Source: Balanoglossus misakiensis
Lineage: Eukaryota; Animalia; Hemichordata
Reading direction: 5' to 3'
Length of the DNA stretch: 64,000 nucleotides
Assembly: GCA_040954595.2 (NCBI GenBank)
Contig: CM082585.2
Coordinates: 11,608,979-11,672,978, forward strand
In this document: one piece after another, positions 1 through 64,000 of the stretch
Numbering within the stretch: the stretch's first letter is position 1
How the letters are laid out: the number at the start of each line of letters is the position of its first letter
The notes under the pieces: generated by a model
The model's input: only the letters and a program-made list of their open reading frames with translations
The model's database searches: none
What the model was told of the DNA's origin: nothing
Made by a program: the position numbers and the translations under genes

Positions 1-466
1 CAACTACTGTCTTTAAGATCTTCAATCTGATCTTTGAACTGTACAAAATATATTTCAGCATGGCAAAAACTTGTTCTTAGTTTAAAGTTTATTCATTGAA
101 TTAGGTGGGATATCGTTGTCCTGACTTATGATTAGGATTTTTTTCATAAAAGTGAATTTAAAATTTATGAAAACTTAAGGAACTTCAACATTTTTGAACT
201 GTCAATATTATTTTGCAAAATTTGTTAAATTCAACATGTTACTTGAAAGGTCTATAACAAAATTCTTCAACTACATGAAAACTTCAAAAACATTGCCAAA
301 ATCCCGCAAATGTTAGGGTATACACTTTTTCAGAATATTCCGTCGTTGAGGTTTGACTTCGTCCTCACACCTTCTCCGTCCACAATGGTACAGTCCATCG
401 ATTCCAAATACAATAGGCTTGGACCACTATGTAGGGGTAGAAGAGAGTTTTGATTGTGCGTATTTG

Positions 467-3400
467 TCAAGAAATACTGGTATGAACCGATGGGTCAGGG
501 TTCGTAGTATTATTATGTCTCAGCAAATAGCTGTCCCTTGAACCCTTGGCACGATTTACATTGTTTCTATTCCTGCGCCAATCATTGTCGTATTGTCTCT
601 GCAGTTTCATTGCCAGCTGAAAGTCCAGCTCTTCCTGTGAAAGTAGCGGCTTCTGAGGACTTGTAAAGCGTTCCATTGACCTCCGAGATTTCTCTCCGTC
701 TGCTTTGAATTTCTTGGGTTTGTTTCCCTGATCACCGCTGGTTTGACGCTTCCTTCTGATTGCTCCACTCTGAGTTTGAGTGACCTGGTCTTTGGCATCC
801 TTGTTGTCAGAGACTTTCAATTTCTTTGGAGTAGTTTGTAATTCGTTATCAATACTTGATGTGCTGGTTACATCACTTGCACACTGTGAGTTTGTCTGGC
901 TGCTCTTTCTTCTCCTGGGAGAAACTGCCATAGCATTGGCAATACTGTTATTTGGCAAATTTCCTGCTGTGTGTTGTGACCTTTTGGTGCAGTCGAAGGG
1001 CTTGGTTGGAGGCCTATCACACATTTTCACTTGGTCTTGTGTTTTGGTTTTCCTGGGAGATCGGGGTGAGCTTGAAGGGCAGCTAGTCTCACTTGCTGTA
1101 CGAGTCCGAGCTAGTTTGTCTCTTCTGTTGTTTGAATCAACAGTGGTACCACTCACAAGGGAGTTATCAGTCTTTTTAGCTCCCCTGTTAAACATATCTG
1201 CTATAGTTCTCACTTTTGAAGTCTTGGCGTCTTTTGGCACTTGATCAAACTTCAATGTCCGTGAAGGTTTCCCACTACTTTTACACAAATCTTTGGCTGC
1301 TACTGAGTTATTATTGTTCCTGTTTCCAGATCTATTTCTGGTTCGTATCTTGTATGCAGTTCTGTTCACCACAGCGACATCTTTGGCTTTTTCATTCAGA
1401 CACTTCACACCAAGTTCATCACTCTGACTTGCACCGATTTTTACATTGTGACCCCTAAATCCAGTCTTGACTTTCTCCTGTGATTGTAAAACAGTTTGAA
1501 TTTCCTCATCAGAATCCGATTTGTAGTCTGAGGGAATTTTCAGAGTTGATTTGTCAGGATGTTTACCACCACTCCTATCTCTGACAGTGAGGTGCTGCTT
1601 TGAACCACATTCTGGATCTGACTTTCTCATTTTTGCAGACTGTTCCGAAGTAACAGTTGATGACGCCTTTCTTTTCCTAGAACTCAACTCAGCTGGAACA
1701 TGATTTGGTATCATGTCACACTCTGCTCTCAAGCTACGTGTTCTATCATTCACACTGCTGCTCAGAGAAACCAAGACAAGGTGTGGCGAGGGTTTTCCCA
1801 TGTCACCACCAGTCATCGTTCCCTTAGATTGGTTTGCCAACACCTGTTTGCGCTCGTCTGCCAGACTCAGCCATTTTGCCATCACAAGAGGTGAACGTTG
1901 GAGCCAACTCTCGTCTTCATTCAATTTGCTTTTACTGAGGTTGCAAGGTGTTGTGTGAACAAGTACTGGCGTTAATAGTGTGCCATCCAGACGTCTTTTG
2001 GGTGGTGTTCGTGGAGATGTGTGTATAGGTTTAAAATGATTCAGTTCTGGTGCGATGCTATCGATGCTTGTCGCGCTGTTCCTGCCTCCAGTCGGACTCT
2101 TCCTCCTCACCACATCAGTGTCATCTCCTTCTTTCTCCGGATCCCCTTCCTGATGCTTTTCCTCGGTAGATTTATCCAGGGATTCAATGTCAAGGTCAGT
2201 GGTATCACTGCAACTCCTGCTGGGCAGTGGCTCGCTGACGTAGTCCGGAAAGAAGCAGGATTCGGAATCTGATCGGCTCGGTGAGGTGGACTTGGATGAA
2301 GCTTTGGCAAAAAATGTCTCTATGCTGACAAGATATTCTTTACTGCCTGTCGATGACCTGCTTCCTCTCTTGTTGCCACTTGGTGTCTTTTTTGATGGAC
2401 CTGGCACAGCACTGGCGTCGGGAGATCTGCTTGTGTTTGCGACCTGTGAACGAAAATGGAATTTATGCTATAAGTACAGTAAACATTGTCTTACACTGAA
2501 CACAAGTAGAGATCAGGGCCAGCTGTCAGTTTCCAGGAGTTTGGTTTACGCCTGTGTTTTCATGAAGATTAACAGATCAGAACTGTACTAAAGCACAGGG
2601 ATAGTGAAAACACGTTCACAAGTAACTACCTGATTCAGTTCTTGCTGCAGTTTCCTGGCAAGTACTTCGTCGCCTTCAGGGACATGATTGAGCTGATCGT
2701 AAAGTCTCTTGGCTAACTCCTCATCACTCAGAATGCCATCTTCAAGATCTGGTTCTGAATCAACCATTGGTACCGGTACATCCTAGATAGTAAAAGCATA
2801 CAGACTTTTAATGATCATACCAGTCAGGTTAAAGTACATAAGAGGTGATTGCAGAAATACAAAGCGCTTACCTTGCCAACATTTTCATTTAACTTTTTGG
2901 CTAACTCTTCATCTCGTAGCCTTTGTACCTCAGATGCTTTCTTCATTTCTTCCAGGTGTTTCATCTCTTCTTCTTGTAGTTTCTTGATCAACTCAGCACT
3001 TGCCTGAAACTCTAGTTCTTCTTCCTGTCTTTTCTGCTGCCTCAGCTGAATAATAGTGAAAACCAACATTGACCATCACTCATTCTTGAATCATTCAAAA
3101 TATATGCAATCTTAGACACGTCCTTTGATCATATATAGAAAATGCTGAATTTATAGCCATATTACCTGATTCAGCTGTTCTTCATACTCTTTCCTAACCT
3201 CTCCTGGTTCGCAGATATTTGGTACATTGTGAGAAATAATTTCTGGAAAGAAGTACATGAAGTTGCATGTAAGCCAATGGGCAAACTGTTTGAAACTAAT
3301 TTTGTATACACTTAACTACAGGGTGGTAACTACATTAGTTTTACCAAGTACATGTAGATTATACCCAATCGCATAGGAAGTTAACATTAACAAATGAACC

Positions 3401-3904
3401 GTGGCGACAATCGCCCGGGGCCCCCCGGGGGTTGATTAGTGGGCGTGTCACTTGACCCGTAATATTGTCACTATTTGGCGGGCTCCTTTAAAATTATGCT
3501 GTCTGCCTAGGCCAGAAAAGTCAATGTATCGACTTATTTACCCCACATTTTAACAAGACAACCGTACCTTCCTCGAAACTCTCATCTTCAAAGCCTTCTA
3601 AACGCCTTCTACACTTTTCCGGAAAAGCAGCTTGAATAATCCTCCATCGATTCTGGTCGATCAATTTGTTTTCTCGAGATCGCTTTCGGGCCCAGCTGCT
3701 GATCCTAATCCTACACATCGGACAGGTGAAGTTGGCTTCCTCGACATTCTTTCGGAAACAGGGCATACAAAGTTCGTGAGAGCATGGCATGGTTACCGGC
3801 TCGATCAGAATCGACATACATATCGGACATATACAATCCGAAAGCAACAAATCTGGCCGATTAATGTCAAGCGTCGGACGCGATCTGTCGTCCTTAGCCG
3901 CCAT
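467..3904 (-). CDS. RNF168: E3 ubiquitin ligase RNF168 (RING, UMI/MIU1, long disordered region, MIU2-LRM2); 5 coding exons approx. 3568-3904, 3166-3242, 2872-3046, 2630-2782, 467-2444
   Basis: RING CPICMSILIEPVTMPCSHELCMPCF...CPMCRIRISSWAR; exon 2 CEPGEVRKEYEEQL; QEEELEFQASAELIKKL; C-terminal SQEELDFQLAMKLQRQYD...NRAKGSRDSYLLR matches the RNF168/169 MIU2-LRM. GT-AG junctions were read manually. Confidence 0.9.
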
Positions 3905-4156
3905 TTTGCAAAGTTTTGACAAGTCTCGTTGTGCGCGTGACGAGAAATGACGAAATGTTTATAAATAAATCGAAAAAACTGATTACGATGTATTTTAGAA
4001 ATATTTTGTTCATATCTTCCGAGTATTTGTCCAATTTGGTGTTTTGACCATTTCATAATCTGATTAAGGTATATGGCACACACATTTCCATGTTTGTGAT
4101 ATAATTTCAAAACAGACCTGTTGAACTAAATTTCCCATGAATCTGAGCAAACTAAG
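3905..4156. promoter_or_regulatory. Bidirectional promoter region between RNF168 and EIF2A
   Basis: The divergent ATGs (3904 on -, 4157 on +) are separated by only 252 bp. Confidence 0.7.
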
Positions 4157-7100
4157 ATGGCTGCGCCCTGTCCACTTGTCGCGGGTGAGTTGATATATTG
4201 AGTTGACCCGAAAAATGAGAAAGAGTGCATACTTTGACAGTTTGAAAATATGCGACACTAACACGGAGTGAAACAAACTAGAATTTTGCAAGAATGTTGT
4301 GTGAAAGTTCTTTTCTTTGAAGTATCTCGAGTTAGACTGCCACATGGCAATGTTTTCGTCGCACGTGCACGTGTGATAATGTACACACCTTCCACGTTGT
4401 GTCCCCCTCATACATCTTACCATATTGCTGCAGTTTTGTAGCCCCGCGACTACCCTTGACGATTTTTGTCTAACTTCCCCATACCATGTGGTACGTCCAT
4501 GCCCTCACATAAACAGCCGTAGATCCGCAGCAGATAAATGTAGCCCTGAATCCCGTACAGTGTTTTCCGAGAAGGGGGCGTTGCCCCCAAAAGACTGCCA
4601 GAGCACCAGGGTTACAATTATTGCACTTGCATATGTTTGGTTGTATTCTCTTTTTACAGTGCGGGCCTCTGCAGGCACATCGTTATTTCAAGGACCACCA
4701 GCATTGAAACAGTTTGACAACTTTTCAAGGTGACTATTTATTTTCTCTTTCAGTGACCTTTGACCTTGTTAACCAACTAAAGCTAATCTTTATACATGTA
4801 TAACTATGGCCAATTTCATCAGGTCTGTTGGGTTGGATGTGTGTGTATTGCAATTTTCATATAATAGTATATCATTTAGCAAATACTAGTAATATGTAAC
4901 AATAAATTAAGTAATGTACATTATATGTCAAATGAATAGTGAATGATCTCTTTCTTCATCTCTTGCAACAGTGACACAAGCCCAAGATGTAGAGTAATAG
5001 CATTCAGTGCTGATGGCAGTCTCTTTGCATGGTGTAATGGACAAGTGTAAGTATTACTTTTCATAAGTTATCTCTTTAACTAATGGCTGATCAGCTGTAG
5101 CTGATAACAGAAATTGTCAGTAGTTGATGGTGGACAAATTCAGATCTGCCTATGACTGTATTTTCATGCCAGGTTTTGAAATTTCAACCACGAATGTCTC
5201 AACCATCCATGTCCAATAATGTGCGATTTTTCCCCTTGCAGCATAAATATCACCAGTTTACCAACAGGTGACTTTGTGCAGAGAATTGACCGACCCAAAA
5301 CTGTGTGTCTGCAGTTTTCACCCAGAAACAACATTTTGGCAACTTGGGAACCTTATGCTGGTGAGTTATAAATCATGAGTGTTGAATGTCATGTAGCATA
5401 TTGATTAGGTTGGTACATGTAATATAATGAATGCAGTCTTCTGGGGACTTTGAATTTTAACCCAATTTTGTAGGATTTAGCAGGAAAAACCATAAACCTA
5501 CTACCTCTGTTGAATTCAGTTACCAAGGATACACCAGCAGGAACTCCTAATTTGCATTTATGGGATGTGAAGACTGCGCAAGACCTCAAAGGGTTTGTAC
5601 AGAAGAGACAAGATACATGGTTAGTGCATTGACTTGCTGGTAGAAATCTTGTCAGGTCCCCTTTTCTCTCTACAATCTTGTTTGGTGTTTTGAAAGATGT
5701 GATGACAGCTAAACCTGATCAATATATTTTGGACATCTTCATACATGCAACAGAAACAATAAAACAAAATTCCCGACCTACAGGCCTTCTCTATTTTTCT
5801 TTCAGGTGCCCTCAGTGGTCATCGGATGAGAGTATCTGTGCCAGAAATGTGAACAATGAAATCCATTTCTTTGAAGGCAATAACTTCGGTGGGTACCTCT
5901 CTGTTAAAATCTGTTTGGGAAAAAAATTGATGCAGAACATGCATGGCAATGCTTGTTGGTCCAGAAGTCTGGTTGAGAATGTGTGATGACTCTCACATCA
6001 TTTGCACCGCTTCCTACCTACTGATTTTGATTTGATTTGATTTTTCACCCACACTAGACACCATAGTCAGAAAGCTTCACATCCAAAAGATTGCAGACTT
6101 CCGACTCTCTCCAGGTGACATGCCTTGCAAAGTAGCAACATATGTGCCAGGATCAAAGGTAAGATTGCAGCAGCATTATTAAAAAGTTTATCTGTAAAAT
6201 ATTATTATGATATGAAATACAAATGTGTTTATGAATAATTCAGCAGAATACAAATTTTCTATTTTCCAGGGTGCACCATCATTTGTACGTGTTTACAAAT
6301 ATCCAAATTTGGAAGGTCCTGGATCGATGATTGCAAACAAGAGTTTCTTCAAGGCTGACAGGGTCAACATATTGTGGAATAAGAAAGGTAAGCTATCAAC
6401 TGAAAATCTACATGTACACTCCAGGATATTCAATGGGGATATTATAAGCCCAAAAGAGAATACATATCACTCCTATAGTTGTTTCTGTTGAAATATTGTG
6501 TTATATTTTACATCTTGACCATTCCTCACAGGGACTGATTTGTTGGTGATTACAACAGTAGACGTTGACCAAACAGGTGCATCATATTACGGTGAACAAG
6601 CTCTTCATTACATCAGTGCAAAGGGAGAAACAAGTAATGTACCTCTGGGTGAGTAGCCTGAGCGCGCTCTGTGAACTCTGACCTATGACACCTAGAATGA
6701 CTCCTGTTACGCTGCTTGGTAGCCCATGACCTTCAACTATCAATGCAGGTGGGCAAGTTTGATTTGATGTTCCCGTAAAAACTATCAATGCACCTTTGCT
6801 AAGTTTAAGTCTCTATCATGTAACATTGGCATTTGTTTTTCCCTTTCCAGCCAAGAAAGGTCCTATATATAGTGTAGATTGGAATGTGAATTCCACTGAA
6901 TTCTGTGTTGTGTATGGATGTATCCTTTGTTGTTTTCATGTCTAGTTTTAGACAATGTTTTGAATTCTTTCTCGAAACATTTGTGCCAGACCTTGGTTGG
7001 GTTCTGACTTCGTAATCTATGTCTATATCTAATTGCCAAAGATATGTATTCTAGTCATGGCTAGGTTGTAGTTACATCATGTGTGTTTGAGATCACAAAA

Positions 7101-9402
7101 TAAGGCCATGACTTCCAAATATGGATAACAAGAGCGGTACTCCTTAACTGAGTGACAGTTATGCCTGCCAAGGCAACATTGTTCAACTTGAAATGTGAGC
7201 CTGTGTTTGACTTTGGTACTGGACCCAGGAATATTGTACACTACAATCCACAAGGAACCAATATCCTTTTGATATACGTTTAGTGTCACTGTTCAATTTT
7301 CTATACATATAGTTCAGATAGATGATACAGACAGACACTGTAGCATGCACACATTCACACGTGCGTGCACCTACACAAACACACACGTACACACATGCAC
7401 ATGTGCCACAAGCTCACCGACATGAGAATATAAATGAACTTTAACAAAATTTTCCCTAACTGTCGTCACTTATTTGCTTGGCTGGATTTGGTAACCTGAG
7501 AGGAAACATGGTAAGTTAATTATGCAAGGAAAAGGTGTGCAGAGTTTAACAAAAATTGTAACGTTTCTCCCACTGGACCGTGTACTGTTTGTCTTGCCTC
7601 ACATGAAAATGTCCTCCATGTAAATTTCGTAGCCACGCATGACCTTGCAGAGTCTTGTGGAGTTCTGACAATAACGCATCTTAAAATGTTGAATTTCAGG
7701 AATTCTGGGATCGCAAGAATCTGAAGAATATCAGCAAGATGACCGCCAGTGATTCGACTCACTTTGAATGGTCTCCAGATGGCGCTCACTTCTTGACTTC
7801 TACATGTTCACCCAGGTTGAGAGTAGGAAATGGGTGAGAGAGGGGGTACTTTATGGGATAAGCTGGGCTTTGTGGGGGCAGATAGGTTCATAACCTGGGT
7901 ATGTCATTTAAGTGACTTGTCTCATTGGAGCATGTGTCTTTATAAAACACTGTCTGGGAGTAATGAATATACAGTGGCTGATTTCATGGTTTGATTAGTT
8001 CGATGTCTTCAAAGCAGTGAGGTGGATGTCAATCAATTATTACAGAATACAATTTTGTGTACTTAGGTTCAAAGTCTGGCACTATACAGGAAGTTTACTG
8101 TACGAGACAGAAGTAGGGGAATTGTGGGAAGCCACCTGGCAGAGTTTCCTAGAGGGAGTGCTCCCAGAGAAACCAATAGTGTACCAAGCTGTTCCATCAT
8201 CCGTCAGCCCCTCCAAACCAGAAGCAAAACCTAATGCATACAGACCCCCAGCCCTGCGAGGACAGCCCCACAAAGCCATTAGCGTGGTAAGTACAGAAAT
8301 CTAGTAGAATCAAAAATTGTGAATTGTTACATTACCAGTTATGTTGAGTTGTCCAAATTTAACGTAAAGAATATAGTGCACTTTGCAATAGTGTAGGTAC
8401 AAAACTGACAGGTCAAATCCTCGTCTGTTTTTCCAGCACGCTCGGGAGGAGGAATTGCCACAGAATATGAAACCCAAAGGAGACAGTGGTAAGAAATGCT
8501 ACATTTTCTCCAGAAGTGTGAATTGCGCCCTCTATGCCAACAGAGTGAATGAATGGGGGATGGAAAAAAGACAGATCCAGTCTTGTTTGAAAGTGGTTGA
8601 CTATTCAAACTGCTTTGTCAGTTATGTTATGCCCCTTTTCTTCTTTTTTACAGAACATTTATCAAAGTCTGCTCTGAGGAATAAAAAGAAAAGAGAATCG
8701 AAAGCAAAAGGCAAACACGAGGTGAGGATTTGTTAAGATTAGTTTGAGTGTGATAAGGGGAAAGAACATTGGTCATCTTAACAGACAGAATAGATGTCTG
8801 TGATATCTAATAGTATTTTTGTTTTCAAATTTGAAGGATGAGTTATCCCAGGAAAAACGAGATGCCATCGCCATGGCAGCCTACGTCATGGCTCCATCTC
8901 AACCAGCACCACATGTCCAGAATACTTTTGACCCAGACAGCAGTGGTGCCGATCCTGAGACAGAGAAAAAAATCAAAGGACTGAGAAAGGTAGACCTATA
9001 TTTTTAGTTTTTTGCAGATGTAGTCTAAAGGGAATAGAGACTCTTAAAATATTAACAACCCCATGTTGGATGAAAACCAACCAAAAATCTGTACTTGGAA
9101 TGGATTTTGGTGCCATTTTCCAAACATATCAAATTTTCAACATTGAACACAATATAGATACCCAAGAGAGCAGATTTTTTTCAAACTGAATATTGCAAAC
9201 TCTGAGCTCTGTGAAATTGGAATAGAAGTGTTGCTAGGAGATAGGTCTTTAATTTGCTTTTAAATTTGTTTTCTAGAAATTGAAGCAGATCGAGAAGCTA
9301 AAAGAACAGGCAGCATCAGGAAAGCAACTTGAGAAAAACCAGTTGGAGAAACTTGCAACGGAAGACGCCATACTGCAAGAACTGGAAGAACTCAAACTTT
9401 AG
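4157..9402 (+). CDS. EIF2A: Eukaryotic translation initiation factor 2A (WD/beta-propeller), multi-exon
   Basis: Exons read MAAPCPLVA|VRASAGTSLFQGPP, CPQWSSDESICARNVNNEIHFFE, GAPSFVRVYKYPNL..ANKSFFKADRV, DVDQTGASYYGEQ, YGFMPAKATLFNLKCEPVFDFGTGPRN, LAGFGNLRG, PRLRVGNG, AYRPPALRG, KKIKGLRK|KLKQIEKLKEQAASGKQLEKNQLEK; TAG at 9400-9402. Confidence 0.95.
4426..4619 (+). ncRNA. Candidate intronic box H/ACA snoRNA in EIF2A intron 1
   Basis: TGCTGC(4426)/GCAGCA(4527) close a 5' hairpin; H box AGATAA at 4532-4537; 3' hairpin closed by TAGCCCTG/CAGGGTTA with inner GGGGGC/GCCCCC; ACA at 4614-4616 followed by 3 nt, about 40 nt before the 3' splice site. Confidence 0.45.
6920..7158 (+). other. U12-type (minor spliceosome) GT-AG intron in EIF2A
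   Basis: 5' site GTATCCTTT at 6920; branch point TCCTTAAC at 7141, about 10 nt before the AG (7157-7158); splicing restores YG-F-MPAKAT in frame. Confidence 0.9.
7261..7469 (+). other. U12-type AT-AC intron in EIF2A
   Basis: 5' site ATATCCTTT at 7261; branch TTCCCTAAC at 7452-7460; terminal AC at 7468-7469; splicing restores YNPQGT-I-ICLAGFGNLRG. Confidence 0.9.
7524..7673 (+). ncRNA. Second candidate H/ACA snoRNA, in the EIF2A intron 7511-7699
   Basis: GCAAGG...TCTTGC hairpin, H box ACATGA at 7601-7606, TGTCCTCCAT...GTGGAG..GACA hairpin ending in ACA (7668-7670). Folded by eye only. Confidence 0.3.
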
Positions 9403-9553
9403 AAATCTTTATTCCAGGTAGCTTATTCAGTTTTCTAAGATAGTGGTCATTTTGTTATCTCTGGAGTCTTTATAGCCAGTGCAAAATGCAAGTCAGCTGT
9501 CCAAGATGGTGGCTGTACTGTAAGCTATGGAGGAGGAAATCAGTCAACAATAT

Positions 9554-9858
9554 ACACATGATGACTGACAATGAGGGCAACAGTGTATTTTGATGACCGA
9601 GGGCGCTGCTAGTCACAACTAAAACAGTCTTGTTTTCCCGAGGGCATAGCCCGAGGGAAAACAGACTGTTTTGGTGTGACTGGCAGTCCCGAGGTCATTA
9701 AAAATACACTGTTGCCCGAATATGTCAGCCATCATGTGTTTTATAACACACCAAACCGATCGAACTGATGCCCTAGGCAACAGTTCGAAATGACTAAGGT
9801 CACGTGACGTCGTATTGACGAATCATGATCGAGGGTTCGCTGCATGGTGTGTTATAAA
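9554..9858. mobile_element. Palindromic non-autonomous (MITE/foldback-like) element in the probable EIF2A 3' UTR
   Basis: Long imperfect inverted repeat 9554-9739 (ACACATGATG..GGGCAACAGTGTATTTT..AAAACAGTCT / AGACTGTTTT..AAAATACACTGTTGCCC..CATCATGTGT), followed by a second IR TTTATAACACACCA/TGGTGTGTTATAAA at 9740-9858. Confidence 0.65.
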
Positions 9859-10914
9859 CAAACATATTGACTGTCCAAGATGGCAGCCGTTATCGTAATA
9901 TGACAAGTTTCTTTATGTAATCTGAAAATCATTTGAAAGTTTAGCACAATATATACAACACTCTTAAAGATTTTTTTTGCATGAGTCATAGTTCCATCCC
10001 ATAGCTACTCATCTAAATCTAAATGTTATATTTTTTTTATGATCTGGTTTTTCTCCATATTCAATTTTTTTTTATTGTAAACCAAGCATCACAAGTAATC
10101 CTGTACTCTTCATTTACCGTTCCATTGTTAATCTTTTTCTTGTAAATAAAATAATAATTTTCACCATATGATAATTATCGTGGATGGATGGAGTGTGTGA
10201 TTTATGTGATCAGCAGATCTTCCTCTGAATTCAAATATTAGTTGTCAGACCAATAGTGTGTCTGGGCAACAAAGGGGTTTGTAGTAGGATAGCAGACAAA
10301 CCTCTTATCATCAGAGACAGTTCTCGTGCTAGAGCACGGTGTACTTTTTATAAGTGTCATAATCTGGGCCAAGTATATTCCCCCATGACAACTAAGCTAC
10401 ACTCATGATCAAATCAATGAAAAAAATACACACAGGATATGATGAATCTACTTTCGGAATCATTTTATTGACAAATCAATAATATAAAAACATAAAATCT
10501 TTCATATAAATGCTCAACATCTAAGTGTCATGATAAATTTTAAAATTTTCAATGTATTTGGGGAAAAAAATAAAAATTTTGCATTACTACATCCCTACAA
10601 GGGATTACTTTGCAGTCAAGGACAACTTTTGTCCAATACAGTAAGTGGCAACATTGTACATGTCAATAAATATGCTCAATAATATAAGAACACTTGATAG
10701 CAAGTTTAAAATGTTAAATATTAATTTCCTATAAAAGGGATATTAAAATACTTTTTTTAAAATGTTCATTAATTTCCCATAAAAGGGATATTAAAATTCT
10801 ATAATGTAGTAAAAACTTCCCATTAAAGTCAACTAAGGTGCAAAATTCTGAGAAAGGTTTATTATTAAATTTAAATCTCTATAAAAATGCCCCTAACGGC
10901 TACCATGGTGACCA

Positions 10915-13875
10915 TCAAATCGTATTACTGATTACAGTATTGCGAATGTCTTGGAGGCTGAAAGCTGTGTTGAAGACAAAGTTTTCTGGGTCTTTCTGTT
11001 CCATCAGCATAATCCCTTTGCCACTGACTGCTAAGTAGAGACCTACAGAGGAAAACAAAACAGAATCTGTCTAGGTTACAATATTCTTGCATAGTAAAGA
11101 GTTATCTTGGATCAGATTGCAAACAAAAGTTTTTAGATGATGAGAGAAAAGTAGTAAATGTATTCATGATTGCTTACCTCTAAAATATGCTGACTCAAAG
11201 ACATATCTATCTGTACCCTTAGCCCACAGTCTGCGATAAAACACTCTGCCATCAACATGTTTCAACTTCTCCAGGCTGACGAAGCCCACCTTCTGAAAAA
11301 TAGAAAGCATTGGATATATTTTAAAATCCCCACTCATTTTTGGTGTGAAAGTAACCTTAGCTTTTTATATACAAGAAAGCCATGATAACACTTTGTTTTC
11401 AAGTTTGAGAATTATTTTACCTTGAATGTCAGACTGCGATTGCGTCCTGTTGAAACGGCCAGGCACTTGTTGAATTGTTGGTTGAAGAGTACGACCGCAA
11501 GATCTGGATCGTCTGGGTTGACTTCATTTTGTATGTCGTATGGCCACAGAACTTTGTACTGGTACATTGTCCATTGTCCTGCAATTATTCACAGAAGGAA
11601 TAGACTAATTTAGAGATAAAAAGTTCAATACTTACAATCATCTTGCATCAATCAAGATACCTTGCTGAAAACTGTTTTCATTCTCTGCCATGTATGAACA
11701 AAAATCTGTTTTCTCTCACCTTCTTTGAAATCATTATTTGCCGCCACTACTTGCAATCGATTCCTGTCAGGCATGGCAACAAAAGAACTGGAATCATTGG
11801 AAGGATATATATATGTGTTGTATCTGTCATAGTAATGCACCATGGGGAATCCATCATCAGATTTATCTATGTATTCCCTCTCCAAGACAATTGTCTCAAA
11901 AACAATTTTGCCATCTGGAAATCAAACAAAATAGAATCAGATTAGCAATTGAGTGTTGCACTCAACATACAGCCAATATGTCACAGTTTCAGGGAGGAAA
12001 CATGTCCTTGTGAACAAAACGAGACTGACCATCAAACTAGCATACTTGGTTTTATCTCTAACTTTTTAAAAAGAAACTTCATTGGCCAATACACCGACAC
12101 ACAATAATTGAAGGTGGTGTAAAAACTCACTGTCAATCAGAATGTCTATCTTGATTTCAATAAATGTGTACACTTCAGTTGGTCCGTCATCTTCATCATC
12201 ATCATCATCGTCGTCATCATCAGGCTCAAGTTCTATCTTTCTCTTCAAGATCTGCAAACAGAAAAATATTTCCATGCTATTGAGAATTGTTTCAACTCTT
12301 TAATCACATGGCAGATGTTAGTAAATGTTCATTCAATTACACACTGTCACTGCATGAAGTAATTCTGAAAATGTACATGCAATTTGACCACCAACTTTTG
12401 CCTACTTACAAATATAATTTGTCCGTCCATTTGATGAAAACGGTCCAAGATATCCCTGTGTTCAGCTGCTGAGACATCAAGGCCATTAACTGCATGCAGA
12501 ACATCACCAACTCTGTGAGATTGAAAATATATCATGTTACAAGAGGACATTAAAGTTTGATCCAACTCGGGGAGAAAAGATTATTTTGCAGTGTTCTGCT
12601 GTGTTTGTGACAGCAGTCTTTAGTCACCTTTCAATGTTATCCAATACACAAGACCACATCAAAGCTGTGTATGCGACTACAATGTTCCGACTAAAATACT
12701 ATATGGCAGCTACAATACCTCAATTTGGTTTTCTTTACAAAATCATGTTGTTCTTCTACCGCCGTAATTTTGTGCTTCTTTCTATCTGGAGTTTTGTCGT
12801 CGACATCTGTGCTGAATTTTACTCCCAGTGAGTGAAGATGATCATCAGTGCAAGGTATTTTGATGTCAGATTCCTCATGGATTATTGGTGCTTCCTGTGC
12901 AGAAATCAATCAGTGTGTCAGTCAATACATAAAAACAATTAGTCAAGATCTGCTTTGTTTCATCATTAAAAAACAACATGCACTAAATGCCTGTACTCTA
13001 ACACTAACCAGGCATTGTCTGAAATATTATTCTGGCTTTCATTAACGTTTTTGTTTTATAAAAACAATCAAAGCAATCTTAACTTTTAGCTATTTGGTAT
13101 AAAATATACTCCATTTCTGTGTTTGTAAACAAACAAACAAACAAACAAACAAACAAACAAACAAACAAACAAACAAACAAACAAACAAACCATGAGAGAA
13201 CATCCCATGGCCATATCCCTGTGATGGAGCTACACTATCTCCATCATGGGTTTTACCGATTGCATAATTTAAAGGCTATAAATAACCGAGGAATTTCCCT
13301 TACATTGCAGGGATGACAGCTCGAACTTCCGTATTTAAATACATGTACGTCCAAGATTGCCTAGCGAATTTAGTGAAGTATGTACAATTTCACCATCGAT
13401 GGCTGAAATATGGTTCGTGAATAACCCCACTCGTGCCACGGTGCAAGGGTCAAACCGGCGAAGAAAACGGTGAGTGATTTATAGACCGCGGAACCACCAC
13501 TTGTAATGAATTATCTGAGTGAAAAAACGATCGAGAGGGTTGGGGAAAATTTGCCAATAGGATGACATGAAATTGACAACTTACCATACTATCCTGTGCT
13601 CGTATACAAGGTGTTATCACCTCGATCACTTTGTGTTCAAAGTCTTCCAGGCGGGAATGAATTGTGCTTGTCAAAGAGCCAATGAAGGATTCACTCTCCA
13701 CAGGACGCGATTTTTGAAGCCCGCTGACTCTCTCTTCTCCGCACAGCTTTCCATCAACGCTGTCGTCAAATTCACCATCGAGGCCCAGACCTCGCATGGC
13801 GGTTGTGAACGACTTCTGTTTTTTAAATGCGCGAGGATCGGGCGATCGGGATCGAGTAGTTTTTTGTCCAATCAT
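10915..13875 (-). CDS. IL-1/IL-18-like beta-trefoil cytokine precursor with N-terminal PDZ domain, ~428 aa; exons 13585-13875, 12719-12894, 12410-12512, 12131-12251, 11720-11914, 11421-11578, 11178-11292, 10915-11042
   Basis: All seven GT-AG junctions are phase-compatible (1287 nt). PDZ: HSLGVKF...KITAVEE...KLRVGDVLHAVNGLDVSAAEHRDILDRF. Acidic run EPDDDDDDDDDEDDG. C-terminal QWTMYQYK...LAVVLFNQQFNKCLAVS...SLTFK|K...RVFYRR...RYVFESAYFRGLYLAVS resembles the IL-1 family signature. The start codon choice is less certain. Confidence 0.8.
13127..13190. repeat. (AAAC)n microsatellite
   Basis: Read directly from the sequence. Confidence 0.95.
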
Positions 13876-13924
13876 GTCGAAGTCTCCGATTTTTTCAGAG
13901 TGTGTCTCAGTTAAACATCTACTA

Positions 13925-14010
13925 GTAAAGTTCCCAGGCTGTCGAATGCTCAGGCTGTCGATATTTATAGACATGGAAATCCGTGACGTGTACAGACGGG
14001 GAATTCCCCA
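13925..14010 (-). promoter_or_regulatory. Core promoter of the IL-1-like gene: perfect NF-kB palindrome, CRE half-site and TATA box
   Basis: GGGGAATTCCCC at 13998-14009; TGACGT at 13984-13989; TATAAAT on the minus strand at ~13963-13969; kB-like GGGAACTTT (minus) at 13927-13935; ATG at 13875. Confidence 0.7.
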
Positions 14011-14915
14011 TCGGGAACAGTTCACTATTCAGTTGGGTAGGTCAACATTTTTGGTGGTGTTAGCAAACTTATCAATTTCAAAACATTCGAATTATTGTAG
14101 GAAATCAAGAGTAGCGTACGCCAACCTTGGGGTCCGGTGTGTATTTTTATGACATTTTTCTTTCTTCGATATTTTTGCAATCCCCCCTTTTAAAGTTGGT
14201 CCTGCCCACCCCTCCCGTCGTGACTTTGGTTTACACCGATCGCAACCCACACATTTCCATATTTGGCAGCTCCAGCGGAAATCAATACGAACACAGGAAG
14301 TCAGAGTCAATCGACTTTACATGATGTAATATTGCACGTGTGAAGCTCAAGAAAAGTTGGAAATGAGAAAAAAAGCATGAAACATAGAGGCTGTGCGTGA
14401 TTTTTTTTATAACAAGCGTTGTCTTGTCATCTGCAAATTTTGGCAAGACAATTTGAGATGGCGGGGGGGGGGGGGAACAACACAATACACATAATTAATC
14501 TTACAGCAGTTATCATTTATTGTAAAATCTTGGATACCAAACTTAAGACCTCAACACACTACTTATTTGCAAATAATTGGACAAAATCACTGACATTTCA
14601 TTTCATTTTGGTTAATTTCTTCTATTTGGTAACTATATGAAAGTTCAAAAAATATCCTCACTAATTTACAAATCTATTGCAAACATGATGTTGGTCATTC
14701 TTTATAGTAAAGACTTGTACTATAAAAAAATTTCATGTAAATAATTATTTTGCTACACACTACAAATCGGACATTCAAGGTTTCTTTGACTTTTCTGATG
14801 TGATGACCTTCGATATCTGAAAGTGTGATTATCTTTGCCAATACAGTGCAATTGGGATGATGATTAGTATCTTCCCTATCACTGCTGATAATTCAATCTT
14901 TATAGAGTGATCTAA

Positions 14916-15000
14916 CCCTTTCATCGGCATGGTTCAGTCCAAACCCATTGTTTTCTATGGTAAGGCTGGACCTCTAAAGAGCGAACTAGGGGTGAAAGGG
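14916..15000. mobile_element. Short MITE with CCCTTTCA/TGAAAGGG termini and (C/T)TAA flanks (piggyBac-like ends)
   Basis: ctaa-CCCTTTCA...TGAAAGGG-ttaa. Confidence 0.5.
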
Positions 15001-15348
15001 TTAATCTATTGGACTTCTGGAAGTTGATGCAAACATGACATTCATAAACCAAATTGAGTTTCAATTTGTATGGACATCATGTACAAACACTTGGCAGTTG
15101 GCTCTTTACAAGAAACATGTACTTTTCAGTGGTGGCGGCGTCAGCTAAAAACTGCATTTCTTGGACATAAGATACAATTATCTACTTAAAGCAATTATAA
15201 CACATTGTACATGTGTCGGACATTTCTTAAAGCTCTCAACTTTTCAGCAGCTTTTGAGTTCTACGTTTACCAAATGTCTTTTGGCCACAATTGCTGATTT
15301 CTGACACTAGCATTTGCCAGAAATTGTGATGTCATTTTAAAGTCAAAA

Positions 15349-18300
15349 CTAAATTGCGATATTTGGAACATGTTCATGATGGACCTGAGCTTTAATGTTT
15401 TCTCTTTTCGTTTCATCGTCCAGACTTACAGCGACAAAGTCTGTTTCTAGTGCTGAATCTGCACTCACTGCAGTTCCACTTCTGGTAGTTACACCCCCGT
15501 TGTCCAGTCCCGGCCCGTCCACCAGGTCAGAGGTCGGTGAACCGCAATACCCACTCTCACCCGATGAGCTTATCTGCCAATCGATCAGATTCTGTCGCTC
15601 CAACTCTTCCGACTGGAGCGTCTTCGACTGATCAGATATAGCCTTCAGGGCGTGGGATCTCCCTGACGGACTTCTTGGTAACTGCAGCAACAATGTCTTC
15701 CAGAATTTGGCGGTTTTCTTCAAATTGTCCGGTTGCCATTTCAGACAATTTGTGACCCTGATGATGTGTTTCAGGGCTTTCATGTGATCAATATCTGCAT
15801 TGGCTGGAAGTTCTTTGGCAATGATGATAACCAGGTTGCTGTGGAGTTTGAGAGAATGTTCTAATGCCACGTTGAATTGAAACGAACTCCAATGCTCCTT
15901 CAGGTAGTCGGGGGTCAGCACAATGATCCAACTTTGGCTGGCTTCAATCGACTCAACAACACTATCTGCAATAGCTATCATACAAATACAAATGAAAAGT
16001 TAGTAAAACGTGTGATTTTTTGGAAATTTTTACTTTCAAATCTATAAATTTCTGATGTAGTTTTGCAACAATGCATGTACAGGATAGTCATTTGATTAAC
16101 TTTTGATACACTGATTATAGAATATTTTAGGTTTAATCAGAAAGCAATTATGACTTACCAGTTCCAGCCAAGAAATCTCTTTGCTCGACACAAAGTTTGA
16201 ATCCGCACTTTCCCTCAAGGTAGCGCATAATGACATATTTGACAAAGCGAAAATCTTGATCTGTTCCACTGTGTGAGATGAACACATCATACTTCTTGTC
16301 ATCTGTGGAAACAGAACACAAATGTGGATGAAACTGTATGACACATGGCAGTTGCAATGTGCTACAAACAGGTATTGTCTTCCTAAAAAGTTTATACTAC
16401 ATTCCTGATTATTAAAGATACAAAGTCTCACTTTTAGTACGGTAAAGAAATTTAAAATTTCAAAAAAATTATCAAAAATTTATCAATATTAAAGTTACAT
16501 GTTTATCATCATGGCCGATCTCAGTGACGCAAATTCAAATTTTGGCCTTGAGTGAGAAACTTCCAGGTTTTCCTGTTAACTTCCATATTTATTTTGTGTG
16601 CAAACAATTATCCGGTACTCATATTCAGCAGATACCGGAAAATTCCAGTTAATGACGGACAAAATTTGGGTCAGGGACTGCTGTACTATGACCTATATTC
16701 CTGCCCAGTTGAATGCTCTGCAATTCTCTGGTTTGCTTCATACATCCTTCATTGCACATGGGGTCTTTGGTAAACTGGGTTTATATTAGAATATTTCTCT
16801 GGAAGTGTATATAAACCAAAGTTCAAAGACTGACGATCATATTTCTCATGCGTGTTTATCATTGGAGCACGTATTCAGGACTATGACCCAGTTATCTTTG
16901 GCACTGATGAATGGGTGAATGCACTGGCTCTATAGACATTAAAAGCCATGAATACTATTTCCAGGAAATTTTATTCTGGGGGGATATGGTGAGCAGGAGT
17001 GGGGTGCTTTGAGCAGAAGAAAAGAAAAAAGTTTGACAATTCGTGGCGATAATGTTACATTCTTTGGAACGTGGATCCGGACATGTTTTTCACGGAATAG
17101 AACAGAAATATATTTCTTTGAATACAGTAATCATCCTATCAGTTCCGCTGTACAGGTTATAAGGTCAAACACAGAATGATGTCTGAGTATCTTATGTCTG
17201 GACTGGTCTTTTGAAATTCTTAAAATTTTCTCAGCATATCTCAAATGTCCATTGTTGAAGTATTACCCAGCATCTAGGTTTTTTTGAAATGCGATAACTG
17301 GGTTAAAAGGTTTATGAGGCTTTGATATGATTTAAAGGCTGACACCAGTGAACCCACTTGTAATTGTTTGACAAGGCTACGTGACTTGAATCCTATGACC
17401 TATATATGGTACTGGTTAAAACCACTTTTGGTTGTCACTGTTTTGTAAATATTTTCACACCTGTTGAATATTAGGCTTGTGCTTTCGCAGTGGTATTACC
17501 ACATGGTTCAGTACAAGGAAAAACATCAACAGCTTTGATGAGAGAACAAACATTAACTAATGGAATGTTTATCAAACTGCCCTCTTGATGACATCACAAA
17601 ACTGGTTTTGGTCACTGGACCGCTCGCGTAAACATGTTAACAACCGACAACAAGGCGGTGACTGCCCTATTGTGAGTTGTGACCCCACGAAAGGTGTGGC
17701 AAAAGTCCAAGGAGGGGTCATGACCTCCAGGAGGCAGCCATAAAAAGAAATAGTACCATATACGGTAGTAAGTTGCTGATCAATTTCCGTAGGAAATTAC
17801 CATCACCTATTCAACAAAGACTGAACAGGCCAGCAATTAACTTACATAATGTTGAGTAATCGAAGAACTGCGGACCGGACCGGACCGGAACTACCAGTAG
17901 GAATGTGCTCTTTAGAAAATATAACACAGCAGTGTAACTGAATAATACACTCATGATTTCTACATATCGTGTTTTATGGGAAGAGCTGATCTGTAATTAG
18001 ACTCTGGTTATGAAATGTGATATTGTATATTGCACATTTCTCCGTCTCAAGAAGGCAACTCAGTCCTTTTGAGTTCAATCAGAGTTCAGAACCTGATGGG
18101 CCTGCAAATATACCAGATATCACTAGAAATACTCAGAGACCAGGTGTATGTAGACCATTGTGGTGGCAGTTTTGCATGTCCTCAAGATATTCTCTTTGAA
18201 TTTAATTTTGTAGGTATGTGTATAACATGTAATTAACACTAAACAGACTGGTGGAAAACAGTTTAAAATTCATGTTTGTCCCTTCTTTTATTATATATAT

Positions 18301-20988
18301 ATTTGCTTAAATAAATATTAACATATTTGGAAGTGTAACGCAAAATGGACATAACTCCAAGATCATTTACAAATACATAAATCTGCATGCATGAAATATT
18401 GATAAATCTGTGAAATATATTATAAACAATGTTGAATATTTCTGTATGGTATAAATATCTCTAACACTGTAAAAAACTCCTCTGTATCCAAGTCTGTATC
18501 TGTATATTGTAGAATTCTTCAGGTCTTTCATAAACCCTTGAGGCTCTTGGTGAAACACTACCAAGACTATCATAAAAGCAGACTGCTGATTGGTTATTGC
18601 TCATCTTCTGTGGTCACTCCAACCAATTGGAACCATTCTTCTGATACACTGTGAGATGTCGCCAGGTCATCACACCGCTTCTTACATTTTTGCACTGGCA
18701 GTCAGAAAGAGGCTGTTTATGTGTTCAACATCCCAACCATTACCTCTAACCCCCCCCCCCCCCCTAGATGAAACCCTGCAACTCTCATTGTCAATGAAAG
18801 ATCAACAGTTCTAAGAAAAATTCTTAATCTTTTCTTAAGTAAATATTTCTTGTAAAAATGTCTATGAATTTAAAATTCACACATTTAACATTATCTCACT
18901 AGTTTCCCCTTTACTATGTAAAATTGCTACATAGCAGCTTATCACTGTTACTAATATAGTACAACAAAGAATCTTATGTATTCAAAAGACGATAAATGGT
19001 AACAAATGCATGACACAGCATATTCTACCAGGGTCTAGTATGTATGTTGCCTTCCATGTGGAGAGCGCCTTCTAGTGGTAAATCTGGCAGTTCATGTTTT
19101 ACTTGAACATTTCTTTGTCACCTTCAGCCAAAGATTTAAGAAAAATACTACTGTATCTTCGATTGTTTTTGAAACCTTTTTTATACAACATGTTTGTCAA
19201 ATGTGTTATATGTGCTTCTGTTGTCTTCCGTTTTGAGGTTTGTGCGATCCTTTTCTGGCAGAGAGGGCGCTTTCTCGAGTGAGGGAGGACACTTACCATT
19301 TTTTTCCACTTTGCCAAAATTGTACTTGTAGATGAGTTTTATATCAAGTTTGAATGTCATGCCAAGGGCGGACAGAATGAGTGCCATGATGACAATCGAT
19401 GAAAGGACTATAATTATGATCAATAGGGTTGTGCTTTCTGCAGTTGAAGGTCCTGGATTTGGATCTGAAAGAAAATGGAGAACATTCTAAATTGAAAAGT
19501 ATTGTATTTGATATGTACAACGAAAGTTATTATTTATAACTAGCCTACTTTAAAGGCCAATATTTGTTGATGTTAGCATTTCTATAGATTTTAACAAATG
19601 ATCACTTTTTCACTTATTAAATCAGGGATACAGTTGCATGCTGTTACCCTCACAGCCAGTCAATATGCATATACTATATCCCCCTGGAGTTGCTTTGTTA
19701 TCTGCCTCTGCAAATGTACAATAAACAGACTTACCCCCATAACTCAGTACCAAAGGAATATCTATGCTTCCATGGGCGTTGACTGCTTTCACTACATATG
19801 TGGCATAAGTAGAAGCTCTTATGTCTTGTATGTAAAGATATATGCCGATGGTTTCATTGTCATCTCTGAAATCAATACACAAATAATTTTGTTGTTGTTG
19901 TTGTTGTTGTTGACTATTTTTGTTTGGTTATCAATTGCAGTCCTATCCTACCATTGAATACAACAGGGTGGAACTATATTTTCATGGTAAAGGGTCTTGC
20001 TATTTGCCTCTCACCTTCCCCTCTGTCTGGTACTGTATGTTCTGTTATCTAAGTCTTCTATGAAGTAATTACTTGTCTGGTTGTGCTTGTACCAAAAAAT
20101 CATCTTGTCTTCGTCTCCACCATGTCCAAAGAAGAACTCGCAGTAGAACGTCACATTAGAGCCATGGAGTCTGGTGTAGTTACGGCAACGTGTCGAGTTC
20201 AGCTGGTGGGGTTTCTCTGTAAACTGCATTGCTGTGTGTGTATGGGAAAAGTTTGAAAAACAATTTGCTTTGTTAATTTTTAACTGAGAGTAGTGATGAT
20301 CTGACGGAATTGAACACATCTGTACTTTGGATTGAATGTACACCAATATACTGCAATTTATTCTCAACAGAGCCATACAGACATGACCATGTACTTGAAA
20401 AATTCAAAGAAAATCTTACGTTTGGCCTGTAGTTCTTTGGTGTGGCTGATTGTACTTGTTCCATTGGAAGCACTACATGTATAGCTTGCCTCATCCCTCG
20501 TCATCAAATACCGGAATACTAAGGTCTGGTTTCCATTATCCATGAAAGTCTCTGCTTGATCGACCCCTTTCCATGGATAAGGATCAGAGCCTTTATACCA
20601 AGTCATCATCAAATACCCTTCGGCACAGCACGACATGTCTTTGTATTGGGTAATGGTTCCAAACTCAAGATCACCCATGTCTGGGTTTGTGAACTTGAAA
20701 GTGTCATCTATATTGAAAAGAAACAGCAATCAAATACCAAAAGATCAACTAAAAGTACATGATAATGATACCCCTAACTATTGACTTGTCATAAAACTGA
20801 AAGTTGTTTTATAAAAGCGAAAGTTGCGTATTTAATTACATCTTGGTTGTCAAGTTGTGAGACCCACCTTCATCGTGCCCATTAAACTGATCACAGACGT
20901 TTTTCCCATGAGCATGGAATACCAAAATCGAAGACAATATTATTATGACTATTCTGGACTGCAGTGGACACCTTGTCAGTTGTTCCAT
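15349..20988 (-). CDS. Interleukin-1 receptor-like protein (signal peptide, 2 Ig domains, TM, TIR, C-terminal tail), ~564 aa; exons 20868-20988, 20420-20707, 20015-20231, 19735-19865, 19297-19464, 16159-16302, 15349-15974
   Basis: Hydrophobic leader IVIIILSSILVFHAHG; Ig1 SCCAEG..TWYK...DEASYTCSASN; Ig2 VTFYCEF..FWYK; TM LLIIIIVLSSIVIMALILSALGM; juxtamembrane/box1 KLDIKLIYKYNFG..DDKKYDVFISHS typical of IL1R/IL1RAPL; box2 GFKLCVEQRDFLAG; box3 KFWKTLLLQLP. Exons sum to 1695 nt in frame. Confidence 0.88.
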
Positions 20989-21945
20989 GGTTTTCAATGA
21001 ACTGAAATAGTAAAGCAATATCATTTGGGATGTTATGCTATTTTACACGTAAATGATGAATTCAGCATAATTTGGGAAACCCCGCCTGCGTCATCGCCTT
21101 ACAAAGGAACTGATGAAGTGCGGAGGAGAGGAGTGCGTAACGGCCCGTACGTCATTAATCTCACCCCTGACTTTGTTCATGTATGAGCGTGACCAGGAAG
21201 GTCCAAGAAAGTAACTTACAAACACAATGTTGGTCTGATCACAGTGACTGTGCTGATCACCATCACCATCAGTAAGATCAGGATGTGACAACCGTGTTCC
21301 ACTTTCAAAAACTTTGTACACAACATACATTCCATGCCAATATTACCTTAAATAATTACGGACTCATGTTACTTTCAACGTCATGTTGCATTTCATAGCC
21401 CGGCCGCGTGATGACCTCATTTGACTCGGACGCAAAGCGCGCGTTTTAGGGCAAATTCCAGGAAATCGCCGCCTTAGAACCGGAAGTAAATAAATGTGAC
21501 TTCAGTACAATACAAAGTAGGCAAAGATGGCTAGAATAGCTTCGCAGACATAGCCATTTTACCTGTTTAAACTATTTTACCCCACTGCGATATTAAAGTT
21601 TTAATTAACACAGTTGCTAAGCAACCAGACGCCACAGCCGGCCCACCAAAGGTACAACCCCTCCCTACCATACTTACCCACCCCCATCAATTCATGAATT
21701 GGTCCAGTTCAGTTCCTCTTGCACTCAATGCGCAGTCTCTGTCCACGTTCTTGCAAAGGTGGCACCCTTCGACAGTGAAGAACTTTGTTTTCATTTTCCC
21801 TACCCGGTACTCCAGTATTCTTGCCAATATAGAGTAGTTGTGTAGAGGGTACACGGTTTGTCAGGTCAGTAGTCTTTTCATCAAAGACATTCTTGTGGGA
21901 AGATCGTACCAAATAATTTATTTGACGCTTTAAAACCCTTCGACC
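20989..21945. promoter_or_regulatory. Divergent promoter region between the IL-1R-like gene and GCC2, with kB- and ETS-like motifs
   Basis: Head-to-head genes; GGGAAACCCC at ~21074-21083; CCGGAAGT at ~21480; a possible non-coding exon donor on the minus strand near 21561. Confidence 0.45.
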
Positions 21946-24900
21946 ATGGCGGTGAGTAATGACTACAGGTTGTGGTGTACATTTGTACGACAACCGAACT
22001 TCAGAAGAGATTGGAGATATTACCGTGGTGTGAAGGTGGAAACGGGGAAATGGGATGGTGGGTTTGATGGGAGTAACTACTGTAGATGTTATAATTAAGT
22101 CCTAACACCCACAGATTCCCTGGTGATTGTGTATTGCAAGGTACATGTACATGTAGCCTGGATAGGCGTTTACAATACATGCCATCACTAACCCTGGAAC
22201 AGCTGAATGTGATGCCAGGTCATGCAGTGATTGATGTATTGTATTTGATGTGTTGGCACAGCCATGGAGTACATTAAGCTACTAGTAGTACCTCAAATGG
22301 TCTAGCCTAGAATCTATAACATTGCTTATTTTGGGTCACAAGTGGATTCTATGTGTATGGAGTGACCTAGCTTCAGCTCAGTAGCTCGAGGTTAAACCAA
22401 TAGGCAAAAACCTCGAGGTAATGAAGTGCAGCTAGGTGTGACCTAGCAAATGTGCAAATTAAAATCAACTGTAGAGATAGGCTCCAACCTTCCACTGCTA
22501 GATGTAATTGATGCTTGCAGGTTTGTTCTTCTGCTGTCACCTCTCTGCAAAAGAACAAGAGCAGAAAGAGGCAAACACCCAGCAAATGTAAAGGTGGCAC
22601 CTATCTCTACAACTGGTTTTTATGCATTCTAAAAATTAACTGCAAATTTTGAAACCAGGTGACATTTGTTATTCCGAACTGCGTGACTAAGCCCCTTTTG
22701 ATAATGGTATATTAGAAAACTGTATGCTCCTTTAGCAAGTGTGGTATTTGCATGTATTATTTTCAGTTTGCATGCAACATGTGGCCGGGATATTAGTGTT
22801 TACCATATTTATCCTATTGTGGATGGTTTTGTAAATTTACAGAGCTGTACAACAACTCTCTCATTATTAAGAAATCAGATGTTTCAACTTCTGGAGAAAA
22901 AACCTACATAATAAGAATTAAATAATTCTAACATTGACTGTTGTGAACAAAAAGTTGGGAGTTTTTTAATGCAGGGTATTTTTATGGCATAGACTATGAA
23001 TAGAAAAAGTACAGTAAATCTGTTTGGAACAACATCATAACATGTGTTACATACTGATCTGTTTATTTATGGGTCAGTGATTTATAAAATCAGCGTATTA
23101 TTAAAAGGAACGACACAGGTCCAGGTCATGGATTCCCTGATTTCTATCTCTTCTATTGGTTGGAAATCTGGTCAACATTGGAAAATGGGATAAACATAAG
23201 GACCAAAATGGCCAATTGATTCATTTTCTTAACCTTTGACCTTTACAGTCAGATACATGGGGAGACTGGGATGAGAAATTTCTATCGGAGGAAAAACACC
23301 AATTTGGAAAGATGAATGAAGAGAACAAAGAGGCAGTGTCACCGGGCGGAGAAGGGGCAACGAAAACCACCCCACAAAAATCAGGAAAGGTAAGGATGGA
23401 GATTTACAACGCATTTGCAAAGTTAGGTTTTCATCAGAATTTTTATACTACTCCATTTATGGCTGCTCAGTGTAATAAGTGTTGGTTTATTGCTGACCTC
23501 TGCAATATTATTTGTTTCTTCGTCCAGCTGGATTCCTTGTCAAGGGAAGATTTGATCAAGTATATCAAAAAACAACAGATACTGGTCCAGAAAATCAGAG
23601 CAAAATGTGATGGTAGGTGCATAGCAATGAAATCATCAAAAATTAAAGTGGAATGTGATTTCTTCATTTTACATCAGCAAGTTTTGCTTCTTCGTTACCC
23701 TTTATTTCAGCAAATACATTCAATTTTTTTTTACAGACTTAGCCAAAAAGAACACAGAACTGGAAAAGGATAAGAATGATAGCTCGAGTGCCGAGGGCCA
23801 AGGCAAAATTCAGGTGAGTTTGACAATGAAATGTATGATAAAGATTAACTGTTAGTGCATGTATGTGTTGTGTTAGTCTAGAGATTATCTGGTGATTTTC
23901 CCTGCAAATAGGAATGTCTATAGACTGCTATGAGAACCTCTAAGCAACTATTTCTGCATTGCAGGAGTTAGAGTCTGAACTTGCAGACTTGAGAGCTGAA
24001 CACAAAGAATTGATGGCCGCTTATAGTGGTGTCCAACTACAACAGGAAAATTCAGTGCAAATCCATGAGGTAAGAGAATGTTACATGCAGGCACATATAC
24101 CTTACATAAAGTATTGACAGAATAGGTGGCGGTTTTGAACAAATTAGACAGACATTGTCAAGTTCAGATTTGCAATGGATATTTCCCTAAGAAATCTAAT
24201 AAAGACTAATATTGATCTCCTTTGTAAAATAAAAAAATGATTCTAGGATCTACATAGTAAGGTCAGTGAATGGACAGAAAAGTTTACAAAAAGTGAAGAA
24301 GAAAAGAAAAAAATCCAGGAACAGTATAATGCTGAGGTGAAAAAGAATCAGGTGAGTTAGTCTGTGCTGGAATGAAAGAATGATACTGATTGGCTACTTG
24401 ACACCAACTGCTTGTTTAAATATCCAATTGTCTGCTGTTTTTTAAACTGGGTGATTTGAAGACTCTGTTGGTACCCAGCATGCATGTGAGAATCCCCTCT
24501 TCCCAACATAGGGTTGCAGCAAAAATAGTTCAATCTTTATGCTGTTGATAAAGTTGGGTTTGTGGGTAACCTTGGTGTGTGTTGGTATTAAGGTGGTTCC
24601 TTCCATGTTCCCTTGGTTATTAGAACATGGCAGAGCAGTTTGAGTGCATGAAGATGAAAGAGGAAACCATGGCAACCACATTCCAGTGTCTGCAAGAGGA
24701 GTGTCAGAAGCTGACTCAGGAGAAAAAAGTAATGCCTTTATTTACGACATACCGGTATTATCAAAAGAAAAAATTCAGAAACAAATGCATGTGTAAATCA
24801 ATGTTTATGCATGTTGAGACAGAATTGACCCTTGACCTTTGAACTTGTGGATCATTGCAGGACTTGAGTGATCAGGTCAGTGTTTTGACCGTGGCCAGAG

Positions 24901-27900
24901 ATGAAACCATGAAGGCTATGAAAGCGCTGAAGCAAGAGCAGCAGGGTAGCGACAGTGCCAGCGCTCAGCTGCAGGTCCAGATAGAAGCTCTGACAGCAGA
25001 AAGAGATATGGCCAAGTCTGAAGTACAACAAGCTGTGGAGAAGATTGCTGATCTGCAGGGGAAGTTGGAAGATGCAAAGTCTGGTGAAGAGAGACTCGAG
25101 GAGGAGAGTAACAAGTTGAGAGATGAGAACCAAGATTTGAAGTCAAAAGTTGAAGAGTTGACGGCCATCAGAGATGAGCTTGAAGGTCTCAAAGCAGGTG
25201 TGGGGCAGAAAGACGAGGAATGTGAAAGTTTGAGATCAGAAATGAAGAAACTGACAGAGAGTCATGAAAGCGTTAGAGGACTTAACGAGGAACTGAAATC
25301 ACAGATTAGTTTACTTATGAATGAAATGGAAGTTGTCATTGAGGAGCGGGACAAAGTCAAGCAAGAAATTGAAGCTGTCAAAACTGAACAACAGAAGATA
25401 GCGGAGGAGAAATCTGATATTGAAAAGAAGCTCGAAGAAGTGATGAATGAAAAGGAACAGGTTAATTCAGAGTTTGAGACTGTGAAATCTGAGAGAGATG
25501 ATTACAACAAAGCCCGGGAAGAACTGAGGAGTGAACTTGATTCAGTTCTGTCAGAAAAAGAGAGGTTGTCGGTGAGGTTGACAGAGATTCAACAAGACCA
25601 GGAGAGATCAAGCGGGGATTTAGAAGGAGAGTTAGAAAGAGTGCGTAACGAGAGGGATGGACTTTCTGCAGATGTTTCACGGTTGCAGTCAGAGAAAGAA
25701 GAGCTTGTCAAGGAATCTGAGAGTGTGAAGCAGGAGCATGAGAGCTTTGAAACTGAGATGAAAACCAAATTTGAATGTTTGCACGAAGAAATGGAGAAAA
25801 TGAAAACAGAGCTTGCAAGATTGAATGCAGAACGGGACGAGATTAGCAGAGAGTTGGAAGACTCCCAGGTTGAGAAGGAGAGGTCGGTCGATGAACTGAA
25901 AATTCAACTGGACAACTTGAAGACGGAGAAGGAAAATGTTGCATCAGAGCTGGAGAAAGTGATTGAAGACAGAGACAGGATGATGAAGAAGCTAGAAAGT
26001 GCCAACATAGGAGTTGAAACCACGGCGATGGAGCTGCAGAATGAAATGAAGAAAGTACAAGAGGAAAGAGATCAGCTGCATGTACAGACGGAGAAGTTGA
26101 TGGGAGATAACCAGAGGCTCTGTGATGAGATGGAAATGGCCACACATGAGCACAAGGGTGCTAGACACGACCTAGAGAATGAGTTAAGTGATGTGAAATT
26201 CGAGCGAGATGAGCTGAAAATCAAGATGGAGTCGCTGCAGGAGGAAAGGGCAAAGTGGACGGGAGAGATGGAGGTTGTCAGTCACGGTCTGGAGGAGGCC
26301 CTCAACGACATGCAAGGTAAACTTGAAGCAGCCAACAGCCAGGTAGGGCAGCTCACGTCACAGATTGAAAGTTTGGAAAAGGAGCGCGATCAACTCACAG
26401 GAAATTTACAGACACTGCAGAGGGATAATGAAAGCTCATCTGGTGAACTTCAAAATGAATTGCAGAAGGTCAGAGGTGAATTGCAGAGTGTTCAGGAAGC
26501 TCTGTCGGTCAAAGAGGCAAATCTTGAAAATGCCGAACAGCGGTTGAGAGATGCGATCCAAGAAAACAATGTTGTGAAAGAGAAACTGACAGGAGAGCTG
26601 CAGGGTGTGATTTGTGAAAGAGATGAGATGAGAAGCAAATTAGAAGAATTTGATCAACTTCGGTCTAAGTATGAGAATCTTCAGGAGCAACTGAAGTCGG
26701 CAGAAGAAGCAAAGGAACAATTGGAGGAAAGTTTCGGCGGACAGAATGCAGCGAGAGATGAGGAGCTTGGCAAACTGCAGACTGATGTCCAGAATCTGCA
26801 GGGTCAGCTTGGGTCAGTGGAGGAAAGAAACCAGCAACTACAGCAGCAGTTGGAGGAGAGTGTCAGCAAACAGAATGAGGTCAAAGGTGATCTGGAAGTG
26901 ATGTCAAAGGTCAAATCAGAGCTGGAGGAGCACTTGCAGAAATTGAAAGAAGACGTGGAGAAGGAGAGATCAGAATTCAGAGAAAAAATTGAAAGTTTAG
27001 AGTCGGAGAACAACCACTTGAAAAATGAGCTATCATCATTGAAAGACCAGAAACAGATGGCAAATGAAGAATTGCATACAGAGCTCACTAGAATCAGGGA
27101 AGAAAAAATCTCCTTAGCAACGGAGTTTGAGAATATTCAGAGGTCAAATGTCAACATGGAAGGAAGGTGCCAAGAACTGGAGAATAATCTTCAGACTTTA
27201 CAGGCAGAGAAAGTTGAAATGCTTAAGATCAAAGAAAAGTTAACTCAGGATGGAGAAGCTTGCACAGAGGAGCTGAAAAATAAAATTCAGAATTTAGAAA
27301 GTGAGAAGGACAAGATAACGGCAGATATGGCTGCTTTGAAAGAAGAATCTCAGAGGAAAGATGAGATGAATAATGAGATGAAGAAAGAACTCAGTAACCT
27401 AGCAACTGTGAGAGAAAACTTAACCTCCGAATTGGACTCACTTAGAGAGCAATATCAAAATAGCGATGAAAATAGCAGTAAACTCACAGAGGAGATCTCT
27501 GTTCTGAAGTCACAGACTGAACAGTTGGAAACTCTGAAACAGAATCTTGAAGCTGAGGTGGAAGCGAGTAAGAAAAGCCTACAAGAGAAAGAGGCGCAGC
27601 AACAGGAAGTGACATCACGGTTGGAGGAATCAAACAACAGACACGGAGAACTGACAGAACGTATTCACAAACTGGAAGAGGAGCTTGGAACAGTGCAAGA
27701 GAGACTTGCAAAAGTGACAGAGGAGAAAGATGGGCTGATGAAAGAATTGGAAATTGAGAAGGTGGGCAGAAAGAAAACAGAAGAGACTGTACAAAAGATG
27801 TCGGAAGAGAAGGGAGAAGAAGGGGCTTTAGAAAAGGAGCTGGGTAAGGACAAATCTCACTTAAGAAATTGAATCGTATTTGTCAGTATTTTACACACAG

Positions 27901-30900
27901 TAGATTGATACAGAAAGTGTTCATTTATGATGTAAAGCTAGAATTTATTTCAGTGTTTCCCCTACTTTCCACTTCAGCACAAACAAAGACCAAACTGCAA
28001 GAAACTGAAGAGAGGTTACAGAAGGTGAAAGCTGTTGCGGTGAAAGCCAAAAAAGAAATGACAGAAGCCAAGAAGCAGGTGAGACCCTAGTGCTGATTGG
28101 CTAAAAATGGCAGATCTGTCACTGTAGTTTATAGTTACCCAAAAGTCTTGTTACAATCATTTCTGGTTTCCATCTAACAGGTTTCCACACTGACAGAAGA
28201 GATGTCCACACTTATCGCAGAGAGAGATGAAATCCACCAGAAACTAGAAAATGTCGGCAAACAGTCGGAATCAAATATAAAACAGCACGTGGAAAGTTAT
28301 CAGGTAAAGATTTGTCATTTCATCTATTTTCTGACAGCTTTGATGGCACCAAATCAAATAAATCAATCTTATTATGATGTGATGTGATGTTTGTCTTTGC
28401 AGAGCTTGCAGAGAGAGTATGACAAACTTCATGATGATCTAGACAGCGAGAAAGAAGTCAGACAGGGTTTGGATAAACAGGTCCAGAATTTGGAGAAACA
28501 AATACAGGAATATACAGAACAAGTGAAGGTAAGTATGGAAATGCTGTCATCTTCGAAAAATGGAAAATCACAGAATTTTTTTTAGAGAGGGTGATCGTAT
28601 GATCCCTGCATGTGAAATTTATGGTTTATCTTTTCTTCCACGCAGACTTTGAATGAAGAATGCAGTAACGTCAAACAGAGTAGAAATGACATCAAAACCC
28701 ATTGCGAGGAGTTGGAAACGCTCAAAGAACAACTTCAGCAGTTCATCAGTGAACAAGAAAAAGAAAAATCACTGACTGAACGCGAACGTGAAGCTGAAAG
28801 GATGCAGAAGGAACGAAAAATAGAAGATCTGAACGAGGTATTTTTGTTGTTTATGTTTTATTAGTGCACATGTCATTTCTTACAAGATGTGTGATGAATT
28901 CTTTCATAGTGGTTTTCTAAAATAAAGTCCAGCGATGTGTGCGTATATTGGGACTCTATGAGTGAGAGACTTCTTGACACTGTCAATCTGAAATCAGCCA
29001 CTTCTTTCTGTATCTGTATTGTTATATAAAGTGTTGACTGAAACTTGTATTTCAGGCCAAAGCCAAGATCAGCAGCTTAGAAGAACAACTTGCAAAGCAG
29101 AAAGAAGAATATCAATCGACTGTGGTGCAGTTAGATCAAGCTCAAAAGGTGAGAGTATGTCAGAGGTAATAGCCACTCACCAGGACTGCCATGGAAGTGA
29201 GAACAAACAGACACAATCAGACACCCCAGAAAAGTATGTGTCAAGTCTAAGATTGAAATGTCTCTCCCTTACGTATACCTTTTTGATTACCTTCAGGAAG
29301 CATCCAACAGCAACCTCATGGATCTGGAAATTGCTGACTACGAAAGGAGCATTTCCGGCCTGAATGCTGCCATTGCTGAGAAAGAAACCAAGTTGACGGA
29401 CATGTCAAAGGAAGTGGAAAGACTGGAGAAGATCACGGAAAATCTACAGAAACAGATGGAAATGAAGGAAACACAGAGACAGCAGTCGGAAGAGAGGGGA
29501 AATAAACTGAAACAACTCTTGGTGAAAACTAAGAAAGATCTGGCTGATTCAAAGAAAGCTGTAAGTGTTTTATGAGTAAACTGTTATGTTTTCATTTTAA
29601 GTTGTCATATCATCTGTTAACATGTCACTGCTTCAACCAACATATTCTCCTATATTTCAACTGTGGTGCCCCTATCAAATGATTTTATTGTTTATTTCAG
29701 GAAACTGAACAGAAAAGTAGTGATGCAGCATTAAGAGGACAGTTAGAACATCTGACGCGTCAGTGTGAAGAATATAAAATGCAGATAGCAGATGTAGTCA
29801 CACAATCTCAAAAATATCAAGAACAGGTAAAAAATACACAACATAAACTTTCAAAATCTTGTCTCGCAAATAGATATCAATGTTTACCCAAAGACAGTTG
29901 TCTATAATCATGCAGTATTTCACAATCACTACATCGATTGACTTCTGTGTCTGATTTTGTCAGCTTTACTCATCGAATGAAGCTAATCTCCGCACCACAA
30001 GGTCTCTAGAAGCCAAGATTTCTGCTCTACAGCAAGATTTGGAAGGATCCAAGAAAGACCTCACTTCCTGTCAAGCAGAATATGAGAGTTACAAGGTAAC
30101 AAACCAACAAACATTTCAATATGGCTGCCAAAGAATTTCAGCATACCGGTATTCCTGTTACAAAATGTCAACCGAAGAAAAATTCTGTAATTTGGGAAAT
30201 TTTCCATTTCACAGGTGAGAGTACACTCTGTGTTAAAATCCCAGAGGAGAGATACTCCTCAGGTGAATTCAGAAGCTGAAAAACAAGAGAAAGACCGTCT
30301 CGAGAAAGTTGTTGAGCAGCTGAAGCACAAACTACAGGAAACCAAGTAAGTACTTGTGTCAAAGGGTGACATTTTTGTTTGTTTGTTTTGTTTCTCATCT
30401 TCAGCATCTCCACAAGGTTGATGGATTGTCAAACCATATAATTTTTTTCATGTTTGTTTGTTTGTAGCAATCACCTGACAGCTGCCTCCAATGAGTATGA
30501 ACTCTTACAAGAAGAACACGACAGGTTACTGCAGAGGCATAGTGACATGGTACAGGACAGTATCAGAAAAGAAGCAGTGTGGAAAGAAAGGTACTCTTAC
30601 ATTCACCTACAAAATATTATGTAAAGATATTTTTAATTCTGCAACATGGCATTTTGCACCACTGCATGCAGGGAAATCGGTCTTCCATCGTGAAAATCCT
30701 GACTGTGAATAATTTGTGTTTGCAGACAAGAGAGATATCACGTGGAACATCATTCTGTCAAGCTGGAAAACATAGAAACCATCCAACAACTGACATCACA
30801 GAATGAAGCACTGACGAAAACATTCAAGGTAGTACAATTCTGTAACTTACCTGAGAAATTATGCAAATACATTGAATATTGTTCAAATTCATGCAATGCT

Positions 30901-32385
30901 ACTCTGAATGGTGAAAGTCAAATGTTTCATTTCTTCCTATAGGAGCAAATGAAGGTCATGATGGATGACCACCACCGTGCCATGGAAAATTTACAGAAAC
31001 AGCTGGAAAGCTCAGAGAATGAATTGTATAGACTGCAACGGGAACAGCAACAACAACAGCAGCAACAACAACATGCTGCAGTGTATATGCAAATCAAAGA
31101 TAACCAACAGGAAGTGATGCAGCCCAAAGAGGAAAGAGAAGCTGGTGAGGTTAGTCTTTCAGAATAGAAATTCACTTTGAAATATCTCCATGTCAACACC
31201 AAGATGTAATCAACACTTTTATTAAACTTCTGATGTTTTGATTTTCCCTAGGGAATGGAACATCCAGACTCAGAATCAAACCTTCCACCGACTCCTGTTA
31301 CACCTGGTCCAACTGTTGTTCCTTTAGATCAGTTACTCAGTGGTAACAACGATGAAAAACAGAGCGTTACAAGCATCAGTACGAGCGCTGAGGAAGAGAA
31401 TCTTCGCCAGCAAGTGACGGCCGCAGCCAAAAAACTGGAACATTTTGCTGAGGTGTGTGAATGGGTGATTATGAGAGTCTATCCCATGTTAGTGATAATG
31501 CCAAAAGACAAGATATTAGCAAAACTGTGTGAAAAGTGCCACACCAGTAATTCTGTGTATATCTGTGTGCCTCTCTCTCTCTCTCTGTCTTTCTGTCTCC
31601 CTCCCTCCCTTCACCAAACAGATAACCAATGAGAATGAAGCAACCATTATGCGGCTGACAGAACAGGCCAAAGTGTTAAAGGATGAAATCCGGCGACTGG
31701 AAAGAAACCAACAGAGAGATAAATCTGTCTCCAATATGGAATATCTGAAAAATGTTCTCATGAAGGTAAGCAACAAAATATCATTGTAGTCCAGGTGTGT
31801 GAGATTCAGTGGAAATTATTCTTATCAGAGCTTGTACGCGAGTATGACAACATGACTTTGCAGTGGGTCTCAGTGTTGTAGGTCAGGGCTGGTGCTGTCA
31901 AAATATTGGTTTGAGTTGATTCCTAAAGTCTTCTTCTTTATTCTAATAATTTCTTAGTTCATGACACTACCACCTAGTGATGAAAAGCAGAGATTGATTC
32001 CTGTGATAACGACGATGCTGAAACTGAGTGCAGAAGAGAAGGACAAGATCGCAGAGATTGCACTGGGTGAGTTTGACTGCCAGACTAGTAGAGAGATGGG
32101 GAGAGACATGGGGGGGGGGGGGTGAACAGATGTGTACATAGACAGGCTCACAGGTCAGACACACACATACATACAGACGGACAGACAGACATAATTATCA
32201 GATTGGTCTTCACTTGTATTATTCAAATGAAAACTATCAAAGTACACAAATCTGTCCATGCAAAAGTCTTGTCATAAATTTTGATCTTTCTTTATTTCAT
32301 TTGAATCTCAGCTGAAGTTGGAGAAGAGACTGGTGGAGCTGGTTGGAGTGGTTACTTACATCGCTGGTCAGGAGGAATGGTTTAA
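21946..32385 (+). CDS. GCC2: GRIP and coiled-coil domain-containing protein 2 (GCC185 golgin), multi-exon, including one ~3 kb coiled-coil exon (~24861-27843)
   Basis: Micro first exon ATGGCG|GTGAGT splices in frame to 23249; KLDSLSREDLIKYIKKQ; MDLEIADYERSI; KLKQLLVKTKKDLAD; EYESYKVRVHSVLK; GRIP domain NMEYLKNVLMK|F..EKQRLIPVITTMLKLSAEE; C-terminal GWSGYLHRWSGGMV*. Confidence 0.92.
22366..22436. mobile_element. Short degenerate copy of the palindromic MITE also found at 55818-55926
   Basis: CCTAGCTTCAGCTCAGTAGCTCGAGGTT...AACCTCGAGGTAATGAAGTGCAGCTAGG. Confidence 0.55.
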
Positions 32386-33949
32386 TTGCAAAAAAAACCA
32401 GACATGTACTGGTGTGGTAGAAACATAGGTGTTTGAATAAAACATTGAACTAACCTTAACATTGAAGAAAATTTTGCTATATATTGTACTACATTTCTGA
32501 GTACTCCATGTTGTGGTGGATTTTTTAAAACTGCATAATGGAGAACGCTTTGAAAATCTTCTTAAGGGAGATCAAAGGTAACTTTGTTAGAGTTCATATT
32601 GACCCCAGAATATACTTAAAATTGTCTTTTGATGCCCAAGTCTCTGTCATTTCACTCAAGTCACCAGCATTATTGAATGTTTCCTAAATTTTGCAGAGGC
32701 ACTCTGAGATATGTTACTATCTCAAATCACATTTTGTAAGACGACATTGTTTGGGGGCTGGTTTTGCTTTTAATGTATCATTTTAGCTACCATTTTCCTT
32801 TCATTTTCAGTTTTAAGGGACATATTAATAATTTGGTTGAAACTTTTTTTTCTGTTTTCTTGAATTGTTATGTAGATTTACAGCCTACACTGCCACCAAC
32901 TCTAAAAAAGTTGGCAGTGCAGCTTTTTTGCGATGCCACATTGAATGCCTAGTGGTTAAAGTGAACATTATCTCTGCTACCCTCTAGTGTCAGGTGAAAG
33001 GAAACTCATTCACAGCAATATGAAATCTGATTGGTATTATTCTGATTGGCTATTGTGCTATTTTCTGATACGTGTATTAGAACTCAAGTGCATATACATG
33101 TATAGTGCAACTTCCAGAAATGTTATCTCCAGTACTCAGAGATATATTCAACATTTGTTAATGAATGTTATGGTTTATTTTTTTTGGAAAAATTAAACAT
33201 TCTTGCGTCAAGATCATGTGAAATATTTTTTGTTTCCAAGTGCAATAAAAAGGTCAGTGAAATGGGATATTGTTGTGTTCTTGTACATCACAAGGATACA
33301 TTTGCCTAGCCTTTAAATTTACAAACTTGGGGCAGTGTGGTGTGGATTTATCATATGGTGATACAAAAATTAAAACTCAAACATATTGAATAATGAATAT
33401 TTTATTTCAGGAAGAAGATCAACTGAACAGTCTTTTTACTTTTGTTTTGTCGCCATCAGACAAATTAAGGTGAACAACAAGGAACATGCTTATCTAAATT
33501 ATACTAAAAACTTGCCAAATAATAGTTCCTTTCCACCAACAGTACTAAGAGAATGAAGATAAAAGGTAAACGTTAAACTTCACCACTAAACAGTGTTTTT
33601 GCTAAAGGTAGGGGAACATGTAAATGTTTATAGGAACCCTGGAAATATTTGAGAACTCGTTTATATATAAATGCATTGATAAATTAAGGTAACTCTTGAT
33701 ATATTTACCAGGGTACCACCCTTAAGAAAAACACAGCCTAAAATCATCCAAAGGAGATCATGATTCTGATTGGTCCATCGAATGTGACAACTACAAACAC
33801 TAACCAATCAATATCTAAAAACAAAAAAATGCAGTGTCCTACAAATGATCACATTCAGTGATTCATCAGGTGTGAAACTTAAGAAACATTCTGATAAACA
33901 GTAAACTAAACTATTATATACACCACACAACTAAGTGGAAAGCTCTTGA

Positions 33950-35139
33950 TCACGACTTCTTAGAGAGAGCCACGCCAATTCCAACAAGACTTCCCAAGGC
34001 CAAAGCAGCACCACCAACTATAGCCATCCCCATCAAACCCTCTGTAAAATAAAACGAGAACTATTGTTGATTTTCATCTCTCATTCTCTCACTCCCTCAA
34101 ACAAGTCATCATTTTGATTTCAGCAACCAACATAACTTAAAAATAAAATACACAAACATCAATCCCCATTAAAGTCTTCCAGGTGTCACAGTCTCTATAT
34201 CTGAGATTTCACTCCACAGAACACAAAACATGTTTTCTTACCTCTGTTCATTTTCTTTTTAATGAGTGTTTCCAGTTCCTTTGCTTGGTGATTTTTCGGT
34301 TCGTTCTTCAGAATTGCACGGACATAATTCAGTGCTTTGGTATACTCCTGGAAAAGAGAGAACATGGTAAAAGTTTGAATGATTTAGATTGGCATTCAGA
34401 ATCATGTGCCTTGTGTATGCACAGGATGTCAAAACAGCAACCAATGAAAGTCAGTGATATTAAGAGTTGAACTCACTTAAAATTGGGTACACCACATGTG
34501 AAACCCAGTTACTCAAACACTGATAAAGGTCACAATGTCCAACTCACCTTTAACCTATAGTTACCAATAGCTAAATAGAATAGATAATCTCTCTGACTTT
34601 CATCATCTGCGCCAACATAAAGTTGTTCAAGTAGGGCAACACCTTTCTGCATATCCCTCAAATAACGGCTCCGTATCAGACACCAGGAATATTCAAAGGT
34701 GGCCTTTGCACTAACTTTCCCTTTGGCAGCCTCATCATTGTACTGCCTCTCAAATTTCTGGTGGTCAGACAAGAAAAATATTAGCATTAAACAGTTCTTG
34801 CATCCCACTATTAAAAAGGTGTGCACTTAAACATTTACACGGGGTACAACGAACAAAATCGTGAGTCATGTTCATGTGATCGATGACATTATAAGCGTTG
34901 CCATCACATTCATATAGACTGTGGTACATGTTAATATCCCAACCCAGCTGGTGCGATCCAGTAGGTGAAATTTATTTGGGGCTTTCGAAGTACGTCGTAC
35001 TGTCTCCCTTGGTAATCTCTGTAACCCATACTACTAGTACTTTATTTCAAGTTATCTTGCCTCGGGGCAATATATCCATCTGATATTTCCCTACCTTGAG
35101 ATCTTCTGGAGACACTACCTCTTCCACGACAGTCTCCAT
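33950..35139 (-). CDS. FIS1: Mitochondrial fission 1 protein; exons approx. 35095-35139, 34548-34757, 34221-34347, 33950-34041
   Basis: METVVEEVVSPEDLK|KFERQY...ATFEYSWCLIRSRY...QRDYLFYLAIGNYRLK|EY..AL......L..EP.N.QA; tail anchor GLMGMAIVGGAALALGSLVGIGVALSKKS*. Confidence 0.95.
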
Positions 35140-35830
35140 GTTGATTTCCTGGGTCACATGAGGTCATTACGCAAGCGTCATTCCAAACTTGCCTACGTAC
35201 GTAACATACGCCACCAACGACCCCACTCCAGCTTCGTTTCTCTTTTATAGTTCGGTAGGTTGGCATAGTCTCGCATTAACAAAAATTAATACGCCAAACA
35301 ACTGTGTCAAATGGTCGATTTGCTTGACACAGTTCATCAGGAGGGTTGGTCAGTTTTGTGATAGTGTATCTCTTAAAACATTCATATAAATTTTCCGTCA
35401 CTTCAGAGATTACTTCAAGTTTTATGCTAAGTATTTTCGATCTACTTTGTATACGCACATTAATAAAAATCTACCTGGGTTGCAACCACGCCCTATCAGA
35501 TGACACTACAAAATGGCGGCCATCTGTGTATAACTAGCTGGAAGTGAAGTCATCGAGGGTGCTGCGTTAAAATCCGGTCAAGTTGGAACTGTATCGCGCT
35601 ACCCTTTCCGGACATTTCAGTTTTCCACGTATGGGGTATCGGTGTATACGTATACCTTTGTAAACTGTGTTTAATTTGCTTAAATATATCTTGATACCGG
35701 GTATAAAAACAGAATCTGCTCGTGGAAGCCGCCTGTTGTGTAAAGTCCCGTGCCGATATCGACGTCGTGGTGTTTATGGTATCATTGCGAACGAGGGACC
35801 AAGTCTTTTGTCAGTCTCTGAATCCATAAA
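35140..35830. promoter_or_regulatory. Bidirectional promoter between FIS1 and the STK gene, with a YY1-like motif
   Basis: Divergent ATGs ~690 bp apart; CAAAATGGCGGC at 35509-35520. Confidence 0.55.
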
Positions 35831-39163
<3,333 letters not shown>

Positions 39164-42100
39164 TCTACGACAGTGCAACTCATATCCCAGAAAAAAATTT
39201 ACTTGCCGCATGGACTGAAATATTCCCTGATAGATCCGAAGCAGCCTACCAGCCCCACAGGCAGATCCTCTTGGCATCATTTGTTGGTTGAGCCATTCCA
39301 TTTGGATTCAGGGGTGCCAGGATCATATGGAAGATGCTGTGTTAGTAGCTAGATCATGCTAATTATGGCTTATTATAAATCTGTGTGTCCATGTGTTTTT
39401 AATCAGGACTGTTTCATATTTTTATTTCCTTTTGTTTGGGTTATACATTTTTTCTTTCTAGCAATGCTGATGTAAATGTTACTGTAACATACATTTTTGT
39501 CATATACATAACTTTCATTGTGATATCATAAAATGCTCTTTTTTCACCCTGTCATGAAGACATGCACATAGTTTCGATCTTTTTTTGTATTTTGAAACGT
39601 GTAAGAAAACCATGAAATTTTACCCAAAACCTGTACAGAGAGACTTTATTCGTAACTCTTAGATCTAAGAGGATTTTGTTGGGATTTTTTTTGCATACTA
39701 ATTAGCTGATTTGCATAATCATCTTCATAACCTCTCTGACTAAACTTGCTTTGAGGTCTAAGTTATTCTAAATCAGCAACTTATACTCTGGTGGGGTTAC
39801 AAGAACAATTAAAGCATTATTAGGCCATGGTCAGCGATAATATAACAAAAAAACATCTGACTTGATGAAGTGTTCTCCGACTTTTTAACCCAAAAAATCA
39901 TTAGTTGCCAAACTTTGTAAATGGTAGTTGATATAATTTGATAACGTGCTTATATGAGCCCTATGTTTGTGTATTTTGTTCAGTGATATTTATAATATTT
40001 TTGGATTTAATTATGTTGAAAATTTAAATTTCTGTCATAATAGTATATTTTACTGACATGGACGCTATTTTGCAAGATATGCTTAGAATATTGGGACTGC
40101 AGGTACAAGAACTCTAAATAGGGTTTTTTTTTGTTTTTTTAATCTTTTATGTTTTGGGGTATACTGTATGACCGACAGACCATGATTTGTCAAAGATGTA
40201 ATATTTTTGAGAGGTTTAGCTGTTCTCTGTAAGATTTTAAAAAATGTAAACATAATTATTTTGTCATGGAACCTTTGTGTAATAAATGAATCTTCTGGAA
40301 TGAATAATCTGCAGTTGGTATTTAGCTGTTTAGTGGGAACATGAATTTGAATTTACCTGATGTTTTCTTCATCAATAGGTCAGTGTTTTGTGGTCACCCT
40401 CATCACAGACAGTCCTTATAATGCTGAAATGGACAGGGTTAGGTGCAGTAGGATTAAAATTGAATAGTTTCCTGTGAAAGGAGAAAATGGTCAGCCTCTG
40501 GAGCTTTGGGTGAGTTTCAAGTAGATTTTGGAATTATTTATATCCAGAGATCTGAAGGTGGATGACACCATTATTGTGGCCACCAATCATAATCAGTTGA
40601 ACCAACACACACTGTACCAAATATCGTTTGCATAACTAGGGCACAGGCTGTGTTAGTGTTCAAAGGGGTCTATTGAAAATTTCCCAGTAGAAGTGCAAGA
40701 GCATTAAATGGATAGACAGATGTAATTGTCAGCAATCTGACAGCTAATGACAAATCCGACTTGCAAGATAGTTTGTCGCCATAAAAATCTTGTCGTTTAT
40801 TTAAAAAATATTTGGTATGCGGGTCACTCTGGCCTGTCACCAAATGTGCATCCAGCAAAAAGACGCAATTGAATTGTGCCCTCTACCGTCTAATTATTAA
40901 AAACGGCAACAATCATGGTTGAACAGCAAGTCTATCGTAGAGGGCGTATATAACATGACGGCAACCCGCAGTTTCCCTCGTAGCATTGTCAAAACCACCA
41001 AATGCATCGATATGCAATTTTATAGATGCAATCTTCACTTTCGTTGCACTGGTACAGTAAGATACGTGATAAAGTTGTCTGTAGCATCGTCAGTGTTTGA
41101 AATCAGACCAACCGATTGTCCAAGCTCCCAACCAAACCTCTTTGACCGTACCTGTGCTCTTAAATAAAAAAAAAAAAAAACGGAAAACATCTGGGCTCGT
41201 AAAAGAAGTCGGTCAATTTACACATTCCCTCTTGAAAATGGAAATTGCTCGGGAATTTCGGTGTCTTTGGTACGGTGGAAGAGTTACGAGTGAAGTTGTC
41301 ATTTGCGCGGTGTGACATCCCCTAGGGCGTCCCGTCCTTTCAAAATCGTGCGTTCTCAGACCCAGTCTGACTTTTGGCACACCGACCCTTCCGACCAGAA
41401 ATCCGTGTCATCGTGCAAGCAATGTCACCTCCCATGCAGTTCTCATCCAACAAGCTACACACATTCAGTGTGTAACAACCGGGCCCGAGGCGCGATTTGT
41501 AAAGATGGCGCTCCAGTTTACACGGTGACTTTGGCCAATTTTCATTCTAGTTGTAAGCTCGTCGGTTTCACATATCGAAGCCACCTGTTGGATCATTCGA
41601 GAATGTTGAGAGTTCTCTCCCCACCCCTCCCTCCCTGTCCTCCCTCCTCTCTTCGGACAGAAATTGGGCCAGTACAGATGTCAACGCCCTTAGCGTAGAC
41701 CACGGCCTTAGAAAACTCAACAAATTATAATCATTTATCGCCAGGTGAATGCATGTCGAGAAGAAGACAAAACATTTCGACTCAAATTTATTTTCTCGGC
41801 TACACAGCTTCGGTTGGTTGGTATGGAAGGTGACCGTACCTTATCTGATGAAAACGAACGTCTCAATTAATAATCTAGCTTCCCACCCTCTAAGTCACAC
41901 TATATAATTTAACTCGTACAAAAGCTTTTTTTAATTCCCATCGGAAAAAGGCGATGAACAAGTTAGACCACAATCCTAAATCATCTCAGTTTAGTATAAT
42001 AAATAATAATAACTTCGCAGAACTTGTAGGCATTTTTGTGTCAAGAATATGTTTGTTTCATCAATGGCTTCGACTATACGATGGATCTAAACAGTAAACG

Positions 42101-45100
42101 TTGAATTGTGGTTATGGTTCCACTGTTTTAGAATCACAGGGAAAAACCACAGCAGACAACGGTGACTGGTGTTTGGGCAGGGTATAATAGAAGGCACGCG
42201 GTGCACAATGTCCGCAGACCACAACATCGATGATTAACCCTCTGTGAAGTGAAAAACTAACGATTTCTTTCTGCATTTCTTGCTCTTTGGTAGCAACTAA
42301 TAAATTACACGATTTGTTTTTGGTTCCATCGATAACTGGAGTGTGTTGCTAGAACCGTCGGTCGCCCATTGACCGTACTTGTTAATGAGAGTTGCAGTGT
42401 CTCATTGACAAGTGGTGTTACCGGTACATGTACCCCTGCATACTTTCGACACATTCACTTTGATTTACTGCATTTTATTCGGCTTGATTGGTCCCGTCAG
42501 AAGGTGGTGAGTGAGATAAATTAGATCAACATCTCCAACTCCTCACTCAAAGCCAATACGCTGTCACCCCCGTCACACCCACGACAAACCCCCATCAATA
42601 GACAGAAAGATTAATGGAATACTCCATCAATGCTTAACAACCACCTTCATTTCGATATAATCTCTTTGTTTTCTTCTGTTGTGTTTTGACACGTGACAGA
42701 TTCCACTGACAAGATGCAGTACAAGTACGTCTGTACACAAAATTTAGAAAATAAATAAATAAAAATACGCCCCAAGGTAACATTTCTCACCAGCTTTTGA
42801 ACAAACTGTCAAATCCTCTCAATTCTGGCTTGTTTGAATTATTAGTCTAATTGATATTGATTGTCATCACACTTTGGTCTGCTGTGGTGTGTTTTGGCAT
42901 TATCGAGTCGCAACAGGTGGTCAACCGTTTACAGGGTGGGTATCAGGCAAACTCCCGGCAGGATGCATAACTCCCAGTGTCTGGGCGAGTGATTGTAGAT
43001 TTTGACATAAACAGAGTGAATTTTATATTCACGCTTTCACGAAAAACTGCATCATCTGTGGTTGAGGGCGCCATAATGTTATCCGGAAGAGACAAGTCAA
43101 CCGAGTTGTCATTGCCTAAAAAAAAGTTCCAGCTCAAAGCAATCAGTCGCATTAGAAAAACGAATACATTGTACTAGTATATAACTAAGCCCGTCTTTGC
43201 CCCATCCTGAGAATTTCTAAAGTCATTGCCTGAAGATACTTGTCGGACAACACTGTCTGTATATGGAAGTACTACTCAATTCAGATACACAGGTTCGTGG
43301 GAATTACACGAACTTCCTGCGTGCATGCGCCATCTGTCGACAGCACGTGTCTCCCGTGATTTGTGCGTGGAGTGCCCCAGTTCTTGGACACCACAATTTG
43401 ATTGGCAGATGCAATGACATGTGAAACACGGTCTAAGTATAGATCTGTGGCTTCGTCTTTCTGACGCTGTGCGGCCAAAATATCCATGTCAAAAGTTTAC
43501 CAGAACACGGTACCCAGAAACCGACGAACTCGTGTCGCTATGGGTCACCGATGTATAGGTCTCATTGCATTCCTGCTTCAGTACACCAACGGCATCTTGT
43601 GGCAGGTAAAACTGTCTTCACATAGTGGACTACTGTTTTCTCTTCTGGGAATGGCCGCCACGAAGCCCGCTTGCGGCTCAAGTCGACGTCCAGTCGAAAT
43701 GTAGGTCTACTTCCCCGAAGCCACAATGAAACCACAAGACATGTGATCTTTGTGGCGAAGCGAGGGATAAACGACTCGATTTTGCTGGCCGTGAAACCAC
43801 CCAGTTGAATCTATCATTTTCACATCATTTATAACAGAAGAGAGCGCAGTATTGCTATTGAGTACAAACGATGCATCAAAAACTTACACCTTTGTGTTCT
43901 TAACGTTCAGTCCGTTTTTCCTCCGCTGAACCACGTGGCTGAACGCATTACACGCACCACTAACGCATAAATGAACACATTTGCACAAAGAACGAAATGC
44001 CTCAAGGGCAACCAGGCCTCTCAATGTCACTGCCAATCAAAAATTGTAAAGTCTGTCCAAACTTCCATGTCTTTGTTTTGTGGTAAACAAGTTTTCTCTT
44101 AGAAATTGGCCCTTCAAACGGCCGAAACCTTGCGGCTGTTTGTAATTGGACAAATTCTGTTGTGTCACGTGACAATGTGCTATTTCTACACCAATGACGC
44201 ATGTTTCAATACCAGAAATCTGCATAACAACACCACTGATTCAGATCGACCAGGTGAGGTTACACATGACTTTGACCTACTGACCTATTGGCGCATCCCG
44301 AAGATAGATGAGACTGAACAAACAACCCGTCCAGAATTTGACAGCTAGCTTTCGAAGGATATTTTGATGACTCCCACTGCTTTTGTAAGTTCCAACTTCA
44401 GCTGGGACTTACAAAAATGTACACAAAGCGCATGCTGAGTGAAAATTCAAGGACTCTTAATATACTCTGGGTGTATTCTAGTCATTCGTCAAGTTCAAGG
44501 GCGTAGTCGTATTCAAGCAAACTTAGATTTCATGTCAATTTTCAGACAAGGCTACGGAGGAAGCAGATCTGCTGATCAGGTTACGGTTGACGACAGACAG
44601 TCCCGGTGCTCGAGATAAAGTCTGATGTCTTTCATTGCCCCTGTGTGGCCAAAATTCTTCAGCAGGGTAAAATTTCTTGGCTTCATCAATCAGTGACACG
44701 GCAGCGTGAGATTGGGTTAGGGGGACGACGCCCGACCCTTTCAAAATCTGCCAACCGTTTTCAATCATCTTCCACAAGACCTTCTCTTCTAACATGTTTT
44801 CCTGCAGACTACAGATGGACCACTAGAACATTTGTATCAACCATTAGATTCGGTTGTTTCATTTCTAGGTGGTCTCTTCACAGTATAAGAGAATATATCT
44901 GATACTGGGACAGTGACAGGCCTTGGCGTTTGATAAATAGTCATGATGAAAGTGTCGGGAATATCGACCACACCAATAATCGCTGTCGATTTCTTGAGTG
45001 ATTCGAAGTGGCAAAAACATCTGCAGATAATTGTAGACAAGATTCAGACTACATAAAATAAGCAAACAATGATTTAGACATCAAAACAAGAAAAATCGCC

Positions 45101-48100
45101 GCCTTTAGTGCATCAAAAATAAACACGAAATCATTTTGTCAGCCATTAATCACTACTCAGGTAGTTGTCAATGGTAATCGGCCGGGTAGGCGCACTTTGT
45201 AAGTTCCAAACTCTCAGTAAAAAATGACACCCTCCCCGGCAAACGTTACTGTTAATCCCTTAATTCTTTTCGCCGTAAAACATACAACACTTCTTTAATA
45301 TGACTGTACACTAGCATGTGCCCTGCGTTGATCCCGAAAAAGGGGCACATTCTCCGATTTACTCGGGGTCAAAATTGGCCGACAGGTCAAGGTGACATTG
45401 CGAAATCTACCAGGAAAAGTTGTACATTCTTAGAATCCGCCACCCCTCTGGAATTCTGGAGTTAAATGATGGAGTTATTAGCGATAAAGCTAAAATCACA
45501 GCATTGAAACGGTCAACTTTAAAGGTCCACTATCTGTAATTTTAGACTATTTTTCAGTACATGTAGTTTTGTTCTGTGTATCAACCATGGTTTATTCATT
45601 GGTTGGCTTCTACTGCGATGGCGTCCCTGTATGTTTAACATTAGATCGCGTGTTATGGTTGCCTTACGATGTGCCCTAGATTTGAATGAGCCTTCTCCTG
45701 GTTCTGTGGCCCAATTCAATGAGGAGTGTCATTCACCTCAACAGAGCGATCATTGAAGACGCCTGAGCTTGATACTCCAAGTCAAAGAATTGTGTGTCCC
45801 GAAAGATACTAGTAGTTCACTGCAAGACTTTTACTAATAGGCAGTGACTCTAAGAACGTTATTGATGAACGCGGCAAAATTATAAAAATAATATGAAAAG
45901 TTACGTCTACGTCTAGTACCAGGCACTCCATGTTTTGATCCTGTTCAACCCCCTCGCTGTCAGAGTTGATATTTAATTACAGTTGCTGGTTCGATTCCCG
46001 AAAGCATGATGGATTTCTCACGGCAACTATGTGAATAGTCAGTATTGTTTTGTTGGAAAGTTGAGTTTGTATTCAGGAGATGTTGATACTAGCTACACCG
46101 GGCAGTCCGAGATTAGAGAGAACAGTAGAACACTGTGTGAAACACACTAAAACAAAACACTGATACTAGTCTCGTAGTGGGTCTACATGTTTCCACGTTT
46201 GTGAATATCCCTAGGCGAGGCATGTCAGTCATCGCGCGCCAACTACGTCAAATCATTATCAACAAAGTCTGTGTAGCCAAAGGCAGAAATGCATTAACCT
46301 TTCAGCTGTGGAATCTGTCAAAATTATAACATGTATCAGGACCAGAATCCCTCGAAGTCCACTTTTCCTAAAGCTCCCTGAAGGGAGCTTTCCTTTTTTA
46401 TCGAGAGGGGGTGGACCGGAGGAATGGTGGTGGTGGTGGGAGGGGGATCCCACAATGCATCAGTAAACCAGCAGAGAACCCTAATTGTTGATTGGCCTTC
46501 CGCTCATTCTGGATGATAATTGCCTCTGTCTTAAAAGACATAAAACATATAGCTTTGGTGCTTCCCATCAGTTTGAAGGTGATGCATTAACTTTTGACTT
46601 TCAAACACGATTAGATACTTCAGAAAGCCCCAGACGACATGTAAACAGTTGCCTCAATCGATCAAATACTTGTTGTGCCACGCCACTTGTAATTTTCGAA
46701 CCCATCACACACAAGTGCACGTACCTGTTTTAGACTTTCAAATCATTATGGTGGAAGTTAACTGATAGCTGGTTGCATGGATGTCTAACATCGTATTCAC
46801 CACCTAACCCAATTACATTGAGATTCTAGTGTACCGTTTGTGTGAACGACATTTTTGGTGCGGTACCAATTTTATTGGACGTGAGCGCTTTAATTATCGG
46901 ATGATGCTGAACTCATGATTATCGTGTGATTACAAATGTCTTCAAGGTAACGAACCGTTTTAATATATAATCGAGTTTTACGATCAAGTCTGACAACATG
47001 GGGGTTGGGGTAAGAAAGAAACGCGACGCTAAACGGTTCAGTTGATTTTATTTCTGTGAACAGGATAGTAAGTTCAGGGTCATTCAAGAGCGGATTGAAT
47101 CGATATCAAACAAAAAAAACGCCAGACTCGTGTTGATGTTGAACTGCGCTGAAGTATGTGGCAACGCCCTGGTACTCAGATAGTCTTGCAACATTGGCTA
47201 GTTTAATTGTTTAGTTATATACGGGGCTGTGGTAACGGCATTAACGTTGATGATGACGGTGGTGGTGGTGGTGGTGGTGATGATGATGATCTGCTGTACT
47301 TTCAAATTTCGAATGTTGAAAATGTTTCTCAACTCATCACTATGTTCCTGCAGTTACACTCATTTACAATGTACTTTCGTGGGAAAATATATGCGAGCAA
47401 AAAGGCCAACGCAGGCGATGTTGTCTTCGACCGATTTAGTGGTAAAATTGTCGGCAAGTCGTAAAAACGTCCGCATCTTGTTTTGTTAAACCCTAAAACC
47501 TAACTTTGGCGGTATCAATTTGTTGATATAAGCATTTCGGTTCACCTGAATTGTTCGTCGGATAATTTTATATGCCCCGTACTTTTCCGAACCGTGCCAT
47601 TGTCTTGAAGCCGTAAAAAACGCATCATGGGCTATGAAGGCAATAAAAGTACACGAAGCACCATTTCAGGATTTTCCTCTGATGTCCCCCGAACACAGAC
47701 ATTCTTTGAAATCAAACCAGGTCGAACCATTGTTTATTTGTCAAGAGACTTGAAATTCACGGCGTGGGATCTCAACCTATGTTGTAAATCTAAGCAGAAC
47801 TCTGTGTATTTGATTATTTTTAAACTATGTTGCTTTTAAAATCTTCGCCTCGACATGAGTACAAGCACGTACACAGGTAGAGTTCCCATGGATAATCACA
47901 GAGGCCTTCACGAAGGATACCTTCCGATCCAGCGCGATCCATCGGCCACCCTGTAGTAAAATTTCGTGGAGATCCGCTGCCGGCGACACAATTAAGTATT
48001 AAAACGTCTGAATCTTAAAAAGTACCAAGCTCCTGTAAATTAGTGACCAGTCAAGACATAAAATCTCACGGCTAAAATCATTAAAAATGTCGTAAATATG

Positions 48101-50937
48101 TAAGATACAACTCTCATGGTTAAAGTCATTAAATCGTCGTAAAAATATAAAATACAACTGTTTGTACGGATCTCGAAGTTGTGCCATAAAAGTGTACTGA
48201 TGCGCACGTCTCGCATGCCATAAAACGGTACTAAATCTTTCCAAGCGAGTCACGTGTCGGTATGTTGGTACAACAGTCATGATGGTACGTCTGCTGTGGT
48301 TGACCACATCAAAGCTTGAGAGATTTCTTTTTTTTCGAAGCGGTACTTTATTTATGTTGGGTTTTCATCAGGGTCATGGTTCTCTTAGAGAGAATACTTT
48401 CTTGATTTGCTACGTGTATGGAACATTAACAGTGATCAACATAACTTGTTGTGTTCAGGTCAAACTTCAAACCACCATAAAGCCGTCATGGAAAACGCCC
48501 TGTTTTGGTGTATATCAGATTTCACACAACGTGCCACCAAAATGTCCTCTTCGTTCACTAGAAAGTAATCGTTTTGCACCGATACAAACTGACTACTGGC
48601 CAACATCCCCCCCCCCCCCCCGCCGCCGCACACCGGTGTTTCAGCTCAGAAGACTTGGCAGAAGTCTGTCAATACCGTATCTCAAGAACGGCTAGACAGA
48701 TTTAAATCCAAATTGTATGCATGTACAGTCAGAATGGCAAGAATTGCCGATTTTTATAAAATTTGCAAGAGACACTATTCTCGCACAGATCTATCCACGA
48801 TCACTACCATTCCCCTCCAACAAACACTATTACAACTAAAGACCAAGAAAATATGATAAATTTGGGTTGCCACTTCGAAATTCCTAAACGCACTCCAAAA
48901 TGAAAGGTCATATCCCCGCAAGGACCCAGAAGTGATCAGGGGGTTAAAATAACAGGCTAGGACAGTTAGGAAATCATTTGTCTTTGTGCAGTTGTCTAAC
49001 GTATCAGTCATCACTTGGAGAAGTCTGTTGTGCAGATCTGCAGTCGAGGTCACTGAATGACATACACAGACACGTGACTTCTGGGTAACTCGGCTTGGTC
49101 AGTTAGGTCGCAAATATTAAGTGTGAATACATGTATTGTTCATTCTGTCAATGACAAACCATTGATTGGCAAATGACGTCAAAACCGATTCAGTATTATA
49201 CACATCAGATAACAAAAATGCATATTTATGAAGAAAAGATTCATCTATAACCAGTGCTATTAGTAGTGGTAAGCGTTGCCGCCTCCTAGCCACATCAGTC
49301 AAGACTGACCCGACCCTTGTAAAGCTAAAAATCCAGTAAAAGAAAGGTTGATGAACGCCAACACGAAGACTAAACAAATATAGTTTGTCAGAGTTTTCTT
49401 GTCCGTAGCTGGCCATCGTGTCTCCAAAAGGCTAATCAACTATCTTCAGTTTTCCCCGGATGTCGAGGGACTCGACCTATTTTCTTATCAAAGTCTGTGC
49501 GATTGGATTCCACTGTCAGACTGTAAGCAACCAGTTAGTTCGCCTTTTTTTTCCATTCCGGCGTCTAACAAAAAAACACGGGGAAGTCTCCAGAAAACGG
49601 GTCATGTGACCACTTCTCCAATGTCATTTTTTGCGTGCGTGATGAATTATGCCCTTTAGTTGATCATGTGGTCCGTACACGCCGAACAAGCACTTGAAAG
49701 ATATCGTGTATATTTTGGTACTCGATGATGTCCATCAAATTGTGCCTATTATCTGAGCCAGTGTTCTGGTTGTGTCTAAAGTTAGAGAGATACACAGCTG
49801 TTTCGTGCCTATATGGCCAGTGCAAAACACTCATACGGGATATCAGACATTTTAATAGACCAGTTTCTGAACTCCACGAAAAGCTAGGTCGACTTCTCGT
49901 GAGATCTCGCAATGAGCGGGAAATCATCTGTGATCGCATCTGTCCAGATCGGGATGACAGGACGGGATGACTTTTGAACAGCATTGTCTTTAATATCACA
50001 GTGAGCGCAAGACATATCTTTGTTATCACAGCGGGTGTTTAATTCATTCACATATCGGAAACGTGACGAAAAAAAAATGAAAAGGAGCGGAGTAGAACGA
50101 TCAGATTAAGGTCGGCACTGCGGGATGCTGCCAGATGAATTTTAAATGTAATGTGATCATTGGTATGAAAGAGTTCGCAACTTAGAATGGCACGTTGTCT
50201 TAGCTACTGTCTCTGAAGCGATGAAATTTCGACAGAAATCTGAATTTAGGGTCATTGACCTTAGATCTTTCGATTCTTCAGACTGCCTGTCACGTGGTGA
50301 TTGTCACAATGATGACGCCGCCGTCTATCGGTGATCGATCGATGTCACGAGCATGCGGAGATTAGCGCCACCCTTTGTCGTTAAGAATCCTACAAAAGGC
50401 AAAGTGATGGAAAATTGTCGAATCAAAATTGACAAATATTTGTACAGCCACTTAAAAATCTATGTTTGTGTGTAGTCAATCCAGTCGCCATGGATACGCC
50501 CTGATGAAATCTGGTCACGTGGTTTAAACCGACGTGAACGCTCCAGTGTTGGTTCTGGAATTTCTCATAAACGAATGGGACCTTGTAGACAACCAGCGAA
50601 CAAGATTAAAATTGTATTTTGTTAGGCATGTAGGAAATCAATCAATCAATTGATCAACCAATTATTCCACCCGGAGACGTCTTCGCGTAAATTGCCTTAG
50701 AAACACAACGCACTTAAGAAACATTTACACGTGAAGGCATGTTCCTATAGAAAGGACACTGTTAGTCTGTACATACAAGTTTTAGGACAATTTCCTCGGG
50801 CACCCGTTTTCTGCTTTATCCGAAGTAACAATCACAGTTACGTAGCGCCAGGATTTGACATCAAAAAGTAATTTTATCAGTGACTGGTGGACACTGAAGC
50901 AAATTTGAGCACACTTTATCGCGTGACGGGGTGTTAA

Positions 50938-51056
50938 GGCCAGGTACGGACAAATTCAGATCTAGTGTCCGCGTCTTTTGTAATCTACAGAAGTGACACA
51001 AAAGACTGATTTGTCATTCTTCATTTTGTATATCGTGAATTTATACGTACCTGGCC
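50938..51056. mobile_element. Short MITE with GGCCAGGTACG terminal inverted repeats
   Basis: ttaa-GGCCAGGTACG...CGTACCTGGCC. The internal GGACAAATTCAGATCT also occurs at ~5132, and another terminus AGGCCAGGTACG is at ~51447. Confidence 0.5.
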
Positions 51057-51299
51057 TCACCAAGTTGGAAGGAGTTTTGACGAAACTGCCAGCGCAGTTC
51101 GTTCGAATGAAAACGTAAACTAGACAGGTAGATTTGTTTTCTGCGAGAAGAGAACGCGTGATGTTGCGTGATTCAGTCTGCGGATTTTTTTTTTTTGGCT
51201 TCGGGATGGGGAAACTTCATAATGAGGTGATGCCGAAAGCGAGGCTGGCTTTTAGGGTCAGGAGTGATGGATCCAGTTGCTTGGGATCCGGAGGTCTCA

Positions 51300-51495
51300 C
51301 TTTGGAAGTAGGGACATGCCCCGGGGGGGACATGTTGCAGCATGTCTGTCAGAGAGAACATTTTGTCAACCTGAATGTTCGGCACAACAGGTAAAACAAT
51401 TATGCAGCGATTTGAAAGAGTTTGACTGCAGGTCAAAGGGCAAAGTAGGCCAGGTACGAACAATGTCATGAATAATTTTGTGGTATAAATAGAGC
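51300..51495 (+). promoter_or_regulatory. Sulfotransferase promoter: TATA box, DR1-like nuclear-receptor element, p53-like decamers
   Basis: TATAAATA at 51484; AGGTCA-A-AGGGCA at 51430-51442; GGACATGCCC (51312), GGACATGTTG and CAGCATGTCT (51328-51347). Confidence 0.4.
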
Positions 51496-51621
51496 GCTCC
51501 CCCAGTTATAAGCGATATTTTATACGCAGGGAGCGTCGAGTCGGGCTGTATCAATTAGCGTGGTCTATACGCTGGGACTAATAAAAACACACACCAACAC
51601 ACTTCGCACTAGGCATACAAG

Positions 51622-54600
51622 ATGGCGGAGGCCCAAGAGAAAGTGCCTTGGAGAAAGTCTTACTTTTTCAAACCTGGATATGTACTGCCGTGCATCATGG
51701 AAAAGAACAATGTGGAAAAGAACGTGAAGAATTTTGAGGTCAGGGAAGACGATGTTTTTTTGGTTACCTATCCAAAAGCCGGTAAGTGTCTCCGTCACGC
51801 CCCACGCGCGCGCGTTACCCATTTGCCGGTTTTTCGCGGACACCCTCGGATCGGTCAATGCATACCGTTGTCGCATGGTTTCGAATTCGATGACAATTAA
51901 AAAAAAACATGATAATATCAGCCTGTACGGTCAAATTTTATGGATTCTTCTGATGGTTTTAAAAGCGCGCTTTGGTTCATGCGACTATTTATTTCAATTT
52001 ATTATTTTAAAACATGAATGTCCACGAGTAAAAACCAGTTGTCGAGGCCAATCTACGAAACGTAAACACGCAGGAAATTTGTGGTTCAACATTCGCTTAG
52101 CAAACTATAATTGTGTTTTCATTGATCGAGGTAGCATTTCGGCGGCAATGATTGTCGACGCGCAACCTTGGAAATAACTTATTTTATCATTGAAGTGCCG
52201 TGTTCGATCATTCCTATAAAACAGATGATAAACGACATGGTCAGTGAAACTGCCGCCATTGGCCAATAAGCCTATTGCAAATTTAAGAAAACTTCAAACA
52301 TCCTCCGCCCTCGGTATTTTGGGATTTAGTATCTGGTCTTACTGGGTGTAACTTCACACGGCATTAAAGTTTCAACATGTAACCACCAAGAAAGTTATTC
52401 GAAGTGCAGTGGCCTGGATCAGATGTCAGTTGAATGCTTGCGTGGATCAGATGTCAGATGTCCGGATTTCTGATGATGCATTGTTGATTCTAATCCCAGT
52501 TATGTTATGGTCCCGTGTTGAAGTTGGGAGGTCGTCCACTCAAAGTGCTTGTCAAACACTCTTCAGTCCAAACCTGAACTAAAACATTGTCCTCGGCGGC
52601 AGGAAATTGTATTGATGTAGATACCTCAGGCGTAAACAGAATCGGGTCACCCCCTGCTCCAGTCCCCAACACACTCAGATGCACTTATGTCTCCACATAT
52701 AAACCTAAATAGCCTGCGCGAAATAGGATACACGTTATTCATGTTGGCAAAATCTTTGAAAATGTGCAGTGATGCTGCACGGGTTTACCCCCCCCCCCCG
52801 CCTCAATAAATTGCGTCCTTGGATACAGATATGTGCCGCTTCCTTTTAGTGAAATTGAATTTGAAATTATTTTCCAAATTTAAAAGTAGCTCTAGAAACT
52901 GGTCATGGTGGATGTAACAAATAGTGTTCGTTTGTGTGTGTGTCCGTCTGCCTGCCTGTCTGCCTGCCTGTGTGTGTGTGTGTCTGTGTCCGTCTGTGTC
53001 TGTGTCCGTCTGCCTGTGTGTGTGTGTGTGTCCGTCTGCCTGTCTGCCTGCCTGCCTGCCTATGTGTGTGTGTGTGTGTGTGTGTGTGTCCATAACCCGA
53101 CAAACAGAGGAGCATAGTATTCCATCCTAACTCTCCTTTATTCAATCAACAGGGACGAATTGGACTATAGAAATCATTGATGCTATTCATAACATTGATA
53201 ATCTAGAAGTTCTCAAGACTAGAACATTGATGGAAAAAATGCCGATGTTGGAACTGGGACCATCCATCCATCCCGAACTGGCTGAAGATGGTATCGTTGG
53301 TATCCCGTCTAACATAGAAGCATGTATAAACAAACTGCCTTCTCCAAGGAGACTTCCAACGCATCTGACGCCAGAGCTTTCCCCGGCACAGTTGTTTACG
53401 AAGAAGCCGAAGGTAGGTCTAGTCAAGGTGTTTGGATAAAGCAAAAGTAGGTAGACGGTTCTGTATGTGCTGAAACCAAACGCCTGTATGCAGTTGATGC
53501 TAACACTCAGACGAGCAGTTCGCTCACTTCAGAAAACGAGGATCTGTCTGTCTCTGTCGATGTATTACTCTGTCACAAACGTGACACTAATAATATGACG
53601 TCAGAACCCTTGTGTACCATGTTTGTTGTCACTTCCCTCTTCTGCAGACCATCGTGGTGGACAGAAATCCCAAGGATTGCATTGTGTCCCTACTGGGTTG
53701 GCATTCGTCGACGCGTTTCCTACAACCTGTCACGTGGGACGAGATGTTCGATGCCTACATGAAAGGGCACAGTAAGTTTGGCACTAAGTATAAGAAAGTT
53801 GACGAGAACACCTCACACTCAATTAGATGTAACTTTTGTCTTTTTTTTACCGATTTTATTCCGTGCATCAACAGCAGTGTCGTGTGATTCGGCTCTACAA
53901 AGCTTCAAAGACATGGAATGACGTGCTCACCAGACCTCTCCAACCCCGGTTGCGGAGCGCCATCACCGTCAGAGACACCGTTAACTTTGTGTATTTGTTT
54001 TTCTTTTTGGTACAACAGCGGAATATGGTGATTATTGTGACTTCACCATAAAATGGGCAAAGTATAAAGACGAGCCGTGGGTATTATGGCTACGATTCGA
54101 AGACATGAAAAAGGTAGGATTTCACCATCGCTAATTTTAGAATGGCTAAAACTTTCACTGGGCACACAGAAAGACTTAAGGGGATTTCGTTTGCTTTTTT
54201 TTTCAGGACCACAAGGGATGCTGCAGAAAGATTGCTGACCATTTGGGCAAGACATTGACAGAAGAACAGTTAGATGAAGTCGTCCACATAACCAGCTTCG
54301 AATACATGAAACAGGCCAATGCAACTATCAAGGGTCGCCAGATGATGCTTCGACCGGAAGGCAATTGGCAGAGAAAGGGTAAAAAAGACATTCGAAATTT
54401 CTTCATTCAAAACGGTTCCTTTATTATTTTGTCAGTGTAAGAACGGCAATAACACAAATGGAGCTCATTTTAACATAATTCAAGTTTAATTACGTCATTG
54501 TAACATATTATTTTCTAGTTTGGACTTAAGCTGTTATCGTTGTTTTTCGTTCGTACGTGGAAAGGAGATAGACTGACTGGAATTGACAAATTATGTCTTC

Positions 54601-54726
54601 TTTCTGTGTTTTCTAGGAATCGCCGGTGGTTGGAGGAATACCTTTACCGTTGCTCAAAGCGAGATTTTCAACAAAGATTACAACGAAAAAATGAAGGGTT
54701 ATGAATATTTGAAATACGAATTTTAA
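51622..54726 (+). CDS. Cytosolic sulfotransferase (SULT1-like); exons 51622-51781, 53153-53412, 53648-53771, 54019-54113, 54207-54378, 54617-54726
   Basis: REDDVFLVTYPKAGTNW (5'-PSB loop), SPRRLPTHL (catalytic His), RNPKDCIVS (3'-PB), LRFEDMKKD, TSFEYMK, RKGIAGGWRNTFTVAQSE. Confidence 0.92.
52932..53089. repeat. Compound (TG)n/(CTGC)n microsatellite
   Basis: Read directly from the sequence; it accounts for the low-complexity ORFs here. Confidence 0.9.
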
Positions 54727-55210
54727 ATTTTATATTTTAATGGCCAACAGCCTTTCATTTCCCCAGTTAAATCCACAAATACCTACAAATGTATAATTTA
54801 TAACCTAGAAATAATAACACTCGTTTTGACTAGAATACTTACCACGGATTCTTCATTATTCAGTTGTCAAGTTACGGAAGCAAGTGGACTGACAACATAA
54901 TTATCTACATTACGACTTTTCCTCCCTGACGTAAAAAAAGAAGTGTACTGCGTCGTAAGTAAAAGTGAACGAAAATATTGGCGGTATGATTTCGTCAGAT
55001 GTAAACGAGTTGGAGTGGGCGTTGCTCATAGACGCAGTTTCAATAAAGCTTGAACATGGAACAGTTCATTGTACATTTATTTACCAACTGTTGTTGCATG
55101 CCGGAGTGTATGAAGGAAGAAACCCGACCATTAATGATAAATTGTAGAAATAAAAATATTAGTCTCAATGAAATGTGTATATCTCTTTCATGTAGGCCTT
55201 GTGTGTGTAT

Positions 55211-55234
55211 GAGAGAGAGAGAGAGAGAGAGAGA
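55211..55234. repeat. (GA)n microsatellite
   Basis: Read directly from the sequence. Confidence 0.85.
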
Positions 55235-55524
55235 CCTGCCGTACGCCCCCTGGAGGCCAACCGAGGAGATATGCGAACTTTGTGTTTTAACTACTAGTAG
55301 TACATATATTGGGATTCAGAGCCAAATCCATGTTGACTCGTGGATCACGAAATATCTACATTTTAAAACAAAACTGACGTTTACCTACTTAATTTATAAG
55401 TAGTTCTTCAATTGTCTAAAATAAGCACATTAAACACAAACCTCTGCGGGATTTTTAGGTAAACATTTTTTATGTTCATATCCGAGAAAACTCTGATTCC
55501 ATTGCTTTCTAAAAGTCATCCAAA

Positions 55525-58500
55525 ATGGCAGCCACCATGAAAACGTTTCGTCGACTGCTGCTTCTTCGTCGAGGGATGTCAAACAGACCGTCTAAGATGC
55601 ATGGATATGTCTCACCCTGTTTACAAACTGGGCACCCAAAGCTGTACCACGATGGGAGAAACAAAATGGACGAAAGCGAACTCTGGAAAGTCTACCACGA
55701 AACGAAGAGCTGGTGTCAACAACAAGGTGGGCGTGGTTGTTTGTTTACACGGCGATCGTATACAGTGTATATACGATCGCCGTGTAAACAAACAACCCTC
55801 ACGCGACTGTGGTTTACCTGCAGTTCAGTAGCTCGAGGTTTTGCCTTGGTTAGTGTGGTAGACGGTAAAACCAGACGTCTACCACACAAACCGAGGCAAA
55901 ACCTCGAGCTACTGAACTGCAGCTAGGCGTGGTTGTGACAATGTATATGGATGGAGGCCTTATCCGATCGATCTAGAAGCTCCATGAAGGCTACCAGAGA
56001 TGGAGAGATTGACGTCAACAAAATACCAACAATGATATAGGACCCACATAGCAACTTACATACTCGCTTACTTCTTAGAGGTGAACTCGGTCATATATCA
56101 GAGTGACGTATCTCACACAGTGTTGTCAATTATTGATACTGGGCACAGTTCAAGCATTGTTGTATCAGTCAATTTTACGTTGCTGTTCACACATACTCAT
56201 CTGTTCCTGGTTTTAGCACAACAAAACTACAAGTGGATAAACCCAAGAGCGGTATTTGCCAACAATGAAATTAGTCTCTCTGACATTGATGTGTATGGCT
56301 TTGACTATGACTATACCTTAGCAACATACACAGATGACCTCCACCATCTTATTTACAAGCTGGCTAAAGATGTACTCATTAAATTGAAAAAGGTAAACAA
56401 ACAAACCATACTCTTTGTCAATCATTACTTTTCTGTTTCTGAATATGGGAAATTTAGTGGCTATCAAGTTAACTATATCTGAGGAAGGAATTCAATCACT
56501 ATACAGAAATGACCCTTTAACATATTATGCTAACTTGGAATTAGCTTTAATCCTCTTTATTTTTGTCATCAGTACCCAGAAGATATTGCAGATCTTCCAT
56601 ATCAACCAGACTTTGCTGTTCGAGGTCTTCACTATGATGTGTCAAAGGTCGGTGAAGTGTCTTTGTTAACAATTGTCACACACACTTTAATACTGACACG
56701 AAGGCTGAATGAAATAGATTGGAGTGTGTTAATGCTCTTTGAAAGATTAAAGCATTGGTATGAGGTTTATTGTGACTTTCATTTCTTCTCGACAGGGTTT
56801 ACTAATGAAGGTTGATTCCTTTCATTATATTCAACTTGGTACAGTCTACAAGTAAGTCATAACAGAAAGTCTAGAGATGAAAAAATTCAGTGTTGTATTC
56901 TTGGAGCAGTATACATGATTTGGTTGCTTAGTGTAGGTAATAAGTATTGTGAATTGATATGAAACTGTGCCACTTTTATGAAACCCTAGAAAAGCAAATA
57001 TCAAATGCTACCTGTTGACACAGTGGAGATGCTATTTATCATTGACAGGGGTCTAACTCAGGTTTCAGATGAGGAAGTGAAAAGGCTTTATGAAGGCACT
57101 CACATCCCTCTTGGACTGATGAATTCATTTCATGGATCAGTAAGTGTTCACTCATTGATTATGCAAATACATGTAAAGCAGCAGATTGGTCTGATTTGGA
57201 CAAACTCAGACTGACTCTCTGTGAATATCCGAATTTGACAATAATTGAATATGTGACTGTCATCCTGGATGCCCAGACCATGATGCCTCAGTGTTCAGTT
57301 CAAATGATTGTATTTTTGTTTTTGTCCACAGAGTGGTGATCTGAGACAGATGATGGATATGTTCTCCATTCCCGAGATGACACTTCTAGCAAATATTATA
57401 CAGGTGAGTCTTCAGATGGTTTTGTTTGTCAGCTGTAGGGGATGAGTGAGGTTCATCTCTGTGGCATCTTGAACTAAAAGCTTGTTATTGCAGTGAGTGA
57501 GAAGACTAGAAATGAAGTTGTGCAGAACATGATGTTTCACTGCTGTGCCACTGCACAGTTTGCAAATAAACTTCACAGAAACACTACTGCATACATGGTT
57601 GATTTTATACACACAATGTTTTGGTGCTGCATATTCAGGCTTTAGTCATATTAGTCGATGCAAGTTGCAAATACAAATCACAAATTTAATTCAATTCACA
57701 AAATTTTATTTAATTTTACCTTTCAGTATTTCATGCAGAAGAACATACCATATGACCCGGAGTACCTTTTCATTGATGTTCATGTGAGTAATGAGAGATT
57801 TGTAGCAATTGGAAGGAAACCCCCAAAATTACATTCTCACCTTGATTTATCTCTGAAAACATTTCACAAAAATGAAGACGACATGTATATCTATCACTTT
57901 CTAGGATGCTGTGAAGAGCGTACACTATTCCGGGGCAATGCACAGGACTGTTGGTAATGCAGTTGGTAAGTGTGAAGACAGATGACAATATGATGTTTAG
58001 AATAGCAAAGCTGTAACCTGTAGTTATATTGAATATGTGAATGAGAATTTATGTGATTGTATTGTCATCCTACTGTGATCGAGTCAATACTCCAAATTGA
58101 AGTACACATGTCTTGCATGGTCAGTCTGTCCAATAATTTTGGGCGATTCGGAACATGTGGCTGTTTAGTTTGGTGAATTTATGACAAGTCCATTTCTTTG
58201 ATGCTTCACATTTGTGTCACTCAGGTAAATATCTGGAGAGTGGACAGAAAGTGTCTGAGTTGCTTCGGAGACTGAAGAGTATTGGTAAAGAAATATTCCT
58301 AGTAACCAACAGTGCATATGACTTCGTGTGAGTATAAAATGAGGGACAAATCTTCAGAGACACATGGCTGTTGAAAAAGGGTAACGGTCAGTGACTCTGT
58401 TTAACACTTTCTGCAACAAAGTCAAATTGTTGTCATCTTTTCAGAAAATTTATTAACCCTCATTACATTTTCCCCATTTTTCCTAAAATTTTGATCATGA

Positions 58501-60722
58501 CTTGTAGGCTGTGGAAAATAATGCCCACTTGGCCCTAGGACAAAACTGTAAACTGAACATCTTTGTGTGAAAACTGTACTTCAACAACTGGGGTAATTGT
58601 GTTTACATGTTAGAAAATGAACCCAGGATTCGGTAACATTTTCTGGGCTCATATAATTGATCAAATTCATCAGACATGCTTTGTTATTTTTATTTTTGAA
58701 TATTTGCAGAGAAAAGGGAATGAACTACATTGTTGGACCCGATTGGCACGACCTCTTCGACATCATAGTCACCAACGCAAGAAAACCACATTTCTTCAGT
58801 GAATCAAAAAGGTAAGTTTTGCATCTGACCAAGTGTTTCCATTTGGCATTGACATCTCTCAAGTTTCACGTCTGCTTCTGTGTTTTAAGAGTTGTGATTT
58901 CTAAATGAGCTGTACCACATGGTGTCTGATTAAATTTTCATTCTTTGAGACCTTTTTACGTTTACAATGACAGCTTTAAAAATGCCCAATGCACCATACT
59001 CTTTTATTTCTAATAGGCCTTTCCGTCACTTTGATAAGAGTTTGAAAAGTGCTCAGTGGCAAAAAGTGATCCAATTTCAGAAGGGAGCTGTATACTTGGA
59101 GGTAAGAATGTACAAACAGTCAAAGTGTTGGAGATTACGTCAATAATTTGATATGTGAATGACACAATATTCAGGGAATGCATGTCCACTATCCAAGGGA
59201 TATTACATTGTCAACAAAATTTCACAAATGAGTACAGTGGGAAATTGAAAGCCCCTCAAGTGACACATTTTCACTTTATGTTCGTGATAATTATACTATA
59301 AATATTATATCCATTGAATTTGCATCACAGGGTAATTTGGAACAGCTTCACCAGATGACTGGATGGGTAGGTTCCTCTGTGCTGTATTTCGGAGACCATG
59401 TTTACAGTGACTTGGCGGATCCATGTCTGAGACATGGTTGGAGGACTGGTGCCATTATACCAGAATTAGAAGTAAGCCATCTCTGTAGTAATTTTCAAAT
59501 ATTTGTTTTTCATGTTGTGCTGCAAGTTATTTGATGAGTGGTATTGATCTCTGAAAATTACAATTTAATGTAATACAGCATGTTCCTTTGGACTCTCCCT
59601 AATAACTTTGGCGCTATTTTTTTTTCTTTCTTGTTTAGTATGAAATCAACACTATGAACTCTATATCATTCAAGGAATCAGTAACCTGGCTTGTAGCTTT
59701 GCAGAATCTCATTGAAAATATGCAAGTAAGAATTTTGCTTTCTTAAGTGTCAAGAGGGTGTGCTACAAACACCACCTTACCACTTGTACTGGTACTCATG
59801 CAAATAGAGATTAGCGTGACAGAACCTATTCACAGATTTCAGCGACAGTAAACAAGCTGAAAAGCTGTTGTGGGTTGTCCTTTATTTCCCTGTATGACTT
59901 TAAGTGGTGTTTGTTTGGTTTCCTTCACAGATCCATGAGAGTCCGGAGTGTCAGGCTGTGATTTATGAGTGGTTGCAAGAGAGAAATAGACTCAGGTAAT
60001 TTTGAAATCTTTCATTTTGTGATTAGTGTGTGTGACACTCGTGGTCATAACTGACAGTGGTCTTATATACATGTGCGTATTTTTGTGTGTACAATCATTA
60101 TGTTCAATCCAAATTTTCTGCAAATTTTTCATTCGACACACTCAAAGAGTGGACTGCCTTCGCTTCGTTCCATATTTCATGCGCACCATATAAGTAGACT
60201 TTAGTTTTGTCCCTTCTTTTCACCCGATTATCTGTCATTTCCCTATCTCTGACACAGACTATGGGCGCCGCCATCTTGTCTGTTGTTAGGACAGCACACT
60301 GCTGCATGTTATTGACTGTATACAATTTTTGTAAACAGTCTCTGGTTTGGCTCATGCAAATAAGATGATCTTCGCCCTTTAAGTTCACTATACCCCTGTA
60401 GTCAAATAAAAGAGCATGTACATTTCCTGAAACCATTACCCAGTAGAATGACAAAATTTGAAAATTCTTTCACCACAGAATAGCGACCAAAGAAGTCTTC
60501 AACCCAAGGTTTGGCAGCCTCTTCAGAACCTACCACAATCCCACATATTTCTCCAGACGACTCTCGCGTTTTGCAGACTTCTACACTTCAGATATTGTCA
60601 ACCTTCTCGATTATTCGCCAAACTTTACCTTCTATCCACGGAGGTCAGCTCTACCTCATGAAAACTACCACAGTGCAGGAATTCTGAACCATAAACACTT
60701 GACTGATATGATGCACCAATAG
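55525..60722 (+). CDS. 5'-nucleotidase domain-containing protein (NT5DC2/NT5DC3-like HAD hydrolase) with a basic mitochondrial-type presequence
   Basis: [19 protein letters not shown]; [28 protein letters not shown]; FAVRGLHYD; [10 protein letters not shown]; FLVTNS; DWHDLFDII...ARKP; [28 protein letters not shown]; [22 protein letters not shown]; [11 protein letters not shown]. Confidence 0.92.
55735..55926. mobile_element. Two adjacent near-perfect palindromes (MITE-like) at the start of NT5DC intron 1
   Basis: GGTTGTTTGTTTACACGGCGATCGTATA-loop-TATACGATCGCCGTGTAAACAAACAACC (55735-55797) and CTGCAGTTCAGTAGCTCGAGGTTTTGCC...GGCAAAACCTCGAGCTACTGAACTGCAG (55818-55922); GGCGTGGTTGT is repeated on both sides. 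Confidence 0.7.
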
Positions 60723-61589
60723 GTTTCAATTATATTTCGCTAACACTTAACAACACAGTAGCTGTATCAGGGGTTTATTTTGCAAATGTTTTTTGACGGA
60801 AAATCATTGATCAATTCTAACCCCCATAGTCCAAGTGTCATCCCAAGCAGGTAAATCTTGATTAGTATAGTAGTATTAACCTAAAGAATAAAATGCAAAA
60901 AGGCATGGCTACCATATTTGTCAAAAAGAGGGCATCAATACATTACCATGTTTTATAGTTTGTTATATTTCTAAAGAATATTTATTATTCTTCATTTCTT
61001 GGCTCCAGTGTGCTATGATATTTATGTGAAAATAATATATTAAAAAAAGAAATGGAGAATTATTATTTTCAAGCTTATAAACCAAACAGAAATTATAGTA
61101 CTTTTATAAAGAACTCAAAAGTTTTATATGCAACCCACAGGAAACATACAAATCTCGATGTTATCAATGTATGTTGTTTTATTCATGAAATATTACATCC
61201 AATACCTTCTACTTGTCTGTGAAAGAATCTTCACTAGATTTCTTCCTGATACATGAACCTTTTATGTTTGAGTTCATACAGGGTATTTTGTGAGTCTTTG
61301 GTAGCATGTAATATGTTGGACTATATCTATATTTTAAGCATAGAGTAAAGTGAATAAATAAATTATTGTGTACACAATTATTTGTGATTCTCATGTCAAT
61401 ATTGTGTGTTTTCTTCACAAATGTGAAAAAAATGACAGTCCATGGATGGCCTGCCATGTGTCTTCACAATATGTTCCAGCACAGTGCCTATAATTTCTAA
61501 TACATATTTATCCGGGAGTACTTTGTTGCTGGGTTATAGCTCATGAAAATCTTCAAATTTTGACATGAAAATATTGACAAAAAGTGAAG

Positions 61590-62690
61590 ACATTTTGAAA
61601 TTTCGCAAAGTCGAAAAATTGTCATTTTTGGATGATTTTCATGAGCTATAACCCAGGATTTTTTTCAAAAAGTGAAATTTTGAAATTTCGCAAAGTCGAA
61701 AAATCGTCATTTTTGGATGATTTTCATGAGCTATAACCCATGATTTTTTCAAAAAATGAAATTTTGAAATTTCGCGAAGTCGAAAAATTGTCATTTCTGG
61801 ATGATTTTCATGAGCTATAACCCATGATTTTTATCAAAAATCGACGAAATTTCGAAATTCCGGGAAGTCGAAAAATTGTCATTTCTGGATGATTTTCATG
61901 AGCTATAACCCATGATTTTTATCAAAAATCGACGAAATTTCGAAATTCCGGGAAGTCGAAAAATTGTCATTTCTGGATGATTTTCATGAGCTATAACCCA
62001 TGATTTTTATCAAAAATCGACGAAATTTCGAAATTCCTGGAAGTCGAAAAATCGTCATTTCTGGATGATTTTCATGAGCTATAACCCATGATTTTTATCA
62101 AAAATCGACGAAATTTCGAAATTCCTTGAAGTCGAAAAATCGTCATTTCTGGATGATTTTCATGAGCTATAACCAATGATTTTTATCAAAAATCGACGAA
62201 ATTTCGAAATTCCGGGAAGTCGAAAAATCGTCATTTCTGGATGATTTTCATGAGCTATAACCCATGATTTTTATCAAAAATCGACGAAATTTCGAAATTC
62301 CGGGAAGTCGAAAAATCGTCCTGTCTGGATGATTTTCATGAGCTATAACCCATGATTTTCATCAAAAATCGACGAAATTTCGAAATTCCGGGAAGTCGAA
62401 AAATTGTCATTTCTGGATGATTTTCATGAGCTATAACCCATGATTTTTATCAAAAATCGACGAAATTTCGAAATTCCGGGAAGTCGAAAAATCGTCATTT
62501 CTGGATGATTTTCATGAGCTATAACCCATGATTTTTATCAAAAATCGACGAAATTTCGAAATTCCGGGAAGTCGAAAAATCGTCATGTCTGGATGATTTT
62601 CATGAGCTATAACCCATGATTTTCATCAAAAATCGACGAAATTTCGAAATTCCGGGAAGTCGAAAAATCGTCATTTCTGGATGATTTTCC
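61590..62690. repeat. Satellite DNA, ~88-bp monomer (subfamily A)
   Basis: GAGCTATAACCCATGATTTTTATCAAAAATCGACGAAATTTCGAAATTCCGGGAAGTCG... recurs at 61812, 61900 and onward. Confidence 0.95.
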
Positions 62691-64000
62691 TGAGCTATAA
62701 CCCATGGTTTTTTCAAAAAATGGCCAAATTTTCAAAATTCGCAAACTCCAAAAATCGTCGATTTTTGACGATTTTCCTGAGCTATAACCCATGGTTTTTT
62801 CAAAAAATGGCCAAATTTTCAAAATTCGCAAACTCCAAAAATCGTCGATTTTTGACGATTTTCCTGAGCTATAACCCATGGTTTTTTCAAAAAATGGCCA
62901 AATTTTCAAAATTCGCAAACTCCAAAAATCGTCGATTTTTGACGATTTTCCTGAGCTATAACCCATGGTTTTTTCAAAAAATGGCCAAATTTTCAAAATT
63001 CGCAAACTCCAAAAATCGTCGATTTTTGACGATTTTCCTGAGCTATAACCCATGGTTTTTTCAAAAAATGGCCAAATTTTCAAAATTCGCAAACTCCAAA
63101 AATCGTCGATTTTTGACGATTTTCCTGAGCTATAACCCATGGTTTTTTCAAAAAATGGCCAAATTTTCAAAATTCGCAAACTCCAAAAATCGTCGATTTT
63201 TGACGATTTTCCTGAGCTATAACCCATGGTTTTTTCAAAAAATGGCCAAATTTTCAAAATTCGCAAACTCCAAAAATCGTCGATTTTTGACGATTTTCCT
63301 GAGCTATAACCCATGGTTTTTTCAAAAAATGGCCAAATTTTCAAAATTCGCAAACTCCAAAAATCGTCGATTTTTGACGATTTTCCTGAGCTATAACCCA
63401 TGGTTTTTTCAAAAAATGGCCAAATTTTCAAAATTCGCAAACTCCAAAAATCGTCGATTTTTGACGATTTTCCTGAGCTATAACCCATGGTTTTTTCAAA
63501 AAATGGCCAAATTTTCAAAATTCGCAAACTCCAAAAATCGTCGATTTTTGACGATTTTCCTGAGCTATAACCCATGGTTTTTTCAAAAAATGGCCAAATT
63601 TTCAAAATTCGCAAACTCCAAAAATCGTCGATTTTTTGACGATTTTCCTGAGCTATAACCCATGGTTTTTTCAACAAATGGCCAAATTTTCAAAATTCGC
63701 AAACTCCAAAAATCGTCGATTTTTTGACGATTTTCCTGAGCTATAACCCATGGTTTTTTTCAAAAAATGGCCAAATTTTGAAAATTCGCAAACTCCAAAA
63801 ATCGTCGATTTTTGACGATTTTCCTGAGCTATAACCCATGGTTTTTTCAAAAAATGGCCAAATTTTCAAAATTCGCAAACTCCAAAAATCGTCGATTTTT
63901 GACGATTTTCCTGAGCTATAACCCATGGTTTTTTCAAAAAATGGCCAAATTTTCAAAATTCGCAAACTCCAAAAATCGTCGATTTTTTGACGATTTTCCT
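62691..64000. repeat. Satellite DNA, 87-bp monomer (subfamily B), running off the window end
   Basis: GAGCTATAACCCATGGTTTTTTCAAAAAATGGCCAAATTTTCAAAATTCGCAAACTCC... at 62692, 62779 and onward; near-identical copies; the ORF track shows 29-aa periodicity. Confidence 0.97.

Follow-up and report, generated by a model that had tools for sequence, protein, structure and literature searches.

Among the closest described systems is the IL-1anc family with its ancestral IL-1/IL-1R locus (Fontenla-Iglesias et al., bioRxiv 2025, 10.1101/2025.07.17.662885; Nat Ecol Evol 2026, PMC13736523). Adjacency of ligand and receptor genes has been published for cnidarians and ambulacrarians: EIF2A accompanies IL-1 in all ambulacrarians, GCC2 does so in hemichordates, and a putative IL-1R is linked as well, sea urchins excepted (PMC13736523). 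The published ancestral block also retains GCC2 and ESD, genes unrelated to IL-1 signalling, and direct binding of a putative IL-1R to IL-1anc is stated to be unshown (PMC13736523). Induction of IL-1anc has been published for sea urchin, lamprey and Nematostella; SpurIL-1.3 is cut by caspase, and human caspase-1 cleaved one of the eight IL-1anc proteins tested (PMC13736523).

A preliminary description of the present locus had implied that an invertebrate IL-1 ligand beside its receptor was new. This is not the case: work published in 2025-2026 had described both IL-1 ligands of invertebrates and the ancestral IL-1/IL-1R locus; the same publications do establish that the adjacency extends beyond one genome. 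Mammalian ligand and receptor genes are not known to lie next to each other.

The IL-1anc locus of Balanoglossus misakiensis

The window, a stretch of 64 kb, contains two intact genes, both on the minus strand, with coding sequences 1473 bp apart, which agrees with the ~1.5 kb first described (Table 1). GT-AG borders are found at all 13 introns of the two gene models, predicted from the genomic sequence. The likely receptor polyadenylation signal, previously placed ~500 bp from the ligand promoter, lies 512 bp from the ligand kB site and 552 bp from its TATAAA.

With the Glandiceps receptor orthologue, tblastn matched six of the seven receptor exons well (exon 1, E 0.67); with the ligand orthologue, exons 2, 3, 5-6 and 7-8 were matched and exons 1 and 4 were not. 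The same searches revealed no second ligand or receptor paralogue in the 64-kb window, whereas S. kowalevskii and G. talaboti have two ligand genes each. The Glandiceps orthologues of ligand and receptor are recorded on a contig of the same size, 25,030,103 bp.

An EIF2A-like and a GCC2-like gene flank the pair, as in the published hemichordate locus, although the Pfam matches of the former are weak. The C-terminus of the EIF2A-like protein presumably corresponds to that of EIF2A. The receptor and the GCC2-like gene are arranged head-to-head, with starts ~960 bp apart; the ATG of the latter is a candidate whose placement is inferred. In the published locus, the neighbours of IL-1anc are likewise a two-Ig TIR receptor, EIF2A and GCC2. 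As the same linkage is reported in PMC13736523, the window therefore represents another species' copy of the published locus, and the ligand is, with high confidence from the sequence comparison, IL-1anc, the orthologue of PflaIL-1, which is the nearest of the family members compared.

Table 1. Features of the IL-1anc locus in the window.
Feature	Position	Strand	Remarks
IL-1R-like receptor gene	20988-15349	-	7 coding exons, 1695 nt, one terminal stop, 564 aa
Receptor coding exons	20988-20868, 20707-20420, 20231-20015, 19865-19735, 19464-19297, 16302-16159, 15974-15349	-	gene model
Receptor domain order	15349..20988	-	signal peptide, two Ig domains, TM, TIR, acidic Ser-rich tail
Ectodomain	19735..20707	-	Ig1 = exon 2, Ig2 = exons 3-4; 8 N-glycosylation sequons
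Predicted transmembrane helix, aa 265-291	19349..19429	-	sole TM peak; hydropathy maximum 3.17 at aa 265
TIR domain, aa 309-455	15679..16302	-	split by a phase-1 intron just past the BB loop
kB consensus, receptor	21074..21083	-	95 bp upstream of receptor ATG
AATAAA, likely receptor polyadenylation signal	14521-14516	-	sole AATAAA from receptor stop to ligand start
IL-1anc gene	13875-10915	-	8 coding exons, 1287 nt, 428 aa
IL-1anc coding exons	13875-13585, 12894-12719, 12512-12410, 12251-12131, 11914-11720, 11578-11421, 11292-11178, 11042-10915	-	gene model
Palindromic kB consensus, ligand	13998..14009	-	134 bp upstream of ligand ATG
Ligand promoter after kB site		-	CRE half-site at -113, TATAAA at -94 (13969)
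kB consensus in ligand intron 1	13290..13299	-	motif scan
Basic motif FKKQKS, aa 17-22	13810..13827	-	position of predicted NLS of PflaIL-1, SkowIL-1.2, AjapIL-1.2
PDZ domain, ~aa 106-194	12410..12894	-	exons 2-3 and first codons of exon 4; basis: orthologue
Acidic linker, aa 201-213	12183..12221	-	nine Asp then EDDG, between PDZ and trefoil
Predicted IL-1-type beta-trefoil, ~aa 250-420	10915..11914	-	exons 5-8
FES motif, aa 380-382	11199-11191	-	aligned to IL-18 FES in profile search
EIF2A-like gene	5633..9402	+	tail-to-tail with IL-1anc; 3' part located; Pfam eIF2A weak, E 0.017 and 0.042, below cut-off
GCC2-like golgin gene	21946..31786	+	1009-aa coiled-coil ORF; Rab_bind E 9.3e-10; GRIP weak; candidate ATG at 21946, 3' end provisional

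Domains and predicted fold of the ligand

Like other members of the IL-1anc family, the ligand is leaderless and has an N-terminal basic motif, a PDZ domain, an acidic linker and a C-terminal domain with FES; the family is characterized by an (F/L)ES motif in strand 9 of a 12-strand IL-1 trefoil. The N-terminus is without a hydrophobic leader as judged by hydropathy (11-residue maximum of 0.6), and the KKQKS core of the basic motif recurs in the homologues from Glandiceps and JGI. The protein differs in sequence from those of P. flava, S. kowalevskii and G. talaboti with which it was compared; 182 of 428 residues (43% global) are shared with G. talaboti LOC144442221, which, like its paralogue LOC144442320, is labeled uncharacterized by NCBI and not IL-1.

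No Pfam match was obtained with the eight ligand exons taken singly, and the PDZ domain was assigned through the orthologue: the full-length Glandiceps protein matches PDZ_6 at E 4.9e-4, under the curated cut-off, the GRIP1 PDZ at E 2.5e-5 and PDZ structures in Foldseek (prob 1.0), and the window PDZ region is identical to it at 40 of 89 residues (45%). Vertebrate IL-1beta and IL-18 differ from the window ligand, which has this PDZ pro-domain. The acidic linker, conserved in every hemichordate ligand homologue examined, is a candidate protease or caspase cut by analogy with Asp184 of SpurIL-1.3.

Such a protein could act mainly inside the cell, as a nuclear factor, a PDZ scaffold or an alarmin on cell death only, the adjoining receptor being a separate pattern or cell-surface sensor. 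The missing signal peptide and the conserved basic motif, a predicted NLS in the orthologues, would fit; SpurIL-1.1 and 1.2 are nuclear, secretion in culture was seen for PmarIL-1.1 only, and a pro-inflammatory function is not demonstrated in PMC13736523. We nevertheless regard this as unlikely: IL-1alpha and IL-1beta are leaderless too, the linker is conserved among the hemichordate homologues, and nuclear storage is compatible with receptor signalling once the ligand is released.

Searched against the PDB, a profile built on the trefoil region returned 20 matches at E<=10, of which 19 are IL-18 or IL-36-family chains, each weak (E 0.16-2.1); the top three Atlas clusters are IL-18/IL-1 (0.88-0.89), taken as leads only. 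Identity to PflaIL-1 (XP_070538561.1), counted by hand, reaches 42 of 66 residues at aa 231-296 (64%) and 42 of 53 at aa 354-406 (79%), and PflaIL-1.1 is modelled as a trefoil according to a figure legend (PMC13736523). Together with the FES motif, these similarities make an FGF-like, ricin-like or other all-beta fold outside the IL-1 class very improbable, even though Pfam IL1 does not match the Glandiceps ligand orthologues and none of the searches with the ligand gave a significant match to an IL-1-family protein.

AF2 models of the Glandiceps ligand orthologue, built with 6-7 sequences, reached a pLDDT of 40 and 43, the second having 12 strands. With these low-pLDDT models, Foldseek placed IL-36Ra on top (E 0.03, TM 0.2) and gave nothing at E<=0.001, and VIA-align gave its best Z (5.2) to unrelated propellers, with no IL-1 chain among its best 50 matches. 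Our own folds being of low confidence, the trefoil call therefore rests on orthology, the FES motif and the weak profile matches. Of the leaderless PDZ and trefoil protein first described, the leaderless N-terminus (by hydropathy) and the PDZ domain (by the orthologue) were recovered, and the trefoil is predicted.

The IL-1anc family is described as having two central trefoil introns of conserved phase relative to FES. In the window ligand, an intron in phase 1 falls at aa 295 and one in phase 0 at aa 348, which is 32 residues ahead of FES. In human IL1B, the order of intron phases is 1 then 0. Ligand exon 5 yielded 23 phmmer matches: the Glandiceps orthologue was the one true homologue, and the other 22, multi-stretch matches, were dropped (two were inspected and are unrelated repeat proteins). 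A word-index search with this exon found nothing. Six ATTTA copies occur in the 455 nt past the ligand stop; they are not counted as evidence, because the region is 74% AT.

The two-Ig TIR receptor

The receptor falls within the preprint's definition of an invertebrate putative IL-1R (10.1101/2025.07.17.662885) and, in common with the IL-1R family of vertebrates, has an Ig ectodomain, a single transmembrane helix and a TIR domain. The order already described, from signal peptide through two Ig domains and the membrane helix to TIR, was recovered by hydropathy (11-residue maximum of 3.35 at the N-terminus, hydropathy only) and by Pfam, with I-set on exon 2 (E 3.8e-5), Ig_3, weak, on exon 3 (E 0.017), and TIR on exons 6 and 7. 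Compared with G. talaboti XP_077988342, 305 of 564 residues are identical (54% global): 56-61% in the ectodomain, 33-35% in the transmembrane part and tail, and 69%, the highest value, in TIR. The NCBI name of this Glandiceps protein is X-linked IL-1 receptor accessory protein-like 2.

In profile searches, the best PDB match of the ectodomain is IL1RAPL1 (E 1.2e-9); Atlas returned mixed Ig clusters, IL-1RAcP among them. For TIR, IL1RAPL2 comes first (66.5 bits), the TIR of TLR15 is nearly level (65.0 bits), and that of SIGIRR is among the upper matches (E 1.8e-14). Boxes 1 and 3 are intact, with FW present in box 3, as is RD..G in box 2. The BB loop reads RDFLAG, with Ala where Pro is usual, and Ala is also found in Glandiceps; the Pro is ~90% conserved across the vertebrate IL-1R group (PMC7075850). 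A literature search on Ala versus Pro at this position in IL-1R1 and TLR3 found nothing.

Compared with the extended box 2 of the vertebrate IL-1R group (TIR group 4), E-x3-G-Y-x-L-x-I-x-x-R-D-x-x-P-G, six of nine positions (E, G, L, R, D and G) agree, F in place of Y and V in place of I are conservative changes, and Pro is replaced by Ala; helix E (F129, W130, K131, Y135, M137, P138) retains four of six residues (F, W, K, P), with Leu at Y and M. The E-x3-G spacing, L, RD, G, box-3 FW-K and final P of TIR group 4 are all present, whereas members of that group have one or three Ig domains and the window receptor two; of the residues typical of TLR group 3, C and F are shared, not H (PMC7075850).

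Two papers argue for a parallel origin of invertebrate Ig-TIR receptors relative to vertebrate IL-1Rs. We advance only tentatively, and with more doubt than conviction, that the two-Ig receptor is instead a homologous forerunner of the vertebrate IL-1Rs, binding the freed trefoil with its two Ig domains and forming with the ligand a self-amplifying NF-kB module that is driven by the pair of kB sites within a single cassette of 10 kb. If so, the BB-loop Ala would imply that the receptor already depended on a partner chain with the Pro or on an adaptor other than MyD88, and this single-ligand, single-receptor locus would offer a clean pair for a first demonstration of invertebrate IL-1/IL-1R binding.

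kB sites and the possible pairing of ligand and receptor

Sites matching the consensus GGGRNWYYCC lie upstream of both genes, as had been noted. The whole window contains 11 strand-matches, corresponding to 7 distinct sites; shuffled sequences average 3.2, and a count of 11 was reached in 2 of 100 of them. A site is present within 300 bp upstream of both immune genes and of none of the five other gene starts, in a post hoc comparison with self-placed control starts; chance occurrence is ~0.011 per 200 bp. From this, we infer that expression of ligand and receptor may be co-inducible. The words 'promoter', 'binding site' and 'co-fold' are absent from the main text of PMC13736523. The additions to the published locus are small: the kB sites at both starts, the BB-loop Ala in a TIR with several residues of the vertebrate IL-1R group, and the head-to-head arrangement with GCC2.

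Overall, a predicted NF-kB feed-forward loop would connect IL-1anc and the adjoining receptor. Microbial sensing would act through NF-kB to induce both genes via their proximal kB sites. The leaderless pro-cytokine would remain intracellular, perhaps nuclear by virtue of its basic motif; cleavage of the acidic linker by a caspase or another protease would release a ~215 aa fragment with the trefoil, which would exit by a non-classical route. Binding of this fragment to the two Ig domains would lead from TIR to NF-kB; given the lack of the BB-loop Pro, a second chain would probably take part.

We lean, if only slightly, towards the neighbouring receptor being the cognate binder of IL-1anc. Co-folds of the Glandiceps ectodomain (21-248) with the trefoil (162-336) of one of the two ligand paralogues scored 0.18 and 0.23, where the mark is 0.34; they were run without alignments or control folds, with the Glandiceps proteins as stand-ins for those of the window, and speak neither for nor against binding. 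Linkage does not prove pairing, because GCC2 and ESD lie in the same block and sea urchins have lost the receptor linkage. A true IL-1anc may thus, as a lesser but real possibility, adjoin a decoy, an inhibitory chain, a co-receptor or a receptor for something else, the pair persisting in a slowly rearranging block, perhaps through shared regulatory DNA. GCC2, ESD and EIF2A are neighbours conserved to the same degree, and the receptor starts close to GCC2; among vertebrate IL-1Rs, those with a reduced number of Ig domains act as inhibitors and not as ligand binders, and the two Ig domains, the BB-loop Ala of both species and the SIGIRR match would suit such a role. Signalling by the neighbour is favored by the ligand-receptor linkage retained from cnidarians to hemichordates, by the proximal kB sites of both genes, and by the intact TIR boxes in what is the best-conserved part of the protein; moreover, a decoy or co-receptor would still belong to the same system.

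With the family and its linkage in print, the new copy mainly confirms the hemichordate locus in a further species, Glandiceps being another. For the pairing of IL-1anc with its neighbour, the locus provides a compact candidate pair with two testable details, namely, kB sites close to the start of each gene and the absence of the BB-loop proline from TIR, and the published P. flava locus likely suits the same test. Binding of IL-1anc by two-Ig TIR receptors would bear on whether a working IL-1 circuit existed before the vertebrates.

Gene models and homologues of the pair

Splicing by coordinates across 9500-21499 yields two open minus-strand genes with GT-AG borders at all 13 introns; both predicted models are backed by homology. 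The upstream member, the IL-1R-like receptor, has seven exons and encodes 564 aa. The protein begins with a hydrophobic leader, followed by a pair of Ig domains, a single transmembrane (TM) helix (aa 265-291), a TIR domain and an acidic tail. Intron 5 of the gene spans 3 kb, the others 149-365 bp. The downstream member, the IL-1anc ligand, has eight exons and encodes 428 aa. No leader was found at its N-terminus, which carries a basic motif; after this come a PDZ-like region, nine consecutive Asp and the C-terminal portion, where FES stands at aa 380. The predicted PDZ domain is supported by profile and structural matches of the orthologue. A (TTTG)n microsatellite lies within ligand intron 1. 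The co-orientation, the spacing of about 1.5 kb (coding sequences 1473 bp apart) and both domain layouts given in the preliminary description are borne out, as is a likely receptor polyadenylation signal about 500 bp before the ligand promoter: 512 bp separate AATAAA from the ligand kB site.

Among 65 candidates, the receptor TIR exon matched a single protein, XP_077988342 of Glandiceps talaboti. Identity is 54% overall, distributed as Ig1 59/96, Ig2 65/116, TM 9/27, TIR 102/147 and tail 38/109. Within the tail, a Ser/Gly/Tyr stretch in exon 7 (GESGY.GSPT, ~aa 485-506) is shared with Glandiceps, the rest being ~35% conserved; a role in phosphorylation or docking is possible for this motif. For ligand exon 5, the sole single-stretch match among 23 was G. 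talaboti LOC144442221 (43% identity overall; 99/188 in the trefoil region). A further search gave three matches among 836 candidates: the other isoform of this protein, its paralogue LOC144442320 and a JGI protein. The two Glandiceps paralogues (P0025 and P0026) are ~80% identical and labelled "uncharacterized" by NCBI. The Glandiceps receptor and ligand orthologues, all recorded on a contig of 25,030,103 bp, are likely on one scaffold. The ligand is nearer to PflaIL-1, the Ptychodera flava member in Table S2 of PMC13736523, than to Glandiceps, with 42/66 and 42/53 identical residues in two stretches counted by hand. An enteropneust hemichordate is the probable source of the window.

Ligand fold and TIR affinities

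The strongest ground for calling the ligand C-terminal domain an IL-1 trefoil is its orthology to PflaIL-1, which PMC13736523 lists among the modelled trefoils. Pfam IL1 gave no match on the ligand orthologues. A trefoil profile built from three homologues and four window exons retrieved 20 PDB matches at E<=10, none significant alone; in 19 the chain is from IL-18 or the IL-36 family, and the alignment falls on the FES stretch. Atlas clusters place IL-18/IL-1 first, at 0.88-0.89, under the Atlas mark of 0.9, and AF2 models of the orthologue are too poor in quality to decide the fold. A non-IL-1 fold is highly improbable.

Scored against the group motifs of PMC7075850, the receptor TIR has 6/9 extended box-2 and 4/6 helix-E positions of the vertebrate IL-1R group. 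It also shares the TLR-group Cys and Phe, giving a mixed picture overall, and its PDB scores are tied (IL1RAPL2, 66.5 bits; TLR15, 65.0 bits). A parallel origin of invertebrate Ig-TIR receptors and vertebrate IL-1Rs has been claimed (PMC2858798 and PMC7075850). The mixed motifs and tied scores neither confirm nor upset this. In both hemichordates compared, the BB-loop Pro is replaced by Ala. TLR3 has Ala and IL-1R1 has Val at this position, where Pro matters for MyD88-type signalling; a literature check on BB-loop Ala/Pro in TLR3 and IL-1R1 found no confirmation.

Neighbourhood and previous publication

Gene order is that of the table; names beyond the Pfam labels are putative. The RING-finger gene resembles RNF168/RNF169 and the kinase STK24/25/26. 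The terminal satellite is likely a non-coding repeat.

Genes and other features in the window, with strand and supporting remarks
Feature	Position	Strand	Remarks
RNF168-like RING-finger gene	470-3958	-	Pfam zf-C3HC4, E 1.5e-9; head-to-head with EIF2A-like
EIF2A-like	5633-9402 (3' part)	+	
IL-1anc ligand	13875-10915	-	
(TTTG)n microsatellite	13128-13190		
Ligand kB site	14009		palindromic; CRE half-site and TATA next
AATAAA	14521		
Receptor	20988-15349	-	intron 5, 16303-19296
Receptor kB site	21083		
GCC2-like	21946-31786 (candidate ATG)	+	
FIS1	34533-35139	-	Pfam Fis1_TPR_N, E 1e-13; head-to-head with STE20-type kinase
STE20-type kinase	36720-38649	+	head-to-head with FIS1
Cytosolic sulfotransferase gene	51622-54437	+	Pfam
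5'-nucleotidase-domain gene	55525-60719	+	Pfam
Tandem satellite	62606-64000		unit ~93 bp; open in two frames, 350-360 codons

Receptor and GCC2 stand head-to-head, their starts ~960 bp apart given the candidate GCC2 start, which could explain some of the linkage on grounds unrelated to immunity. That the neighbouring receptor is non-cognate or a decoy is possible, if rather doubtful.

The novelty implied for the ligand-receptor locus does not hold: this locus is in print in PMC13736523 and in a July 2025 preprint (bioRxiv 10.1101/2025.07.17.662885), which agree on the IL-1anc linkage, so its description here is a rediscovery. The term "Glandiceps" is absent from the main text and text supplements of PMC13736523. 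For IL-1anc or recombinant invertebrate IL-1-IL-1R binding since 2020, only the Fontenla-Iglesias work and a 2022 review (PMC9020223) were found among accessible sources; most subscription journals lie outside this coverage, so unpublished status is not implied.

kB sites and the proposed cytokine circuit

The kB-type motifs described upstream of both genes are present as consensus sites, at -134 from the ligand start and -95 from the receptor start; a third lies in ligand intron 1. Such a site occurs within 300 bp upstream of both immune genes vs. none of five other starts, placed in the present analysis. The chance expectation is ~0.011 per 200 bp. Window-wide, 11 matches (the palindrome counted four times) compare with 3.2 expected, a number reached in 2/100 shuffles. 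This post hoc enrichment at immune gene starts is suggestive.

In the proposed mechanism, a leaderless, NF-kB-inducible pro-cytokine would be cut in its acidic linker and released non-classically; the freed cytokine would bind the adjacent two-Ig receptor, which would in turn act on NF-kB as feedback, a partner chain probably taking part. What is demonstrated of this scheme is limited to the genes, domains, motifs and synteny. Induction and cleavage of the ligand would follow by analogy with other IL-1anc members; human caspase-1 cleaved one of eight such proteins, SpurIL-1.3, in PMC13736523. A mainly intracellular role for the ligand is unlikely, and the whole cognate mechanism, from induction through cleavage, release and putative binding to feedback, is slightly favored. 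The identity of the locus as IL-1anc/IL-1R is close to certain: it is an intact, real IL-1anc/IL-1R-like gene pair, a further species' copy of the published locus.

What the first reader, a model, noticed from the sequence alone, without database searches (positions are those of the whole stretch)
10915..13875. PDZ-IL-1 fusion protein hidden across eight small exons
Seen: the reconstructed 428-aa ORF has a basic N-terminus, a PDZ domain (SLGV carboxylate loop, LRVGDVLHAVNG), a poly-Asp linker and a C-terminal domain. By eye that domain aligns with IL-18/IL-1b: WTMYQYK ~ FIISMYK, LAVVL ~ MAVTI, SLTFK ~ IISFK, VFYRR ~ IFFQR, FESAYFRGLYLAV ~ FESSSYEGYFLAC / FESAQFPNWYIST. The signature is split by an intron and is absent from the ORF track, so automated annotation would probably call this uncharacterised or PDZ-only. 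I recall PDZ-bearing IL-1-like proteins being reported in fish and some invertebrates, so the family may not be wholly new; I cannot verify that here.
Basis: partly seen in the sequence, partly recalled or inferred. Interest (0 to 1): 0.88.

Follow-up and report, generated by a model that had tools for sequence, protein, structure and literature searches.

The report
Acorn-worm interleukin-1 beside its receptor
This is an intact eight-exon gene, likely from an acorn worm, for a PDZ-bearing interleukin-1-like protein of a family described in 2025-26; it lies next to an IL-1-receptor-like gene, both carry NF-kB-type motifs upstream, and it likely acts as an inducible immune signal.

Summary
Eight GT-AG exons on the minus strand (13875-10915) give an open 428-aa protein. 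It aligns end to end with three full-length relatives: two Glandiceps talaboti proteins and an intronless contig (38-43% identity, E≤1e-84). The PDZ domain is supported (13 of 13 PDB hits for exon 3). The C-terminal domain points to IL-18/IL-1 by sequence and language-model features, but my AlphaFold models of relatives failed (pLDDT 39, 43), so the trefoil fold was not shown here. It is not new: it is the hemichordate orthologue of IL-1anc (PMC13736523), close to PflaIL-1, in the published neighbourhood eIF2A – IL-1anc – IL-1R – GCC2. Added here: kB-type motifs lie upstream of both ligand and receptor (0 of 6 other 5' regions); caspase-type sites lie in the acidic linker; and the two-Ig receptor's TIR lacks the BB-loop Pro and box-3 Tyr, so it may be a co-receptor-dependent or braking chain. 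No transcript from this species was available. Verdict: new member of a known family; interest 0.3.

The parts
13998..14009 (.). Palindromic kB-type motif GGGGAATTCCCC, about 30 bp upstream of a TATA-like box and 123 bp upstream of the ATG
   Evidence: Only copy in the window; 0 of 100 shuffles hold one. The consensus is recalled; binding untested.
13963..13969 (-). TATA-like box (TATAAAT)
   Evidence: Pattern scan; start site not mapped
13585..13875 (-). Exon 1 (aa 1-97): basic N-terminus (pI 12 for aa 1-30) with KKQKS motif, likely NLS; no signal peptide
   Evidence: KKQKS is invariant in 3 of 3 relatives. The paper predicts an NLS over the matching KRQ[RK]S motif of PflaIL-1 and SkowIL-1.2.
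13290..13299 (-). Second kB-type motif, in intron 1
12719..12894 (-). Exon 2 (aa 98-156): first half of PDZ with SLGV loop
   Evidence: Pfam PDZ on the matching part of L001, E 1.5e-4, just under the curated cut-off
12410..12512 (-). Exon 3 (aa 156-190): second half of PDZ
   Evidence: 13 of 13 PDB hits are PDZ-domain constructs, best E 0.1
12131..12251 (-). Exon 4 (aa 191-231): end of PDZ; acidic linker with LEPD (D201) and DEDD|G (D212), candidate caspase sites; first strand of a beta-rich segment
   Evidence: Motif scan; cleavage untested
11720..11914 (-). Exon 5 (aa 231-296): start of the IL-1-like domain (about aa 250)
   Evidence: Finds P0007 at E 5.8e-8 among 1.84 billion proteins
11421..11578 (-). 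Exon 6 (aa 296-348): IL-1-like domain, WTMYQYK to SLTFK
   Evidence: 34/53 identical to P0024
11178..11292 (-). Exon 7 (aa 349-387): VFYRR and FES motif
   Evidence: 27 of 34 residues identical to PflaIL-1 over aa 354-387, counted by eye
10915..11042 (-). Exon 8 (aa 387-428) and TGA stop; AATAAA at 10863 and 10469
15349..20988 (-). Neighbouring IL-1R-like gene, 7 exons, 564 aa: signal peptide, two Ig domains, TM (aa about 264-286), TIR (about 311-456), tail of about 108 aa; ends 1.5 kb upstream of the ligand ATG
   Evidence: Open spliced model; Pfam TIR E 6e-8 and I-set E 6e-5; best PDB TIR hits IL1RAPL2/1 and SIGIRR, above TLRs
21074..21083 (.). kB-type motif 86 bp upstream of the receptor ATG
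4600..9402 (+). eIF2A gene, convergent with the ligand gene (syntenic marker; 5' end approximate)
   Evidence: Pfam eIF2A above cut-off in 3 of 4 exons tested
22000..32386 (+). GCC2-like golgin, divergent from the receptor (syntenic marker; 5' end approximate)
   Evidence: 1009-aa coiled-coil exon; Pfam Rab_bind E 7e-10 and GRIP E 1e-8

Best explanation
[quoted passage not shown] Shown: gene structure, PDZ, orthology to hemichordate IL-1anc, synteny with eIF2A, an IL-1R-like gene and GCC2. Inferred: microbial signals would switch it on through NF-kB at the kB motifs; the precursor would stay inside the cell (possibly nuclear, via the basic N-terminus); a caspase would cut the acidic linker (D201 or D212) and free a 25-27 kDa IL-1 part; this would leave by a non-classical route and bind an Ig-TIR receptor, the neighbouring one being the first candidate, likely with a second chain because its TIR lacks the BB-loop proline.
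For: Open model with seven GT-AG introns. End-to-end match to P0024, P0025 and P0026. L001 carries PDZ and IL-1 parts in one uninterrupted 418-aa ORF with a long 3' tail, as a spliced transcript would. ESM Atlas, relative's C-terminal domain: top three hits IL-18/IL-18/IL-1 at 0.91-0.92 with 176-182 shared features; fascin at rank 30, 0.82. 7 of 7 PDB hits are IL-18. Pfam IL1 is the only family for that domain, E 0.19. Introns 4-6 have phases 1,1,0, as stated for the last three introns of IL-1beta genes (PMC4880838, passage). PMC13736523 (abstract, Results, most of Discussion, Bioinformatics methods, most Extended Data legends, part of Table S2 read) defines the family, lists PflaIL-1 and SkowIL-1.1/1.2, reports the EIF2A/IL-1R/GCC2 linkage, induction on immune challenge in lamprey, sea urchin and Nematostella, and caspase cleavage of SpurIL-1.3 at DEPD. 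kB motifs: 11 matches against 3.2 expected (2 of 100 shuffles reach 11), in 2 of 2 IL-1-axis upstream regions and 0 of 6 other 5' regions.
Against: Both AlphaFold jobs on relatives failed (pLDDT 39.4 and 43.4), so the fold was not shown here. All sequence hits to IL-1/IL-18 are below significance, and the Atlas scored the Glandiceps domain only 0.85. In the paper only 1 of 8 tested IL-1anc proteins, a PDZ-less one, was cut by human caspase-1, and its site is not at the position of this linker. D201 is followed by Asp, a poor P1' residue (recalled). The kB regions were chosen after seeing the sites; each alone has P≈0.03 and conservation could not be tested. AU-rich elements in the longer 3' UTR are not enriched (6 vs 3.4 expected, p 0.12). 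The paper states that ligand-receptor binding and pro-inflammatory function are not shown. Fish nIL-1F is reported to antagonise IL-1beta (PMC7144542, passages).
Confidence: 0.6

Rival explanations
1. Same family, opposite sign: the protein is a receptor antagonist like fish nIL-1F, and/or the neighbouring two-Ig receptor is a DIGIRR/SIGIRR-like brake, so the kB-wired pair is a negative feedback module.
For: Fish nIL-1F, the vertebrate IL-1anc, is reported to dampen IL-1beta. The receptor has two Ig domains and a long tail; Leu where IL1RAPL has the box-3 Tyr; Ala where IL-1RAcP has the BB-loop Pro. DIGIRR/SIGIRR are described as having lost Arg-Tyr (PMC9448908, passages).
Against: No other IL-1 is known in hemichordates for it to antagonise (the paper lists only IL-1anc rows for two acorn worms). 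Two Ig domains are the norm for invertebrate IL-1Rs. Its TIR scores higher against IL1RAPL (E 4e-11) than SIGIRR (E 2e-6). That box-3 Tyr is commonly absent from signalling TLR-type TIRs is recalled, not tested.
Confidence: 0.2
2. It works mainly as an uncut intracellular (nuclear) protein released on cell damage, like IL-1alpha/IL-33, or as a PDZ scaffold with no extracellular role.
For: Basic N-terminal motif conserved in 3 of 3 relatives. SpurIL-1.1/1.2 are nuclear, and no PDZ-bearing IL-1anc was cleaved in the paper's assay.
Against: An acidic linker with a DxxD|G site separates the domains here, and similar acidic linkers are seen in PflaIL-1 and SkowIL-1.1/1.2. Linkage to a surface receptor is old.
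Confidence: 0.17
3. The C-terminal domain is another beta-trefoil (FGF, fascin, ricin-B) or not a trefoil, and the IL-1 likeness is chance.
For: No significant Pfam or structure hit to IL-1 in my runs.
Against: Three kinds of weak search all rank IL-18/IL-1 first; FES motif; intron phases; published trefoil models of PflaIL-1.1 and SkowIL-1.2 (legend only); synteny with IL-1R.
Confidence: 0.03

Closest known systems
IL-1anc of enteropneust hemichordates: PflaIL-1 (Ptychodera flava XP_070538561.1), SkowIL-1.1/1.2 (PMC13736523, Table S2)
   Same: Length (422 vs 428 aa), MIG start, basic motif, PDZ, acidic linker, FES; 27 of 34 identical residues around FES (by eye); same neighbours EIF2A, IL-1R, GCC2.
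   Different: A different species or gene: the sequence differs throughout. One copy in this 64-kb window, against two in Saccoglossus and two on one Glandiceps contig.
Glandiceps talaboti XP_077987626.1 and XP_077987757.1 (P0024, P0025), named 'uncharacterized protein'
   Same: 43% and 39% identity over the whole length; about 51% and 43% in the IL-1-like domain.
   Different: Not in the IL-1anc paper ('Glandiceps'/'talaboti' 0 hits in main text and 7 supplements); their linker is less Asp-rich.
Fish nIL-1F/nIL-1Fm (lumpfish, 352 aa; PMC7144542)
   Same: PDZ + IL-1 domain; predicted caspase-1 site.
   Different: Vertebrate locus is a different one; reported to act as an antagonist.
Vertebrate IL-18 and IL-1beta
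   Same: Leaderless, FES motif, best weak hits are IL-18, intron phases 1,1,0.
   Different: They have no PDZ; this gene has one more intron (phase 1) just after FES. Orthology to either was not tested.
IL1RAPL1/2, SIGIRR and fish DIGIRR (for the neighbouring receptor)
   Same: Ig-TM-TIR with a long tail; best TIR matches; two Ig domains and no Arg-Tyr, as in DIGIRR.
   Different: Orthology untested; BB-loop Ala, whereas the IL-1RAcP and the PDB 'SIGIRR protein' entries show Pro.

Membership tests
IL-1anc | N-terminal PDZ domain | tested here: met
   13 of 13 PDB hits for exon 3 are PDZ; Pfam PDZ/PDZ_6 in 3 of 3 relatives, below curated cut-offs
IL-1anc | C-terminal 12-stranded IL-1 beta-trefoil fold | tested here: inconclusive
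   Models of relatives had pLDDT 39 and 43; sequence and feature searches rank IL-18/IL-1 first; published models exist for the close orthologue (legend only)
IL-1anc | (F/L)ES motif near the C-terminus | tested here: met
   FES at aa 380-382, invariant in 4 of 4 aligned proteins
IL-1anc | No signal peptide; under about 500 aa | tested here: met
   428 aa; best 11-residue hydropathy in the N-terminus 0.6, against 3.35 for the receptor. A hydropathy scan, not SignalP.
IL-1anc | Conserved intron phases in the trefoil | tested here: met
   Introns 4-6 are 1,1,0, as stated for IL-1beta. The paper's own phase figure could not be seen; one extra phase-1 intron follows FES.
IL-1anc | Ambulacrarian microsynteny (EIF2A, IL-1R, GCC2) | tested here: met
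   All three flank the gene as described
IL-1anc | Full-length homology to named family members | tested here: met
   Computed against Glandiceps and JGI relatives; against PflaIL-1 by eye only
IL-1 cytokines (function) | Induction on immune challenge | not testable with these tools
   No expression data for this species; kB motifs are indirect
IL-1 cytokines (function) | Protease maturation and non-classical release | not testable with these tools
   Motifs only
IL-1 cytokines (function) | Binding to an Ig-TIR receptor | not tested
   No complex prediction was run
FGF / fascin / ricin-B trefoils | Best match of the C-terminal domain | tested here: inconclusive
   Fascin cluster at rank 30 (0.82) below IL-1 clusters; fold comparison unusable
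DIGIRR/SIGIRR (neighbouring receptor) | Two Ig domains, TM, TIR lacking Arg-Tyr, long tail | tested here: met
   these features are not shown to be diagnostic in invertebrates
DIGIRR/SIGIRR (neighbouring receptor) | Orthology and inhibition of IL-1R/TLR signalling | not tested
   No tree or assay; TIR scores higher to IL1RAPL than to SIGIRR

The most novel reading that the evidence does not exclude
The locus is a self-contained NF-kB feedback cassette: one IL-1anc and one two-Ig receptor in tandem, each under a proximal kB site, the receptor being a non-signalling or co-receptor-dependent chain. The ancient IL-1/IL-1R linkage would then preserve a co-induced ligand and its regulator, and this one-ligand, one-receptor pair would be the cleanest test of direct IL-1 binding in an invertebrate.
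Probability: 0.2. Interest if true: 0.6.

Novelty: new member of a known kind. Interest (0 to 1): 0.3.

Why it matters
The family and its gene neighbourhood are already in print, so the gene itself adds one more acorn-worm species. Its use is practical. The IL-1anc paper leaves open whether these proteins bind the linked receptors and how they are induced and cut. This locus offers a single ligand and a single receptor side by side, with specific promoter motifs, two candidate cleavage aspartates and two unusual TIR residues that can each be tested by mutation. It also shows that unannotated Glandiceps proteins belong to the family.

Tried and rejected
No whole genome is held for the window, so paralogues outside 64 kb were not examined. 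No RNA holder was listed, so no reads were laid. A word-based search with the exon-5 reading frame for longer proteins found nothing. Of 23 hits in the representative search, 22 were rejected as chance matches to a short motif repeated in unrelated proteins; only P0007 matched in one long stretch. Two further protein searches reached only three hits each, the same small set of relatives, leaving the alignments too shallow for AlphaFold. Fold searches with the poor models gave no match at E≤0.001 (IL-18 held 6 of the top 7 rows, at TM about 0.2, likely driven by sequence). The wide structural search returned only low-Z, mostly beta-propeller rows, with no trefoil among 50; none of this is counted for or against the fold. 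Exon 7 alone had no PDB hit. The 449-aa model was rejected. ARE enrichment was not significant in the longer 3' UTR (p 0.12); the 57-nt one has 2 pentamers (p 0.02). No complex prediction was sent: only a ligand from another species and a receptor ectodomain split by introns could have been supplied. The scan's earlier findings held nothing. Promoter analysis was not found in the IL-1anc paper ('promoter' and 'binding site' 0 hits in main text and 7 supplements); its figures could not be seen and may bear on synteny and intron claims. ESD was not searched for in the window.

Full report
Observation. The region holds a minus-strand gene of eight exons: 13875-13585, 12894-12719, 12512-12410, 12251-12131, 11914-11720, 11578-11421, 11292-11178 and 11042-10915. 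All seven introns are GT-AG, with phases 0,2,0,1,1,0,1, and the joined frame is open for 428 codons. An alternative acceptor at 11355 would add 21 residues. No whole genome and no reads were available, so the junctions rest on splice signals and homology.

Relatives. A full HMMER search of 1.84 billion proteins with exon 5 gave 23 hits, of which one matched in a single long stretch; the other 22 were dropped as repeat-motif matches. That hit and its cluster mate are Glandiceps talaboti proteins named 'uncharacterized'. A search with the longer isoform added a second Glandiceps gene and an unnamed JGI protein. The spliced model aligns with all three from its first residue to near its last (43%, 39% and 38% identity; E 2e-108 to 1e-84), and every exon contributes. 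The JGI protein lies on L001, a 2395-base contig with one uninterrupted 418-aa ORF and a long 3' tail. This is what a spliced transcript looks like, and it shows PDZ and IL-1 parts in one reading frame in a relative. That the window is from an enteropneust hemichordate is inferred from these best matches.

Domains. Single exons are invisible to Pfam (0 of 7 with a PDZ or IL1 hit). Exon 3 retrieves 13 PDB sequences at E≤10, all PDZ constructs, and the relatives hit Pfam PDZ families at E 1e-4 to 1e-3, below the curated cut-offs. For the C-terminal domain of L001, Pfam's only hit is IL1 (E 0.19), all 7 PDB hits are IL-18 (E about 1), and the ESM Atlas ranks IL-18, IL-18 and IL-1 clusters first (0.91-0.92), with fascin at rank 30. 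The Glandiceps domain gave the same order at a lead-level 0.85. Each result is weak, but they agree. AlphaFold failed on both alignments (pLDDT 39 and 43), and the fold searches are uninformative. The trefoil is therefore inferred here, not shown.

What is known. PMC13736523 (Nat Ecol Evol 2026; preprint PMC12338702, passages seen) defines IL-1anc: N-terminal PDZ, C-terminal IL-1 trefoil, (F/L)ES motif, no signal peptide. Its Table S2 lists PflaIL-1 from Ptychodera flava, which by eye shares 27 of 34 residues with aa 354-387 here, and two Saccoglossus proteins (the Pfla cell is cut at 400 of 422 letters). It reports that all ambulacrarians have an IL-1 linked to EIF2A, that hemichordates show linkage to GCC2, and that IL-1R-like genes are linked in all but sea urchins. 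The window matches this: eIF2A ends at 9402 and a Rab_bind/GRIP golgin lies at about 22-32 kb, with a 564-aa signal peptide-Ig-Ig-TM-TIR gene between the ligand and the golgin. Introns 4-6 have the phases 1,1,0 given for IL-1beta genes. PDZ-bearing fish nIL-1F was described earlier. The finding is a new species-level member of a known family.

How it likely works. The paper shows induction of IL-1anc genes on immune challenge in three animals, nuclear or cytoplasmic location, and caspase cleavage of one sea-urchin member. In this window a kB-type consensus (recalled) matches 11 times against 3.2 expected; these are 7 separate places. One is a perfect 12-base palindrome just upstream of a TATA-like box of the ligand gene, one is in its first intron, and one is 86 bp upstream of the receptor ATG. 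Six other 5' regions of similar GC content hold none. The regions were chosen after the sites were seen, and each alone has P about 0.03, so this is a lead. The linker holds LEPD (D201) and DEDD|G (D212); cutting there would free 26.5 or 25.2 kDa. The most likely reading is an NF-kB-induced, leaderless pro-cytokine that is cut, released and binds an Ig-TIR receptor (0.6). Induction, cleavage, release and binding are all inferred.

Results against, and rivals. Only one of eight IL-1anc proteins was cut in the paper's caspase-1 assay, it lacks the PDZ, and its site does not correspond to this linker. The authors state that receptor binding and pro-inflammatory action are not shown. Fish nIL-1F is reported as an antagonist. 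The neighbouring receptor's TIR is closest to IL1RAPL and SIGIRR. It has Ala where IL-1RAcP has the BB-loop Pro and Leu at the box-3 Tyr, a change described for the inhibitory DIGIRR/SIGIRR. An inhibitory module (0.2) and an uncut nuclear or alarmin role (0.17) remain open. A non-IL-1 fold is unlikely (0.03).

Verdict. The gene is the hemichordate IL-1anc at its published locus. The promoter motifs, linker sites and receptor residues are modest, testable additions; 'promoter' and 'binding site' do not occur in the paper's text or supplements, though its figures were not visible. Interest 0.3.

Noticed in passing
window 15349-20988 (-): IL-1R-like gene with two Ig domains; the second Ig lacks the usual second cysteine (YVV where YxC is expected), and a 3-kb intron separates the TM exon from the TIR exons.
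   Followed up: partly
window 6920 and 7261 (+): The eIF2A gene has two adjacent introns with U12-type donors (GTATCCTT, ATATCCTT) and matching branch-point motifs at 7141 and 7454.
   Followed up: partly
window 467-3904 (-): RNF168 orthologue (PDB E 4e-30), head to head with eIF2A.
   Followed up: yes
window 24843-27872 (+): GCC2-like gene has a single open stretch of 1009 codons of coiled coil.
   Followed up: partly
window 61592-64000: Tandem satellite, 87-bp unit, 27.6 copies, 96% matches; gives spurious 350-aa ORFs on the minus strand.
   Followed up: partly
window 13127-13190: Perfect (AAAC)16 microsatellite in intron 1 of the ligand gene.
   Followed up: no
window 37723-38058 (+) and 56036-56482 (+): Exons of a protein kinase and of a 5'-nucleotidase-family gene; further genes between 33 and 61 kb were not annotated.
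   Followed up: no
P0024, P0025: Glandiceps talaboti has two IL-1anc-like genes on a contig of the same length (25.03 Mb), both named 'uncharacterized' and absent from the IL-1anc paper.
   Followed up: partly
L001 1284-1530: The 3' tail of the related transcript-like contig begins with several copies of an approximately 65-base repeat (seen by eye).
   Followed up: no
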